Made by a program: the position numbers and the translations under genes
Origin: Candidatus Eiseniibacteriota bacterium
Lineage (GTDB): Bacteria; ARS69
DNA length: 42,967 bases
Assembly: GCA_052390515.1 (NCBI GenBank)
Contig: JBQTGV010000121.1
Span: 1 to 42,967 of the forward strand
Direction of reading: 5' to 3'
Shown here: piece after piece, positions 1-42,967 of the stretch
How positions within the stretch are numbered: the first letter of the stretch is position 1
Layout: every line of letters starts with the position of its first letter
Notes under the pieces: model-generated
Database searches by the model: none
Told to the model about the DNA's origin: nothing
What the model saw: the letters and a program-made list of their open reading frames with translations, nothing else

Positions 1-209
1 TGGCCGTCGCCATCCCGTCGGTGATCGCCTACAACCTGTTCAACCGTCGTCTCACCGTCCTCACGACGCTGCTGGAGCGGTTCGTCGCCGAGTTCCTCCG
101 CGGCGCGCAGCACGGGTCGCACCGCGGCGGCGGCGCGCCGACCGCCCCTCCGCCGTCCGACGTGGGCAGCGCGAGCCGGCCTCCCGTCTTCGCCCGCCGC
201 TCGGGCTGA
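1..209 (+). CDS. tolQ: TolQ/ExbB (MotA family) proton channel, C-terminal fragment truncated by the window edge
   Basis: Frame from nt 3 reads AVAIPSVIAYNLFNRR, the last TM helix signature of TolQ/ExbB; directly upstream of tolR-tolA-tolB-pal. Confidence 0.85.
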   Translation, partial: AVAIPSVIAYNLFNRRLTVLTTLLERFVAEFLRGAQHGSHRGGGAPTAPPPSDVGSASRPPVFARRSG

Positions 210-218
210 GCAACTGCC

Positions 219-629
219 GTGCCCCGGAAGAGGACCCGGCCGAACCTGGTGACCGACATCAACGTCACGTCGCTCGTCGACGTGATGATGCTGCTGCTCA
301 TCATCTTCATCCTGGTGGCTCCGATCCTGAACCAGGGCATCGAGCTCAAGCTGCCGGAGGCGAGCACCTCCGAGGCCGAGCCCGAAGAAGGGCTGCGCAT
401 CTCCGTCGGTCCCGAGGGCGAGATCTTCTTCGACGGCAAGCCGATCCTGCCGCAGGCGCTGGACGACGAGCTGCGCCGCCGCGCTTCGACGGATCCCGCG
501 CTGCCGGTGCTCCTGGAGGGGGACCAGCGGCTCGCCTACGGGTCGGTGCTGGACGTCCTCGACCGCGCGCGCCTCGCCGGGCTGACCCGCGTCAGCCTCG
601 CCACCGAGCCGCGACGGGAGCAGCCGTGA
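219..629 (+). CDS. tolR: TolR/ExbD biopolymer transport protein
   Basis: DINVTSLVDVMMLLLIIF TM motif with the conserved Asp, LKLPEA, and LEGDQRLAYGSVLDVLD; operon context. Confidence 0.9.
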   Translation: MPRKRTRPNLVTDINVTSLVDVMMLLLIIFILVAPILNQGIELKLPEASTSEAEPEEGLRISVGPEGEIFFDGKPILPQALDDELRRRASTDPALPVLLEGDQRLAYGSVLDVLDRARLAGLTRVSLATEPRREQP

Positions 630-1357
630 ACCGCGGCCTCCTCCTCTCGCTCTCGCTGCACACCGTGTTCCTGTCGGTCTGCCTGCTCGGGCCGCGACCG
701 AAGTCGTTCGAGTGGGACCGGGTCGACGCGGTCCCGGTCGATCTCGTGGCGCTGCCCCATGCCGAGGAGCCGGCGGCGATGGTCGCGCCCCCGCCCGAGC
801 CGGCCCCGGCTCCGGTCAGGGAAGTCGAGCCGGCCGAGGCGTCTCCCGCGAAGTCCAAGGAGGCGAAGGCCGACGAGCCCGCGGTTCGCCCGAAGCCCCG
901 GCGCGTGATCAAGCCGTACGCGCCGGCCCGCGATCCGAGCGAGCCCTCCCTCGCCGAGCGGCTCCGCGAGCGGTTGGACGAGACCGAGCCGGCGCCGGTC
1001 GAGGAGGCGCCCGCGGCGGCACCGGCACCCTCGTCGAGCGCGGTCGTCGAGGCCGTCGACTTCCCGTACGCGTGGTACTTGAACCTGCTGCGCGGGAAGG
1101 TCACCGCGGCCTGGGATCCGCCGGGCGAACGCCTGCTGGCGGGACGCTCGCGGCACGTGGTGGTGCGCTTCCGCATCCTGCGCGACGGCCGGATCATCGA
1201 CGTCCGGGTCGACAGCGCGTCGGGGACTCCGGGGCTCGACGTCAGCGCCGAGCGGGCCATCCAGCAAGGGGGGCCCTATCCGCCCCTGCCCGAGACCTAC
1301 ACCGGTGAGTGGCTGGACGTCGGCGTCCGATTTAGCGTGAGGGAGGATGGGAGATGA
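626..1357 (+). CDS. tolA: TolA/TonB-family energy transducer
   Basis: N-terminal TM with SLSLH (SxxxH), Pro/Ala/Glu-rich linker, TonB_C-like end (VRFRILRDGRIIDVRVDSASG...LDVSAERAI...PYPPLP); GTGA overlap with tolR stop. Confidence 0.8.
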   Translation: MNRGLLLSLSLHTVFLSVCLLGPRPKSFEWDRVDAVPVDLVALPHAEEPAAMVAPPPEPAPAPVREVEPAEASPAKSKEAKADEPAVRPKPRRVIKPYAPARDPSEPSLAERLRERLDETEPAPVEEAPAAAPAPSSSAVVEAVDFPYAWYLNLLRGKVTAAWDPPGERLLAGRSRHVVVRFRILRDGRIIDVRVDSASGTPGLDVSAERAIQQGGPYPPLPETYTGEWLDVGVRFSVREDGR

Positions 1358-2616
1358 TGGGACGTGCCGGGCGAACGCTTCGAATCGTGCAGGGGATCAT
1401 CGTCGCGGCCGTGCCGCTCTTCGCCGGGGCCGCCACGGCGGAGGGCCCGATAGTCGACGTGACGAAGGACCCCGACGTGCGCATCGCCGTCGGCATAGGG
1501 CGCTACGACTCGATCCCGGCGGACCGGGTCGGCTCTCCGCCCGGCGACGTGCTCGCCTTCGACCTGGAGATATCCGGGTGGTTCGAGGCGAAGCGTCCCG
1601 GCGTGCTGCCCCCGGCGTCGTTGAACGACTGGGGAAAGCGCGGCGCGGAGGTGCTCGCCGAGATGGAGATGGCGGGGAACGATCTCCGGGGGACGGTCCG
1701 CGACGTGGGCACCGGCGAGGTGCTCTTCCAGCGGGCCTACGCCAGCGGCGGCCCGCGGGAGAGGATCCATCGCTTCGCCGACGACGTCGTGCAGGCGCTC
1801 ACCGGCGAGAAGGGGGTCGCGCGCACGCGGCTCGTGTGCGAGTGGAATACCGGCCAGGGCAAGCGCATCGTGTCGATGGACATCGACGGCTTCAACATGA
1901 AGAGCCTGACCGGCGATTCGGAGCTCGAGCTGAGTCCGAGGTGGGCTCCGAACGGCTCCAGCGTGGTGTACACCTCCTACGCGAGCGGCTACCCCGACGT
2001 CTACGTGCACGATCTGCGGGTCGGCAACCGGACCAAGGTGGCGCACTACGAAGGGCTGAACGCTCAGGGAGACCTGAGTCCCGACGGCTCGCGTCTGGTG
2101 GTGACGCTGTCCTACTCCGGGAACCCCGAAATCTGTTCAAAGGAACTTTCCTCGGGTAGAATCCGGCGGTTGACGAATCATGCGGCCACCGATGCGTCAC
2201 CGTGCTGGTCGCCGGACGGCAGGCGGGTCGCGTTCGTCTCGGATCGAACGGGCAGTCCGCAGGTCTGGATCGTCGGCGCGGATGGCGGTGGCCTGGAGCG
2301 GATCACGGTTCGCGGGAGCTACAACACCGCGCCGGAGTGGTCACCGGACGGGAAGAAGATCGCGTACTGCGCGCTTCGTCCCGACGGGTTCCAGATCCAG
2401 GTGATCGACCTGGGCACTCGTGAAGTGACCACGGTGACGGAGGGTGGAGGCTGCGAGGACCCCAGTTGGTCTCCGGACGGCCGCAGCATTCTGTACAGCA
2501 GGAGGGCAGGGGGCCGCACGGACCTGTACATCACGAATCTCGACGAGAGGAAGGCACTGCGGGTGACGAAGGGGTCGGGTAGCTTCACGACACCGGACTG
2601 GTCACCGTACCGCTGA
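1354..2616 (+). CDS. tolB: TolB periplasmic beta-propeller protein
   Basis: Signal peptide, TolB N-domain (IHRFADDVVQALTGEKG), repeated PD40 motifs (PRWAPNG, PCWSPDG, PEWSPDG, PSWSPDG, PDWSP); directly before pal. Confidence 0.92.
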   Translation: MMGRAGRTLRIVQGIIVAAVPLFAGAATAEGPIVDVTKDPDVRIAVGIGRYDSIPADRVGSPPGDVLAFDLEISGWFEAKRPGVLPPASLNDWGKRGAEVLAEMEMAGNDLRGTVRDVGTGEVLFQRAYASGGPRERIHRFADDVVQALTGEKGVARTRLVCEWNTGQGKRIVSMDIDGFNMKSLTGDSELELSPRWAPNGSSVVYTSYASGYPDVYVHDLRVGNRTKVAHYEGLNAQGDLSPDGSRLVVTLSYSGNPEICSKELSSGRIRRLTNHAATDASPCWSPDGRRVAFVSDRTGSPQVWIVGADGGGLERITVRGSYNTAPEWSPDGKKIAYCALRPDGFQIQVIDLGTREVTTVTEGGGCEDPSWSPDGRSILYSRRAGGRTDLYITNLDERKALRVTKGSGSFTTPDWSPYR

Positions 2617-2635
2617 GCGAACGGAGGAGGAAACG

Positions 2636-3184
2636 ATGCAGATCGGACGATTTGCCTGGACGGCGCAGGTGGCCGTCGCGCTGGGAGCGGTGCTTCTGGT
2701 GGCGGGTTGTGGGTCGAAGCCGCCAGCCGAAGCCGACATGACGGAGACGCCGGCCGGAGAACAGACGTCCGATGCGTCCGGTGAGTTCCCCACGGCGCGG
2801 GATGACAAGCCGCAGTGGACGGATCCGAACGACGCGAACCGTCACATCCTGGTGAACATCCATTTCGAGTTCAACAAGTACCGGATCCAGGAGCAGGACA
2901 AGCCCAAGCTCGAGGCGATCGCCGCGCTCCTGCAGGACAATCCCGACTGGAAGCTGCTCATCGAGGGGCACTGCGACGACCGCGGCACGAACGAGTACAA
3001 CATGGGCCTCGGCGAGCAGCGGGCCATGGCGACGAAGAACTACCTCGCCTCTCTCGGCGTGGACGGAAGCCGCTTCACGACGATCTCCTACGGTGAAGAG
3101 CGTCCGCTCGACACCGCCCAGACCGAGGCCGCGTGGTCCAAGAACCGGCGCTGCCAGTTCCGGGTCGAGGCGCCGCGGTCGTGA
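2636..3184 (+). CDS. pal: Peptidoglycan-associated lipoprotein Pal
   Basis: GGAGG RBS; lipobox VAGC; OmpA-C motif IEGHCDDRGTNEYNMGLGEQRA and ISYGEERP...WSKNRR. Confidence 0.95.
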   Translation: MQIGRFAWTAQVAVALGAVLLVAGCGSKPPAEADMTETPAGEQTSDASGEFPTARDDKPQWTDPNDANRHILVNIHFEFNKYRIQEQDKPKLEAIAALLQDNPDWKLLIEGHCDDRGTNEYNMGLGEQRAMATKNYLASLGVDGSRFTTISYGEERPLDTAQTEAAWSKNRRCQFRVEAPRS

Positions 3185-3228
3185 CGAGACCGGTTCCGAG
3201 ACGAGCGGCGGCCGGCGGCACCGCCCGG

Positions 3229-3831
3229 ATGAGCCGCAGCGGGCTGCTCGCTCTCGGGGCCGGGTTCCTCCTGTCGGGGTGCTTCGCCACCGAGAAGCAC
3301 GTCGAGATGATCGAAACCGATCTCACGCAGAAGTCCGCGTGGACGGACGAGCGCATCCAGCGGGTCGAGTCCGACCTGGAGGCTCTGCGCTCGGAGAACG
3401 AGGCGCTGCGGCTGCGCATCGACGACCTCTCGGACCAGATGGCGAACCTCGGCGGGGAGGTGTCGACCCGCCTCTCCGAGCTCGTGCAGAGCGACCAGGA
3501 CGTGGCCGAGCAGGCGCGCATGGCCAGTCAGAGCGCCACGGACCTGGAGACGAAACGCCAGCGAGACCGCGAGGAGATGCTCGAGCGCATGAACGTGATC
3601 CTGGAGGAAGTGCTCAAGGAGAACGAGCGGCTCGCCGGCCGCGTGGAGAAGCTGGAGAGCAGCGCGCTCACGTTCGGAAAGGTGCACCGCGTGCAGCCCG
3701 GCGAGAGCGTCGCCGGAATCGCCGCGCGTTACGGTGTGACCGCCGACGACATCGTCGCGGCGAACGGTCTGTCGGACGCGAACGTCATCTCCGTGGGCCA
3801 GGAGCTGATCATCCCCTCCGGGTCGCAGTAG
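3229..3831 (+). CDS. Lipoprotein with long coiled-coil and C-terminal LysM domain (start may instead be GTG 3181, overlapping the pal stop)
   Basis: MSRSGLLALGAGFLLSGC lipobox; heptad-rich middle; HRVQPGESVAGIAARYGVTADDIVAANGL...ISVGQELIIP is a LysM domain. Confidence 0.85.
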   Translation: MSRSGLLALGAGFLLSGCFATEKHVEMIETDLTQKSAWTDERIQRVESDLEALRSENEALRLRIDDLSDQMANLGGEVSTRLSELVQSDQDVAEQARMASQSATDLETKRQRDREEMLERMNVILEEVLKENERLAGRVEKLESSALTFGKVHRVQPGESVAGIAARYGVTADDIVAANGLSDANVISVGQELIIPSGSQ

Positions 3832-3891
3832 CCGCGCCGTTCCCGGGCAGGCGACGCTCGTCATCGGGATCACTTCGTTCGAGACGGAACG

Positions 3892-4623
3892 CTAGCCAAA
3901 TCCTCGTACTTCGCCGGCGAGCGAGCGGCCCACGACGTCCGCGGCCGCGGCGAACGCCCAGAAGAGCATCCACACCGGAACCACCGCTGCCGCGGCGCGG
4001 CCCCACCCCAGGGCGAACCGTTCCCGCAAGCCCACGGCGGTCAGTACGATTCCCCACACGCCGAAGAGGCTCAGGTGATCCAGCAGTGCCCGCGGCCACG
4101 GCGACTGCACCGCCGGGAGGAGTACGCCGAGGCTGGTGGCCGACGACAGCCGCGGGACGAGACCTGGATCGAACTCCGGACCATCGATCCACGTCACGCC
4201 GAGATCGATGCCCTTGCCGAGAATTCCCGGCAGCGCCGAGTAAGCGACGACGCAGAGCACCGCGCGGAAGCTCGACCGGCCGGTGACGACCACGGAAGCG
4301 GCCCACAGCACCGTGGCCGCGGCCGCCCAGCGGATCCCCAGGGCGAGCGGAGCCGCTGCGACCGAGACCACCTTCATTCGCGTGAGGCCGCGGCGAACCT
4401 GTTCCACGGTCTCGGGGGAGTCCATGGTCGCCAGGAGGTGCGCGGACGCCCGCTGCGAGACGGAGACCATCAGGAGCGTCACCAGGACGGAGAAGAGCGA
4501 GGCGACGACCCACGGCGCGACGATCGGGTGCCGCTCCCCGAAGGCACGGAAGGTGCCGACCGGCCGGATCAGCACGTTCCAGGTCGCCGCCACGTCCGCG
4601 CGGAGCGTTGCCGGGAGCTGCAT
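3892..4623 (-). CDS. Yip1-family multi-pass membrane protein
   Basis: GGAGG RBS before ATG 4623; VLIRPVGTFRAF N-terminal motif, SFRAVLCVVAYSALP, several hydrophobic helices. Confidence 0.75.
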   Translation of the reverse strand: MQLPATLRADVAATWNVLIRPVGTFRAFGERHPIVAPWVVASLFSVLVTLLMVSVSQRASAHLLATMDSPETVEQVRRGLTRMKVVSVAAAPLALGIRWAAAATVLWAASVVVTGRSSFRAVLCVVAYSALPGILGKGIDLGVTWIDGPEFDPGLVPRLSSATSLGVLLPAVQSPWPRALLDHLSLFGVWGIVLTAVGLRERFALGWGRAAAAVVPVWMLFWAFAAAADVVGRSLAGEVRGFG

Positions 4624-4921
4624 GCGGCCTCCTCCAAGGGGAAGGGACCGCTTCGCACGCCCTCCGGCGCGAGGGGTCGGGAGCGCGCGAAGCGAGGACC
4701 GGGCGACAACCCGCGCCGCTCCGCGAGCGAGTTCGAGGTGAACGACTCGAGCGGGAAGCGAGCGATCGTGGTCCCGATGGTTCGCCTCCGCAAGACGCAT
4801 GCCGCGCCCGGTCGCCCACGCCGCCGCGGAGGAGCGCGCCGTCGAGGACGGGCGTCAAGCGGAGGCGACGGCGGAGCACCCCGAGGTTGACGCCACCCGC
4901 TCGCTCGCGAAGACTTCCCGC

Positions 4922-6898
4922 ATGAGCCGTCTCCGACTCGTCGCGCACGGGCTGCTCACCGGCGTGCTCGTCGGCGTCGCGGGCGGCGCCGTGGACGCCT
5001 GGACCACTCCGCACGCCTTCCTCGGCCGGCAGTTCCTGGGTGTCGCCGTGCTGGCCTGGGTGATCTGCGGGGCGGCGGGCGGCCTCGCTCTCGGTCTGTT
5101 CGCGGCGCTTCTCTGCCGCCGCGCGGGCGGCGGTGGCGCGCGCGCGCCGCACTCGCTCGCCGCCTGGATCACCGCCTCCTCGGCAGTCGCCGCGGCGTGG
5201 TTCCTCCTCGTCGTTCACGCGAACGTGGTCTGGCTGGGCTCGGACACCGGCCGGCAGGCGCTGCTCTTCGACGCTGGCACGGCGCTGGCGGCGCTGGCGG
5301 CCGCGTGGTCGACCGCCCGTCTCCTCGGGCCGGCGTTCGAGCGGCCCGGCCATCCGCTCCGCCGCCTGCTCGCCGGTGCCGCCGGACCGTTGCTCGCCGC
5401 CGCCGCGATCCTCGTTCTGGCCGCAGTCCCGTGGCGGGGGGGACTCGAAGGTGCCGGACCGCCGCCGGCGGCTGCGCCCGCCGGAGCGCCGGACGTCGTG
5501 CTCGTGCTCATCGATACGCTGCGCCGTGACCACCTCTCCGCCGAGGGTTACGAGCGTCGCACGACGCCGGCGCTCGACGAGCTCGCCGCGCGCGGCGCGC
5601 GCTTCCCCGAGTTCGCCAGCCAGAGCTGTTACACGAAGCCCGCGGTCGCCTCCCTGCTCACCTCGCTCTACCCCTCGGGACACGGAGTCGGCCACCTTCG
5701 CACGGTGCTGGGCGAGGATCGGCTCACGCTCGCCGAGATCTTCCACGCGGCCGGCTGGCGAACGGCGAAGTTCGTCTCCAACACGATCCTCGGAGCGGAG
5801 TTCGGGTTCGCCCAGGGAACGGAGCGCTTCTCCACCCTTCCGGTCGAGCTCGTGCCGCGCACCCGACTGGGCTACGCGCTCTTCCGCCTCGGGGAGGGTG
5901 GACGCGAGGTTCCGGGGCGCGCCCTGCTCGCGCGCGCGCTCGCGGCCGCCGAGCGAACCGTCACCGGCGCTCCGGGCGCCGAGACGCTGTCGCTGCCGGC
6001 CCCCGCGATCGTGGCCGAGTACGAGAAGTGGCGAAGGTCCGTCGGCGAAGGTCCCGCGTTCGCCTACCTGCACTTCATGGAGCCGCACGCGCCGTACCGG
6101 CCGCTGGCGGACGTCGCCTCCCGCTTCGAGGGTGCCGCGCTCGAGGCCGAGCACCCGCCGACGACCGGGCTCTTCCTGCCCTTCGCCCGGGCCGCGGAGC
6201 TGCCCGCGTCGCGCCGGCTCGGCCTGGTGCGCGCCTACGACGCGGAGGTGGCCGGGCTCGACGAGACGCTCGGCGGTTTCTTCGCTCGTCTCGCTTCGAG
6301 CGGCCGGCCGGTGATCGTGGCGGTGACCTCCGACCACGGCGAGGAGTTCTACGAGCACGGCGGTTGGGGGCACGGCCAGTCGCTGCACGAAGAGCTGCTG
6401 CGCGTGCCGTTCGTGATCGCGGGACGGGGCGTACCGCAGGGAGTCGTACCGCGGGGTCCGGCACAGCTCGTCGACGTGGCGCCGACGCTGCTCGATCTCT
6501 GCGGAATCCCCGTGCCGGTCGGACTGGCCGGCCGGTCCCTCGTGCCGGCAATGACGGCAGCCGCAGCCGGCGACACGGCGGGCACGGAAGCCGACCGGGA
6601 GCACTTCGCCGAGATCGTCTACGGCGACACGTACTGGGCCCGCTCGCTTCGCGCCGGCCCGTGGAAGGCGATCGTCGCGCGGCTGGGCGAGGACGCCCGC
6701 GTGCAGCTCTTCGACCTCGCCGCCGATCCGGGAGAGCTGCGAGATCTCTCCGACTCGCTCGGGGACCGCGCGGCGGCCATGGTCGCGCGCATCGAGGAAC
6801 TGGCGGCGGCCGCGAAGGCGGGCGCCGGCGCCGGCACGACGGCGGAGTTCGATCCGGTGACGAGAGAGCGGCTGCGCGCGCTGGGCTACGTGGAGTGA
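4922..6898 (+). CDS. Membrane-anchored sulfatase-like hydrolase/transferase (alkaline phosphatase superfamily)
   Basis: About 5 N-terminal TM segments, then VVLVLIDTLRRDH, TKPAVASLLT, HFMEPHAPY, TSDHGEEF, HGQSL and the C-terminal ERLRALGYV. Confidence 0.85.
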   Translation: MSRLRLVAHGLLTGVLVGVAGGAVDAWTTPHAFLGRQFLGVAVLAWVICGAAGGLALGLFAALLCRRAGGGGARAPHSLAAWITASSAVAAAWFLLVVHANVVWLGSDTGRQALLFDAGTALAALAAAWSTARLLGPAFERPGHPLRRLLAGAAGPLLAAAAILVLAAVPWRGGLEGAGPPPAAAPAGAPDVVLVLIDTLRRDHLSAEGYERRTTPALDELAARGARFPEFASQSCYTKPAVASLLTSLYPSGHGVGHLRTVLGEDRLTLAEIFHAAGWRTAKFVSNTILGAEFGFAQGTERFSTLPVELVPRTRLGYALFRLGEGGREVPGRALLARALAAAERTVTGAPGAETLSLPAPAIVAEYEKWRRSVGEGPAFAYLHFMEPHAPYRPLADVASRFEGAALEAEHPPTTGLFLPFARAAELPASRRLGLVRAYDAEVAGLDETLGGFFARLASSGRPVIVAVTSDHGEEFYEHGGWGHGQSLHEELLRVPFVIAGRGVPQGVVPRGPAQLVDVAPTLLDLCGIPVPVGLAGRSLVPAMTAAAAGDTAGTEADREHFAEIVYGDTYWARSLRAGPWKAIVARLGEDARVQLFDLAADPGELRDLSDSLGDRAAAMVARIEELAAAAKAGAGAGTTAEFDPVTRERLRALGYVE

Positions 6899-7091
6899 CG
6901 GCGAAGGAGACGAGAGCGCAGAGGTCCCTCGCGGAGTTGCCGAAGCAACCGGAGGCGAAAGGCCCCTCGCGTCGTCGCCGCCGTGTCCGGAGCCACGGAC
7001 GGCGCAGGCCGGCGGCCACGATGCGAGCGAGCCAGGACGGCGAGCGAGCTTAAGCGAGGGGCCTTTCGCTTTCGGTCTGCTTCGCCACTCC
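6892..7091. repeat. Three related ~38-41 bp units: two tandem direct copies (6892-6932, 6933-6970) and one inverted copy (7054-7091)
   Basis: GCGAAAGGCCCCTCGC (6955-6970) is the exact reverse complement of 7054-7069; similarity extends to GGAGT.G.CGAAGCA; 6892-6932 is a more decayed copy. Confidence 0.75.
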
Positions 7092-8516
7092 CGCACCCAG
7101 CGCGTCCAGCGCCTCGCCCAGCCGCCGGATGCCCTCCAGGATGTCGCCCTCGTCGTGCCGGGAGAGGTCGAGCAGTACGAAACGGTCGGCGGACTCCGCA
7201 GCGCCGCAGTCCCGGGCGCCGCGGACCAGCACGCCGCGGTCGCGGGCCGCCTCGCGGAGCGCTTCGCCGTTGACTCCGTCGGGCAGGTCGACGCGCACCG
7301 CGTCGGCGCCGTCCGAGAACGCGTGCGAGGGCGATGCGGGGATCCGGCGCGCGAGCGCGCGCGACACCGACGCGGCGCGCAGCTTCCGCCGCTCGCGCAG
7401 CGTACGCAGGGTCCGAACCCGCGACGGCGCGTCCAGCGCGAGGGCCAGCGCGCGCTGGGACAATCGGTCGAGCGTCTTCTCCGTGGGGTCGGCGCAGAGC
7501 CGGAGGCGCTCCAGCACCTTCGCGGTTCCGCCCACCGCCGCGGCAACGAATCCTCCGCCGGCCTCGTCCGAGAGGTCGCTGAGCGAGATCACCCGGCCGG
7601 TCGGCTCCAGCACGGCGAGCGGGGGCGGCGCTGGCGGACCGTCGAGCCACTCCGTGTGCGTGACGTCCTCGACGACGGGAATCCCCGCGTCCCGCGCGAG
7701 GTCCAGCAGCGCTCTTCGGCGCGCCGGTCCCGGCGGCCGCCCGGGCAGCCGGGACGAACCCGTCGTGACGAGGAGCAGCCGTGGCGTTGCGCGCCGGACG
7801 GCGTCTCCGAGGTCGCGCTCGGAGTCTTCGCCCGGGAGGACGACGAGCCGCGCTCTGCGCTCCTCGACCGGAACGGCGAGATCCGGATCCAGCAGGGAGT
7901 CCGCGAGCACGGTTCCGCGGCGCGGGACGAAGACGCGGAGGATCCGAGCCATCGCCGCCGCACGCCCCGGTACGATGGCCACGTCGTCGCTTCCGAGCAG
8001 CACACCGCACCGGGCGAAGTGACGCGCGGCCGCGGCGCGCAAGGACGCCTCGCCGAGCGGCGGCGGCGCGGAGAACAGCGGACCGCTCCCCTTCGCGAGC
8101 GCTCCCTCGTGGAACAGGCGCAGTTGATGGCTGGAGAGGTTCGCGGTCCGCGCGCCCACGCCGGCGAGGTCGATGAGCTGCTCCGTCTCGGTGCCGGGAT
8201 CGAGCCACGCCGAGCGTGGCAACGGATCCCGCTGGCGCGGCTCGGGCAGCCCGAGCGGGAGCTTCGGGTCCTCGGGAATCTGGCGCCGCACGGTCGCGCC
8301 GGATCCGGGGCGGATCTTCACGAGCTCGCGTGCGGCGAGCTCCTCGTACGCCGTCTCCACCGTCTGCTTGCTCACGCCGAGATCGGCGGCGAGCGCGCGC
8401 GTCGCAGGGAGCCGGCCACCTGCGGTGACGTGCCCGCGGCGGATGAGCTCCTCGAGGTAGCCGGCGATCTGGCGGGGAAGCGGCTCCCGGGAATCGCGGT
8501 CCAGCGGGATGTACAT
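7050..8516 (-). CDS. MocR/GabR-family regulator (GntR wHTH plus aminotransferase-like domain), PLP site degenerate
   Basis: IPLDRDSREPLPRQIAGYL...RLPATRALAADLGVSKQTVETAYEEL wHTH; AAT-like fold (IPVVED) but SDLSD in place of SFSK. Confidence 0.85.
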   Translation of the reverse strand: MYIPLDRDSREPLPRQIAGYLEELIRRGHVTAGGRLPATRALAADLGVSKQTVETAYEELAARELVKIRPGSGATVRRQIPEDPKLPLGLPEPRQRDPLPRSAWLDPGTETEQLIDLAGVGARTANLSSHQLRLFHEGALAKGSGPLFSAPPPLGEASLRAAAARHFARCGVLLGSDDVAIVPGRAAAMARILRVFVPRRGTVLADSLLDPDLAVPVEERRARLVVLPGEDSERDLGDAVRRATPRLLLVTTGSSRLPGRPPGPARRRALLDLARDAGIPVVEDVTHTEWLDGPPAPPPLAVLEPTGRVISLSDLSDEAGGGFVAAAVGGTAKVLERLRLCADPTEKTLDRLSQRALALALDAPSRVRTLRTLRERRKLRAASVSRALARRIPASPSHAFSDGADAVRVDLPDGVNGEALREAARDRGVLVRGARDCGAAESADRFVLLDLSRHDEGDILEGIRRLGEALDALGAGVAKQTESERPLA

Positions 8517-8703
8517 GGCAGCGCCATTGAACCGCGCCGCGCGCCGAGGGACAAGGGGGGCGAGGGGCGGCGCCGCCCGGCCCGGTGGGGCGGCGAGAGG
8601 CGGCGCCACGCCCGGCGCGGGGAAACAGGGTCTTCCCGCGCGCGGTCCGGCATGGTAACCATCCCCTTTCCTGCCGCGTCCCCCCGTGCCAGGGAGGCCC
8701 ACC

Positions 8704-10113
8704 ATGGACGAATCCGTGACCACGACGAGGAACAGAGGAGCGAACGACCGCATGTCCGATCCGGGAAAGCTGAGCCTCGACCAGGTTCGCACCGAGTGCG
8801 AGGCGAATGACGTCAAGTACGTGCAGCTGCAGTTCGTCGACATCCTCGGCATTCCCAAGTGCGTGGAGATCCCTCTTCTCCAGCTGGAGAAGGCGTACAA
8901 CAACGAGATCATGTTCGACGGCTCGTCGATCCACGGCTTCGCGCGGATCAACGAGAGCGACATGGCGCTGTACCCGGACTGGAGCTCGCGGGTGTTCGAG
9001 CGCTCGCCGGACGGTGCCGGCGGCCTGCTTCGCGTCATCTGCGACGTGTACACCGACAAGATGGGGGCCGAGGGCGCGCGCCCTTATGAGGGCGACCCGC
9101 GGGTCAATCTCAAGAACTGCCTGGCGAAGATCAAGTCGGAGCTTGGCTGGGACTACATGACCGGCTGCGAGGCGGAGTTCTTCCTGTTCGACGCCGAGGC
9201 GCTCGAGGAAGGCCGGCTCGTCACCCACGACGAGGGCGGCTACTTCGACGTGGATCCGGTGGACCGTGCCATCGTCGTGAAGCGCGAGATCACGAACCAG
9301 CTCCACGCCATGGGCTTCGAGGTGGAGGCGCTGCACCACGAGGTGGCCGCCGGACAGCACGAGATCGACTTCAAGTACGCGGGCGCCCTGCACACCGCCG
9401 ACAACCTGATGAAGTTCAAGGCGCTGATCAAGAGCGTCGCGCGGGACTACGGGCTGCAGGCCACGTTCATGCCCAAGCCGAAGCAGGGCATCAACGGCAA
9501 CGGCATGCACACGCACATGTCCATCTGGAAGGACGGGGCGAACATCTTCCGCGACGACAAGTCGCAGCGGTACGGGCTGTCACAGACGTGCCTGCACTTC
9601 ATCGCCGGGATCATGGAGCACGCCGCGGCCATCACCGCGCTGGCGAATCCGCTCGTCAACAGCTACAAGCGGCTCATCCCGGGCTACGAGGCGCCCACGG
9701 TCGTCGCCTACAGCCTGGCGAATCGCAGCCCCATGATCCGGCTGCCCAAGGCCACCGGGAACTCCAAACGCATCGAGGTGCGTTCCCCGGATCCGTCCAC
9801 GAACCCGTACCTGCTCTTCGCCGCGCTGGTGGCGGCGGGGGCGGACGGCGTCCTCAAGGAGCTCTCCGCGCCCGAGCCGGTCACGACCAACGTGTATTTG
9901 GAGTCCGCGGAGTGGCGCCGCGAGCGCAATATCAAGGAGCTCCCGGGCAGTCTCGAGGAGGCGCTCGACGCGCTGGAGAAGGATACGGTGATCCGCGCGG
10001 TCTTCTCGGCGCACATCCTGGATCACTATCTCGACTCCAAGCGCACCGAGATCGACGAGTACCGCCAGGTCGTCCACTCGTGGGAGCTGGAGCGGTATCT
10101 GGTGCAGTACTGA
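8704..10113 (+). CDS. glnA: Glutamine synthetase type I (alternative start 8752)
   Basis: GGGAGG RBS; MFDGSSI, GCEAEFFLF, HHEVAAGQHEI, FMPKP..NGNGMHTH, NSYKRLIPGYEAP, NRSPMIR, RIEVRSPD. Confidence 0.95.
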   Translation: MDESVTTTRNRGANDRMSDPGKLSLDQVRTECEANDVKYVQLQFVDILGIPKCVEIPLLQLEKAYNNEIMFDGSSIHGFARINESDMALYPDWSSRVFERSPDGAGGLLRVICDVYTDKMGAEGARPYEGDPRVNLKNCLAKIKSELGWDYMTGCEAEFFLFDAEALEEGRLVTHDEGGYFDVDPVDRAIVVKREITNQLHAMGFEVEALHHEVAAGQHEIDFKYAGALHTADNLMKFKALIKSVARDYGLQATFMPKPKQGINGNGMHTHMSIWKDGANIFRDDKSQRYGLSQTCLHFIAGIMEHAAAITALANPLVNSYKRLIPGYEAPTVVAYSLANRSPMIRLPKATGNSKRIEVRSPDPSTNPYLLFAALVAAGADGVLKELSAPEPVTTNVYLESAEWRRERNIKELPGSLEEALDALEKDTVIRAVFSAHILDHYLDSKRTEIDEYRQVVHSWELERYLVQY

Positions 10114-10213
10114 GCGGGCGGGCATGGCCCGCCGATGTACCGGCAGCGGCGCAGCCGGGAGAGAGCTGGGCGCGGCGCCCCAAGCCGTGCCCAGTGTAGT
10201 ATTCTGCGACGCC

Positions 10214-10504
10214 ATGGAACTGTCCGACGAAGTGCGCATGAGGCGCTCGGAGATCCTCGCGCTTGCAGAACGCCGAGGCGCTCGCAACGTGCGGCTCTTC
10301 GGTTCCGCGGCCCGCGGCGGCGCTCGTGACGACAGCGACGTCGATCTCCTGATCGACTTGGAGCCTGGGCGCACCGCGTTCGACCTCGGCGGGCTTCTCC
10401 TCGATCTCGAGGACCTGCTCGGCCGCCGCGTCGACCTCGTCACGGAACAGGGGTTGCACTGGTACATCCGCGAGCGAGTCCTGCGCGAGGCCCAGCCGTT
10501 GTGA
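10214..10504 (+). CDS. Minimal nucleotidyltransferase (MNT) antitoxin
   Basis: VRLFGSAARGGARDDSDVDLLI (GS...DxD) and LEDLLGRRVDLVT; stop overlaps the HEPN start (GTGA). Confidence 0.9.
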   Translation: MELSDEVRMRRSEILALAERRGARNVRLFGSAARGGARDDSDVDLLIDLEPGRTAFDLGGLLLDLEDLLGRRVDLVTEQGLHWYIRERVLREAQPL

Positions 10505-10770
10505 CCAAGGACGACGGCCTTTACCTGACGCACATGGAGGAGTGCCTCGGCCGGATCGAGGAGTACACCGCTGAGGGGCGTCAAGCGTTCCTCGGCTCCA
10601 CTCTGATCCAGGACGCGGTGCTGCGAAACCTGCAGACGCTGGCGGAGTCGGCGAAGCGGGTCGGCGCGCCGCTCCGCGAGCGCCACCCCGAGGTGCCTTG
10701 GCGGGACATCGCGGGGTTCCGAAACGTCGTCGTGCACGACTACCTCGGCGTCGATCTCGACACGATTTGA
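10501..10770 (+). pseudogene. HEPN (DUF86-like) RNase toxin truncated by an in-frame TGA at a position expected to be Trp
   Basis: YLTHMEEC..RIEEY, DAVLRNLQTLAESAK, VPWRDIAGFRNVVVHDY (RxxxxH); after TGA 10768-10770 the frame continues QVVEIWVPRLRPEV, resembling the normal DUF86 tail. Confidence 0.75.
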
Positions 10771-10818
10771 CAGGTCGTCGAGATCTGGGTACCGCGCCTT
10801 CGCCCGGAAGTCGCCCTG

Positions 10819-11127
10819 ATGAAGCTCGAAGCCACGACGCCGGCGCTCCGGGAGGGCGAAAGTCATCTTGCTTTGGACCCGGCAATGCTCGACAAGATGG
10901 CGGAGTGGGTCGCCGCCGGCATTGTGGGAGGTGTCGCGTATGCGTTGGTCAGCGAGCCGATCGTAGCCTTCGTCCGGCACCTGGTGCGTTCGCAAGGGCG
11001 AGCGAAGGGACAAGATTTGGAAGAACGTGTCTATCGAGAATTGAAGCGAGTGAAGCGCAAGCCTCACGTATCGGACGCGGACCTCAGGGCGCGCGCGAAG
11101 CGGATCTTCGAAGAGGCTGGTCTGTAG
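10819..11127 (+). CDS. Small hypothetical protein with one hydrophobic segment (start may be ATG 10885 or 10897)
   Basis: Open frame, same as the HEPN frame; WVAAGIVGGVAYALV hydrophobic stretch then a basic helical tail; more A/T-ending codons than flanking genes. Confidence 0.45.
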   Translation: MKLEATTPALREGESHLALDPAMLDKMAEWVAAGIVGGVAYALVSEPIVAFVRHLVRSQGRAKGQDLEERVYRELKRVKRKPHVSDADLRARAKRIFEEAGL

Positions 11128-11488
11128 CTCGCGCACTCGGGGAACTTGGAGTATGCGACAGGCTTTTGATACGGCGGAACCCTTGGAGATCGTGCTGGAA
11201 GCACGGAACGGAACCTCCGAGCCGGATCGGCTGACGCTCACGCTGGCGAGCGACGGCATCTGCCGTACCGACGATGTCACCGTGCGTCTGGACCGTCGCC
11301 TTCCGTCGGGGCCGCCACCTCGGCGAGACAGCCCACGCCGAGCTCGAGCAGAACCCCGAGCGAGTGCGCGCAGCGGCCATCGCCGTAGTTCGGGAAGAGT
11401 TCGAGCGTTCGGGCCGCGACATCTTCGACCCGCCCTCAGACTCATGATGTCTAGACGGCGCGATCGCCCTCGCGCTAGGTTGCCGCGT

Positions 11489-12088
11489 ATGGTGATCAAG
11501 GCTGCCGAGTGGGTCCCCCTGGGAGCGCTTCTCCTCGCGCTGAGCAGTTGCGCGGACTCGGGATCGACTTCCCGGTCGGTTCCACCCGCGCCGGCCGATG
11601 CCGCCGCCCCCGCCGATCCCGTCGCGCGCGGGAAGTATCTGGTCGAGGTGGCCTCGTGCGGAGAGTGCCACACGCCGTGGATCCTCGGGCCCAGCGGCCC
11701 CGCGACGGACGCATCGCGGCTGCTCTCCGGACATCCGGAGAAGGAGGCACACCCTCCGGCGAAGGTTCCCGACGGTTGGATGATGCTCACCTCCGCCACC
11801 GGCACCGCCTTCGCCGGACCGTGGGGCGTGAGCTACGCGATGAACCTCACGCCGCACGACACGGGACTCGGCGTCTGGAGCGAGGACCTCTTCGTGCAGG
11901 CCATGCGCCGCGGCAAGCACATGGGTGTCGGGCGCCCGATCCTTCCCCCGATGCCGTGGGCTTCGTACTCCGAGATGCCGGACGAGGATCTTCGCGCCAT
12001 GTGGGCCTACCTGCAGAGCATCCCGCCGATCGAGAACGTGGTGCCCGAGGCGATGATCGCGAAGGCGCCTGGTCCGGGCGGGGGCTAG
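11489..12088 (+). CDS. c-type cytochrome lipoprotein (one heme motif)
   Basis: Lipobox LSSC; ARGKYLV...CGECHTP; GPWGVSYAMNLTP; PILPPMPW (candidate Met ligand); TAGGTT -10-like box 7 nt before the ATG. Confidence 0.88.
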   Translation: MVIKAAEWVPLGALLLALSSCADSGSTSRSVPPAPADAAAPADPVARGKYLVEVASCGECHTPWILGPSGPATDASRLLSGHPEKEAHPPAKVPDGWMMLTSATGTAFAGPWGVSYAMNLTPHDTGLGVWSEDLFVQAMRRGKHMGVGRPILPPMPWASYSEMPDEDLRAMWAYLQSIPPIENVVPEAMIAKAPGPGGG

Positions 12089-12225
12089 GAAGCCGGCCGG
12101 CCCGACCGCGAATCGAAGCGCCCCCGCGCCCGCGGCCCGAGGGTCGACCGGCGGCTCCTCGCCCGGTATCCTTCGGGCGGACCGCCGGCTCTTTCCACCG
12201 GCGAAACCACCCTCGAGGTCTCACC

Positions 12226-13878
12226 ATGTCCAACGGCCACTTTCGAACGAGAATGCCGGCGAACGAGCCGGTGCTTTCCTACGCGCCGGGGACGCCGGAG
12301 CGGGCCGAGCTGCGTGAGGCCGTGCGCCGTCTCGGCTCGCGACAGATCGAGATCCCCCTCGTCATCGGCGGAAAAAAGGTCGAGACCGGGCGGATGGGCG
12401 AGTGCCGCTGCCCGCACGATCACCAGCACCTCCTGGCCCGCTGGCACAAGGCCGGCGCGAAGGAAGTGGACCAGGCCGTGGAAGCGGCGGCCAAGGCCTG
12501 GCCGGAGTGGTCGCGGACGGCGTGGCACGAGCGCGCCGCCATCTTCCTGAAGGCGGCGGAGCTGCTGGCCGGCCCGCACCGCCAGACGGCCAACGCGGCC
12601 ACCATGCTGGGACAGTCCAAGACCTGCCATCAGGCGGAGATCGACTCGGCCTGCGAGCTGATCGACTTCTGGCGCTTCAATCCGTTCTACATGCAGCAGA
12701 TCTACGAGGAGCAGCCGGAGAATTCGCCGGGCGTGTGGAACCGCACCGAGTACCGCCCGCTCGAGGGTTTCGTCTTCGCGGTGACGCCCTTCAACTTCAC
12801 GTCCATCGCCGGGAACCTGCCGACCTCGCCGGCGCTCATGGGCAACACGGTGTTGTGGAAGCCCGCCTCGTCTGCGGTGTATTCCGCGCACTATCTCATG
12901 GAAGTGCTGATCGAGGCGGGGTTGCCGCCCGGCGTCATCAACTTCGTCCCCGGCTCCGGCGGTGAAGTCGGAGATCCCGTGCTGGCCAGCCCGGCCTTCG
13001 CGGGCGTGCACTTCACCGGATCGACCGAGGTGTTCCACGGCATCTGGGGGACGATCGGCGCGAACATCGCGCGCTACGCGAACTACCCGCGCCTCGTGGG
13101 CGAAACCGGCGGCAAGGACTTCGTCTTCGCCCATCCGAGCGCCGACGTCGACGCGCTGGCCACGGCGCTCGTGCGCGGCTCGTTCGAGTACCAGGGTCAG
13201 AAGTGCAGCGCGTCCTCGCGCGCGTACATCCCTGAGAGCCTGTGGCGCCGGACGAAGGACGCACTCCTCGGCCAGCTCTCCGAGGTGCGCATGGGCGATC
13301 CGACGGAGTACGAGAACTTCCTGGGAGCGGTCATCGACAAGGGCGCCTTCGAGACGATCCAGCGCTACATCGAGTACGCGAGGAAGTCGGACGACGCCGA
13401 GATCCTGCATGGCGGCGGCTGCGACCCGAAGAAGGGGTGGTTCATCGAGCCGACCGTCGTCCTCGCCACCGATCCGGACTTCAAGCTGATGCGCGAGGAG
13501 ATCTTCGGTCCGGTGCTCACCGTGTACGTGTATCCCGACGGGCAGCTCGACAAAGCGCTCGGCCTCTGCGACCGCGGGTCGGCCTACGCGCTCACCGGGG
13601 CGGTCTTCGCGCAGGACCGGCAGGCCGTGGCGATGATGGCGGACCGCCTGCGTCATGCCGCCGGCAACTTCTACATCAACGACAAGCCGACCGGGGCGGT
13701 CGTGAACCAGCAGCCCTTCGGTGGCGGCCGCGCGTCCGGCACGAACGACAAGGCCGGCAGCAAGCTGAACCTCTCGCGGTGGGTGACGCCGCGCTCCATC
13801 AAGGAGACGTTCGTCCCGCCGAGGCACTTCGCCTATCCGTTCCTCGCGGCGGACGCGCCGTCGGAGCGCGGGAAGTAG
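12226..13878 (+). CDS. pruA: L-glutamate gamma-semialdehyde (P5C) dehydrogenase
   Basis: NEPVLSYAPG, QAEIDSACELIDFWRFN, TPFNFT, HFTGST, GETGGK, YQGQKCSASSR, EEIFGP, GTNDKAG. Confidence 0.95.
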   Translation: MSNGHFRTRMPANEPVLSYAPGTPERAELREAVRRLGSRQIEIPLVIGGKKVETGRMGECRCPHDHQHLLARWHKAGAKEVDQAVEAAAKAWPEWSRTAWHERAAIFLKAAELLAGPHRQTANAATMLGQSKTCHQAEIDSACELIDFWRFNPFYMQQIYEEQPENSPGVWNRTEYRPLEGFVFAVTPFNFTSIAGNLPTSPALMGNTVLWKPASSAVYSAHYLMEVLIEAGLPPGVINFVPGSGGEVGDPVLASPAFAGVHFTGSTEVFHGIWGTIGANIARYANYPRLVGETGGKDFVFAHPSADVDALATALVRGSFEYQGQKCSASSRAYIPESLWRRTKDALLGQLSEVRMGDPTEYENFLGAVIDKGAFETIQRYIEYARKSDDAEILHGGGCDPKKGWFIEPTVVLATDPDFKLMREEIFGPVLTVYVYPDGQLDKALGLCDRGSAYALTGAVFAQDRQAVAMMADRLRHAAGNFYINDKPTGAVVNQQPFGGGRASGTNDKAGSKLNLSRWVTPRSIKETFVPPRHFAYPFLAADAPSERGK

Positions 13879-13884
13879 GGCGAG

Positions 13885-14475
13885 GTGGGTGGCGCGGCCC
13901 GAGGCGGCATCGACGATCTGGATCGGAACGCCGAGCGGGCCGCCCGGCTGCGCAATGGCGCGCTGACGGGCCTCGGCCGCCTCACCGAGGAACAGCTCAA
14001 CTGGCGAACCGAGCCCGGCTCCTGGTCGCCCGGGGAGTGCGTACTGCATGTGAACCTGTCGAACCGCCTGTTCCTCGACGCCATCGAGAGACGGATTCAG
14101 GTGGCGCGGGAGCGCGGTCTACTGCGGGAAGGGCCCTTCCGCTACGGATGGCTGGACCGCTGGTTCGTTCGGGAGCTGGAGCCCCCGGTGCGGCGCCGTG
14201 TGAGAGCTCCGCGGATCTTCCGGCCCCAGCCTCGCCGGGCCGGGGCCTCCGACATCGCCGAGCTCGGGCGGCTCCTGCAACGGGCCGTCGCCGCAATGCA
14301 CGCGGCGAAGGGCGTCGATCTCGCGCGGGTGAAGGTGGCATCGCCGGTCTCGCCGCTGATCCGGTGGCAGCTCGGCACGGCCTTCCAGATCATCGTGGCG
14401 CACAGCGATCGCCATTTGCAACAAGCCGAGCGCGTGATGCAGAATCCGGCGTTTCCGGGAGGGGGGAGAGCGTGA
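13885..14475 (+). CDS. DinB-family protein
   Basis: LTEEQLNWRTEPGSWSPGECVLHV and C-terminal AHSDRHLQQA (His triad pattern). Confidence 0.82.
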   Translation: MGGAARGGIDDLDRNAERAARLRNGALTGLGRLTEEQLNWRTEPGSWSPGECVLHVNLSNRLFLDAIERRIQVARERGLLREGPFRYGWLDRWFVRELEPPVRRRVRAPRIFRPQPRRAGASDIAELGRLLQRAVAAMHAAKGVDLARVKVASPVSPLIRWQLGTAFQIIVAHSDRHLQQAERVMQNPAFPGGGRA

Positions 14476-14978
14476 GCCAGTCCAGCGATGTCTTCAAGCA
14501 CCTGACCGACGAGGAGTGCGAGGCGCTGATCGGGGAGATGAGGGAGTCGGTCCGGCCGATCTACAAGCAGCTGGAGACCGTCACGGCGGCCACGTTCCGC
14601 GTTCGCCCGGTGTTCCTGGGCAAGCAGCCCTTCCCCAAGCGCTGCCAGATGATCAAGAAGGCGATGGCGCTCAAGTCCAACTCGGAGGCGGCCGGGGACG
14701 TGCTCGCGGCGTTCTTCCTGGAGCAGTACTCCCAGGAAGTGGCCGAGCTGCTCGACGCGCTGGGAGTGGAGCACGAAGAGGGGGCGCTGAAGCAGGCGGC
14801 TCCGCCTCAACCGGCGAAGAAGAAGCTCGATACGGTCGTGAAGAAGTTCCTGGGCGGCGAGAAGCCGCTGATCCGCTCGGTCCTGGTCAAGAGCTTCGCC
14901 GCGCAGTCGGCCGTCGACTGGCCGGCGCTCGACGCGATGATGTTCCCGGCGCTGCAGGAAGCCGGAGAGGCGAAGTGA
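14472..14978 (+). CDS. Hypothetical helical protein
   Basis: GTGA overlaps at both ends, strong GC3 coding bias, protein-like sequence (LLDALGVEHEEG); no family recognised. Confidence 0.75.
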   Translation: MSQSSDVFKHLTDEECEALIGEMRESVRPIYKQLETVTAATFRVRPVFLGKQPFPKRCQMIKKAMALKSNSEAAGDVLAAFFLEQYSQEVAELLDALGVEHEEGALKQAAPPQPAKKKLDTVVKKFLGGEKPLIRSVLVKSFAAQSAVDWPALDAMMFPALQEAGEAK

Positions 14979-16513
14979 GCGGCACGGTGGTGCGGACCGA
15001 CCTGGGATTCCTCGCCGAGCTCGGCGTCGGCCCGGTGTCCGCCGGTGCCTCGCACGGAGCCTGGATCGACACGAAGGGCGCGGAGCTCGTGAGTCGGGCG
15101 CCCTTCGACGACTCCGAGATCGGCCGCGTGCGGCAGGCGACGAAGGCCGACTACGAAGCGGTCATAGCGAAGGCGTGCGCGGCGTTCGACCGCTGGCGCT
15201 TGCGGCCCGCGCCCCGGCGCGGCGAGGTGGTGCGCCTGCTCGGCGAAGAGTTCCGCCGCGTCAAGAAGCCGCTCGGCGCCCTGATCAGCTGGGAGATGGG
15301 CAAGATCCGCTCCGAGGGCGAAGGCGAAGTGCAGGAGATGATCGACATCGCCGACTTCGCCGTTGGCCTTTCGCGGCAGCTCTACGGTAAGACCATGCAC
15401 TCCGAGCGGCCGGGGCACCGCATGTACGAGCAGTGGCATCCGCTCGGCGTGGTGGGCATCATCACCGCCTTCAACTTCCCCGGTGCGGTGTGGGCGTGGA
15501 ACGCCATGATCGCCGCGGTGTGCGGCGACGTGTGCCTGTGGAAGCCGTCCTGGAAGACGCCGCTCACCGCCGTGGCCATCCAGAGCCTCTGTCATCGGGT
15601 GATGAGACAGCAGGACTGCGACGGCGTGTTCGACCTCGTGATCGGCTCCGACACCGAGATCGGCGAGACGCTGATCGCCGATGGGCGCATCCCGCTCGTC
15701 TCGGCGACGGGGAGCTGCCGCATGGGTCAACGCGTCGGCGAGGTCGTGGCCCGCCGCATGGGCCGCTGCCTCCTCGAGCTGGGCGGCAACAACGCCATCA
15801 TCGTGACCGCGGACGCGGACCTGGACCTCGCGCTGCGCGGCATCGTGTTCGGGGCGGTCGGCACCGCCGGCCAGCGTTGCACCTCGACGCGCCGCGTGTT
15901 CCTGCACCGCTCCATCGCCGCCGAGTTCACGAAACGGCTGGAGCGGGCCTACGCGTCGGTGCGCATCGGCAATCCGCTGGAGGAGGGCGTGCTCATGGGC
16001 CCGCTGGTCGACGCGTCCGCGGTGGAGGGGTTCGAGGCAGCGGTGGCCCGGATCCGCGCCGAGGGTGGCGAGATCGAGCGCGGCGGAAGGCGAATCGACC
16101 GGCCGGGCTTCTTCGTCGAGCCGACGCTGGTGCGCGCGCGGCCGGACATGGCCATCGTGAAGCAAGAGACCTTCGCTCCGATCCTCTACCTCTTCGAGTA
16201 CGAGAACCTGGACGATGCCGTCCGCTGGCAGAACGACGTATCCCAGGGGCTCTCCAGCGCCATCTTCACTTCCAGCGTGGTGGCGGCGGAGACGTTCCTC
16301 TCGCCGCGGGGCTCGGACTGCGGCATCGCCAACGTGAACATCGGGACCTCCGGCGCGGAGATCGGCGGGGCTTTCGGTGGCGAGAAGGAGACCGGGGGAG
16401 GACGGGAGGCCGGTTCCGACTCGTGGAAGGTCTACATGAGGCGCCAGACCTGCACCATCAACTGGTCCGGGGACCTCCCGCTGGCGCAGGGCGTGAAGTT
16501 CGACGTCTCGTAG
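14975..16513 (+). CDS. Aldehyde dehydrogenase family 7 (alpha-aminoadipic semialdehyde / piperideine-6-carboxylate dehydrogenase-like)
   Basis: [77 protein letters not shown]. Confidence 0.92.
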
Positions 16514-16578
16514 CGGCGGCGCCCGCGAATGAGTAGAATGTCCTTCGGCCGCCCTTGGTTTCACGGTCGAGGAAGCGC

Positions 16579-17796
16579 ATGCGAGCCATCCCCCTCTTCG
16601 TGCCGCTCGGTGCCCTCCTCTTCGCGGCCACCGCCCGCGCCGAAGTCGTCATCAACGAGTTCGATCGAGGCGGGGCGCTGGACAACGTTGAGCTGTACAA
16701 CAGCGGGCCGCCGCAGGACCTCACCGGCTGGCAGCTCGAGAACGGCATCGGCGACACGATCGACCTCGACGGCATGATCGGCACCGGTGGGTTCCGCAGC
16801 TTCGGCAAGGCGGCCTTCGTTCCCGAGGGTGGGCAGATCGAGCTCCTGGACGGCACCGCGGCGAAGCGGGACGAGGTCGCGTACGGCGATCAGGGCGGGG
16901 CGCCCCTGCCGCCGCCGGTCGGGAGCTTCTCCTGCGCGCGGCACGCCGACGGCGCCGACACCGGAAACCACGCCACGGACTGGACGCTGGACCGTACCAA
17001 GACGCTCGGCGCGAGCAACACCGTTCCCTCGCCCACGCTCGGAGCGAGGTCAGGCGTCATGAACGAGCTGGGCCGGCTCGGCGGCGGTCCGAGCCGTTCT
17101 GCCACGTGCATCGCCTTCCCGCGAGTCGAGCTCTACAATCGCGCGGACACGACCGAGTCGGTCACCGGATGGTTCCTGACCGACGGCCGGGACACGCTGA
17201 CGCTCTCCGGGACGATCGCTCCCGAAAGCGTCCTGGTCTTCTCCGCGTTCCCCGGGAACTTCTGCTTCGAGCAGACCCACGTGATCTACCTGTTCGACGA
17301 GATGGACCGGCGCGTCGACCAGTGGGGCATCGCCGGGACGACGCTGCCGGGCGCCACGCACAGTTGGCAGCGCGTCCCGGACGGTTCGGGACCGTTCGAC
17401 GGCTGGAACTACGCGACGAGCGGCGGGGACTCGACGATGTTCGTCCTCGATCACACCTTCGGGGGTTTCAATCCTCCGCCGGTCGTCGCCGCAGGGGACA
17501 TCGGCGCGGCGCCGGCGGCGGCGACACTCCTGCTGTCAGCGGCACCGAACCCTTTCCGGACGGAATCGACGGTGCTTTACGACCTGCCCGGGCAGGGTCG
17601 GCACCGGATCAGCATCCACGACGCCGCGGGCCGGAACGTGGCGACGCTCGCCACGGGCGAGGCCGCCGCTGGCCGCCACGCGGTGATCTGGGACGGCTCG
17701 ACGCGGGATCGCAGGCCGGCGCCGAGCGGAGTGTATTTCGTCCGGCTGGAATACCTGGACCGCGTCGAGGCGAGGGCGATCGTCCGCACGCGGTGA
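16579..17796 (+). CDS. Secreted protein with two lamin-tail-like domains and a C-terminal FlgD-type Ig domain
   Basis: Signal peptide ending ARA; two VINE...VELYN...GW.L units; APNPFR...IHDAAGRNVATL...WDG...SGVYFVRL tail. Confidence 0.8.
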   Translation: MRAIPLFVPLGALLFAATARAEVVINEFDRGGALDNVELYNSGPPQDLTGWQLENGIGDTIDLDGMIGTGGFRSFGKAAFVPEGGQIELLDGTAAKRDEVAYGDQGGAPLPPPVGSFSCARHADGADTGNHATDWTLDRTKTLGASNTVPSPTLGARSGVMNELGRLGGGPSRSATCIAFPRVELYNRADTTESVTGWFLTDGRDTLTLSGTIAPESVLVFSAFPGNFCFEQTHVIYLFDEMDRRVDQWGIAGTTLPGATHSWQRVPDGSGPFDGWNYATSGGDSTMFVLDHTFGGFNPPPVVAAGDIGAAPAAATLLLSAAPNPFRTESTVLYDLPGQGRHRISIHDAAGRNVATLATGEAAAGRHAVIWDGSTRDRRPAPSGVYFVRLEYLDRVEARAIVRTR

Positions 17797-17824
17797 GCCG
17801 GCTTCCGCCAAAGGAGAGTAGATC

Positions 17825-18892
17825 ATGTTCCTGCCCGCCCTCTCGCACCGCCGCCGCCGCAACCGCGCGGCGAGCACCGTTCGGCTCTCCCTCTTCGCAG
17901 TGCTGCTCCTGGGCCGTCCCGCAGGCGCCGCGGTGACCATCAACGAGTTCGACCGCGGGGCCGCCACCGACAGCGTGGAGATCTTCAACAGCGGGCCCGG
18001 CATGGTGACGCTCACGGGTTGGACGCTCCGGAACAACCTGGCCGACACCATCGTGCTTTCGGGCGTGATCGCTCCGGGCGGGTTCGTCACCCAGGCGAAG
18101 GCGTCCTTCGTGCCAGAGGGAGGGCAGATTGAGCTGCTCGACGGCACGCTCTTCCAGATGGACCAGGTGTCCTACGGCGACCAGGGCGCGGCCCCGCTCC
18201 CGCCACTGAATGCCGGCTACTCCTGTGCGCGCGTCACCAATGGGCTCGACACCGGCAACCTGGCGACGGATTTCACGCTCGATGCGACGAGCACCTTCCA
18301 GGCCAGCAACAACCCGGGCACGCCGATGCTCGGTGGTCTGACGGTGAAGAACAACGAGGCCGGCAAGTCCGGCCCGTCGCCGTCGGACCGGGCCATGGTG
18401 TGCAGCTCCTCGTATCTGGTGGAGCTGTACAACAGCAGCGGCACGGTGAGCCTCTCGGGGTGGTGGCTGACCGACGGCCGGGACGTGATGAGCCTCACCT
18501 CTTTCGGCTCGATCGGACCCGGCGCGGTCAAGGTGATCTCCGGGTTCCCGGTGAACTTCTGCTTCGAGGAGACGCAGGTGCTGTACCTGTTCGACGGCCT
18601 CGGTCGTCGCGTCGATCAGTGGGGGTTCTCCGGCACGAGCCTCGCGTCGGCGTCGGTGAGCTGGCAGCGCTTCCCGGATGGAGCGGGTCCGAACGACGGG
18701 TTCACCTTCGCGACGAGCGGCGGTGGCACGAACGTGTTCGTCGTGGCGGAGAGCTTCGGGTTCCTGAACGGCGCCTCGCCGCCGCTTCCGGGAACACCCA
18801 CGATGTCGGAGTGGGCGCTGCTCGTTCTGGCGGTCGCGGTGCTGGCCACCGGAGTGATCGCGTCGCGCCGTCGCCGGTTCGCCGTCCGCTGA
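17825..18892 (+). CDS. Paralogous double lamin-tail protein with an IPTL-CTERM sorting signal
   Basis: AAGGAG RBS; shares INEFDRG, FVPEGGQIELLDGT, YGDQG.APLPP, NFCFE, VDQWG and WQR.PDG with the upstream gene; ends TPTMSEWALLVLAVAVLATGVIASRRRR. Confidence 0.85.
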   Translation: MFLPALSHRRRRNRAASTVRLSLFAVLLLGRPAGAAVTINEFDRGAATDSVEIFNSGPGMVTLTGWTLRNNLADTIVLSGVIAPGGFVTQAKASFVPEGGQIELLDGTLFQMDQVSYGDQGAAPLPPLNAGYSCARVTNGLDTGNLATDFTLDATSTFQASNNPGTPMLGGLTVKNNEAGKSGPSPSDRAMVCSSSYLVELYNSSGTVSLSGWWLTDGRDVMSLTSFGSIGPGAVKVISGFPVNFCFEETQVLYLFDGLGRRVDQWGFSGTSLASASVSWQRFPDGAGPNDGFTFATSGGGTNVFVVAESFGFLNGASPPLPGTPTMSEWALLVLAVAVLATGVIASRRRRFAVR

Positions 18893-18900
18893 ACCCATCC

Positions 18901-19404
18901 GTGGGGAGCGGCTCCGGAACGGGCTTCGCGCTGCGCTTCGTCGGCGTGGCGGCGGTCCTCTATGCGCTGACGTTGACGCCGCCGGCGCGCGCGCGCCTGT
19001 GGGACCCGCACCTCGCGGTGATGGCGAAGGCGACGGGCGCCGTGCTCGAGCGCCTGGGTCACTCGACGACGGTGGTGGGTTCGAGCGTCCTCTCCGACGC
19101 CATGTCCATGCAGGTCAAGCGCGGCTGCGACGCCATCGAGCCGTCGGAGCTGTTCTGGGCGGCGACGATCGCGTTCCCGGCGACCGCGGGGGAGCGGATC
19201 GTGGGGATCGTGCTCGGCACCCTGCTGATCCAGATCCTGAACGTCGCCCGCCTCGTTTCGCTCTGGCTGATCGGCGCGCGCTCCCCCGACCTCTTCGATC
19301 TCTTCCACGTCGAGATCGGCCAGGTCGTGTTCGTGATCATCGTGCTCGGCGTCTGGCTGCTCTGGCTGGAGTGGGTCGAGCGGAGGGCGGCGAGCCGAAC
19401 GTGA
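18901..19404 (+). CDS. xrtH: Exosortase H-like (IPTL-CTERM-associated) membrane transpeptidase; start approximate
   Basis: Cys-Arg-His triad pattern: VKRGCDAIE, AFPA, LNVARLVSL, FDLFHVEIGQ; immediately follows the IPTL-CTERM gene. Confidence 0.8.
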   Translation: MGSGSGTGFALRFVGVAAVLYALTLTPPARARLWDPHLAVMAKATGAVLERLGHSTTVVGSSVLSDAMSMQVKRGCDAIEPSELFWAATIAFPATAGERIVGIVLGTLLIQILNVARLVSLWLIGARSPDLFDLFHVEIGQVVFVIIVLGVWLLWLEWVERRAASRT

Positions 19405-19951
19405 CCGCCGCCCAGATCCCGCAGGTCACGGCCAGCATCGGGTAGAAGTGTCCGCGAACGGCCGCGGCCACCGTGGCGAGCGCGGGACGCAGGCTCCCCG
19501 GAACGGCGAAGGGACGGAACTGCGGCTCATCGGCAAGCTGGTCCAGCAGCGCCAGCGCGGTGATCGCCAACGCCGCGATGTGGACGAGCACGATGCCGGC
19601 GGCGAGGCCCACGAGGCGGCGCCGCGCCGGCATCCGCGTGCCGGCCACGAGCGACACGAGCAGCGCGGACGGAAGGTAGGTGCCCGACAGGCTTCCCGAC
19701 TCGCCCACCGCCTCGACGTCCGGCGCCCGCTCGGACGTGATCACCAGCTCGGTGTCGACATACTTCGTCGGGTGCGGGTGCGGCGCGAAGCGCACGCGGA
19801 CGCCGGGACCGAACCGCCCGAGCACGGCCTCGGATGCGAAGCGGTAGCCGTCGCCCCACGTTGCCGCGATCGGCGTCCACAGGAGCAGGCATCCCGCGTA
19901 CAGCGGGAGCGCCACGATCAGGAAGCGGCCGATCCGTCCGAAGGGACTCAC
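19337..19951 (-). CDS. Multi-pass membrane protein resembling exosortase-associated membrane proteins
   Basis: GTG start overlaps the kinase stop (GTGA); RFLIVALPLYAGCLLLW, YLPSALLVSLVAGT, RRLVGLAAGIVLVH, FYPMLAVTCGIW; 3' end overlaps xrtH by 68 nt. Confidence 0.6.
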   Translation of the reverse strand: MSPFGRIGRFLIVALPLYAGCLLLWTPIAATWGDGYRFASEAVLGRFGPGVRVRFAPHPHPTKYVDTELVITSERAPDVEAVGESGSLSGTYLPSALLVSLVAGTRMPARRRLVGLAAGIVLVHIAALAITALALLDQLADEPQFRPFAVPGSLRPALATVAAAVRGHFYPMLAVTCGIWAAVTFGSPPSARPTPARAARRRAR

Positions 19952-22221
19952 TCCGCCAGTTGGCCGCGCCACGATGCCGCGCGCGCCGGATCGCCCCGGG
20001 ACTCGTACAGCTTGATCAGGAAGCTCACCGCTCGAACCGTTCGCTCCTGCGTCGGCCCGTACGCCTCGACCAGCAGCGGATGCGCTTCGAGCAGGGCACG
20101 CTCCGCAGCATCGTGCCGGCCGAGTCCTCGTAGGCATTCGCCCTGCCATGCGAGAGCGTTGCCCAGCTGGCCCTTGTAGTCGGGAAGCGTGGCCCGAGTC
20201 ACCGTGACCACGTCTTCTATCATCGGCTCCGCCTCGGCGAAGCGCCCCTGCTCGATCCACAGCGCGGCCAGGTTGCTCTTGCTGGTGAGCACGTTCGGGT
20301 GCGTCTCGCCGAGCTTGCGCCTCCGCACCTCGAGGACTCGCACGTAGAGCGACTCCGCCGCGGCCACGTCGCCCTGCTTCTTCTGCGCGACCGCGAGATT
20401 GCTCATGCGCAGCAGCACGTCGGGATGCTCGGGGCCGAGCGTACGGGAGTCGACGGCCAGCACGCGCTGCAGCATCTTCACCGCCTCCTCGTAGCGGCGT
20501 TGATCCACGTACATCGTCGCCAGGTTGTTCATCGCCTTGCGGATCTCCGGGTGCTCTTCACCCAGGAGCGGAAGGCCCTCGTCGAGCACCACCTTGGCCA
20601 GCGACTCCGCGGCCGCGACCTTCCCCTGACCGAGGTAGGCACCGCTCAAGGTGGTCATGGCCGGCACGACCTGCTCCGCGTTGTCGCCGTTGATGTCGGG
20701 CGAGGAGGCCAGGGCCTCGGCCAGGATCGCCTCGGCTTTGTCGAAGCGCCCCTGCGCGCGATACAGTTCGCCGAGCGTCGCCATGGCGTCGAGCAGGCCC
20801 GGATCGCCGGCGGAGAGCCGGGCGGCGCGCGCGGCGAGCGCCTCCTCCACCAGGGACTCCGCGGGCGCATACTCGCCGAGCCTGCGGTACGTGTTGCCGA
20901 TGGTGAGGCGGAGCCGCGCCTGGATCAGCGGCTGATCCTGGAAGCCGTCCCCGATGGTCTTCGCCGCCCCGTCGAGGACCTCGCGGACGGTCACGTCGCG
21001 ACCCAGCTCCCCGGGGCTCACCGACGTCAGCATGTTCTCCAGGAATCCCGTGACCGCGTCGGACTCGTCCCGCGCGGCCTGAACGCGAGCGCGCTGCCTG
21101 TTGGACTCGATCAGCGCCGCGGTAACGGTGACCAGCACCGCCGCCACCACGCCGAGCACGAGCTTGTTGCGTTTGGCGAACTTCCGGAATCGATACGCGG
21201 CGCTGGGCGGCCCGGCGATGACCGGCTCGTCCTTGAGGTAGCGCCGGATGTCCATGGCGAAGCCGTTGGCCGTCTCGTAGCGGCGCGTACGGTCCTTCTC
21301 CATGGCCTTGAGCACGATCCAATCGAGCTCGCCCTTGAGCCGGCGCGTCAGCGTGCGGATGTCGCCTTCGGGACGGCTCGCCGCCTCCTTCGCCACGGCG
21401 CTCCTCGTGCCGGCCATGGCGCTCGGCCGCGCCGGCTCCTCCTCGCGGAGGACGCGGCGGAGCTCGACGTATCCCATCTTCGCCAGCGCCTCCGGGTCGA
21501 ACGGCAGTATGCCGGTGAGCAGCTCGTAGAGCACCACCCCGAGCGAATACACGTCGGCGCGCGTGTCGATATCGAGCGCGCCCATCTCCGCCTGCTCGGG
21601 GCTCATGTACGCCGGCGTGCCGATGAGCTGGCCCATCTGCGTGTACACGGTGCGCTCGGAGAGGCTCCCCGTCGTCGCCTTGGCGATGCCGAAGTCGATG
21701 ACCTTCGCCCGGGGAGTCCCGTCGGCGAGCGTCACCAGGATGTTCGAGGGCTTCAGGTCCCGGTGGATGATGCCTTTCTGGTGCGCGTGCTGCACGGCCT
21801 GGCACACGGTGATGAAGAGCTCCAGGCGTGCCCGGATGGAGAGCGAATGCTTCTCGCAGTACTCGGTGATGGGCACTCCCTGCACGAGGTCCATGACGAA
21901 GAACGGGCGCCCGCGGTCCGTCTCGCCGGCGTCGAGCACCTTGGCGATGCTGGGGTGATCCATCATGGCGAGCGCCTGCCGCTCGGCCTCGAAGCGGGCC
22001 AGCACCGCCTTCGTGTCCATGCCGGCCTTCAGTACCTTGAGCGCCACGCGCCGCTTGACCGGCTCGGTCTGCTGGGCGGCGTAGATCTCGCCGAAGCCGC
22101 CCTCGCCGATCTTCTCGAGGATCCGGTACGGGCCGATCTGCTGTGGTGAACCGGAGCCGGCGGCGGGTCCGACCTCGATGGAGGCGGAGCGAAGGTCGCC
22201 GGGGTCGTCGCGCTCGTTCAT
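19948..22221 (-). CDS. Hanks-type Ser/Thr kinase with TM helix and extracytoplasmic TPR array
   Basis: GEGGFG, VALK, HRDLKPSN, DFG, GTPAYMSPE; TM LVLGVVAAVLVTVTAALI; LGEEHP/LGPEHP/LGETHP TPR repeats. Confidence 0.93.
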   Translation of the reverse strand: MNERDDPGDLRSASIEVGPAAGSGSPQQIGPYRILEKIGEGGFGEIYAAQQTEPVKRRVALKVLKAGMDTKAVLARFEAERQALAMMDHPSIAKVLDAGETDRGRPFFVMDLVQGVPITEYCEKHSLSIRARLELFITVCQAVQHAHQKGIIHRDLKPSNILVTLADGTPRAKVIDFGIAKATTGSLSERTVYTQMGQLIGTPAYMSPEQAEMGALDIDTRADVYSLGVVLYELLTGILPFDPEALAKMGYVELRRVLREEEPARPSAMAGTRSAVAKEAASRPEGDIRTLTRRLKGELDWIVLKAMEKDRTRRYETANGFAMDIRRYLKDEPVIAGPPSAAYRFRKFAKRNKLVLGVVAAVLVTVTAALIESNRQRARVQAARDESDAVTGFLENMLTSVSPGELGRDVTVREVLDGAAKTIGDGFQDQPLIQARLRLTIGNTYRRLGEYAPAESLVEEALAARAARLSAGDPGLLDAMATLGELYRAQGRFDKAEAILAEALASSPDINGDNAEQVVPAMTTLSGAYLGQGKVAAAESLAKVVLDEGLPLLGEEHPEIRKAMNNLATMYVDQRRYEEAVKMLQRVLAVDSRTLGPEHPDVLLRMSNLAVAQKKQGDVAAAESLYVRVLEVRRRKLGETHPNVLTSKSNLAALWIEQGRFAEAEPMIEDVVTVTRATLPDYKGQLGNALAWQGECLRGLGRHDAAERALLEAHPLLVEAYGPTQERTVRAVSFLIKLYESRGDPARAASWRGQLAE

Positions 22222-22296
22222 GCAGGCGAGAGTAGCGAGGGGCTGCCTTCGTGCGCCAGCGTTTCTCGAAGCGTGCTCCTGGGTTAGAATCCGGCG

Positions 22297-22671
22297 ATGA
22301 ACAGCGAACGCGACGCCGCGGCACGGGCGAAGGACCGACTCCACTGGCCGGTGCGAGTCCATCGCCTGGGCGAGGAGCCTTCGGAGAGCCTGCTCGAGAG
22401 CACGACAGCCGAGGAACGGCTCGCGATGATGTGGCCCCTCGCCATGGAAGCGTGGAGCCTCGCCGGCCGCCTCGAACCGGCCTTGCCTCGCTCGAAGCTG
22501 CCCGTGCTCACCGCCGTCGAGTTCGAGGACGCCTGGACGAAGCGTGCGGTGCACCGCGTCGGGCAGATGGTTGTGCAGTTTCTGGGCCGCGAGTCCCTGA
22601 TTCAGAGCAAGCGCGCCGTGGATCGGTCCAAGGATCGAGTGGACCTGGATCTCCTGGAGGGCCGCGCGTAG
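22297..22671 (+). pseudogene. Probable in-frame deletion fusion of a small partner protein and the C-terminus of a nucleotidyltransferase
   Basis: N-half WPVRVHRLGEEP...TTAEERLAMMWPL...AW; C-half VEFEDAW...VQFLGRESLIQSKRAVDRSKDRVDLDLL resembles an NTase tail, but no catalytic G...DxD region is present. Confidence 0.55.
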
Positions 22672-22697
22672 CCGACCCGAGCAAGGAAGGAGTCGGT

Positions 22698-25547
22698 GTG
22701 AACGAGGAGCGCTGGCGGCGCCTGCGCGAGCTGTTCGCCCGGGTCCAGGAGATGCCCGAGGCGGAGCGGGCCGCGTTCGTGGACCGCGAGGCGGCCGGTG
22801 ACGCGGAGATCCGCGAGAGGCTCGAAGTACTGCTCGCCGCGGGGGCGGGCGCAGGTCCTTTCCTCTCCTCTCGCCGCGCGGACGAGCTCGGGTCCACCGT
22901 CGGCCCGTACCGGCTGCTCGAGAAGCTCGGCGAAGGCGGCTTCGGCGTCGTCTATCTCGCCGAGCAGCTTCGCCCGATCCAGAGGCGCGTGGCCCTCAAG
23001 CTGATCAAGCCGGGCATGGACACGCGGCAGGTCATCGCGCGCTTCGAGGCGGAGCGGCAGGCTCTCGCACGCATGGATCACCCGGGCATCGCCCAGGTCT
23101 TCGAGGCGGGGGAGACGGACCGGGGACATCCGTACTTCGTGATGGAGTACGTGCCGGGAGTTCCGATCACCGCGTTCTGCGACGGAGAGCGGCTGCGGAT
23201 CCGGCGGAGGCTCGAGCTGTTCCTCTCCGTGTGCGACGCCGTGCAGCACGCGCATCAGCGCGGCGTGATCCACCGCGATCTCAAGCCGTCCAACGTGCTC
23301 GTCGCGCGCCGGGACGGAACGGCCGGCGCGAAGGTCATCGACTTCGGCATCCTCAAGGCGACGACCGGTGCGGAGGACGAGGCCACCGCCATGACCCAGC
23401 AGGGACTGATCCTCGGGACCCTCGGTTACATGAGCCCGGAGCAGATCGGCGCCGTCGAGGCTGTCGTCGACGTCCGTTCGGACATCTACTCGCTGGGCGT
23501 GCTCCTGTACGAGATGCTCGCCGGGGTGCTGCCGTTCGACCGGGCGCGCCTGCGCCGCGCGTCCCGGACCGAGGCGGCTCGCGTGATTCGCGAGGAGGAT
23601 CCTCCGCTCCTGAGCGCGCGGGTCGCAGCAACGGAGTCGGCGGAGCAGGTCGCCGGGGCGCGTGCCGTCGATCGCCGCACGTTGCTCCGCGAGCTACGCG
23701 GCGAGCTCGAATGGATCACGCAGCGCGCGCTGGAGCGGGATCCGGAGCGGCGCTACGCGTCCGCTTCCGAGCTGGCCGCCGACGTGCGCCGCCACCAGGC
23801 GAACGAGCCCGTGGCGGCGGGTCCCCCGAGCACGTTCTACGTCGTGCGGAAGTTCGCCCGGAGGCACCGCGCCGGCGTCCTGGCCGCCGCGCTCGTCCTC
23901 GGGGCGATCGTGGCCGGAGGGATCTCGACCGGCATCGCCCTGAGCCGCGCGGTTCGCGCGGAGCGCACGGCGCACCGCGAGGCGGAGTCGGCTCGTCGTG
24001 TGGCCGATTTCCTGGCCGAGCTGTTCCGCACGGCGAGCCCCAGCCGCTCCCGGGGTGAGACGGTCACCGCCCGCACGCTGCTGGACCAGGGTTCCCGCCG
24101 AATCCGTGCGTCGCTGCACGAGGATCCACACGTGCGCGCGCGTCTGCTCGGCGCGCTCGGGCAGGCGCATCTGAGCCTCGGGCTGGTCGACGAGGGGCTG
24201 GCTCTCTCGCGCGAGGCGCTCGCCACGAGCGAGTCCGCGCAGCCGCCGGAGCGGATGGAGACGGCCGAGCGGCTCATCGACCTCGCCGCCGGGCTGCGCC
24301 TGGCCGGACAGCCGGCGGAGATCGAAGCCCTGCTCGAGCGGGCCGTCCTGGCGGCGCGGACGTCCGGAGGGGAGGCTTCGCCCCTGCTCGCCCGCTGCCT
24401 CTGGGTGAAGGGAGCGTGGCTCGTGGACCGCGGCGACGAGGCAGCGGCGGACTCGCTCGTCACCGAGGGAATCCGGCTGTGCGAAGGGAGCACCGACCCG
24501 GACGTGAACGTGTTCCTCCGGCTCCACCGGCTGAAGGCGACGATCGCGTTCCGCCGCTACGACCTCGAGACCGCGGAGCGCCATTACCTGCGCGCGCTCG
24601 AGCTCTCCGGGACGGAGGGCGCGGATCCGCCGGACGCGATCCACCGGCATCTCGCCTCGCTGTACAGTGCCCTGGAGGATCGCGCCAAGGCGGTGCACCA
24701 TGCGGAGGAGGCGGTGCGCCTCGCGCGGCAGGTCTATCCGCCGGAGCACCCCTTCCTGGCCGACGCCCTGAGCGCCCACGCCGATGCGCTGGCGAGCCGG
24801 GGGGAGCACGAGCAGGCGGCGGCGGCGCGCGAGGAAGCGATCGCGATCCTGCGGGCGGCCGGCCCGCAGCAGATGCTCGCCGCGGAGCTGAGCCGGGCGG
24901 CCGTCACCTACCTCCAGTCCGGCGATCCCGAGCGGGCGATGCGGCGCAGCGAGGAGGCCTGGGCCGCGTACCACGAACTCTACGGCGCGGAGAACGTCCG
25001 CACGGCGCAGGAGGCGACGAACCTGGCGCGCTGGTACGCGGACGGGGGGCAGAAGCAGCGCGCGGACTCGACGTTCCGAGCCGCCTTGCCCGTGCTCGAC
25101 CGGCTCGACCCGCAGGGGTTCTTCACCGCGTACGCGTACATGGGCCACGCCAACGTCGCCCGTGACCTGGGACAGCACGCGCGTGCCGATGATCTCTACC
25201 GGCACGCGGAGGCGAACCTGGATTCGGCGGACGTCGGCGTGCGGCCCTACTTCGCCGAGTGCCGCGTCGACTGCGCCTACCTGCGCTCGCTGCAGGGCCG
25301 GCACGCCGAGGCGGACTCTTTACTTCGGGAAGCCGTCGGGCTCCTGTCGGAGGACGGGCTGGACGGCGACTGCTGGGCCTTTGTCACCTGGGCCGCGGCG
25401 CGCGCGCAAGCCGGGGACGACGACGGGGCGGTCGAGAAGCTCCGCGAGGCGGCACGGTGCGGCGCCACGCCGGGAGACGTCGGCAAGTACCCGGAGCTCG
25501 CGCGGCTCCGCTCGGTCGCGGGCTATCCCTTCGACAGCTCGTCGTAG
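22698..25547 (+). CDS. Hanks-type Ser/Thr kinase with TM helix and long TPR array (ECF-associated type)
   Basis: AAGGAG RBS; ERWRRLRELF N-terminal extension; GEGGFG, VALK, HRDLKPSN, DFG, GTLGYMSPE; TM AGVLAAALVLGAIVAGGI; TPR-like helices. Confidence 0.93.
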   Translation: MNEERWRRLRELFARVQEMPEAERAAFVDREAAGDAEIRERLEVLLAAGAGAGPFLSSRRADELGSTVGPYRLLEKLGEGGFGVVYLAEQLRPIQRRVALKLIKPGMDTRQVIARFEAERQALARMDHPGIAQVFEAGETDRGHPYFVMEYVPGVPITAFCDGERLRIRRRLELFLSVCDAVQHAHQRGVIHRDLKPSNVLVARRDGTAGAKVIDFGILKATTGAEDEATAMTQQGLILGTLGYMSPEQIGAVEAVVDVRSDIYSLGVLLYEMLAGVLPFDRARLRRASRTEAARVIREEDPPLLSARVAATESAEQVAGARAVDRRTLLRELRGELEWITQRALERDPERRYASASELAADVRRHQANEPVAAGPPSTFYVVRKFARRHRAGVLAAALVLGAIVAGGISTGIALSRAVRAERTAHREAESARRVADFLAELFRTASPSRSRGETVTARTLLDQGSRRIRASLHEDPHVRARLLGALGQAHLSLGLVDEGLALSREALATSESAQPPERMETAERLIDLAAGLRLAGQPAEIEALLERAVLAARTSGGEASPLLARCLWVKGAWLVDRGDEAAADSLVTEGIRLCEGSTDPDVNVFLRLHRLKATIAFRRYDLETAERHYLRALELSGTEGADPPDAIHRHLASLYSALEDRAKAVHHAEEAVRLARQVYPPEHPFLADALSAHADALASRGEHEQAAAAREEAIAILRAAGPQQMLAAELSRAAVTYLQSGDPERAMRRSEEAWAAYHELYGAENVRTAQEATNLARWYADGGQKQRADSTFRAALPVLDRLDPQGFFTAYAYMGHANVARDLGQHARADDLYRHAEANLDSADVGVRPYFAECRVDCAYLRSLQGRHAEADSLLREAVGLLSEDGLDGDCWAFVTWAAARAQAGDDDGAVEKLREAARCGATPGDVGKYPELARLRSVAGYPFDSSS

Positions 25548-26098
25548 AGCCAGGCGCGGGCGAAGGCCCAGTCGCGGAGGATGGTGCGCTCGGAGGTCTC
25601 CAGCGTCTCCGCGACCTCCTCCACGCTCAGGCCTCCGTAGAAGCGCAGCCGCACGACCTGTGCGGCGCGGGCGTCCTGGCGGCCCAGCGTCTCGATCGCG
25701 TCGTCCAGCGCGAGGATCGTCTCCGGATCCCCGGTGTCGGCGAGGACCGCGGCATCCTCGAGCTCCAGCGTGACCTTCGCCGCGGGCTTTCCTTCCGAGT
25801 CTCCGCCCCGCTTGATCCGACCCCGTGCGCGTGCGTGCTCGACCAGGATCCGCCGCATGGCCAGCGCCGCGGCGGCGAAGAACTGCCCGCGGCTCCGCCA
25901 CTGGCCTCCGTCGTCGGGGCGCATGCGCAGGAATGCCTCGTGCACCAGCTCGGTGGACTGCAGCGTGTGACCGGTTCGCTCGTCCAGCATGCGGGCGTGC
26001 GCGATCGCCTTCAGCTCGTCGTAGACCTGGGCGAAGAAGGCGTCCGAGGCCGCGCGTCCCGCTGCCTCGCCGCCCGCCCCTGACTGGTCCTCGCTCAT
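25523..26098 (-). CDS. ECF sigma factor, kinase-associated ECF43-like type
   Basis: VYDELKAIAH...HTLQSTELVHEAFLRM, FFAAAALAMRRILVEHAR...KRGG, VVRLRFYGGLSVEEVAE..ETSERTILRDWAFARAWL. Confidence 0.92.
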   Translation of the reverse strand: MSEDQSGAGGEAAGRAASDAFFAQVYDELKAIAHARMLDERTGHTLQSTELVHEAFLRMRPDDGGQWRSRGQFFAAAALAMRRILVEHARARGRIKRGGDSEGKPAAKVTLELEDAAVLADTGDPETILALDDAIETLGRQDARAAQVVRLRFYGGLSVEEVAETLETSERTILRDWAFARAWLYDELSKG

Positions 26099-26262
26099 GG
26101 CCCGGATGGTAGCCGCCCCGGACGGCGGCCTCAACCGGCCCAGCGCGGCCGATCCAGTGTCACCCTGGAGCCGGCTTCGTCGCCCGTAGCGGCAGCCGGC
26201 CGGGACCCGAGAGGCCGGAGGCGGGCCCGGCCCCGCACCCTCGAACCGAAGGAGAAGGAGTC

Positions 26263-26475
26263 ATGGCGAAGCTCGTCGCGCGAGTCCTGGGAATGGCCGC
26301 CGCCCTGGGGGCGCTGCTGCCCTCCGCCAGCGAGGCGGGAAAGTCCCTGAATCACAACCAGATCCTGCTTCGCGCGGGGGTCTTCGCGCTCGCCGCGGCT
26401 CTCGGAGCATTCCTGCCCGGAGCGAGCGAGGCCGGCCGGTCGCTCAACCACAGCCAGACCATCCTCCGCAGCTAG
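26263..26475 (+). CDS. 70-aa putative secreted peptide precursor with two tandem signal-peptide/core units
   Basis: AAGGAG RBS; residues 12-37 and 44-69 are 20/26 identical; each unit is a hydrophobic stretch + ASEA + G[KR]SLNH[NS]Q..LR. Confidence 0.8.
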   Translation: MAKLVARVLGMAAALGALLPSASEAGKSLNHNQILLRAGVFALAAALGAFLPGASEAGRSLNHSQTILRS

Positions 26476-26557
26476 CGGAGCGGCCACCGAGGACCGACAC
26501 GGCGAGCCGAGCGCGGCGAATCCGGTCGGGCCGGCGCGAGCCGGGGAGGCAGCGATC

Positions 26558-27592
26558 ATGAGATCTCTCACCGATATCGCCTGGGGGACGGCATTGTTGT
26601 GGATCGCGGCCGCCCCCGCCGCGGCGGCTCCTCTGGGCAAGGAGTTCACCTACCAGGGCCGGCTCGAGCAGAGCGGCACCCCGATGAACGGCACGGCCCA
26701 TCTTCGCTTCGGTCTGTGGGACGCGGCGACCGGCGGTGCCCAGATCGGGACCACGCAGATGCTGAGCAACGTCCCGGTCGTGGATGGTCGCTTCACCGTC
26801 CAGCTCGACGGCGCGGGGCAGTTCGGCTCCACCGCCTGGAGCGGCGATGCGCGCTGGCTGCAGATCGAGGTCTGCAACGATCCGGCGTGCGCCACGTCCA
26901 CGATTCTCTCGCCGCGGCAGTCGGTCACCGCCGCCCCCTACGCGCGGCACGCCGCAGGACCTTGGGTGACGAACGGGACGACCCTGTCGTACGGCGGCGG
27001 GAACGTCGGGATCGGCACGACGACGCCCAACACAATGCTGTCGCTGGGCAGTGCGAATGCAAACAGCAAGCTCCTGGTTTGGGACGGCGGTCCGGGCACC
27101 GGACTGGGATTCGGTGTAGGTCCGGCTCAGTTCCGGATCCACCTCGACTTGCCGACGAATCGCTTCTCGTTCCTGAACGCTCCTTCCGGCAGTGAGATCT
27201 TCACCATCACGGGGGCCGGCAACGTGGGCGCCGGCACGAGCGCTCCCGCGGCGAAGCTCGACGTCCGCGGCGACGTGAAGCTGGGGCCCTCGGGGCAATA
27301 CTTCGCCCCGTCCGGCCAGGAGAACCTGCGCATCCTGCGCGGCAGCATCAACACTAACGGCGGCGTCGTCGCGGGATCGGGATTCACCGTGGGACACGTG
27401 GGTGTCGGTTGGTACACCGTCTACTTCAGCCCTGCCTTCGCGAGCGCGCCGACCGTTACCGTCAGCGGCGGGGGCTTGACGGTCGCGCACCTGGGGACCG
27501 CTCCCACGACGACGAAGGTCGATGTGTACGTGACCTTCCAGGGGAACTACACGGACTGGCCCTTCTACTTCACCGCCATCGGGCCGCGCTGA
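26558..27592 (+). CDS. Secreted fibre-like protein (FTYQGRL N-domain, GNVGIGT repeats, variable C-terminal beta domain)
   Basis: GGAGG RBS; signal peptide; FTYQGRL...LSPRQ.VTAAPYA; GNVGIGTTTP and GNVGAGTSAPAAKLDVRG repeats. Confidence 0.8.
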   Translation: MRSLTDIAWGTALLWIAAAPAAAAPLGKEFTYQGRLEQSGTPMNGTAHLRFGLWDAATGGAQIGTTQMLSNVPVVDGRFTVQLDGAGQFGSTAWSGDARWLQIEVCNDPACATSTILSPRQSVTAAPYARHAAGPWVTNGTTLSYGGGNVGIGTTTPNTMLSLGSANANSKLLVWDGGPGTGLGFGVGPAQFRIHLDLPTNRFSFLNAPSGSEIFTITGAGNVGAGTSAPAAKLDVRGDVKLGPSGQYFAPSGQENLRILRGSINTNGGVVAGSGFTVGHVGVGWYTVYFSPAFASAPTVTVSGGGLTVAHLGTAPTTTKVDVYVTFQGNYTDWPFYFTAIGPR

Positions 27593-28992
27593 GCGGTTCG
27601 AGAGTCATGTTCGGACAGGGCCCACGCGAATGGCCAGAGGAGGAATCGAGATGAAGCTTCGCGAATCGTCCGGTCTGCGCGTCGTGCCGATACTCGCCGC
27701 TCTCGTGGCCGGGGTGGCGGAGCATGCATCCGCCCAGTACGCCCTGAGTTGGCAGACGATCGACAGCGGTGGCGTCATGCAATCTACGGGCGGGACCTAC
27801 ACGCTCGGCGGCACGATCGGGCAGGCGGATGCCGGAGCCCTGTCCGGTGACGTGTACATGCTGGCCGGCGGGTTCTGGACCGGGGGCGGCTCGACCGTCG
27901 TCGGCGTGTCGGAGGGCGATGCAGAGGCGGCGGCGGATCGTCCATCCGCGTTTCGGATCCACGCCCCGGCGCCGAATCCGGTCGTCCGGGAAACCACGGT
28001 CGCGTTCGAAATTCCCGAGACACGGCGCGTCAGCGCGCGCGTCTTCGACGTCGCCGGGCGGCTGACGCGGACGCTCGTCGACGGGACCCTCCCCGCGGGG
28101 CAGCACGTGCGCGTGTGGGACGCCACGAACGAGAGCGGTCGGCGCGTGTCGGCCGGCATCTACTTCGTGGTGCTTGACGCCGGCGCGGAGCGCGCCCGGC
28201 AGAGGGTCGCCGTCGTCCGCTAGAGCTCCATTTCGAAGGGCGACGGCACGATCTCGTGTCACCCGCGACGGCCCGGCGGTGGGCCACCCCGATCGGAGGC
28301 AGACGACCATGAAAGCACCGATGATGGCAGGTTTCTCGACCCTCCTCGGGATGCTGGCGGCGGACCCTGCGGCCTCCGCTCCCCTGGGCACGGCGTTCAC
28401 CTACCAGGGTCGGCTCGACCAGAACGGCGCGCCGCTCGACGGGACGGCGCACCTTCGCTTCCGCTTGTGGGACGCGGCGAGCGGTGGAGCGCAGGTCGGC
28501 GTGAGCCAGCTCGTCCCCAGCGTACTCCTTGCGGACGGGCTCTTCACCGTCGCGCTGAACGGCGCTGGCGAGTTCGGCCCCAACGCGTGGAACGGAGACG
28601 CGCGCTGGCTCGAGGTCGAGGTGTGCACCGATCCGGCCTGCGGCAGCTCGGCGGTTCTCTCTCCCCGCCAACCGGTTACCGCTGCGCCGTACGCGCGACA
28701 TGCTGCGGGGCCGTGGACGATCACGGGCACGACACTCTCGTACAGTAGCGGGAATGTCGGGATCGGCACGACGGCGCCCACCACGACGCTGTCGTTGGGT
28801 AGCTCGAATGCGAACAGCAAGCTACTGGTTTGGGACGGCGGTCCGGGCACCGGACTGGGATTCGGTGTAGGTCCGGCTCAGTTCCGGATCCACCTCGACC
28901 TGCCGACGAATCGCTTCTCGTTCCTGAACGCTCCTTCCGGCAGTGAGATCTTCACCATCACGGGGGCCGGCAACGTGGGCGCCGGCACGAGC
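27074..28992 (+). repeat. Near-identical 168-bp direct repeat: 27074-27241 and 28825-28992
   Basis: Manual alignment shows one mismatch (27149 T vs 28900 C); offset 1751 bp; flanking codons differ at many synonymous sites. Confidence 0.9.
27651..28223 (+). CDS. Small secreted protein with a Gly-rich N-domain and C-terminal FlgD-type Ig domain
   Basis: GAGGAGG RBS; signal ending ASA; YALSWQTIDSGG..STGGTYTLGGTIGQADAG..GGFW; APNP...FDVAGRLTRTL...WDA...AGIYFV. Confidence 0.8.
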   Translation: MKLRESSGLRVVPILAALVAGVAEHASAQYALSWQTIDSGGVMQSTGGTYTLGGTIGQADAGALSGDVYMLAGGFWTGGGSTVVGVSEGDAEAAADRPSAFRIHAPAPNPVVRETTVAFEIPETRRVSARVFDVAGRLTRTLVDGTLPAGQHVRVWDATNESGRRVSAGIYFVVLDAGAERARQRVAVVR

Positions 28993-29361
28993 ACTCCTGC
29001 GGCGAAGCTCGACGTTCGTGGAACGGTGAAGCACGGCCCGAGCGGGCAGTACTTCGTTCCCGGAACCGAGGAGAACCTGCGGATCCTCCGTGGCACGGTC
29101 GATGCGCTCGGCAACATCCTGGAGGGGTCGGGCTTCAGCGCGACCCGTACGAACGTCGGCATCTACCTGATCACCTTCCACAGCTCGTTCACGGACCTGC
29201 CGGCGTCGACCGCGACCGCCAGCACGCCGTCCAGCGGCTCGCGGATCTGCCACATCGCTGCCGGCTCCACCGCCGGCCAGACCTACGTCTCGATCAAGGA
29301 CGGCAGCGGCAACTACGTGGACAGCGGCTTCCACTTCTGGATCATCGGTCCGCGGTTCTAG
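28309..29361 (+). CDS. Second FTYQGRL fibre-like paralogue
   Basis: GGAGG RBS; collinear with 26558-27592 up to ENLRILRG, then a diverged tip ending FHFWIIGPRF. Confidence 0.8.
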   Translation: MKAPMMAGFSTLLGMLAADPAASAPLGTAFTYQGRLDQNGAPLDGTAHLRFRLWDAASGGAQVGVSQLVPSVLLADGLFTVALNGAGEFGPNAWNGDARWLEVEVCTDPACGSSAVLSPRQPVTAAPYARHAAGPWTITGTTLSYSSGNVGIGTTAPTTTLSLGSSNANSKLLVWDGGPGTGLGFGVGPAQFRIHLDLPTNRFSFLNAPSGSEIFTITGAGNVGAGTSTPAAKLDVRGTVKHGPSGQYFVPGTEENLRILRGTVDALGNILEGSGFSATRTNVGIYLITFHSSFTDLPASTATASTPSSGSRICHIAAGSTAGQTYVSIKDGSGNYVDSGFHFWIIGPRF

Positions 29362-29376
29362 AGGAGGAGCGGCGGC

Positions 29377-30786
<1,410 letters not shown>

Positions 30787-30819
30787 GGCTCGTGGCCCTC
30801 CTCGGCGCGGCGGATCGGG

Positions 30820-30852
30820 ATTATAGCGGCTCCCATCGGACCCTCCTATACT
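30820..30852. promoter_or_regulatory. Closely spaced divergent sigma70-type -10 elements
   Basis: TATAAT on - strand (30825-30820) facing fumC; TATACT on + strand (30847-30852) facing the methyltransferase; both stand out against the high GC background. Confidence 0.5.
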
Positions 30853-30886
30853 GCATCGCGGTGGCGATTGGGGGGAGGACCGGGGA

Positions 30887-31421
30887 GTGGGCGCTTCCGC
30901 CTCGACTGTCCTGGACGTCGGCTGCGGGTCGGCGAAGCACGAGGGCGCGTTCGGCATCGACGTGCGGCCGGACACGCAGGCCGATCTCGTGCACGATCTG
31001 CGCGTCGTTCCCTGGCCGATCCCCGCGGACCACTACTCGCGGGTGATCTGCCACGACATCATCGAGCACGTGGCAGACGTCAGCCCCTTCGTGCGCGAGC
31101 TCCATCGGGTGTGCGCGCCTCACTCGATCGTCGAGATCCGCACGCCCCACTTCACCAGCCGGTACGCCTACAACGATCCGACGCACCTCCACGCGTTCGG
31201 CTACTTCTTCTTCGACCACTTCACCCACGACGATGCGACGCTCAGCTCCGGGGGGGGGGGCGCTCTTCCGCTACGTCGAACGTAGCCTGCTCTTCTCCCG
31301 CGCACATCGGCTCGGCGGAGTGAGCGCGCTGGCGAATCGATGGCCGGCGCGATACGAGCAGTTGTTCTGCTGGACGTTCCCCTGCGAGAACCTGCTTCTT
31401 CGTCTCGAGCCGATCAAGTAG
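30887..31421 (+). pseudogene. Class I SAM-dependent methyltransferase-like gene frameshifted at a G11 tract
   Basis: VLDVGCG, DLVHDL...WP, IIEHV, ELHRV, TPHF..DPTH; G11 at 31250-31260; the +1 frame continues LFRYVERSLLF...ANRWPARYEQLFCWTFPCENL to TAG 31421. Confidence 0.75.
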
Positions 31422-31527
31422 ATCTCCGGGGGCGGCGCCCCAAGCGAACAGACCCCTCGCGCCGGTCCTTGCAGGAAGTGATCAAGTCCGGCGGCTCCTT
31501 GGCCGATGCTGGCGCCAAGGAGGATGC

Positions 31528-32316
31528 ATGGAACTGACTCGACACCGCCTCACCGAATCCGACATGGTGTATTTCGTCCACATCCCGCGCACCGGCGGGA
31601 CCACGCTGCACGAGCTGCTCGCCTCGAAGTTCCCGGCGGACCGCTCCCGGAAGGGTGGAAGCCGCCAGGACGTGGCGCTCGACCTTCGCCGCGCGCAACC
31701 GGGCGAACTGGCCGGGCTCCGCCTGCTGAGCGGCCACCACGACACGAACGTGACCACTCTGCTCGGCCGCCGCCCGATCTTCGTCACCTTGCTGCGCGAA
31801 CCGATCGCGCGGACGATGTCGTGGTACGCGATCCTGAAGAGGATGCCGGAGCACGCCCTGCACCGAGCGGCTTGCACGATGACGTTCCTGGATTTTCTGC
31901 GCACTCCGGAAGCCGCTGCAGAGGCGAACCGCCAGACCCGCCAGATCGCCGGGGCGATGGACGCGCCCGCCGGGCGAAACCTGCCGAGCGGGGCGTCGCT
32001 CCTCGACTTGGCGCGGGAGTGCCTCTCGGACTTCGCCTTCGTCGGCCTTCGCGAGCGCTACGAGGACTCGCTGCGCCTGCTCGCGCACACGTTCTGCTGG
32101 GCGCCGTTCCGGAGGCCGCCGGTGCTGAACCCGTCGGGCGCCGTGAACCATCGCCTTCGCCTCGGCCAGCGCGAGCTGGAGCTCGTCCAGGAGCGGAACG
32201 TGCTGGATCTCGAGCTCTGGGCGTACGCGCGCCGACTCTTCCGCGACCGCATGGAGCTTCTCCCCGCGGAGGTGGACGCCGCCGCTGTCTCCGCGGAGGT
32301 CCCGGCTGCCCGCTGA
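31528..32316 (+). CDS. Sulfotransferase family 2 protein
   Basis: AGGAGG RBS; YFVHIPRTGGTTL (5'-PSB), LLSGH, TLLREPIARTMSWY (3'-PB), FAFVGL.ERYEDSL, NVLDLELW. Confidence 0.85.
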   Translation: MELTRHRLTESDMVYFVHIPRTGGTTLHELLASKFPADRSRKGGSRQDVALDLRRAQPGELAGLRLLSGHHDTNVTTLLGRRPIFVTLLREPIARTMSWYAILKRMPEHALHRAACTMTFLDFLRTPEAAAEANRQTRQIAGAMDAPAGRNLPSGASLLDLARECLSDFAFVGLRERYEDSLRLLAHTFCWAPFRRPPVLNPSGAVNHRLRLGQRELELVQERNVLDLELWAYARRLFRDRMELLPAEVDAAAVSAEVPAAR

Positions 32317-32325
32317 TCCGCCGGC

Positions 32326-32354
32326 TTGCCCCGAGGAGGGCACGCCCCTATGCT
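32326..32354 (+). promoter_or_regulatory. Sigma70-type promoter for a probably leaderless transcript
   Basis: TTGCCC (32326-32331), 17-nt spacer, TATGCT (32349-32354), 6 nt, ATG 32361. Confidence 0.55.
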
Positions 32355-32360
32355 GCCCCC

Positions 32361-33446
32361 ATGATGATCCGGCGAATCAAGGCTCTGGCGCTCGTCTCCG
32401 GCGGCCTGGACAGCACGCTCGCGCTCGCGCTCGTCAAGGAGCAGGGCATCGAGGTGGAGGGGATCAACTTCTCCACCGGCTTCTGCTTCACCGACCACCA
32501 CCGCGCGATGCGCACGCCCAAGCACAAGCTGCGCAACGAGGCGCTGCGCGCCGGCGCGGATCTCGAAGTGCCGGTGACCATCGTCGACATCTCCGCGAAG
32601 TACTTCGACGACGTGCTCATCGCACCGAAGCACGGCTACGGCGCGAACATGAATCCGTGCCTCGACTGCCGCGCGTACATGCTGGCCCGTGCGCGCGAGC
32701 ACATGGAGAAGGTCGGGGCGGACTTCGTGTTCACCGGCGAAGTCCTGGGGCAGCGTCCCAAGAGCCAGCTTCGCCGCGCGCTCGCCACCGTGGCGAAGGA
32801 GTCGGGACTCGGTGACCGCCTGCTGCGGCCGCTCTCGGCGAAGCTGCTCCCGCTCACGCTGCCGGAGCGCGAGGGCTGGATCGACCGCGAGAGGCTGCTG
32901 GGCATCTCCGGCCGGAGCCGCAAGGTGCAGATCGAGGAGGCCGGGCGCCGCGGGCTGGACGTGAACGACATCCCGCAGCCGGCGGGCGGCTGCTGCTTCC
33001 TGACCGACGAGGCCTATGCGCGGAAGCTCCGCGACTGGCTGGATCACCAGGAGGAGCCGCGGCACGACGCGGAGGCCTTCGTGCTGCTGAAGGTCGGCCG
33101 CCATCTTCGCCTCAACGACGAGGTGAAGATCATCGTCTCCCGCGACGAGGGGGAGAACGCGTTCCTGGCGGGCTACCGGCGCGGCCGCTGGGAATTCCAG
33201 GCGCGCGACTTCACCGGACCGACCGTCCTGGTGGAGTGCGCCCGCGACCTGCGCTGGGAGGAGATCGAGTCGGTCGCGGCCATCACCGCACGGTACGGCC
33301 ACGGCAAGGACGCCGAGCGGGTCACCGTGGAATGGCGCGCGCCGGCCGGCCCGGACGAGACCTTCCCCATGGTGGAGGGCCGCGCGGTGGAGGACGTGGA
33401 GGTCGCGCCGGCCCGGATCGAGGAGATCGAGCCGCTCCGGGTCTGA
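32361..33446 (+). CDS. ThiI/MnmA-like PP-loop protein (putative tRNA sulfurtransferase)
   Basis: ALALVSGGLDS, NPCLDCR, TGEVLGQRP, LLRPLSAK, PAGGCCFLTD, KVGRHLR...IIVSRDEGEN. Confidence 0.85.
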   Translation: MMIRRIKALALVSGGLDSTLALALVKEQGIEVEGINFSTGFCFTDHHRAMRTPKHKLRNEALRAGADLEVPVTIVDISAKYFDDVLIAPKHGYGANMNPCLDCRAYMLARAREHMEKVGADFVFTGEVLGQRPKSQLRRALATVAKESGLGDRLLRPLSAKLLPLTLPEREGWIDRERLLGISGRSRKVQIEEAGRRGLDVNDIPQPAGGCCFLTDEAYARKLRDWLDHQEEPRHDAEAFVLLKVGRHLRLNDEVKIIVSRDEGENAFLAGYRRGRWEFQARDFTGPTVLVECARDLRWEEIESVAAITARYGHGKDAERVTVEWRAPAGPDETFPMVEGRAVEDVEVAPARIEEIEPLRV

Positions 33447-33503
33447 CGGAGCCGGGGAAGACCGCCCTGGCGGCAGCCGTCTCCCCCCTGTAGCATGTTC
33501 GTG

Positions 33504-36488
33504 ATGTCGAGACCCGCGCTCCGCTTCCTTGTCTCCGCAGTCCCGGTCGGCATCGCCGTCTCGCTTCTGCTCGCCTCCCGCTCCGAGCGGGGCCTCGGGC
33601 TTTCGCCGCGCGACATCCAGGAGACCTCGAACCCCACCGGAGACTCCCCCTGGCTGGGTCAGACTGTCGAAGTGGAGGGCGTCGTCCTCGCCGTCCAGCC
33701 CCACGGCCTCTTCTATTACGTGGCGCAGCCCGCCGGCGGCCCCTGGAGTGGGCTCAAGGTCGAGGGCGCCGCCCTCGAGCGCCACGTGGGCGAGCGCGTG
33801 CTCATCGAAGGCGTCGTGGCCGAGGCGTCGGGGGAGACGCGGTTGCAGGAGATCTCGGTCAGGTCGCGCGGGAAGGGACGCCTTCCGCGGCCCACGCGCA
33901 TCGGGGTGGCGGACCTCGTCGGGAACGGGGAGCCCTGGGAGGGAGTCCTGACTCGCGTCGAGGACGTGACCGTCGAGGGCTTCACCAGCGACTTCGGCGA
34001 GTTCGGCTTCCGCGACGCCACCGGATCCGGCGGCGAGGTCGACGACGAGTTCTTCTACTCGTACATCGCCGATCCCGGAGACACGTTCGCTTCGATCGAG
34101 GGGATCGTCGCGTGGGGATTCGGCGACTTCCACCTCGAGCCGCGCACGGACGAGGACTTCGCCGGCTTCCGCTCCGCCCGGCCCAACGACGCCACCCTGG
34201 TCGTCGACGTCCGCGACCGCGAGGGCCGGCTGCTCCCGGCGCGGGTGACGCTATTCGCCGAGAGCGGTTCGGCGCTGCACATCGGGCCGGGCGACCGCGC
34301 CGAAGGAAGCGAGGACGTGGCGTACATCCACCGTCCCGAGCAGCGGGTCGCGGTGCCGTCGGGCACGTACGACGTGGTCGTCTCGCGAGGGATCGAGTAC
34401 GGGATCCACGAGGAGCGCGTCACCGTGGCCGCCGGCGGCGAGGCGCGCATCCACGCCGTGCTCACCCGCGAGGTCGACACCCGCGGCTGGATCTCCGGTG
34501 ACTTCCACCTGCACTCGGCGCCCAGCTCGGACACGCCGCTCCCGGTTCCGGGGCGGATCATGAGCCTCGCCGGCGAAGGCGTGGAATGGGCCGTGGCGAC
34601 CGATCACAACATGGTCACCGACTACGATCCCGTGATCCGGGAGCTGGGCATCGAGGAGTGGATCACGAGCTCGATCGGCGACGAGATCACCACGCGCTCG
34701 CCGTCGTACGGGCACTTCAACGCGTGGCCGCTGCGCGCCGGCAGCCAGCCCTCGCCGTTCGAGGGGCTTTCGCCGGCCGCGCTCTTCGCCGCCGCGCGCT
34801 CCGACCCCGGCCTGGATGTCGTACAGGTGAACCACCCCATCGTGGTGTCCTGGGGAAACCAGTACTACCAGATCTACGGGGTGAGCACGTTCACCGGCGA
34901 GCCCGCCGATGCGGAGTTCTCGTTCGATTTCGACGCGCTGGAGGTCTTCAACGGGCAGTTCGTGGCGGAAGGTCTCGCCAACTTCGAGATCTGGATGCGG
35001 CAGCTCAACAACGGACACCGCATCACCGCCACCGGGAACTCCGACTCGCATCACCTCGTGTTCCGCGAGCCGGGATACCCGCGGAACTACGTGGCCTCGG
35101 CGGCGGACGGCCCGGGCAGCGCATCGGAAGAGGACCTCGTGGCGGCGGTTCTCGGCGGGCGCGTGTTCGTCAGCTACGGACCGCTGATCGACCTTCGCGT
35201 GAACGGGGTCGGCCTCGGGGATCTCGCCGCGGCGCCGGACGGGATCGTCCGCCTCGAAGCGAGAGTACAGTGCGCGTCCTGGCTCGACGTGAACCTGGTG
35301 CGCGTCTACGCGAACGGGAAGCTCCTGGCGGAGCAGCCTCTGGTGCGCGGAGGACCGGGTCCGGTCGAGCTCGTGTTCCGGGCGGAGGATCGCCCTTCCG
35401 TCGACACCTGGTACCTGCTCTACGTGGAAGGGTCCGGGGACCTCGCCCCGGTTCGGCGCGGGCAGTCGTTCCGGCCGCTCGCCTTCACCAACCCGGTCTG
35501 GGTCGACGTGGACGGCGACGGCGGCTTCGACCCGCCCGGCAACGTGGCCGACGCCGTGACCGTGGCCGAGCTGGACGAGGTGGACGCCGCCGGCGTTCCG
35601 ACGCGGCTGGGAGGCTGGGTCTCGGTGACGGGCTGCGCGCTCACCGACACGCGTTTCGGCGACCCGAGCCTGGGCACGTTCTACGTGGACGACGGCACCG
35701 GCGGCGTGCAGGTGCGTGAGGCGGTCGGCTCCATGACCGAGGTGCGCCGCGGAGACCGCGTGTGGGCCGGCGGGTACGTCGCGCAGACGCTGGGAGAGAC
35801 GCTCCTCACCGAGTGCGTCGTTCAGGTCCTCGGCAACGACCCCGCCTCCTGCGCGGTTCCCGCCCCGACGACGACGGGAGCCGTCGCTGCCGCGGCCGGC
35901 GTCGAGCCCCTGGAGGGCCGTGCGGTGCGCATCTCCGGGGCGAACGTGACCGGCGGCACGTGGCCCTCGGGTGGCGCGGAGGGAGCCGTGACGCTCAGCG
36001 ACGGGAGCGGCACCGTCAGCCTGGTCGTGCCGCGCGGCGTGGTGGTCCCGCCCGAAGCGGGGAGCCTGGTCGACTTCGCCTTCACCGCGCTCGTGACCCA
36101 GCGCGACTTCTCGCAGCCGTTCTTCTCGGGATACCGCCTGACGCTCCGCGATGCGCAGGATCTGGGTCTGGCCGGGGCGGTGCCGACCGGCGCGGCGGGG
36201 TCGGATGTCGCGGGCGCGCTGTCGTTCGGGGCGCCCCGCCCCAATCCCTTCCGCGACGCGATCCGCGTCCCTGTGTACGGCCGGCCGACGGGGCGCGTGC
36301 CTCGCGTGGAAGTGCTCGACGTGACCGGCCGCCGGCTCCGCGAGCTCGTGCTGGAGCGTCCGGGGGCGGGGGAGATCCTCTGGGACGGGCGGGATGCCGG
36401 CGGGACGATCGCCGCGGCCGGGGTCTACTACCTCCGGCTCAGCGGGGCCGAGCGGGCTGGGACGGTGCGCGTCGTCAAATTGCGCTAG
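33504..36488 (+). CDS. Secreted PHP-fold (CehA/McbA-like) metallohydrolase with OB-fold-like domains and a FlgD-type C-terminal domain (ORF open from 33495)
   Basis: WISGDFHLHS, ATDHN, GDEIT..GHFNAWP, QVNHP, EVFNG, GNSDSH, AFTNPVWVD; SPWLGQTVEVEGVV; PNPFR...WDGRD...AGVYYLRL. Confidence 0.85.
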   Translation: MSRPALRFLVSAVPVGIAVSLLLASRSERGLGLSPRDIQETSNPTGDSPWLGQTVEVEGVVLAVQPHGLFYYVAQPAGGPWSGLKVEGAALERHVGERVLIEGVVAEASGETRLQEISVRSRGKGRLPRPTRIGVADLVGNGEPWEGVLTRVEDVTVEGFTSDFGEFGFRDATGSGGEVDDEFFYSYIADPGDTFASIEGIVAWGFGDFHLEPRTDEDFAGFRSARPNDATLVVDVRDREGRLLPARVTLFAESGSALHIGPGDRAEGSEDVAYIHRPEQRVAVPSGTYDVVVSRGIEYGIHEERVTVAAGGEARIHAVLTREVDTRGWISGDFHLHSAPSSDTPLPVPGRIMSLAGEGVEWAVATDHNMVTDYDPVIRELGIEEWITSSIGDEITTRSPSYGHFNAWPLRAGSQPSPFEGLSPAALFAAARSDPGLDVVQVNHPIVVSWGNQYYQIYGVSTFTGEPADAEFSFDFDALEVFNGQFVAEGLANFEIWMRQLNNGHRITATGNSDSHHLVFREPGYPRNYVASAADGPGSASEEDLVAAVLGGRVFVSYGPLIDLRVNGVGLGDLAAAPDGIVRLEARVQCASWLDVNLVRVYANGKLLAEQPLVRGGPGPVELVFRAEDRPSVDTWYLLYVEGSGDLAPVRRGQSFRPLAFTNPVWVDVDGDGGFDPPGNVADAVTVAELDEVDAAGVPTRLGGWVSVTGCALTDTRFGDPSLGTFYVDDGTGGVQVREAVGSMTEVRRGDRVWAGGYVAQTLGETLLTECVVQVLGNDPASCAVPAPTTTGAVAAAAGVEPLEGRAVRISGANVTGGTWPSGGAEGAVTLSDGSGTVSLVVPRGVVVPPEAGSLVDFAFTALVTQRDFSQPFFSGYRLTLRDAQDLGLAGAVPTGAAGSDVAGALSFGAPRPNPFRDAIRVPVYGRPTGRVPRVEVLDVTGRRLRELVLERPGAGEILWDGRDAGGTIAAAGVYYLRLSGAERAGTVRVVKLR

Positions 36489-36528
36489 AATCTGACGATG
36501 AACGCCCGCTTCGCTCTCTGAGGAAACC

Positions 36529-39117
36529 GTGGCTCCTTTCGTGACGCTCGCCGCGGGAATCGCCGTGGTCCTCTTCGCCGGCCCGGCCGCTCCGCTCGCC
36601 GCCGGCCCGTGCACGCCGCAGTTCGTCCGGGAGCTGGATCCCTTCCCGCTCTACGACGGGCAGGGGCCGGTCGCGGGGGCCTGGAACGGTGGCCTGCACA
36701 ACGCCCGCCCTCAGCTCGTGGACATCGACGCCGACGGCGACCTCGACCTCTTCGTCCAGGAGGAGAACGGGCAGCTCCGCCTCTATCGGAACGCCGGGAC
36801 TCCGGCGGCTGCGAGCTGGGTGCTGGAGACCGACGACTTCGGAGGCGTGCACGAGTACTACTTCGCCCGCTTCGTCGACGTGGACTCCGACGGCGACTAC
36901 GACGTGTTGGCCGAGGCCGATCCCTACATCAAGGACATCGGCGGGGTGCTGGTGCAGTTCACCGTGGCGGCCCTGTGGACGAACGTCGGCACGCCTCAGT
37001 CCGCGCAGTTCCAGAATCTCTCTCCGCGTCCGGACGGCTACTTCACGGACGACACCGGCGAGCCCATCCCCTTCACCACGACCACGCCGGAGTTCGTGGA
37101 TCTGGAGGGGGACGGGGACCAGGATCTCCTCCTCGGCGAGGTGTCGGGCAACGTCATCCTCTACCGTAACGTCGGCGGGCCGGGGAATCCGGTCTTCCAT
37201 TTCGAGACCGACACCTACCAGGACATGCGGATCGTTGCGGGTACGTGCACGTCGCTGCGCGGGCCGCAGCCGCCGGACCTTCGCCACGGGTTCATGCTGT
37301 TCTCCTTCTACGACATCAATGCCGACTCGCGGCCCGACCTGTTCGTCGGCGACGAGTTCAACTTCAACTCCTACTTCTGGCTGAACGTCGGGGGTGCCGG
37401 CGCGAGCCCGGACTTCTCCTGCCAGACCGAGACTTACTATCCGGACCCGAACCAGCCGCCGCAGGGCTTCGGACCGCGCCTCCTCTCGGCGTTCGGGGAC
37501 CTCGACGCGGACGGCGACGCAGACGCGGTGGCCGGCTCGGGCTTCTCCAGCACGCTGGGCCTCCAGTTCTTCCGCAACATCGGGACGTCCCAGTTCCCCT
37601 TCCACGTTCTCGAATCGACGAACTGGCTTCCCGAGTTCGATTGGGGCTGGAACAGCGCGCCCGCCTTCGCCGACCTGGATCGGGACGGGGACCGCGACAT
37701 GTTCCTCGGCTCCCCCTCGCGGCAGCTCGCCTCCCGGTGGGAGAACATCGGAACGGCGGCCGCGCCGCAGCTCGCCGTGGTCGATTCCGTCTGGCTCGCG
37801 ATTCCCAACACGGATTGGGTGGCGGCGGACTTCGCCGACATCGACGCCGACGGCGACGAGGACTACATGGTGGGAGGCACGTTCGGCGAGATCCGCTGGT
37901 TCCGGAACGACGGCGACGGGCCGCTGCCCAGCGACTTCGTGGAGGTCCTGGGCGATCCGGACTTCGGGCTGCCGCCGGACCGGACGTTCCGCATCACGAT
38001 CGATCAGCAGTCCGTCCCGCGGTTCGTCGACACCGACGCCGATGGGGACCTCGACATCGTCGTCGGGTACTTCAACGGCGTCTCGCTGCGGGAGGCGACG
38101 CTGCTGCACTTCCGGAACGACGGCACACCCACGGCGCACGACTTCGTGCTGGCGTCGGATGACTACCGCGGACTCGGGGAGCTGGGGCAGGGTACCGCGC
38201 CGACCTTCGGAGATCTCGACGGAGACGGCGACCTCGACCTCGTGGTCGGGCGGGACGACGGGCTGCTGTCGCTGCTGCGCAACGTGGGGACACGGAAGCA
38301 CCCGGCCTACTTCCTCGAACAGGCGAACGTGCTCGACGTGGGCGCGCGCTCGATCCCGTTCCTCGTCGATCAGGACGCGGACGGAGACCTGGATCTCGCC
38401 GTGGGAGAGAGCGGCGGAGGGCTCAACTTCCTGCGCAACGTCTCTCCGGCCCCGGCCAATCCCACTCCGTTCGCTCTGCAGGAGCCGGTGCAGGACGCGG
38501 ACATCGACGGGCGGCGTTTCGTCCCGTTCCGCTGGGAGCAGTCCTTCGCGCCGGGAGCCGGTCCGGAGGCAAGCTACGAGCTGCGGCTGACCTCGGATCC
38601 CGACCTACCCCCCTCGGAGTGGACCGTCATTCCCGTGACCGCCAACCACACCAGGGTGCGGCTGTACTCCGTCGGGTACGCGCTCGCGCCCGAAGTGTGG
38701 TGGACGGTGGAGGCGAAGAGCGGATGCTCCAACGCGCCGATGCCGGAGTGGCGCCGCCTCGTGCACACCACCGTGGACCTCGCCCACCAGGATCTACCGG
38801 ACGGCAGCGAGCCCAAGTCGCTCCATGCCACGGAGGAGTTCTCGCTCGCGGTGACGAGCGTGTTCCCTTCGCCGTTCTCCGACGAGGTCCGCGTGACCTA
38901 CACCGTGCCCGCCAGCGGACGCGTGCGCATCACCGTGCACGACGCGGCCGGACGAGCGGTCGCTGTGCTGCGCGACGCCGACCGCGCGCCGGGCGAGCAC
39001 ACGGAGACGTGGGGCGGGCGTGACCACGATGGACACGCCGTCGCGCCCGGGATCTACGTGGTGCGCGTGGAACAGGGCGGACACGTCGCGACCGGACGGG
39101 TGGCGCATCTCCGGTGA
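36529..39117 (+). CDS. Secreted FG-GAP/VCBS repeat protein with a FlgD-type C-terminal domain
   Basis: About ten D.D.DGD.DL Ca-binding repeats with Y/FRN turns; PSPF...HDAAGRAVAVL...WGGRD...PGIYVVR tail. Confidence 0.87.
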   Translation: MAPFVTLAAGIAVVLFAGPAAPLAAGPCTPQFVRELDPFPLYDGQGPVAGAWNGGLHNARPQLVDIDADGDLDLFVQEENGQLRLYRNAGTPAAASWVLETDDFGGVHEYYFARFVDVDSDGDYDVLAEADPYIKDIGGVLVQFTVAALWTNVGTPQSAQFQNLSPRPDGYFTDDTGEPIPFTTTTPEFVDLEGDGDQDLLLGEVSGNVILYRNVGGPGNPVFHFETDTYQDMRIVAGTCTSLRGPQPPDLRHGFMLFSFYDINADSRPDLFVGDEFNFNSYFWLNVGGAGASPDFSCQTETYYPDPNQPPQGFGPRLLSAFGDLDADGDADAVAGSGFSSTLGLQFFRNIGTSQFPFHVLESTNWLPEFDWGWNSAPAFADLDRDGDRDMFLGSPSRQLASRWENIGTAAAPQLAVVDSVWLAIPNTDWVAADFADIDADGDEDYMVGGTFGEIRWFRNDGDGPLPSDFVEVLGDPDFGLPPDRTFRITIDQQSVPRFVDTDADGDLDIVVGYFNGVSLREATLLHFRNDGTPTAHDFVLASDDYRGLGELGQGTAPTFGDLDGDGDLDLVVGRDDGLLSLLRNVGTRKHPAYFLEQANVLDVGARSIPFLVDQDADGDLDLAVGESGGGLNFLRNVSPAPANPTPFALQEPVQDADIDGRRFVPFRWEQSFAPGAGPEASYELRLTSDPDLPPSEWTVIPVTANHTRVRLYSVGYALAPEVWWTVEAKSGCSNAPMPEWRRLVHTTVDLAHQDLPDGSEPKSLHATEEFSLAVTSVFPSPFSDEVRVTYTVPASGRVRITVHDAAGRAVAVLRDADRAPGEHTETWGGRDHDGHAVAPGIYVVRVEQGGHVATGRVAHLR

Positions 39118-39938
39118 CCGCGGAGCGGTTCGGCGGCTACGAGATCCTGGAGCGATCGGACATCGGCGGCGGCGGCTTCGACGCGCTCGCTCGGGGCGCG
39201 GACGGGCGCGACGTGCGCCTGTGGGTGGGGTGCTCGGGGAGCGGTGCACCGGATCCCGGGAGGCCCACCCCCGACCGCATCCGCGAGACGCTCGCCGGCG
39301 TCTATCAGGCGGGCCTGCCCCGGGTGCTCGGCGCGGAGATCGTTCAGGGACGCGCCGTGCTCGTCGTCCAGCCGTACCGCGGCGAAACGCTCGCGGAGCG
39401 GCTCCGATCCGCGCCGCTGGAGCCGCTCGAGGCGATCGACCGCGTCCGCGGCGTGGCGGCGGCGCTGGTGAAGGCGCACCGGGCCGGCGTGACCCACGGC
39501 TCGATCACCGCCGGCGAGATCCTCCTGGCCGACGACGGCCGCACCCTGCTCCTGCATCTCGGCCTCTCCCCGTTCGTGGGCGACACACGCTCCGGGCTCC
39601 CGACGCCGCCGACCGAAGCCGGGGACGTAGTCGCCCTGGCCGGTGTGCTGAACCGCTGCCTCACGGGGTCCGAGACACGGCCTCACCCCACCGAGCAGAC
39701 GCTGCCCGCGCACCTGCCGCAGGGGCTCCGGCGCCTTCTCGCGCGGGCGCTGCACGCCGATCCGGCTCTCCGCATGCGGCGCGCCGAGGAGCTCGCCGGC
39801 GACCTCGCCGTGATCCGCGCTTCCTGGGGTTCGACGAGCCCGCCGCGCCGCCGCCGGGTACCGGAGGCGGCAGGCCTGGCCGCCGCCGCGGTGGTCGCGG
39901 CCGTGCTGGTCCTGGCCCTCGTCGGGCGCTCCTGCTGA
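39114..39938 (+). CDS. Pseudokinase (degenerate Ser/Thr kinase fold) with a C-terminal TM helix
   Basis: FGGYEILE, GETLAERL...L..AH.AGVTH, DVVALAGVL, ALHADPALR; catalytic motifs replaced; GTGA overlap with the upstream gene. Confidence 0.75.
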   Translation: MTAERFGGYEILERSDIGGGGFDALARGADGRDVRLWVGCSGSGAPDPGRPTPDRIRETLAGVYQAGLPRVLGAEIVQGRAVLVVQPYRGETLAERLRSAPLEPLEAIDRVRGVAAALVKAHRAGVTHGSITAGEILLADDGRTLLLHLGLSPFVGDTRSGLPTPPTEAGDVVALAGVLNRCLTGSETRPHPTEQTLPAHLPQGLRRLLARALHADPALRMRRAEELAGDLAVIRASWGSTSPPRRRRVPEAAGLAAAAVVAAVLVLALVGRSC

Positions 39939-39950
39939 GGGATTTCCGGG

Positions 39951-39980
39951 TTGACGCCCCCTCCGGGGGGGTCTCATGAT
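39951..39980 (+). promoter_or_regulatory. Putative sigma70 promoter of the histone gene
   Basis: TTGACG (39951-39956), 18-nt spacer, CATGAT (39975-39980). Confidence 0.5.
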
Positions 39981-40045
39981 CCGCCGCGAGAAGGCCGGAA
40001 GCGGCTTTCAGGCGTTCAGGGACCCGCTCTCCAGGAGGATCGGAC

Positions 40046-40222
40046 GTGTCGGAGATTATCGTGGTGCAGTCGAAGATCCGGGACATGATCAAGGGCAAGG
40101 GGTGCTCCACGAGCGCGGACGCCATCGACGCCCTCTCGGCCGAGGTGACCCGGATCATCAACCGCGCCGTGGAACGGACGAAGTCCAACGGGCGAAAGAC
40201 GGTCAAGGGATCGGATATCTAG
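40046..40222 (+). CDS. Bacterial histone-fold protein, 58 aa, Bd0055-like singlet (not in the ORF track)
   Basis: AGGAGG (40033-40038) then GTG; MSEIIVVQSKIRDMIKGKGCSTSADAIDALSAEVTRIINRAVERTKSNGRKTVKGSDI*; contains the RKTVxxxD histone L2 motif. Confidence 0.88.
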   Translation: MSEIIVVQSKIRDMIKGKGCSTSADAIDALSAEVTRIINRAVERTKSNGRKTVKGSDI

Positions 40223-40265
40223 CACCCCGCGCAGGGGACGCACCCGGCGCGCCGCGCCGGCTCGA

Positions 40266-40305
40266 CGGCCGGGCTCCTCCGCAGGGGCCCGGCCGATTCG
40301 TTTTT
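40266..40305 (+). terminator. Intrinsic terminator downstream of the histone gene
   Basis: 13-bp stem CGGCCGGGCTCCT / AGGGGCCCGGCCG (one G-U), loop CCGC, followed by ATTCGTTTTT. Confidence 0.75.
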
Positions 40306-40320
40306 CGCGGTTTCGCGAGG

Positions 40321-41403
40321 TCAGGCGGCCGCGCCCCGCGGGCCTCTCCGCTGCGCTCCGTCCACCTCGGTGCGAAGCTGCCCACAGGCTGCGGCGATGT
40401 CCGGTCCCATGCTCCAGCGGACCGTCACGACCGGGGCCACGGGCCACAGCCGGCGGGCAAAGGCGTCCACGCGTTCGCGGTCCGGACGCTCCAGCTCGGG
40501 CGAAGCGCCGGGGTTGTACGGGATCACGTTGATCTTGAACGGCCCGCCGCGCACCAGCGACCCCAGGCGGTCGGCGTCGGTGTCGGTGTCGTTCACACCC
40601 TTCATCAACACGTACTCGAGGGTGACCCGGTTACCGGTCGCTTCGGCGTATCCGCGGGCCGCCGCCATGAGCTCCGGGAGGGGCGTCTTCGCCGCGCGGG
40701 GCATCAGACGCTCCCGCAGCGACTGGGTCGGCGCGTTGAGAGAGACGGCCAGACGCACGCCGAGGCCCGACTGCTGGAGCCTCTTGATCCCGGGGACCAC
40801 GCCGGCCGTGGACACGGTGATCCGGGCGGGACCCAGGTTGAAGCCGAGCGGATCCATCAGGATGCGGCAGGCGTCGGTGACCGCGGGGACGTTGTGCAGC
40901 GGCTCGCCCATGCCCATGAACACGATGTTGGTGCGCGTGCGACGGTCGCGGATGCGCCTCCACAGAGGCACGACCTGCCCGGCGATCTCGTGGGCGGCGA
41001 GATTGCGGAAGAACCCCATGCGCCCCGTCTGGCAGAAGACGCAGTCCAGCGTGCAGCCGACCTGGGAAGAGATGCACAGCGTGACCCGCCGTTCGGTGGG
41101 CATGAGCACGGCTTCGACCGCGCCTCCGTCGGCCAAGCGGAAGAGGTACTTGCTCGACTCGTCGACGGCGCTGTCCCGGCGAGCCGCCACGGGGAGCCCT
41201 CCGGCGACGAAGTCCCTGGCGAGGTCCCGGCGAAGCTCCTTGCCGAGGTCGGTCATCTCCTCGATGTCCTCGACGCCCTTGTCCCACAGCCACCGGGCGA
41301 TCTGGCGGAAGCGGTACTCGGGCAGACCTCGGCCCAGCACGACGGAGCGAAGCTCCTCCAGGGAGAGGGCGCGGAGGGCCGTTTTCTCGGGCGAAAGCGA
41401 CAC
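40321..41403 (-). CDS. rlmN: Radical SAM dual-specificity RNA methyltransferase RlmN (start approximate: GTG 41403 or 41412)
   Basis: TLCISSQVGCTLDCVFC, NIVFMGMGEPLHN, RITVSTAG, LAVSLNA, TLEYVL..VND, INVIPYN, DIAAACGQL. Confidence 0.95.
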   Translation of the reverse strand: MSLSPEKTALRALSLEELRSVVLGRGLPEYRFRQIARWLWDKGVEDIEEMTDLGKELRRDLARDFVAGGLPVAARRDSAVDESSKYLFRLADGGAVEAVLMPTERRVTLCISSQVGCTLDCVFCQTGRMGFFRNLAAHEIAGQVVPLWRRIRDRRTRTNIVFMGMGEPLHNVPAVTDACRILMDPLGFNLGPARITVSTAGVVPGIKRLQQSGLGVRLAVSLNAPTQSLRERLMPRAAKTPLPELMAAARGYAEATGNRVTLEYVLMKGVNDTDTDADRLGSLVRGGPFKINVIPYNPGASPELERPDRERVDAFARRLWPVAPVVTVRWSMGPDIAAACGQLRTEVDGAQRRGPRGAAA

Positions 41404-41514
41404 GGAGACCACTCGGCGGGGCGGTTGCGTCCCGGGCGGGGCGAACTTATCCTGCAACCGCGGACGACCCCGGAGCGTAACGAATCCCGGAGTCATCGGC
41501 AAGGAGGCCTTCCC

Positions 41515-42297
41515 GTGGCCCGACGGCGCCGTTTCGGGTGGTTCGCGGGGGCGATCGGCGGCCTCGCCGTAGCCGGGACCACGCCGGACGCTCTTGCCGA
41601 GTCGCGTGCGGCTCCCGGGTCGGATGCCCGTGCCGCCGCCATCGCGAAGCTGCTCGAGTCGGTCGGGTCCTTCGCGGTCTCCGGGGCGGTCAAGACCGAG
41701 GACGGCCTGCTCCTGCCCGAGTCCATCGCCATCGAGATCAAGAGCGAGATCTGCGTCGAGAGCCGCGAGCCCGGCGCCCGGTTCTGGTCGCTGGACTTCG
41801 ACACCTGCTTCGCGTTCGTCGCGCGGGACTCCCTGGACGCGGTCGGCGAGTACTCGGTGTCGGTGCCCTGCCTGGACGCCGACGCGACGTACGAGTCGCG
41901 TCATCCGTTCGGGGATCTTCGCCTCATCCAGCGCGGGCCGGTTTCGTTCCTGGCGGTTTCGGACGCCGGCTGGAACCACCACGAGACGTTCACTTCGTCC
42001 CGCACCCAGCGCCGCGATCTCCTGCTGACCCTGGAGCCCGAGGTCTTCTGGGTGGTGAAGGAGGGAGGCGATTTGCGGGAGCGGCCGCTCGCCGCCGCCA
42101 CGGCGATCCGACGCATGGACTTCGGAACGGGCGTGCCGGTCGTGCGTTTCCACGAGGGCTGGGCCGAGGTGGTGGTGGACGATCGCATCGCCTGGATGGA
42201 GATGCGCTTCCTGGGGACGGAGAAGCAGCTCGAGGAGGCCCGACCGTTCCGGGGCAAGCCCGCGGTGGAGCCTCTGCCGGTCCCGGAGTCCCCGTGA
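41515..42297 (+). CDS. Exported hypothetical protein with a C-terminal SH3-like domain
   Basis: AAGGAGG RBS; basic plus hydrophobic signal ending ALA; DLRERP...GTGVPVV..HEGWAEV...AWMEMRFL resembles SH3b. Confidence 0.65.
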   Translation: MARRRRFGWFAGAIGGLAVAGTTPDALAESRAAPGSDARAAAIAKLLESVGSFAVSGAVKTEDGLLLPESIAIEIKSEICVESREPGARFWSLDFDTCFAFVARDSLDAVGEYSVSVPCLDADATYESRHPFGDLRLIQRGPVSFLAVSDAGWNHHETFTSSRTQRRDLLLTLEPEVFWVVKEGGDLRERPLAAATAIRRMDFGTGVPVVRFHEGWAEVVVDDRIAWMEMRFLGTEKQLEEARPFRGKPAVEPLPVPESP

Positions 42298-42548
42298 CGC
42301 CTGCCGGGCCGCCCCGGGAGACCGAAGACCCCCTGGTCGACGCTCGGGGGCTGCTCTGCCCCCTTCCGGTCATTCGCCTCGAGGAGCGCATGCGCACCAT
42401 CCCTCCGGGGGGGCGCGTGCTCCTCGTGGCCGACGATCCCGCGGCCGAAGAGGACGTCCGCCTGTGGTGCCGCGGGCACCGCCACGAGGTCGTGGACGTG
42501 GCCAGGAAGGGCCGGGAAGCCCGGATCCGCGTTCGCAGGGGGACCTGA
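42294..42548 (+). CDS. TusA/SirA-family sulfur carrier
   Basis: VDARGLLCPLPVI (CPxP) and LVADDPAAEEDVRLWC; GTGA overlap with the upstream gene. Confidence 0.9.
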   Translation: MTPAGPPRETEDPLVDARGLLCPLPVIRLEERMRTIPPGGRVLLVADDPAAEEDVRLWCRGHRHEVVDVARKGREARIRVRRGT

Positions 42549-42678
42549 CCGCCCCTGGGGGCGGTGCGGCCCGATTCCTCGAGGCCGAGCCAGAATCCGC
42601 AAGAAGGATCAAGTCGCGGCGCGCGACGGCCGATTCCCGGGGCGCAAGGGCAAGTTGCGCCTGTCAGGAGGTCGACGA

Positions 42679-42967
42679 ATGCGCTCCCTCGTGAAACTCG
42701 CGGCGATGCTCGCGGCCGTGGCGGCCGCCTCGCCGGTCGCGTCCCGTCCCGCGCTCGCGGGCGGAAACGCGCTGGACGGTGTGCGCGGTGTTCTCCGCGT
42801 TCACTCCGCCGATCCCGCCGTCCCGGGCTACGTGTCCGGGACCATGTATGGACTGTACTCGCAGAAGTTCTATTCCTTCACGCAGTCCCCGAGAGGCCAG
42901 ACCGAGAAGGTCGACTTCGGGGCAGGGGTGATCAGCCTCGGCTACAGCCCGACTCCCTTCGTGGAGC
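42679..42967 (+). CDS. Secreted, possibly outer-membrane, protein; N-terminal fragment truncated by the window edge
   Basis: AGGAGG RBS; MRSLVKLAAMLAAVAAASPVASRPALA signal peptide; open to the end, with beta-strand-like GVISLGYSPTPFVE. Confidence 0.65.
   Translation, partial: MRSLVKLAAMLAAVAAASPVASRPALAGGNALDGVRGVLRVHSADPAVPGYVSGTMYGLYSQKFYSFTQSPRGQTEKVDFGAGVISLGYSPTPFVE

Follow-up and report, generated by a model that had tools for sequence, protein, structure and literature searches.

Known systems and general comparison

The closest known systems to the one analyzed here include the ECF43 sigma factors that are switched on by a Hanks-type kinase, EcfK/PknS of Xanthomonas citri and EcfP/PknT of Vibrio parahaemolyticus (PMC13147305, PMC8999054). 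These are ECF sigma factors of the PF07638 type that lack an anti-sigma factor, carry a Thr residue in the sigma-2.2 motif (QATE in EcfK, STTA in EcfP, and QTTA as the ECF43 consensus), are encoded next to a transmembrane kinase, and have secreted or surface machinery as the output; PknS also has periplasmic TPRs. The signal for ECF43 kinases is stated to be unknown, and activation through the periplasmic TPR region of PknS is left to future work (PMC13147305). In Porphyromonas gingivalis, a product of the secretion regulon, the C-terminal domain (CTD) of the T9SS cargo protein PorA, binds the sensor PorY in the periplasm and turns on the PorXY-SigP (ECF) cascade (PMC12152298). In the RRNPP systems (Rap-Phr, NprR-NprX, PlcR-PapR), a pro-peptide with a Sec signal and a conserved C-terminal core is encoded directly beside a signal-less TPR protein, and in MgrB-PhoQ type feedback, a very small hydrophobic protein, induced by the pathway that it modulates, acts on the sensor.

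The stretch of DNA analyzed here (the window) comprises 42,967 nucleotides of contig JBQTGV010000121.1 of a Candidatus Eiseniibacteriota bacterium (GCA_052390515.1). It encodes a sigma factor/kinase pair of the ECF43 type together with a tiny, previously undescribed peptide gene, which may be the missing signal or feedback part of this widespread but poorly understood type of switch. In contrast to EcfK/PknS and EcfP/PknT, the module carries a conserved mini-peptide gene under a predicted ECF-type promoter and, in many loci, a TPR-only protein, neither of which was found in the parts of the above papers that were consulted, and it is multiplied, with at least 6 close paralogues in one genome. 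Compared with PorA-PorY/PorX-SigP, the sensor is a Hanks kinase rather than a histidine kinase, and the candidate ligand is a ∼13-residue peptide rather than a folded T9SS C-terminal domain. The ∼38-aa forms of the peptide encoded beside a signal-less TPR protein resemble the RRNPP arrangement, but the TPR-only proteins (235-280 aa) carry only TPR families, with no HTH or phosphatase domain, the organism belongs to a diderm candidate phylum, no Opp importer was linked to the loci, and the output would run through a kinase/sigma pair. There is no sequence similarity to MgrB, and the sensor again is a Hanks kinase.

Gene content of the module

The original prediction described two membrane Ser/Thr kinases with external TPR arrays, an ECF sigma factor without a nearby anti-sigma gene, and a divergent secreted tandem-peptide gene leading three secreted-protein genes; this observation is confirmed, with genes and coordinates as described (Table 1). 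In what follows, C44 is another contig of the same genome and L numbers designate related loci.

Table 1. Features of the sigma factor/kinase/mini-peptide region (positions in the window)
Position	Strand	Feature	Description	Evidence
19948-22224	-	STK1	Hanks-type Ser/Thr kinase, one predicted membrane segment, C-terminal TPR_10/TPR_12 array; not conserved next to the module in related loci	Pkinase E 6e-42, TPR_10 E 2.5e-47, TPR_12 E 1.5e-43; hydropathy peak at residues 353-375; no counterpart in syntenic loci
22698-25547	+	STK2	Hanks-type receptor kinase with a conserved ∼65-aa N-terminal extension, kinase domain, one predicted membrane segment and a ∼530-aa TPR-like predicted ectodomain; GTG start set by comparison with orthologues; convergent with the ECF gene, overlapping it by 25 bp; the conserved kinase of the module	Pkinase E 1e-39, TPR_12 E 8e-25; orthologues at 54-70% identity beside ECF43 genes in L044, L045, L055 and L062
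25523-26134	-	ECF	ECF43-type sigma factor; first in-frame start TTG 26134, likelier ATG 26098; contains HTLQSTELVHEA; candidate phosphoacceptor Thr of QSTE is residue 61 counted from the TTG, codon 25952-25954	PF07638 E 1.8e-48 (165 bits, cut-off 21.1); TIGR02999 178.4 bits (cut-off 126.15)
26157-26186	+	ECF-like promoter motif	GTG[GT]CAC[CT]-N12-TCG[GT]CGC, about 77 bp upstream of the peptide start codon, pointing away from the ECF gene	21.4 bits with a weight matrix trained only on 8 sites from other genomes; the only site of 11 bits or more in the window
26263-26475	+	NHNQ mini-peptide gene	Fused double form, 70 aa; two copies of a hydrophobic signal-like segment, a small-x-small cleavage-type site and a ∼13-residue polar core; cores at about 26338-26376 and 26434-26472	HMM E 3e-14; family of 41 proteins
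26558-27592	+	fibA	Predicted secreted tail-fibre-like protein	PDB 8OND (Bd2133) E 2.3e-4 over residues 209-262; PHROG tail fibre E 1.5e-6; best fold match of the structural model is the R1 pyocin fibre 6CL5, E 1.7e-4, with low TM-score
27630-28223	+	T9	Small, predicted secreted protein with a T9SS C-terminal sorting domain (FlgD_ig/Por_Secre_tail)	FlgD_ig E 1e-7; TIGR04183 26.5 bits (cut-off 23); T9-fib pairs in L044, L045, L056, L061 and L062
28306-29361	+	fibB	Paralogue of fibA	About 65% identity to fibA

In each kinase, exactly one membrane segment was predicted from hydropathy between the kinase domain and the TPR part, so that the TPR part should be extracytoplasmic, an architecture that matches that of PknS-like receptor kinases. 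In the sigma-2.2 motif of the ECF protein, one acidic residue is kept, as in EcfK, and the Thr motif is retained in 13 of the 14 ECF43-like paralogues of the genome. No anti-sigma domain was found among the flanking open reading frames (ORFs) scanned. The sigma factor and the kinase fit the ECF43/Hanks-kinase type. The fibA, T9 and fibB genes follow the peptide gene on the same strand with no terminator-like site; their N-terminal signal peptides were judged by eye only. A search of the ESM Atlas returned no usable hit.

The NHNQ mini-peptide family

The small ORF divergent from the sigma gene is a real gene. It has a strong Shine-Dalgarno sequence and a GC3 of 0.87, like its neighbours, and, of the 26 aligned codon pairs of its two internal copies, 8 are identical, 12 differ synonymously and 6 nonsynonymously. 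Tandem Repeats Finder detected no DNA repeat, so the repeat is kept at the protein level. The peptide is a fused double of an undescribed family of 24- to 38-aa NHNQ mini-peptides, with 41 database proteins. No Pfam or NCBIfam family matched the window peptide or the family proteins P0020, P0005, P0040, P0041 and P0002, the only rows being nonsignificant and far below their cut-offs. The four first-found C44 mini-ORFs are 65-83% identical in DNA, while their 60-nt flanks are only 23-43% identical, which, like the codon differences in the window gene, indicates purifying selection. A literature search for NHNQT found no relevant paper, and a search for peptide ligands of kinases linked to ECF sigma factors found none described for an ECF43 kinase in the listed titles and abstract openings.

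Co-occurrence of such peptides with ECF43/kinase loci, proposed beforehand as a test, was found. An HMM scan of all six-frame ORF tails of the genome gave 7 family ORFs at E<0.1, all of which lie in the window or in an array of five paralogous kinase/ECF43 modules on C44, and, of the 6 ECF43 paralogues at least 67% identical to that of the window, 5 have a divergent mini-ORF about 60-200 bp from the gene. Across 30 family loci from 5 related genomes, 3 other MAGs and metagenome contigs, an ECF43 gene lies within 700 bp in 13 loci, a TPR-only gene within 400 bp in 10, and a kinase domain within 1.1 kb in 12, with at least one of these in 24. As these loci are paralogues and close kin, the counts overstate independent support. 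Six of the 30 loci show no regulator nearby, three of which are 3-kb loci or degenerate. One orthologous ECF-STK2-T9-fib locus (L044, in a genome that is 73% complete) has no mini-ORF by HMM, whereas in L045 a short-form ORF lies on the other side of the ECF gene. An initial HMM built from long forms missed the short forms; its family-level and phylum-level searches covered the same 12 genomes.

The most constant direct neighbour of the peptide gene in other loci is the TPR-only protein, which has no signal peptide and in this genome is encoded on C44, not in the window. A perfect phyletic match between the two is not upheld, as genome G005 (73% complete) has peptides but no TPR-only hit. The long forms of the peptide have a canonical signal peptide with an invariant Ala at -1. 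However, most newly found members are 24- to 30-aa forms with a ∼13-residue hydrophobic N-terminus that contains a conserved Asp/Glu and no basic n-region, which is atypical for Sec export, so that export is not assured. In fused doubles, the second hydrophobic segment would be expected to insert the other way round. Multi-repeat forms also exist (P0040 and P0041), and fused doubles occur elsewhere, including L054, where no kinase was hit in the 20-kb locus.

Predicted promoter

The weight matrix trained on 8 sites from other genomes gave 16 hits of 14 bits or more in 4.27 Mb. Six of these lie 60-106 bp upstream of 6 of the 7 mini-ORFs, and seven are within 300 bp of an ECF43 gene, against about 0.06 expected. 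The same motif precedes fib or T9 genes in L044, L045, L046 and L047. The spacing between the putative -35 and -10 elements (14 nt between TGTCAC and CGTC) is shorter than in classical ECF promoters. A sigma-54 reading of the TGGCAC box was rejected on inspection of the sites, because the second conserved block lies 12-13 nt downstream, not 5, and because many sites read TGTCAC. That the ECF drives the peptide-fibre operon, as originally predicted, is thus well supported, although by inference from sequence alone, without transcript data for positions 25400-27700.

Possible roles of the mini-peptide

The interpretation offered in the original prediction, an autoinducing loop in which the exported peptide binds a TPR ectodomain, the kinase phosphorylates the ECF, and the ECF drives the peptide-fibre operon, is only partly supported. 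Gene content, family membership, genomic co-occurrence and the shared promoter motif are results of the sequence analysis, whereas the topology of the kinases, phosphorylation of the sigma factor, its recognition of the promoter, and export, processing and binding of the peptide are inferred. Activation, as opposed to inhibition, is a guess. The suggestion that two peptide variants and two kinases form cognate pairs is not supported, since STK1 is absent from every related locus and fused doubles also occur elsewhere.

In the explanation that we favour, which we consider about as likely as not, the region is one copy of a repeated signalling module. STK2, a receptor kinase with a predicted extracytoplasmic TPR-like domain, most likely activates the adjacent sigma factor by phosphorylating the Thr of QSTE, by analogy with EcfK/PknS and EcfP/PknT, and the sigma factor then most likely reads the predicted promoter, from which the mini-peptide gene would be transcribed together with two tail-fibre-like genes and a small T9SS-cargo gene. 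In this view, the mini-peptide is a dedicated third component of the module, not a chance ORF, and most likely feeds back on the pathway, with either sign, by binding a TPR partner. That partner could be the kinase ectodomain, if the peptide is exported and cleaved after its Ala-x-Ala-type site, or the TPR-only protein, although an exported peptide and this signal-less protein would sit in different compartments. Given feedback, the TPR-only protein appears somewhat the likelier of the two and the kinase ectodomain somewhat the less likely. Co-folding of the STK ectodomain, the TPR-only protein and the 38-aa peptide of L055, run only with all three chains and with the peptide as partner, gave scores of 0.39, 0.39 and 0.18, against 0.02 and 0.00 with the partner replaced and 0.66 with the kinase ectodomain replaced, a result that we count neither for nor against binding.

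The association of the peptide with regulators rather than with any one output is in line with a regulatory role: it occurs with the TPR-only gene alone, with the ECF alone, or as a single gene facing a convergent gene (C44 22077-22160). What switches on the receptor kinases that control ECF43 sigma factors is an open question, for which the 13-residue core offers a concrete, synthesizable candidate with near one-to-one genomic pairing with sigma/kinase modules, a predicted promoter that ties it to the sigma factor, and a second candidate partner in the TPR-only protein, making the question testable with peptides, two purified TPR proteins and one reporter. The analysis also adds an unannotated small-gene family, most copies of which are 24-38 codons long, a size that gene callers may miss. 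An intriguing but unlikely possibility, which the data do not exclude, is that each paralogous kinase/ECF43 pair of this lineage has its own variant of the ∼13-residue peptide, made from the sigma factor's own promoter and serving as the cognate ligand of the pathway's TPR receptor; together, the pairs would form a multichannel, self-inducing peptide signalling system in a diderm bacterium and would give the first ligand for an ECF43-linked Hanks kinase.

Among the alternatives, the one that survives best, although we consider it unlikely, is that the mini-peptide is an output of the module, a small exported peptide acting on the envelope, the fibres or other cells and co-expressed with fibre and T9SS-cargo genes simply as a member of the regulon. 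It is the first gene of the predicted ECF-type transcription unit with fibre or cargo genes in the window, L043, L042 and C44 38231, the long forms have a canonical signal peptide, and tandem and fused copies fit a need for dosage. However, a fib gene lies within 1.1 kb in only 6 of 30 loci, against 24 of 30 for ECF, kinase or TPR-only genes, there is close to one variant per sigma/kinase paralogue in this genome, and fibre loci without the peptide exist (L044 and L046-L048).

Less likely still, the mini-ORF could be a cis-acting leader whose translation, or export-coupled stalling at the conserved C-terminal motif as in SecM, VemP or MifM, would control the downstream genes. The constant layout (promoter, strong Shine-Dalgarno sequence, mini-ORF, downstream genes), the position of the conserved motif 4-7 codons before the stop and the N-terminal hydrophobic segment would fit such a role. 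Against it, no terminator-like site and no RNA structure beyond that of shuffled sequences (z 0.04) were found in 26187-26570, the downstream genes are heterogeneous, some mini-ORFs have none on their strand (C44 22077-22160, and the L059 and L060 peptides, which are convergent with the ECF), and multicopy and multirepeat forms fit a peptide product better.

It is similarly doubtful that the feedback ligand of the kinase is the small T9SS-cargo protein, in the way the PorA CTD binds PorY, with the mini-peptide having another role. A small CTD protein is paired with fib genes in the window as well as in L044, L045, L056, L061 and L062, but the genome gives about 130 matches to this CTD, so that adjacency is less specific, and the sensor is a Hanks kinase, not PorY. 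A RiPP precursor, its core modified by a dedicated enzyme before export, is very unlikely, because the leader looks like a Sec signal peptide, not a RiPP leader, and no modifying enzyme is encoded beside the peptide in the window or on C44, even though cores are repeated in P0040 and P0041 and 2 of the 30 loci carry candidate genes, a radical-SAM/SPASM gene divergent from a peptide gene in L057 and an ABC-2 permease fused to a CPBP/Rce1-like protease directly upstream in L041.

Gene content of the region

The region 19948-29361 lies in DNA of about 70% G+C, and its genes are as listed in the original prediction, so that the underlying observation was confirmed. Both Ser/Thr kinases, STK1 and STK2, match the Pkinase domain, with E values of 6e-42 and 1e-39, respectively, and both carry C-terminal TPR_10/TPR_12 repeats. 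Each of them has a single hydropathy peak between the kinase domain and the TPR part, so the TPR part is predicted to face the periplasm. The ECF sigma factor passes the curated cut-offs of PF07638 and TIGR02999 and carries HTLQSTELVHEA. The ECF43 consensus at this place is QTTA, with the second Thr as the phosphoacceptor, whereas EcfK has QATE (PMC13147305) and EcfP has STTA (PMC8999054); the QSTE motif of the protein described here fits this pattern. No anti-sigma domain was found in the neighboring ORFs that were scanned. STK1 has no counterpart in any of the syntenic loci, and the ORF directly downstream of it, which encodes a hydrophobic protein, has no Pfam match.

Coordinates of the features in the window, on contig C44 of the same genome, and in two related loci
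Sequence	Coordinates	Strand	Feature
Window	10124-10770	+	Two small adjacent ORFs
Window	16555-18892	+	Two secreted Lamin-Tail-Domain proteins
Window	19340-19936	-	Hydrophobic ORF, ~199 aa
Window	19948-22224	-	STK1
Window	22698-25547	+	STK2
Window	25523-26134	-	ECF gene (ATG at 26098 is a likelier start)
Window	26157-26186		Promoter-like motif, 21.4 bits
Window	26263-26475		Small ORF (mini-peptide gene)
Window	33495-39117	+	Two large secreted proteins with T9SS sorting domains
C44	about 17.6-50.9 kb		Array of kinase/ECF43 pairs (loci L067, L068)
C44	17695-18375		TPR-only gene
C44	22077, 31569, 35466, 38231, 49332, 49521		Six mini-ORFs of 24-30 codons
C44	44941-45513		ECF43 paralogue without a divergent mini-ORF
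L057	8422-9588 and 10163-10846	- and +	Radical-SAM/SPASM gene divergent from a peptide-family gene; different ECF sigma directly downstream
L041	10283-12247	-	ABC-2 permease fused to a CPBP/Rce1-like intramembrane protease

The small ORF and its protein family

The small ORF is a real gene. It has a strong ribosome-binding site and a third-position G+C content of 0.87, like that of its neighbors, and it contains two copies of the same unit, which consists of a hydrophobic segment, a small-x-small site, and a polar core. Of the 26 aligned codon pairs of the two copies, 8 are identical, 12 differ synonymously, and 6 change the residue, which shows selection on the protein and also explains why a search for DNA repeats detected nothing in this gene.

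A profile search of 5.8 billion proteins yielded 41 family members with E values of ≤0.01 among 542 candidates. Most of these are 36-39 aa long and have an invariant His-Asn pair in an NHNQ[TS] core, an invariant Ala at the predicted -1 cleavage position, and a conserved Pro six residues before it. In addition to the window protein itself (P0001), three other members (P0002, P0003, and P0008) are fused doubles, and the related locus L054 holds a fourth, with a decayed second copy. Two further proteins of 89-90 aa (P0040 and P0041) carry three and six NHNQT-like units, respectively, without a signal segment, but come from contigs that are too short to show their genomic context. Pfam and NCBIfam gave no significant matches, and a full-text literature search for NHNQT returned only an irrelevant paper. 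Related records name Candidatus Eisenbacteria, a phylum represented by only 12 species genomes in the collection searched.

Pairing with the kinase/ECF43 modules

A search of the genome with a loose regular expression, followed by an HMM scan of every six-frame ORF tail, identified 7 family ORFs at E<0.1, namely, the window gene and six short-form ORFs on contig C44. This contig carries an array of five kinase/ECF43 pairs arranged like STK2 and the ECF gene in the window, with the two genes convergent and overlapping, along with a TPR-only gene and T9SS cargo genes with DUF5122 beta-propeller or NHL repeats. The genome encodes 6 ECF43 paralogues that are at least 67% identical to the one in the window, and 5 of these have a divergent mini-ORF about 60-200 bp from the gene. 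The four mini-ORFs that were found first each have a Shine-Dalgarno sequence and are 65-83% identical to each other in DNA, while their 60-nt flanks are only 23-43% identical. Short forms were also detected in related genomes: in G011 on contigs C6 (locus L045) and C11, in G007 on contig C2, in G001 on contig C6 (with an NHHQT variant), and in G005.

Altogether, 30 family loci were counted, with genes within 2 kb of each other treated as a single locus. An ECF43 gene is found within 700 bp in 13 of these loci, an orthologue of the TPR-only gene within 400 bp in 10 loci, and a kinase-domain hit within 1.1 kb in 12 loci; at least one of these neighbors is present in 24 loci. These counts are descriptive and do not represent independent trials, as the loci include paralogues and close kin, and several of them are short contigs. 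The six loci without such a neighbor are C44 38231, which lies inside the array but 3 kb from the nearest ECF gene; L042; L054, where the fused, decayed copy is located near a transposase-like gene; L057, where a different ECF sigma (Sigma70_r2/r4_2) is encoded directly downstream; and L086 and L092, which are 3-kb loci. Conversely, one orthologous ECF-STK2-T9-fib locus (L044, in a genome that is 73% complete) has no mini-ORF detectable by HMM.

Putative promoter

The upstream regions of peptide genes from different assemblies share a motif of the form GTG[GT]CAC[CT]-N12-TCG[GT]CGCAT. A weight matrix that was trained only on 8 sites from other genomes and used to scan all 4.27 Mb of this genome gave 16 hits of 14 bits or more. 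Six of these lie 60-106 bp upstream of 6 of the 7 mini-ORFs, and seven lie within 300 bp of an ECF43-like gene, where about 0.06 would be expected from the share of the genome that this covers. The site that precedes the peptide gene is the only one of 11 bits or more in the window. With no terminator-like sites between the genes, the mini-peptide gene, fibA, the T9SS cargo gene T9, and fibB probably form a single unit. That the ECF43 paralogues read this motif is inferred from its location and its two-box form. The same motif precedes fib or T9 genes in the related loci L044, L045, L046, and L047, whereas the upstream motif in L057 differs from the one in the window and is shared with sites in L058.

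The TPR-only protein

In 10 loci, the peptide gene is followed within about 100 bp by a gene for a 235- to 280-aa protein made only of TPR_10/TPR_12 repeats. This protein has a conserved N-terminal RARWL-type motif and no signal peptide, for which there is also no room, since the gap from the peptide stop codon is about 76 bp in locus L055. In this genome, its orthologue (63% identity) is encoded on C44 directly upstream of a kinase gene. Strong orthologues occur in 4 of the 12 genomes of the phylum, while the peptide family occurs in 5, with a sixth being borderline. In locus L041, the fusion of an ABC-2 permease with a CPBP/Rce1-like protease lies directly upstream of two peptide genes and the TPR-only gene and could be a processing or export partner.

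Predicted outputs

The fibA and fibB products weakly match the Bdellovibrio fiber protein Bd2133 (PDB 8OND; E value of 2.3e-4 over 54 residues) and also match PHROG tail-fiber families. A monomer model has a mean pLDDT of 61.8, with two confident terminal domains and a poor middle part, and its only fold match at E≤0.001 is the R1 pyocin fiber, with a low TM-score. The designation “fiber-like” is therefore reasonable but weakly supported. The 197-aa T9 protein carries a T9SS sorting domain.

Proposed mechanism

The original prediction, in which an exported peptide binds a TPR ectodomain, the kinase phosphorylates the ECF, and the ECF drives the peptide-fiber operon, was partly supported by these data. 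The gene content and family membership, the coding selection on the mini-ORF, its genomic pairing with the ECF43/kinase modules, and the shared upstream motif come directly from the sequence analysis. In contrast, the phosphorylation of the Thr residue of QSTE by STK2 and the resulting activation of the ECF are inferred from the ECF43 literature, the control of the peptide-fiber unit by the ECF is inferred from the motif, and feedback of the peptide through binding to a TPR partner remains a hypothesis. The kinase ectodomain is favored as such a partner by the canonical signal peptide of the long forms and the shared periplasmic location, whereas the TPR-only protein is favored by the tight gene adjacency and by the short forms, which look poorly suited to Sec export. 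The two candidate partners sit in different compartments, so the choice between them hinges on the topology of the peptide.

Alternatively, the mini-peptide could be purely an output of the module or a cis-acting leader ORF; other possibilities are that the small T9SS cargo protein has a PorA-like role (PMC12152298) or that the peptide is a RiPP precursor. The core of the module, a sigma factor and a kinase, is already known, while the mini-peptide, the TPR-only partner, and the multicopy layout were not found to be described in the literature and family databases that could be searched.

Other genes in the window

Two small adjacent ORFs appear, judging by eye, to represent a nucleotidyltransferase/HEPN (DUF86-type) toxin-antitoxin pair. 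Of the two secreted Lamin-Tail-Domain proteins, one has a T9SS sorting domain and the other has a weak IPTL-CTERM match. One of the two large secreted proteins with T9SS sorting domains also contains FG-GAP repeats; the genome as a whole gives about 130 matches to this sorting domain.

What the first reader, a model, noticed from the sequence alone, without database searches (positions are those of the whole stretch)
39951..40305. Unannotated bacterial histone gene with its own promoter, RBS and terminator
Seen: a 58-aa ORF missing from the ORF track, with AGGAGG 7 nt before GTG, a TTGACG/CATGAT promoter-like pair and a strong hairpin-U terminator. The sequence pattern (E..VV.SK....IK.KG..TSA..ID.LS...NGRKTV..D) closely parallels the Bdellovibrio histone Bd0055 as I recall it. 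Known: such singlet histones are abundant DNA-binding nucleoid proteins in a few bacteria. Inference: a highly expressed monocistronic histone, implying histone-based chromatin in this lineage; it stops just after the RKTVxxxD motif, suggesting a dimer-type histone.
Basis: partly seen in the sequence, partly recalled or inferred. Interest (0 to 1): 0.85.

Follow-up and report, generated by a model that had tools for sequence, protein, structure and literature searches.

The report
Small bacterial histone gene, tetramer type
This is a real, self-contained gene for a 58-residue bacterial histone that is kept in nearly every genome of a small uncultured phylum.

Summary
Window 40046-40222 (+) is a 58-aa GTG-start ORF with AGGAGG 7 nt upstream, a TTGACG-18-CATGAT promoter-like pair and a 13-bp hairpin plus T-run.

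All of these elements, and the synteny (conserved 274-aa ORF, then histone, then convergent rlmN), recur in all 10 relatives' loci found. The gene is in 11 of the 12 species genomes searched as its phylum; the one without is 67% complete. dN/dS is about 0.19.

It is a histone. phmmer matches HBb/Bd0055 (E 1e-9) and HLp (2e-9). The AlphaFold2 model (pLDDT 94.3) overlays HLp, HBb and HTkC at TM 0.85-0.92.

The "dimer-type" inference is not supported. R44, N48 and a C-terminus one residue after the clamp Asp are invariant, and these are the tetramer determinants of face-to-face (FtF) histones HLp and HTkC. HBb has Ser and Asp there plus a tail. A four-copy model places dimer-dimer contacts at 43-44/47-48 against 54/56-57.

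"Histone-based chromatin" is only partly supported: each genome also carries HU/IHF genes (three in this one), and expression could not be tested.

Verdict: a new member of a known kind, in a lineage that the main texts read here do not name. Moderate interest.

The parts
39951..39956 (+). -35-like hexamer TTGACG
   Evidence: GTTGAC is invariant in 11 of 11 aligned loci. The spacer is 17-18 nt in 11 of 11.
39975..39980 (+). -10-like hexamer CATGAT
   Evidence: [CG]AT[GC]AT is found in 11 of 11 loci, with A, T, A, T invariant. Genome-wide, TTGACN-17/18-NATNAT occurs 17 times against 3.5 expected from base composition, and 11 of the 17 precede an SD plus ORF.
39990..40009 (+). 8-bp hairpin (4-nt loop) about 10 nt after the -10, presumably at or near the 5' end of the mRNA. 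This is inferred; the transcription start is not mapped.
   Evidence: a local hairpin at the matching place in 11 of 11 loci with different stem sequences; z from -0.5 to -3.8, and at most -2 in 6 of 11. RNAalifold found no consensus on the MAFFT alignment.
40033..40038 (+). Shine-Dalgarno AGGAGG, 7 nt before the start codon
   Evidence: GGAG-type sites sit at the same place in 11 of 11 loci.
40046..40222 (+). Histone gene, 58 codons plus TAG. Predicted alpha1 is residues 8-17, alpha2 is 24-47, and alpha3 is a single turn at 55-57.
   Evidence: dN/dS median 0.19 over 55 pairs. Single copy in the genome.
40266..40305 (+). Intrinsic-terminator-like hairpin (40266-40295) with T-rich tail (40296-40305)
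   Evidence: Hairpins of -21 to -37 kcal/mol with T-rich tails follow the stop codon in 11 of 11 loci, with unrelated stem sequences.
39114..39938 (+). Conserved upstream neighbour: a 274-aa ORF of unknown family with a hydrophobic C-terminus. It is context, not part of the histone unit.
   Evidence: tblastn finds it upstream of the histone in 10 of 10 relatives' loci. No Pfam family at E 0.001; kinase models score only E 0.35.
40321..41517 (-). Convergent downstream neighbour rlmN (radical-SAM rRNA methyltransferase). Its true start was not determined. Context only.
   Evidence: Pfam Radical_SAM 4e-15 and RlmN_N 4e-11. Adjacent in 10 of 10 relatives' loci. Among 80 named loci it is adjacent only in the 9 of this lineage.

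Best explanation
The region is a monocistronic gene for a minimal (58 aa, 6.2 kDa, pI 9.7) alpha3-truncated histone of the face-to-face (FtF) kind.

Shown:
- The ORF is under purifying selection.
- It is kept, with its promoter-like, SD and terminator-like elements and its neighbours, throughout a small uncultured phylum.
- It is predicted with high confidence to adopt the truncated histone fold of HLp, HBb and HTkC.

Inferred mechanism:
- Two chains form the usual histone-fold dimer.
- Two dimers close into a ring-shaped tetramer. R44 pairs with the C-terminal carboxylate (I58) of the opposing dimer, and N48 makes hydrogen bonds across the same interface.
- DNA, about 60 bp by analogy with HLp, wraps non-specifically round the ring. 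It would contact S9-K10, R12 and K16 (alpha1), T22 (loop 1) and K51-T52 (loop 2).
- The protein acts as a nucleoid-associated protein alongside the lineage's HU/IHF proteins, not in place of them.
For: Real gene:
- dN/dS median 0.19, maximum 0.38, over 55 pairs.
- 46 homologues share 75% mean column identity.
- Present in 11 of 12 genomes of the phylum; the one without is 67% complete.
- Synteny and regulatory elements are kept in all 10 relatives' loci found.

Histone fold:
- phmmer: HBb 1.1e-9, HLp 2e-9, HTkC 2.3e-5.
- Family profile: 9e-18, 4e-15 and 1.5e-10 for the same three, and it also reaches archaeal HMfA and Asgard histones.
- AlphaFold2 pLDDT 94.3.
- Foldseek TM 0.89-0.92 to HLp and HBb, 0.85-0.87 to HTkC, and about 0.6 to nucleosomal histones.

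FtF type:
- R44, N48, R50, T52 and D57 are invariant in 46 of 46 sequences.
- By the alignments, R44 corresponds to HLp R49 and HTkC R45, and N48 to HLp N53.
- HLp R49/S52/N53 bond with F63/T61/R55 of the other dimer (PMC12701072 section 7).
- HTkC R45 binds the opposing C-terminal carboxylate, and the R45A mutant is a dimer (bioRxiv 10.64898/2025.12.06.692711 section 5).
- Published bacterial dimer histones lack this Arg and Asn (PMC11390915 section 8). HBb itself has Ser and Asp there, and its Asp49 makes an intramolecular salt bridge instead (PMC11317129).
- Of 91 singlet relatives among the best 150 representatives, 80 have Arg plus Asn. Of those 80, 73 end exactly one residue after the Asp; of the other 11, only 1 does.
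- Four-copy model (ESMFold2): score 0.86, best of 3 controls 0.00. The mark was reached by 20 of 30 solved homo-pairs and 1 of 23 single chains. Partner pLDDT is at least 89 and the runs agree in 100% of contacts. Besides the dimer interface, the scored copy confidently touches residues 43-44, 47-48, 54 and 56-57 of a chain of the other dimer.

Relatives and DNA contacts:
- The nearest relatives outside the lineage are Bacteriovoracaceae, Bradymonadales and DPANN or Asgard archaea. These are taxa where FtF histones are reported (PMC11390915 section 7).
- The nine HLp DNA-contact positions (PMC12701072 section 9) map here to Q8, S9, K10, R12, K16, T22, A24, K51 and T52. Of these, S9, K10, K16, T22 and T52 match HLp and are invariant in the family, and Q8 is invariant but differs from HLp's Ala. 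R12 (Arg or Lys in the rows shown) and K51 are basic residues where HLp has Lys and Thr.
Against: - Overall sequence similarity is slightly higher to dimeric HBb than to HLp (67.2 against 58.7 bits with the family profile; 41.0 against 40.2 bits with the single sequence).
- The tree cannot place the family. It lies outside both the HBb-like and the HLp-like starred clades, in an unresolved bush.
- HTkC, a proven tetramer, has Glu at the Asn position, so the Asn is not essential.
- Four HBb-like relatives keep the Arg, so the Arg alone is not sufficient.
- The four-copy score mostly reflects the dimer interface. The calibration was for two copies. The pass may be memory of solved 9QT0 and 9F2C.
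- The alignment given to the model held only Arg+Asn sequences.
- No expression, oligomeric-state or DNA-binding data exist for this protein.
- Three HU/IHF matches in the genome mean the histone need not be the main nucleoid protein.
Confidence: 0.66

Rival explanations
1. It is an HBb-type 'bacterial dimer' histone. It would stay a dimer and bend or coat DNA without wrapping.
For: HBb is the best PDB match by sequence. The monomer model superposes on HBb as well as on HLp (TM 0.90-0.92). The N-terminal segment and the S9-K10 motif are shared.
Against: It carries the Arg and Asn that published bacterial dimers lack (PMC11390915 section 8). It ends one residue after the clamp Asp, whereas HBb and 4 of the 5 HBb-like relatives in the starred clade have tails in the alignment; the fifth could not be judged there. 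It lacks HBb's one-residue insertion in loop 1. Five of 6 HBb-like relatives form a separate starred clade, 95/93. The four-copy model makes confident dimer-dimer contacts at the FtF positions.
Confidence: 0.22
2. It has the histone fold but is not a general chromatin protein. It would be a low-abundance, specialised DNA- or protein-binding factor, for example tied to its conserved neighbours.
For: Expression is untested. The HU/IHF family is present in 12 of 12 genomes. The strict synteny with the 274-aa ORF and rlmN could in principle reflect a functional link. Authors of the field caution that not all prokaryotic histone-fold proteins are global organisers (PMC11390915 discussion).
Against: The gene has its own conserved promoter-like site and terminator, so it is not co-transcribed with its neighbours. 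rlmN is convergent. Five of the nine HLp DNA-contact positions carry HLp's residue and are invariant. Net charge is positive, pI 9.7. Codon adaptation is in the ribosomal-protein range, 96th percentile of 2,810 ORFs, although only 80.6% of random 57-codon windows score lower. Characterised relatives are among the most abundant proteins or most highly expressed genes in their hosts (PMC10627809 section 12; bioRxiv 10.64898/2025.12.06.692711 abstract).
Confidence: 0.1
3. It is a chance ORF in 70% G+C DNA and not a gene.
For: It is short (58 aa). High-G+C DNA is full of long open frames on both strands.
Against: There are 68 close homologues and 369 representatives at E up to 0.001. dN/dS is 0.19. 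The fold model has pLDDT 94.3. PDB matches reach E 1e-9.
Confidence: 0.01

Closest known systems
HLp, the tetrameric face-to-face histone of Leptospira perolatii (PDB 9QT0-9QT2; PMC12701072)
   Same: It has the truncated histone fold with no extra domain (TM 0.89-0.92, rmsd 1.0 A, 41% identity). The tetramer residues Arg, Asn and clamp Arg are all present (R44, N48, R50). The C-terminus is one residue after the clamp Asp. Five of the nine DNA-contact positions carry the same residue (S9, K10, K16, T22, T52), and two more are basic here (R12, K51). It is a single copy per genome and persists across its lineage.
   Different: It has no N-terminal tail (HLp has about 7 disordered residues). It is not in the HLp-like clade. 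Its lineage keeps HU/IHF genes, whereas the paper says Leptospira lacks HU. Its neighbours are rlmN and an unknown ORF, not SMC/MAP/DUF350. Nothing has been measured for it.
HBb / Bd0055, the dimeric histone of Bdellovibrio bacteriovorus (PDB 8FVX, 8CMP, 9EZZ; PMC10627809, PMC11317129)
   Same: It is the best sequence match (E 1.1e-9; 9e-18 with the profile; 45-46% identity). It shares the truncated fold, the RKTV loop and RD clamp, and the S9-K10 motif. It also coexists with HU in its host.
   Different: HBb has Ser and Asp where this protein has R44 and N48, a one-residue insertion in loop 1 and a C-terminal tail. HBb-like relatives form a separate clade.
HTkC, the archaeal face-to-face histone of Thermococcus kodakarensis (PDB 9F2C)
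   Same: It has the toroid-forming Arg (HTkC R45, equivalent to R44 here) and a C-terminal carboxylate one residue after the Asp. It is about the same size (59 aa against 58). TM is 0.85-0.87.
   Different: Identity is only 29-30%. It has Glu at the N48 position and a 2-residue longer loop 1. It is archaeal and coexists with nucleosomal histones.
58-aa histones of Bacteriovoracaceae, Bradymonadales and 'Deltaproteobacteria' MAGs (loci L021-L034 and L042)
   Same: These are the closest relatives outside the lineage (57-66% identity). They have the same length, the same Arg/Asn/C-terminus and the same Cys in loop 1.
   Different: They form a separate, starred clade (100/98). They have no rlmN or 274-aa ORF next to them. 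They are uncharacterised.

Membership tests
Histone-fold superfamily | Helix-loop-long helix-loop-helix fold that superposes on solved histones | tested here: met
   The AlphaFold2 model has pLDDT 94.3, with helices at 8-17, 24-47 and a turn at 55-57. All of the first 50 Foldseek hits listed are histones or histone-fold proteins, and the top nine (HLp, HBb, HTkC) have TM 0.85-0.92.
Histone-fold superfamily | RxTxxxxD motif (loop 2 Arg-Thr and the Arg-Asp clamp) | tested here: met
   R50, T52 and D57 are invariant in 46 of 46 sequences. They align with the clamp residues of HBb and HLp.
Alpha3-truncated histones (Schwab et al. 2024) | Alpha3 of only 3-4 residues, and alpha2 shorter than in nucleosomal histones by 4-5 residues | tested here: met
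   Alpha3 is residues 55-57 in the model. The profile alignment to an Asgard nucleosomal histone needs a 4-residue gap inside alpha2.
Face-to-face (FtF) histones | Conserved interface Arg (logo R48, HLp R49, HTkC R45) and Asn (logo N52, HLp N53) | tested here: met
   R44 and N48 are invariant in 46 of 46 sequences. The positions were mapped through the alignments.
Face-to-face (FtF) histones | C-terminal carboxylate one residue after the clamp Asp, available to the opposing Arg | tested here: met
   The stop codon follows D57-I58. The same ending is seen in all 11 loci and in 73 of 80 Arg+Asn singlets.
Face-to-face (FtF) histones | Confidently predicted closed tetramer (the feature by which the category was defined) | tested here: inconclusive
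   The four-copy ESMFold2 model scores 0.86 (best control 0.00) with confident contacts at 43-44/47-48 against 54/56-57 between dimers. Only one chain's contacts are reported, the score is dominated by the dimer, memory of solved tetramers is possible, and no dimeric control was run.
Face-to-face (FtF) histones | Tetramer in solution and DNA wrapping | not testable with these tools
   Needs SEC-MALS, a crystal structure, MNase or tethered-particle assays.
Bacterial dimer histones (HBb type) | Clusters by sequence with HBb and lacks the FtF Arg and Asn | tested here: not met
   It has R44 and N48. It lies outside the starred HBb-like clade. HBb is nonetheless the top PDB match by score.
Pfam PF00808 (CBFD_NFYB_HMF) and NCBIfam NF043032 (archaea_histone) | Score at or above the curated cut-off | tested here: not met
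   PF00808 scores 17.9 bits against a cut-off of 21.4. NF043032 scores 23.8 bits against 50. An HLp-like relative has no Pfam hit at all at E 0.01, so these models under-detect the subfamily.
DUF1931 (PF09123) pseudodimeric histones | Match to PF09123, doublet architecture | tested here: not met
   There is no PF09123 match at E up to 10. The protein is a singlet of 58 aa.

The most novel reading that the evidence does not exclude
An entire uncultured bacterial phylum inherited a minimal 58-residue ring-forming (FtF) histone from its common ancestor. It has kept it ever since as a fixed, strongly expressed nucleoid protein working beside HU. This would be the first case of a histone that is universal at phylum level in bacteria. 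Its nearest kin include DPANN and Asgard archaeal histones, which would point to an old inter-domain transfer.
Probability: 0.3. Interest if true: 0.6.

Novelty: new member of a known kind. Interest (0 to 1): 0.42.

Why it matters
Bacterial histones were recognised as chromatin proteins only from 2023. One survey found them in under 2% of genomes, and they have been studied in Bdellovibrio and Leptospira (PMC10627809).

This case adds a lineage in which the gene is present in every adequately complete genome. It sits at a fixed chromosomal place, with a conserved promoter, 5' hairpin and terminator, which argues for long vertical inheritance and a core role.

The protein is also among the smallest of the tetramer-type histones seen here and has no tails. 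It would therefore be a clean subject for testing the Arg-to-carboxylate rule of ring formation.

It changes no concept: the family, the fold and both DNA-binding modes are already described. JGI already labels 19 of the 68 close homologues listed 'histone H3/H4'.

Tried and rejected
- **Codon adaptation as a proxy.** CAI is 0.775, the 96th percentile of 2,810 heuristic ORFs of at least 100 aa and within the ribosomal-protein range (0.656-0.788). But only 80.6% of random 57-codon windows score lower, so it is not significant.
- **Consensus 5' UTR structure.** RNAalifold gave no pairs on the MAFFT alignment. Single-sequence folds give a hairpin in 11 of 11 loci, but z is at most -2 in only 6.
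- **Rfam** on 39800-40400: no match at E up to 1.
- **Tree** of 56 rows by 58 columns: the backbone is unresolved (24 of 53 inner branches open). It cannot say whether the family is sister to archaeal FtF, Bacteriovoracaceae or others.
- **Second histone gene.** PF00808 over the whole genome finds only this gene (17.7 bits) and a 12.9-bit chance-level hit.
- **Kinase idea for the upstream ORF.** Pfam kinase models reach only E 0.35, so it was dropped.
- **Phage origin.** 1 relative (45% identity) in the viral-contig scan, which the tool describes as 2.9 million contigs. The window is ordinary chromosome: Tol-Pal genes, fumarase, aldehyde dehydrogenases.
- **Earlier notes of this scan.** None by place or by sequence.
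- **Naming the phylum.** 'Eisenbacteria' plus 'histone' gave 0 papers. Isolate labels of three named relatives gave nothing relevant. The lineage is left unnamed; NCBI submitters call the relatives 'bacterium' or Gemmatimonadota.
- **Prior print.** The main texts of PMC10627809 and PMC11390915 hold no 'Gemmatimonad'.
- **A4 as a query.** It was too diverse for the search for related loci, so A1 was used. One of A1's search patterns forces Arg and Asn, so the 80 of 80 Arg+Asn among those loci is not evidence.

Full report
**1. The observation**

- ORF: a GTG-start ORF at 40046-40222 (+) of 58 codons ending in TAG. It is the maximal ORF in that frame.
- Ribosome-binding site: AGGAGG at 40033-40038, 7 nt before the start.
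- Promoter-like pair: TTGACG (39951-39956), 18 nt, CATGAT (39975-39980). It is the only promoter-like site in 1.2 kb; shuffles gave a mean of 0.0.
- Terminator-like hairpin: 13 bp at 40266-40295 followed by ATTCGTTTTT.
- The ORF is 58 aa, below the 60-aa default of the ORF listing. That is the simplest reason for its absence from an ORF track, which I did not see.

**2. It is a real, conserved, self-contained gene**

Distribution:
- The window lies in a 4.27-Mb, 223-contig assembly that is 95% complete. The gene is single-copy there.
- A search of the genome's phylum examined 12 genomes although 120 were asked for. I therefore take the phylum to hold 12 species genomes here, in one family and eight genera.
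- 11 of the 12 carry the gene. The one without is 67% complete.
- Among 29 genomes from other families sampled, 4 had a match.

Conservation in the 10 relatives' loci:
- The gene sits between the same 274-aa ORF and a convergent rlmN in all 10.
- Among 80 named loci from the wider collection, that neighbourhood is seen only in the 9 of this lineage.
- Across the window's own locus plus the 10 relatives (11 loci), upstream DNA has 55% mean column identity. GTTGAC and the A, T, A, T of the -10 are invariant, and the spacer is 17-18 nt in 11 of 11.
- A GGAG-type SD precedes a GTG start (9 of 11) or an ATG start (2 of 11).
- A G+C-rich hairpin with a T-rich tail follows the stop codon in 11 of 11 loci, with unrelated stem sequences.
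- The coding frame is under purifying selection: dN/dS median 0.19, maximum 0.38, over 55 pairs.

Promoter type in this organism:
- Genome-wide, the motif TTGACN-17/18-NATNAT occurs 17 times against 3.5 expected from base composition.
- 11 of the 17 precede an SD plus ORF. So it looks like a working promoter type here.

The 5' hairpin:
- A small hairpin about 10 nt after the -10 recurs in 11 of 11 loci.
- Its z-score is at most -2 in only 6 of them, and RNAalifold found no consensus.
- I record it as a probable 5'-terminal stem-loop, not an established one.

**3. It is a histone**

- phmmer against PDB sequences matches HBb/Bd0055 (E 1.1e-9), HLp of Leptospira perolatii (2e-9) and HTkC of Thermococcus kodakarensis (2.3e-5).
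- A profile of 46 homologues raises these to 9e-18, 4e-15 and 1.5e-10. It also reaches Asgard and Methanothermus nucleosomal histones.
- Pfam PF00808 (17.9 bits, cut-off 21.4) and NCBIfam archaea_histone (23.8 bits, cut-off 50) both fall short. An HLp-like relative has no Pfam hit at all. This explains why the NCBI names shown for such genes are all 'hypothetical protein', while JGI labels 19 of the 68 'histone H3/H4'.
- AlphaFold2 with an 88-row alignment gives pLDDT 94.3: alpha1 at 8-17, alpha2 at 24-47 and a single-turn alpha3 at 55-57.
- Foldseek's nine best PDB hits are HLp, HBb and HTkC (TM 0.85-0.92, rmsd 0.8-1.5 A). Classical histones follow at about TM 0.6.

**4. Dimer type or tetramer type**

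What the literature says:
- It splits the alpha3-truncated histones into 'bacterial dimers' (HBb) and 'face-to-face' (FtF) histones that close into a ring-shaped tetramer (PMC11390915, sections 6-8, passages read).
- FtF histones have a conserved Arg and Asn at the dimer-dimer interface. The Arg binds the C-terminal carboxylate of the opposing dimer.
- Bacterial dimers lack both residues.
- In HLp the network is R49/S52/N53 against F63/T61/R55 (PMC12701072, section 7).
- In HTkC, R45A converts the tetramer to a dimer (bioRxiv 10.64898/2025.12.06.692711, section 5).

How this protein compares, using the alignments:
- These positions correspond to R44, S47, N48, R50, S56 and I58 here.
- R44, N48, R50 and D57 are invariant in 46 of 46 close homologues.
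- The protein ends exactly one residue after D57.
- HBb has Ser and Asp at 44 and 48, an extra loop-1 residue and a tail. Its Asp makes an intramolecular salt bridge (PMC11317129).

Wider relatives:
- Among the 150 best of 369 representatives from an unbiased HMMER scan, 91 are singlets of at most 80 aa.
- 80 of the 91 have Arg plus Asn. Of those 80, 73 end one residue after the Asp.
- Of the other 11, only 1 ends there.

Four-copy model (ESMFold2, own alignment of 88 Arg+Asn rows, HBb-like rows left out):
- Score 0.86; best of 3 controls 0.00.
- The mark was reached by 20 of 30 solved homo-pairs and 1 of 23 single chains.
- Partner pLDDT is at least 89, and the runs agree in 100% of contacts.
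- Besides the dimer interface, it reports confident contacts of the scored copy with residues 43-44, 47-48, 54 and 56-57 of a chain of the other dimer.
- These are the homologous places.

**5. Evidence against the tetramer reading**

- HBb scores a little higher than HLp by sequence.
- The tree is unresolved. It used 56 rows: the window, 8 of 9 own-lineage loci, 35 of 71 other loci picked for taxonomic spread, 6 HBb-like and 6 HLp-like representatives.
- The tree shows only that the family lies outside the HBb-like clade (5 of 6 rows, 95/93) and outside the HLp-like clade (95/93).
- HTkC has Glu at the Asn position.
- Four HBb-like relatives keep the Arg.
- The complex score is dominated by the dimer interface, was calibrated on two copies, may be memory of 9QT0 and 9F2C, and had no dimeric control.
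- I put the FtF reading at about two in three.

**6. Role in the cell**

For a DNA-binding role:
- The protein is basic: 11 Lys+Arg against 7 Asp+Glu, pI 9.7, 6.2 kDa.
- Of the nine HLp residues that touch DNA, five are identical here and invariant in the family (S9, K10, K16, T22, T52). Q8 is invariant but differs from HLp's Ala. R12 and K51 are basic where HLp has Lys and Thr.

For a core function:
- The gene persists across the phylum at a fixed locus.
- The window is ordinary chromosome: Tol-Pal genes, fumarase, aldehyde dehydrogenases.
- Relatives are almost absent from viral contigs, with 1 hit.

Limits on the 'histone-based chromatin' claim:
- HU/IHF-family genes are present in 12 of 12 genomes, with 3 matches here. 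The situation resembles Bdellovibrio (histone plus HU) and not Leptospira (no HU, per PMC12701072 section 6).
- Abundance is untested. No RNA run was listed.
- Codon adaptation is in the ribosomal-protein range but not significant for 57 codons.

**7. Relatives elsewhere**

- A pattern scan of one genome per species found 251 relatives, of which the best 80 were kept.
- After the 9 own-lineage loci come Bacteriovoracaceae and other Bdellovibrionota, Bradymonadales and 'Deltaproteobacteria' MAGs at 57-66% identity.
- Then come DPANN and Asgard archaea, Planctomycetota and Myxococcota. By my count of record titles, 32 of the 80 are archaeal.
- This matches the published range of FtF histones (PMC11390915 section 7; PMC12701072 section 6).
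- One search pattern forced Arg and Asn, so the residues of these 80 loci are not independent evidence.

**8. Novelty and verdict**

- The fold, the family and both DNA-binding modes are known.
- What is new is the lineage, its near-universal retention of the gene with conserved regulatory anatomy, and the correction from dimer type to probable tetramer type.
- The main texts I searched do not name this lineage. The supplementary taxon tables were closed and may list it.
- Verdict: new member of a known kind, moderate interest.

Noticed in passing
Proteins P0070-P0148 (not in the window): Of the 150 best representatives, 42 are 105-150 aa long. All 25 that I read have two matched stretches. 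They are natural tandem doublets of the same truncated histone, and both halves often keep the Arg...Asn-Gly-Arg-Lys-Thr motif and a C-terminus one residue after the Asp. Of the 8 tested, 3 reach a Pfam cut-off (PF00808 or DUF1931) and 5 reach none. The main text of PMC11390915 mentions only viral doublets. A dimer of such doublets would mimic the FtF tetramer.
   Followed up: partly
window 39114-39938 (+): A 274-aa ORF with a hydrophobic C-terminus is conserved directly upstream of the histone in all 10 relatives' loci (42-56% identity). It has no Pfam family; protein-kinase models score only E 0.35.
   Followed up: partly
window 39990-40009 (+), and the same place in L002-L011: A 7-8 bp G+C-rich hairpin starts about 10 nt after the -10 element in 11 of 11 loci, with different stem sequences. 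It may be a 5'-terminal stem-loop that stabilises the mRNA. The statistics are weak and the transcription start is not mapped.
   Followed up: partly
residue 20 of the protein (window 40103-40105): A Cys in loop 1 is invariant in 46 of 46 close homologues and common in Bacteriovoracaceae and archaeal relatives. HLp has Phe and HBb has an inserted Gln-Met there. The four-copy model puts it in the dimer interface against residues 42, 45, 52 and 53. No redox or metal role was examined.
   Followed up: no
window 16555-18889, 27630-28220 and 36529-39117 (+): Three large secreted-looking proteins (lamin-tail, FG-GAP and unassigned) end in a FlgD_ig-like domain, and a neighbouring lamin-tail protein (17825-18889) had no such match. 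This may be a shared C-terminal sorting or anchoring domain of the lineage.
   Followed up: no
window 19951-25547: Two divergent genes encode Ser/Thr protein kinase plus TPR proteins (868 and 1,098 aa by ORF), next to an ECF sigma factor at 25523-26134. The two ORFs as called overlap by about 300 nt, so at least one start is probably over-extended.
   Followed up: no
G000 contig C79:1076-2154 (not in the window): Two of the three HU/IHF-family matches lie about 550 nt apart on the same strand. The same pairing is seen in at least seven other genomes of the phylum.
   Followed up: no
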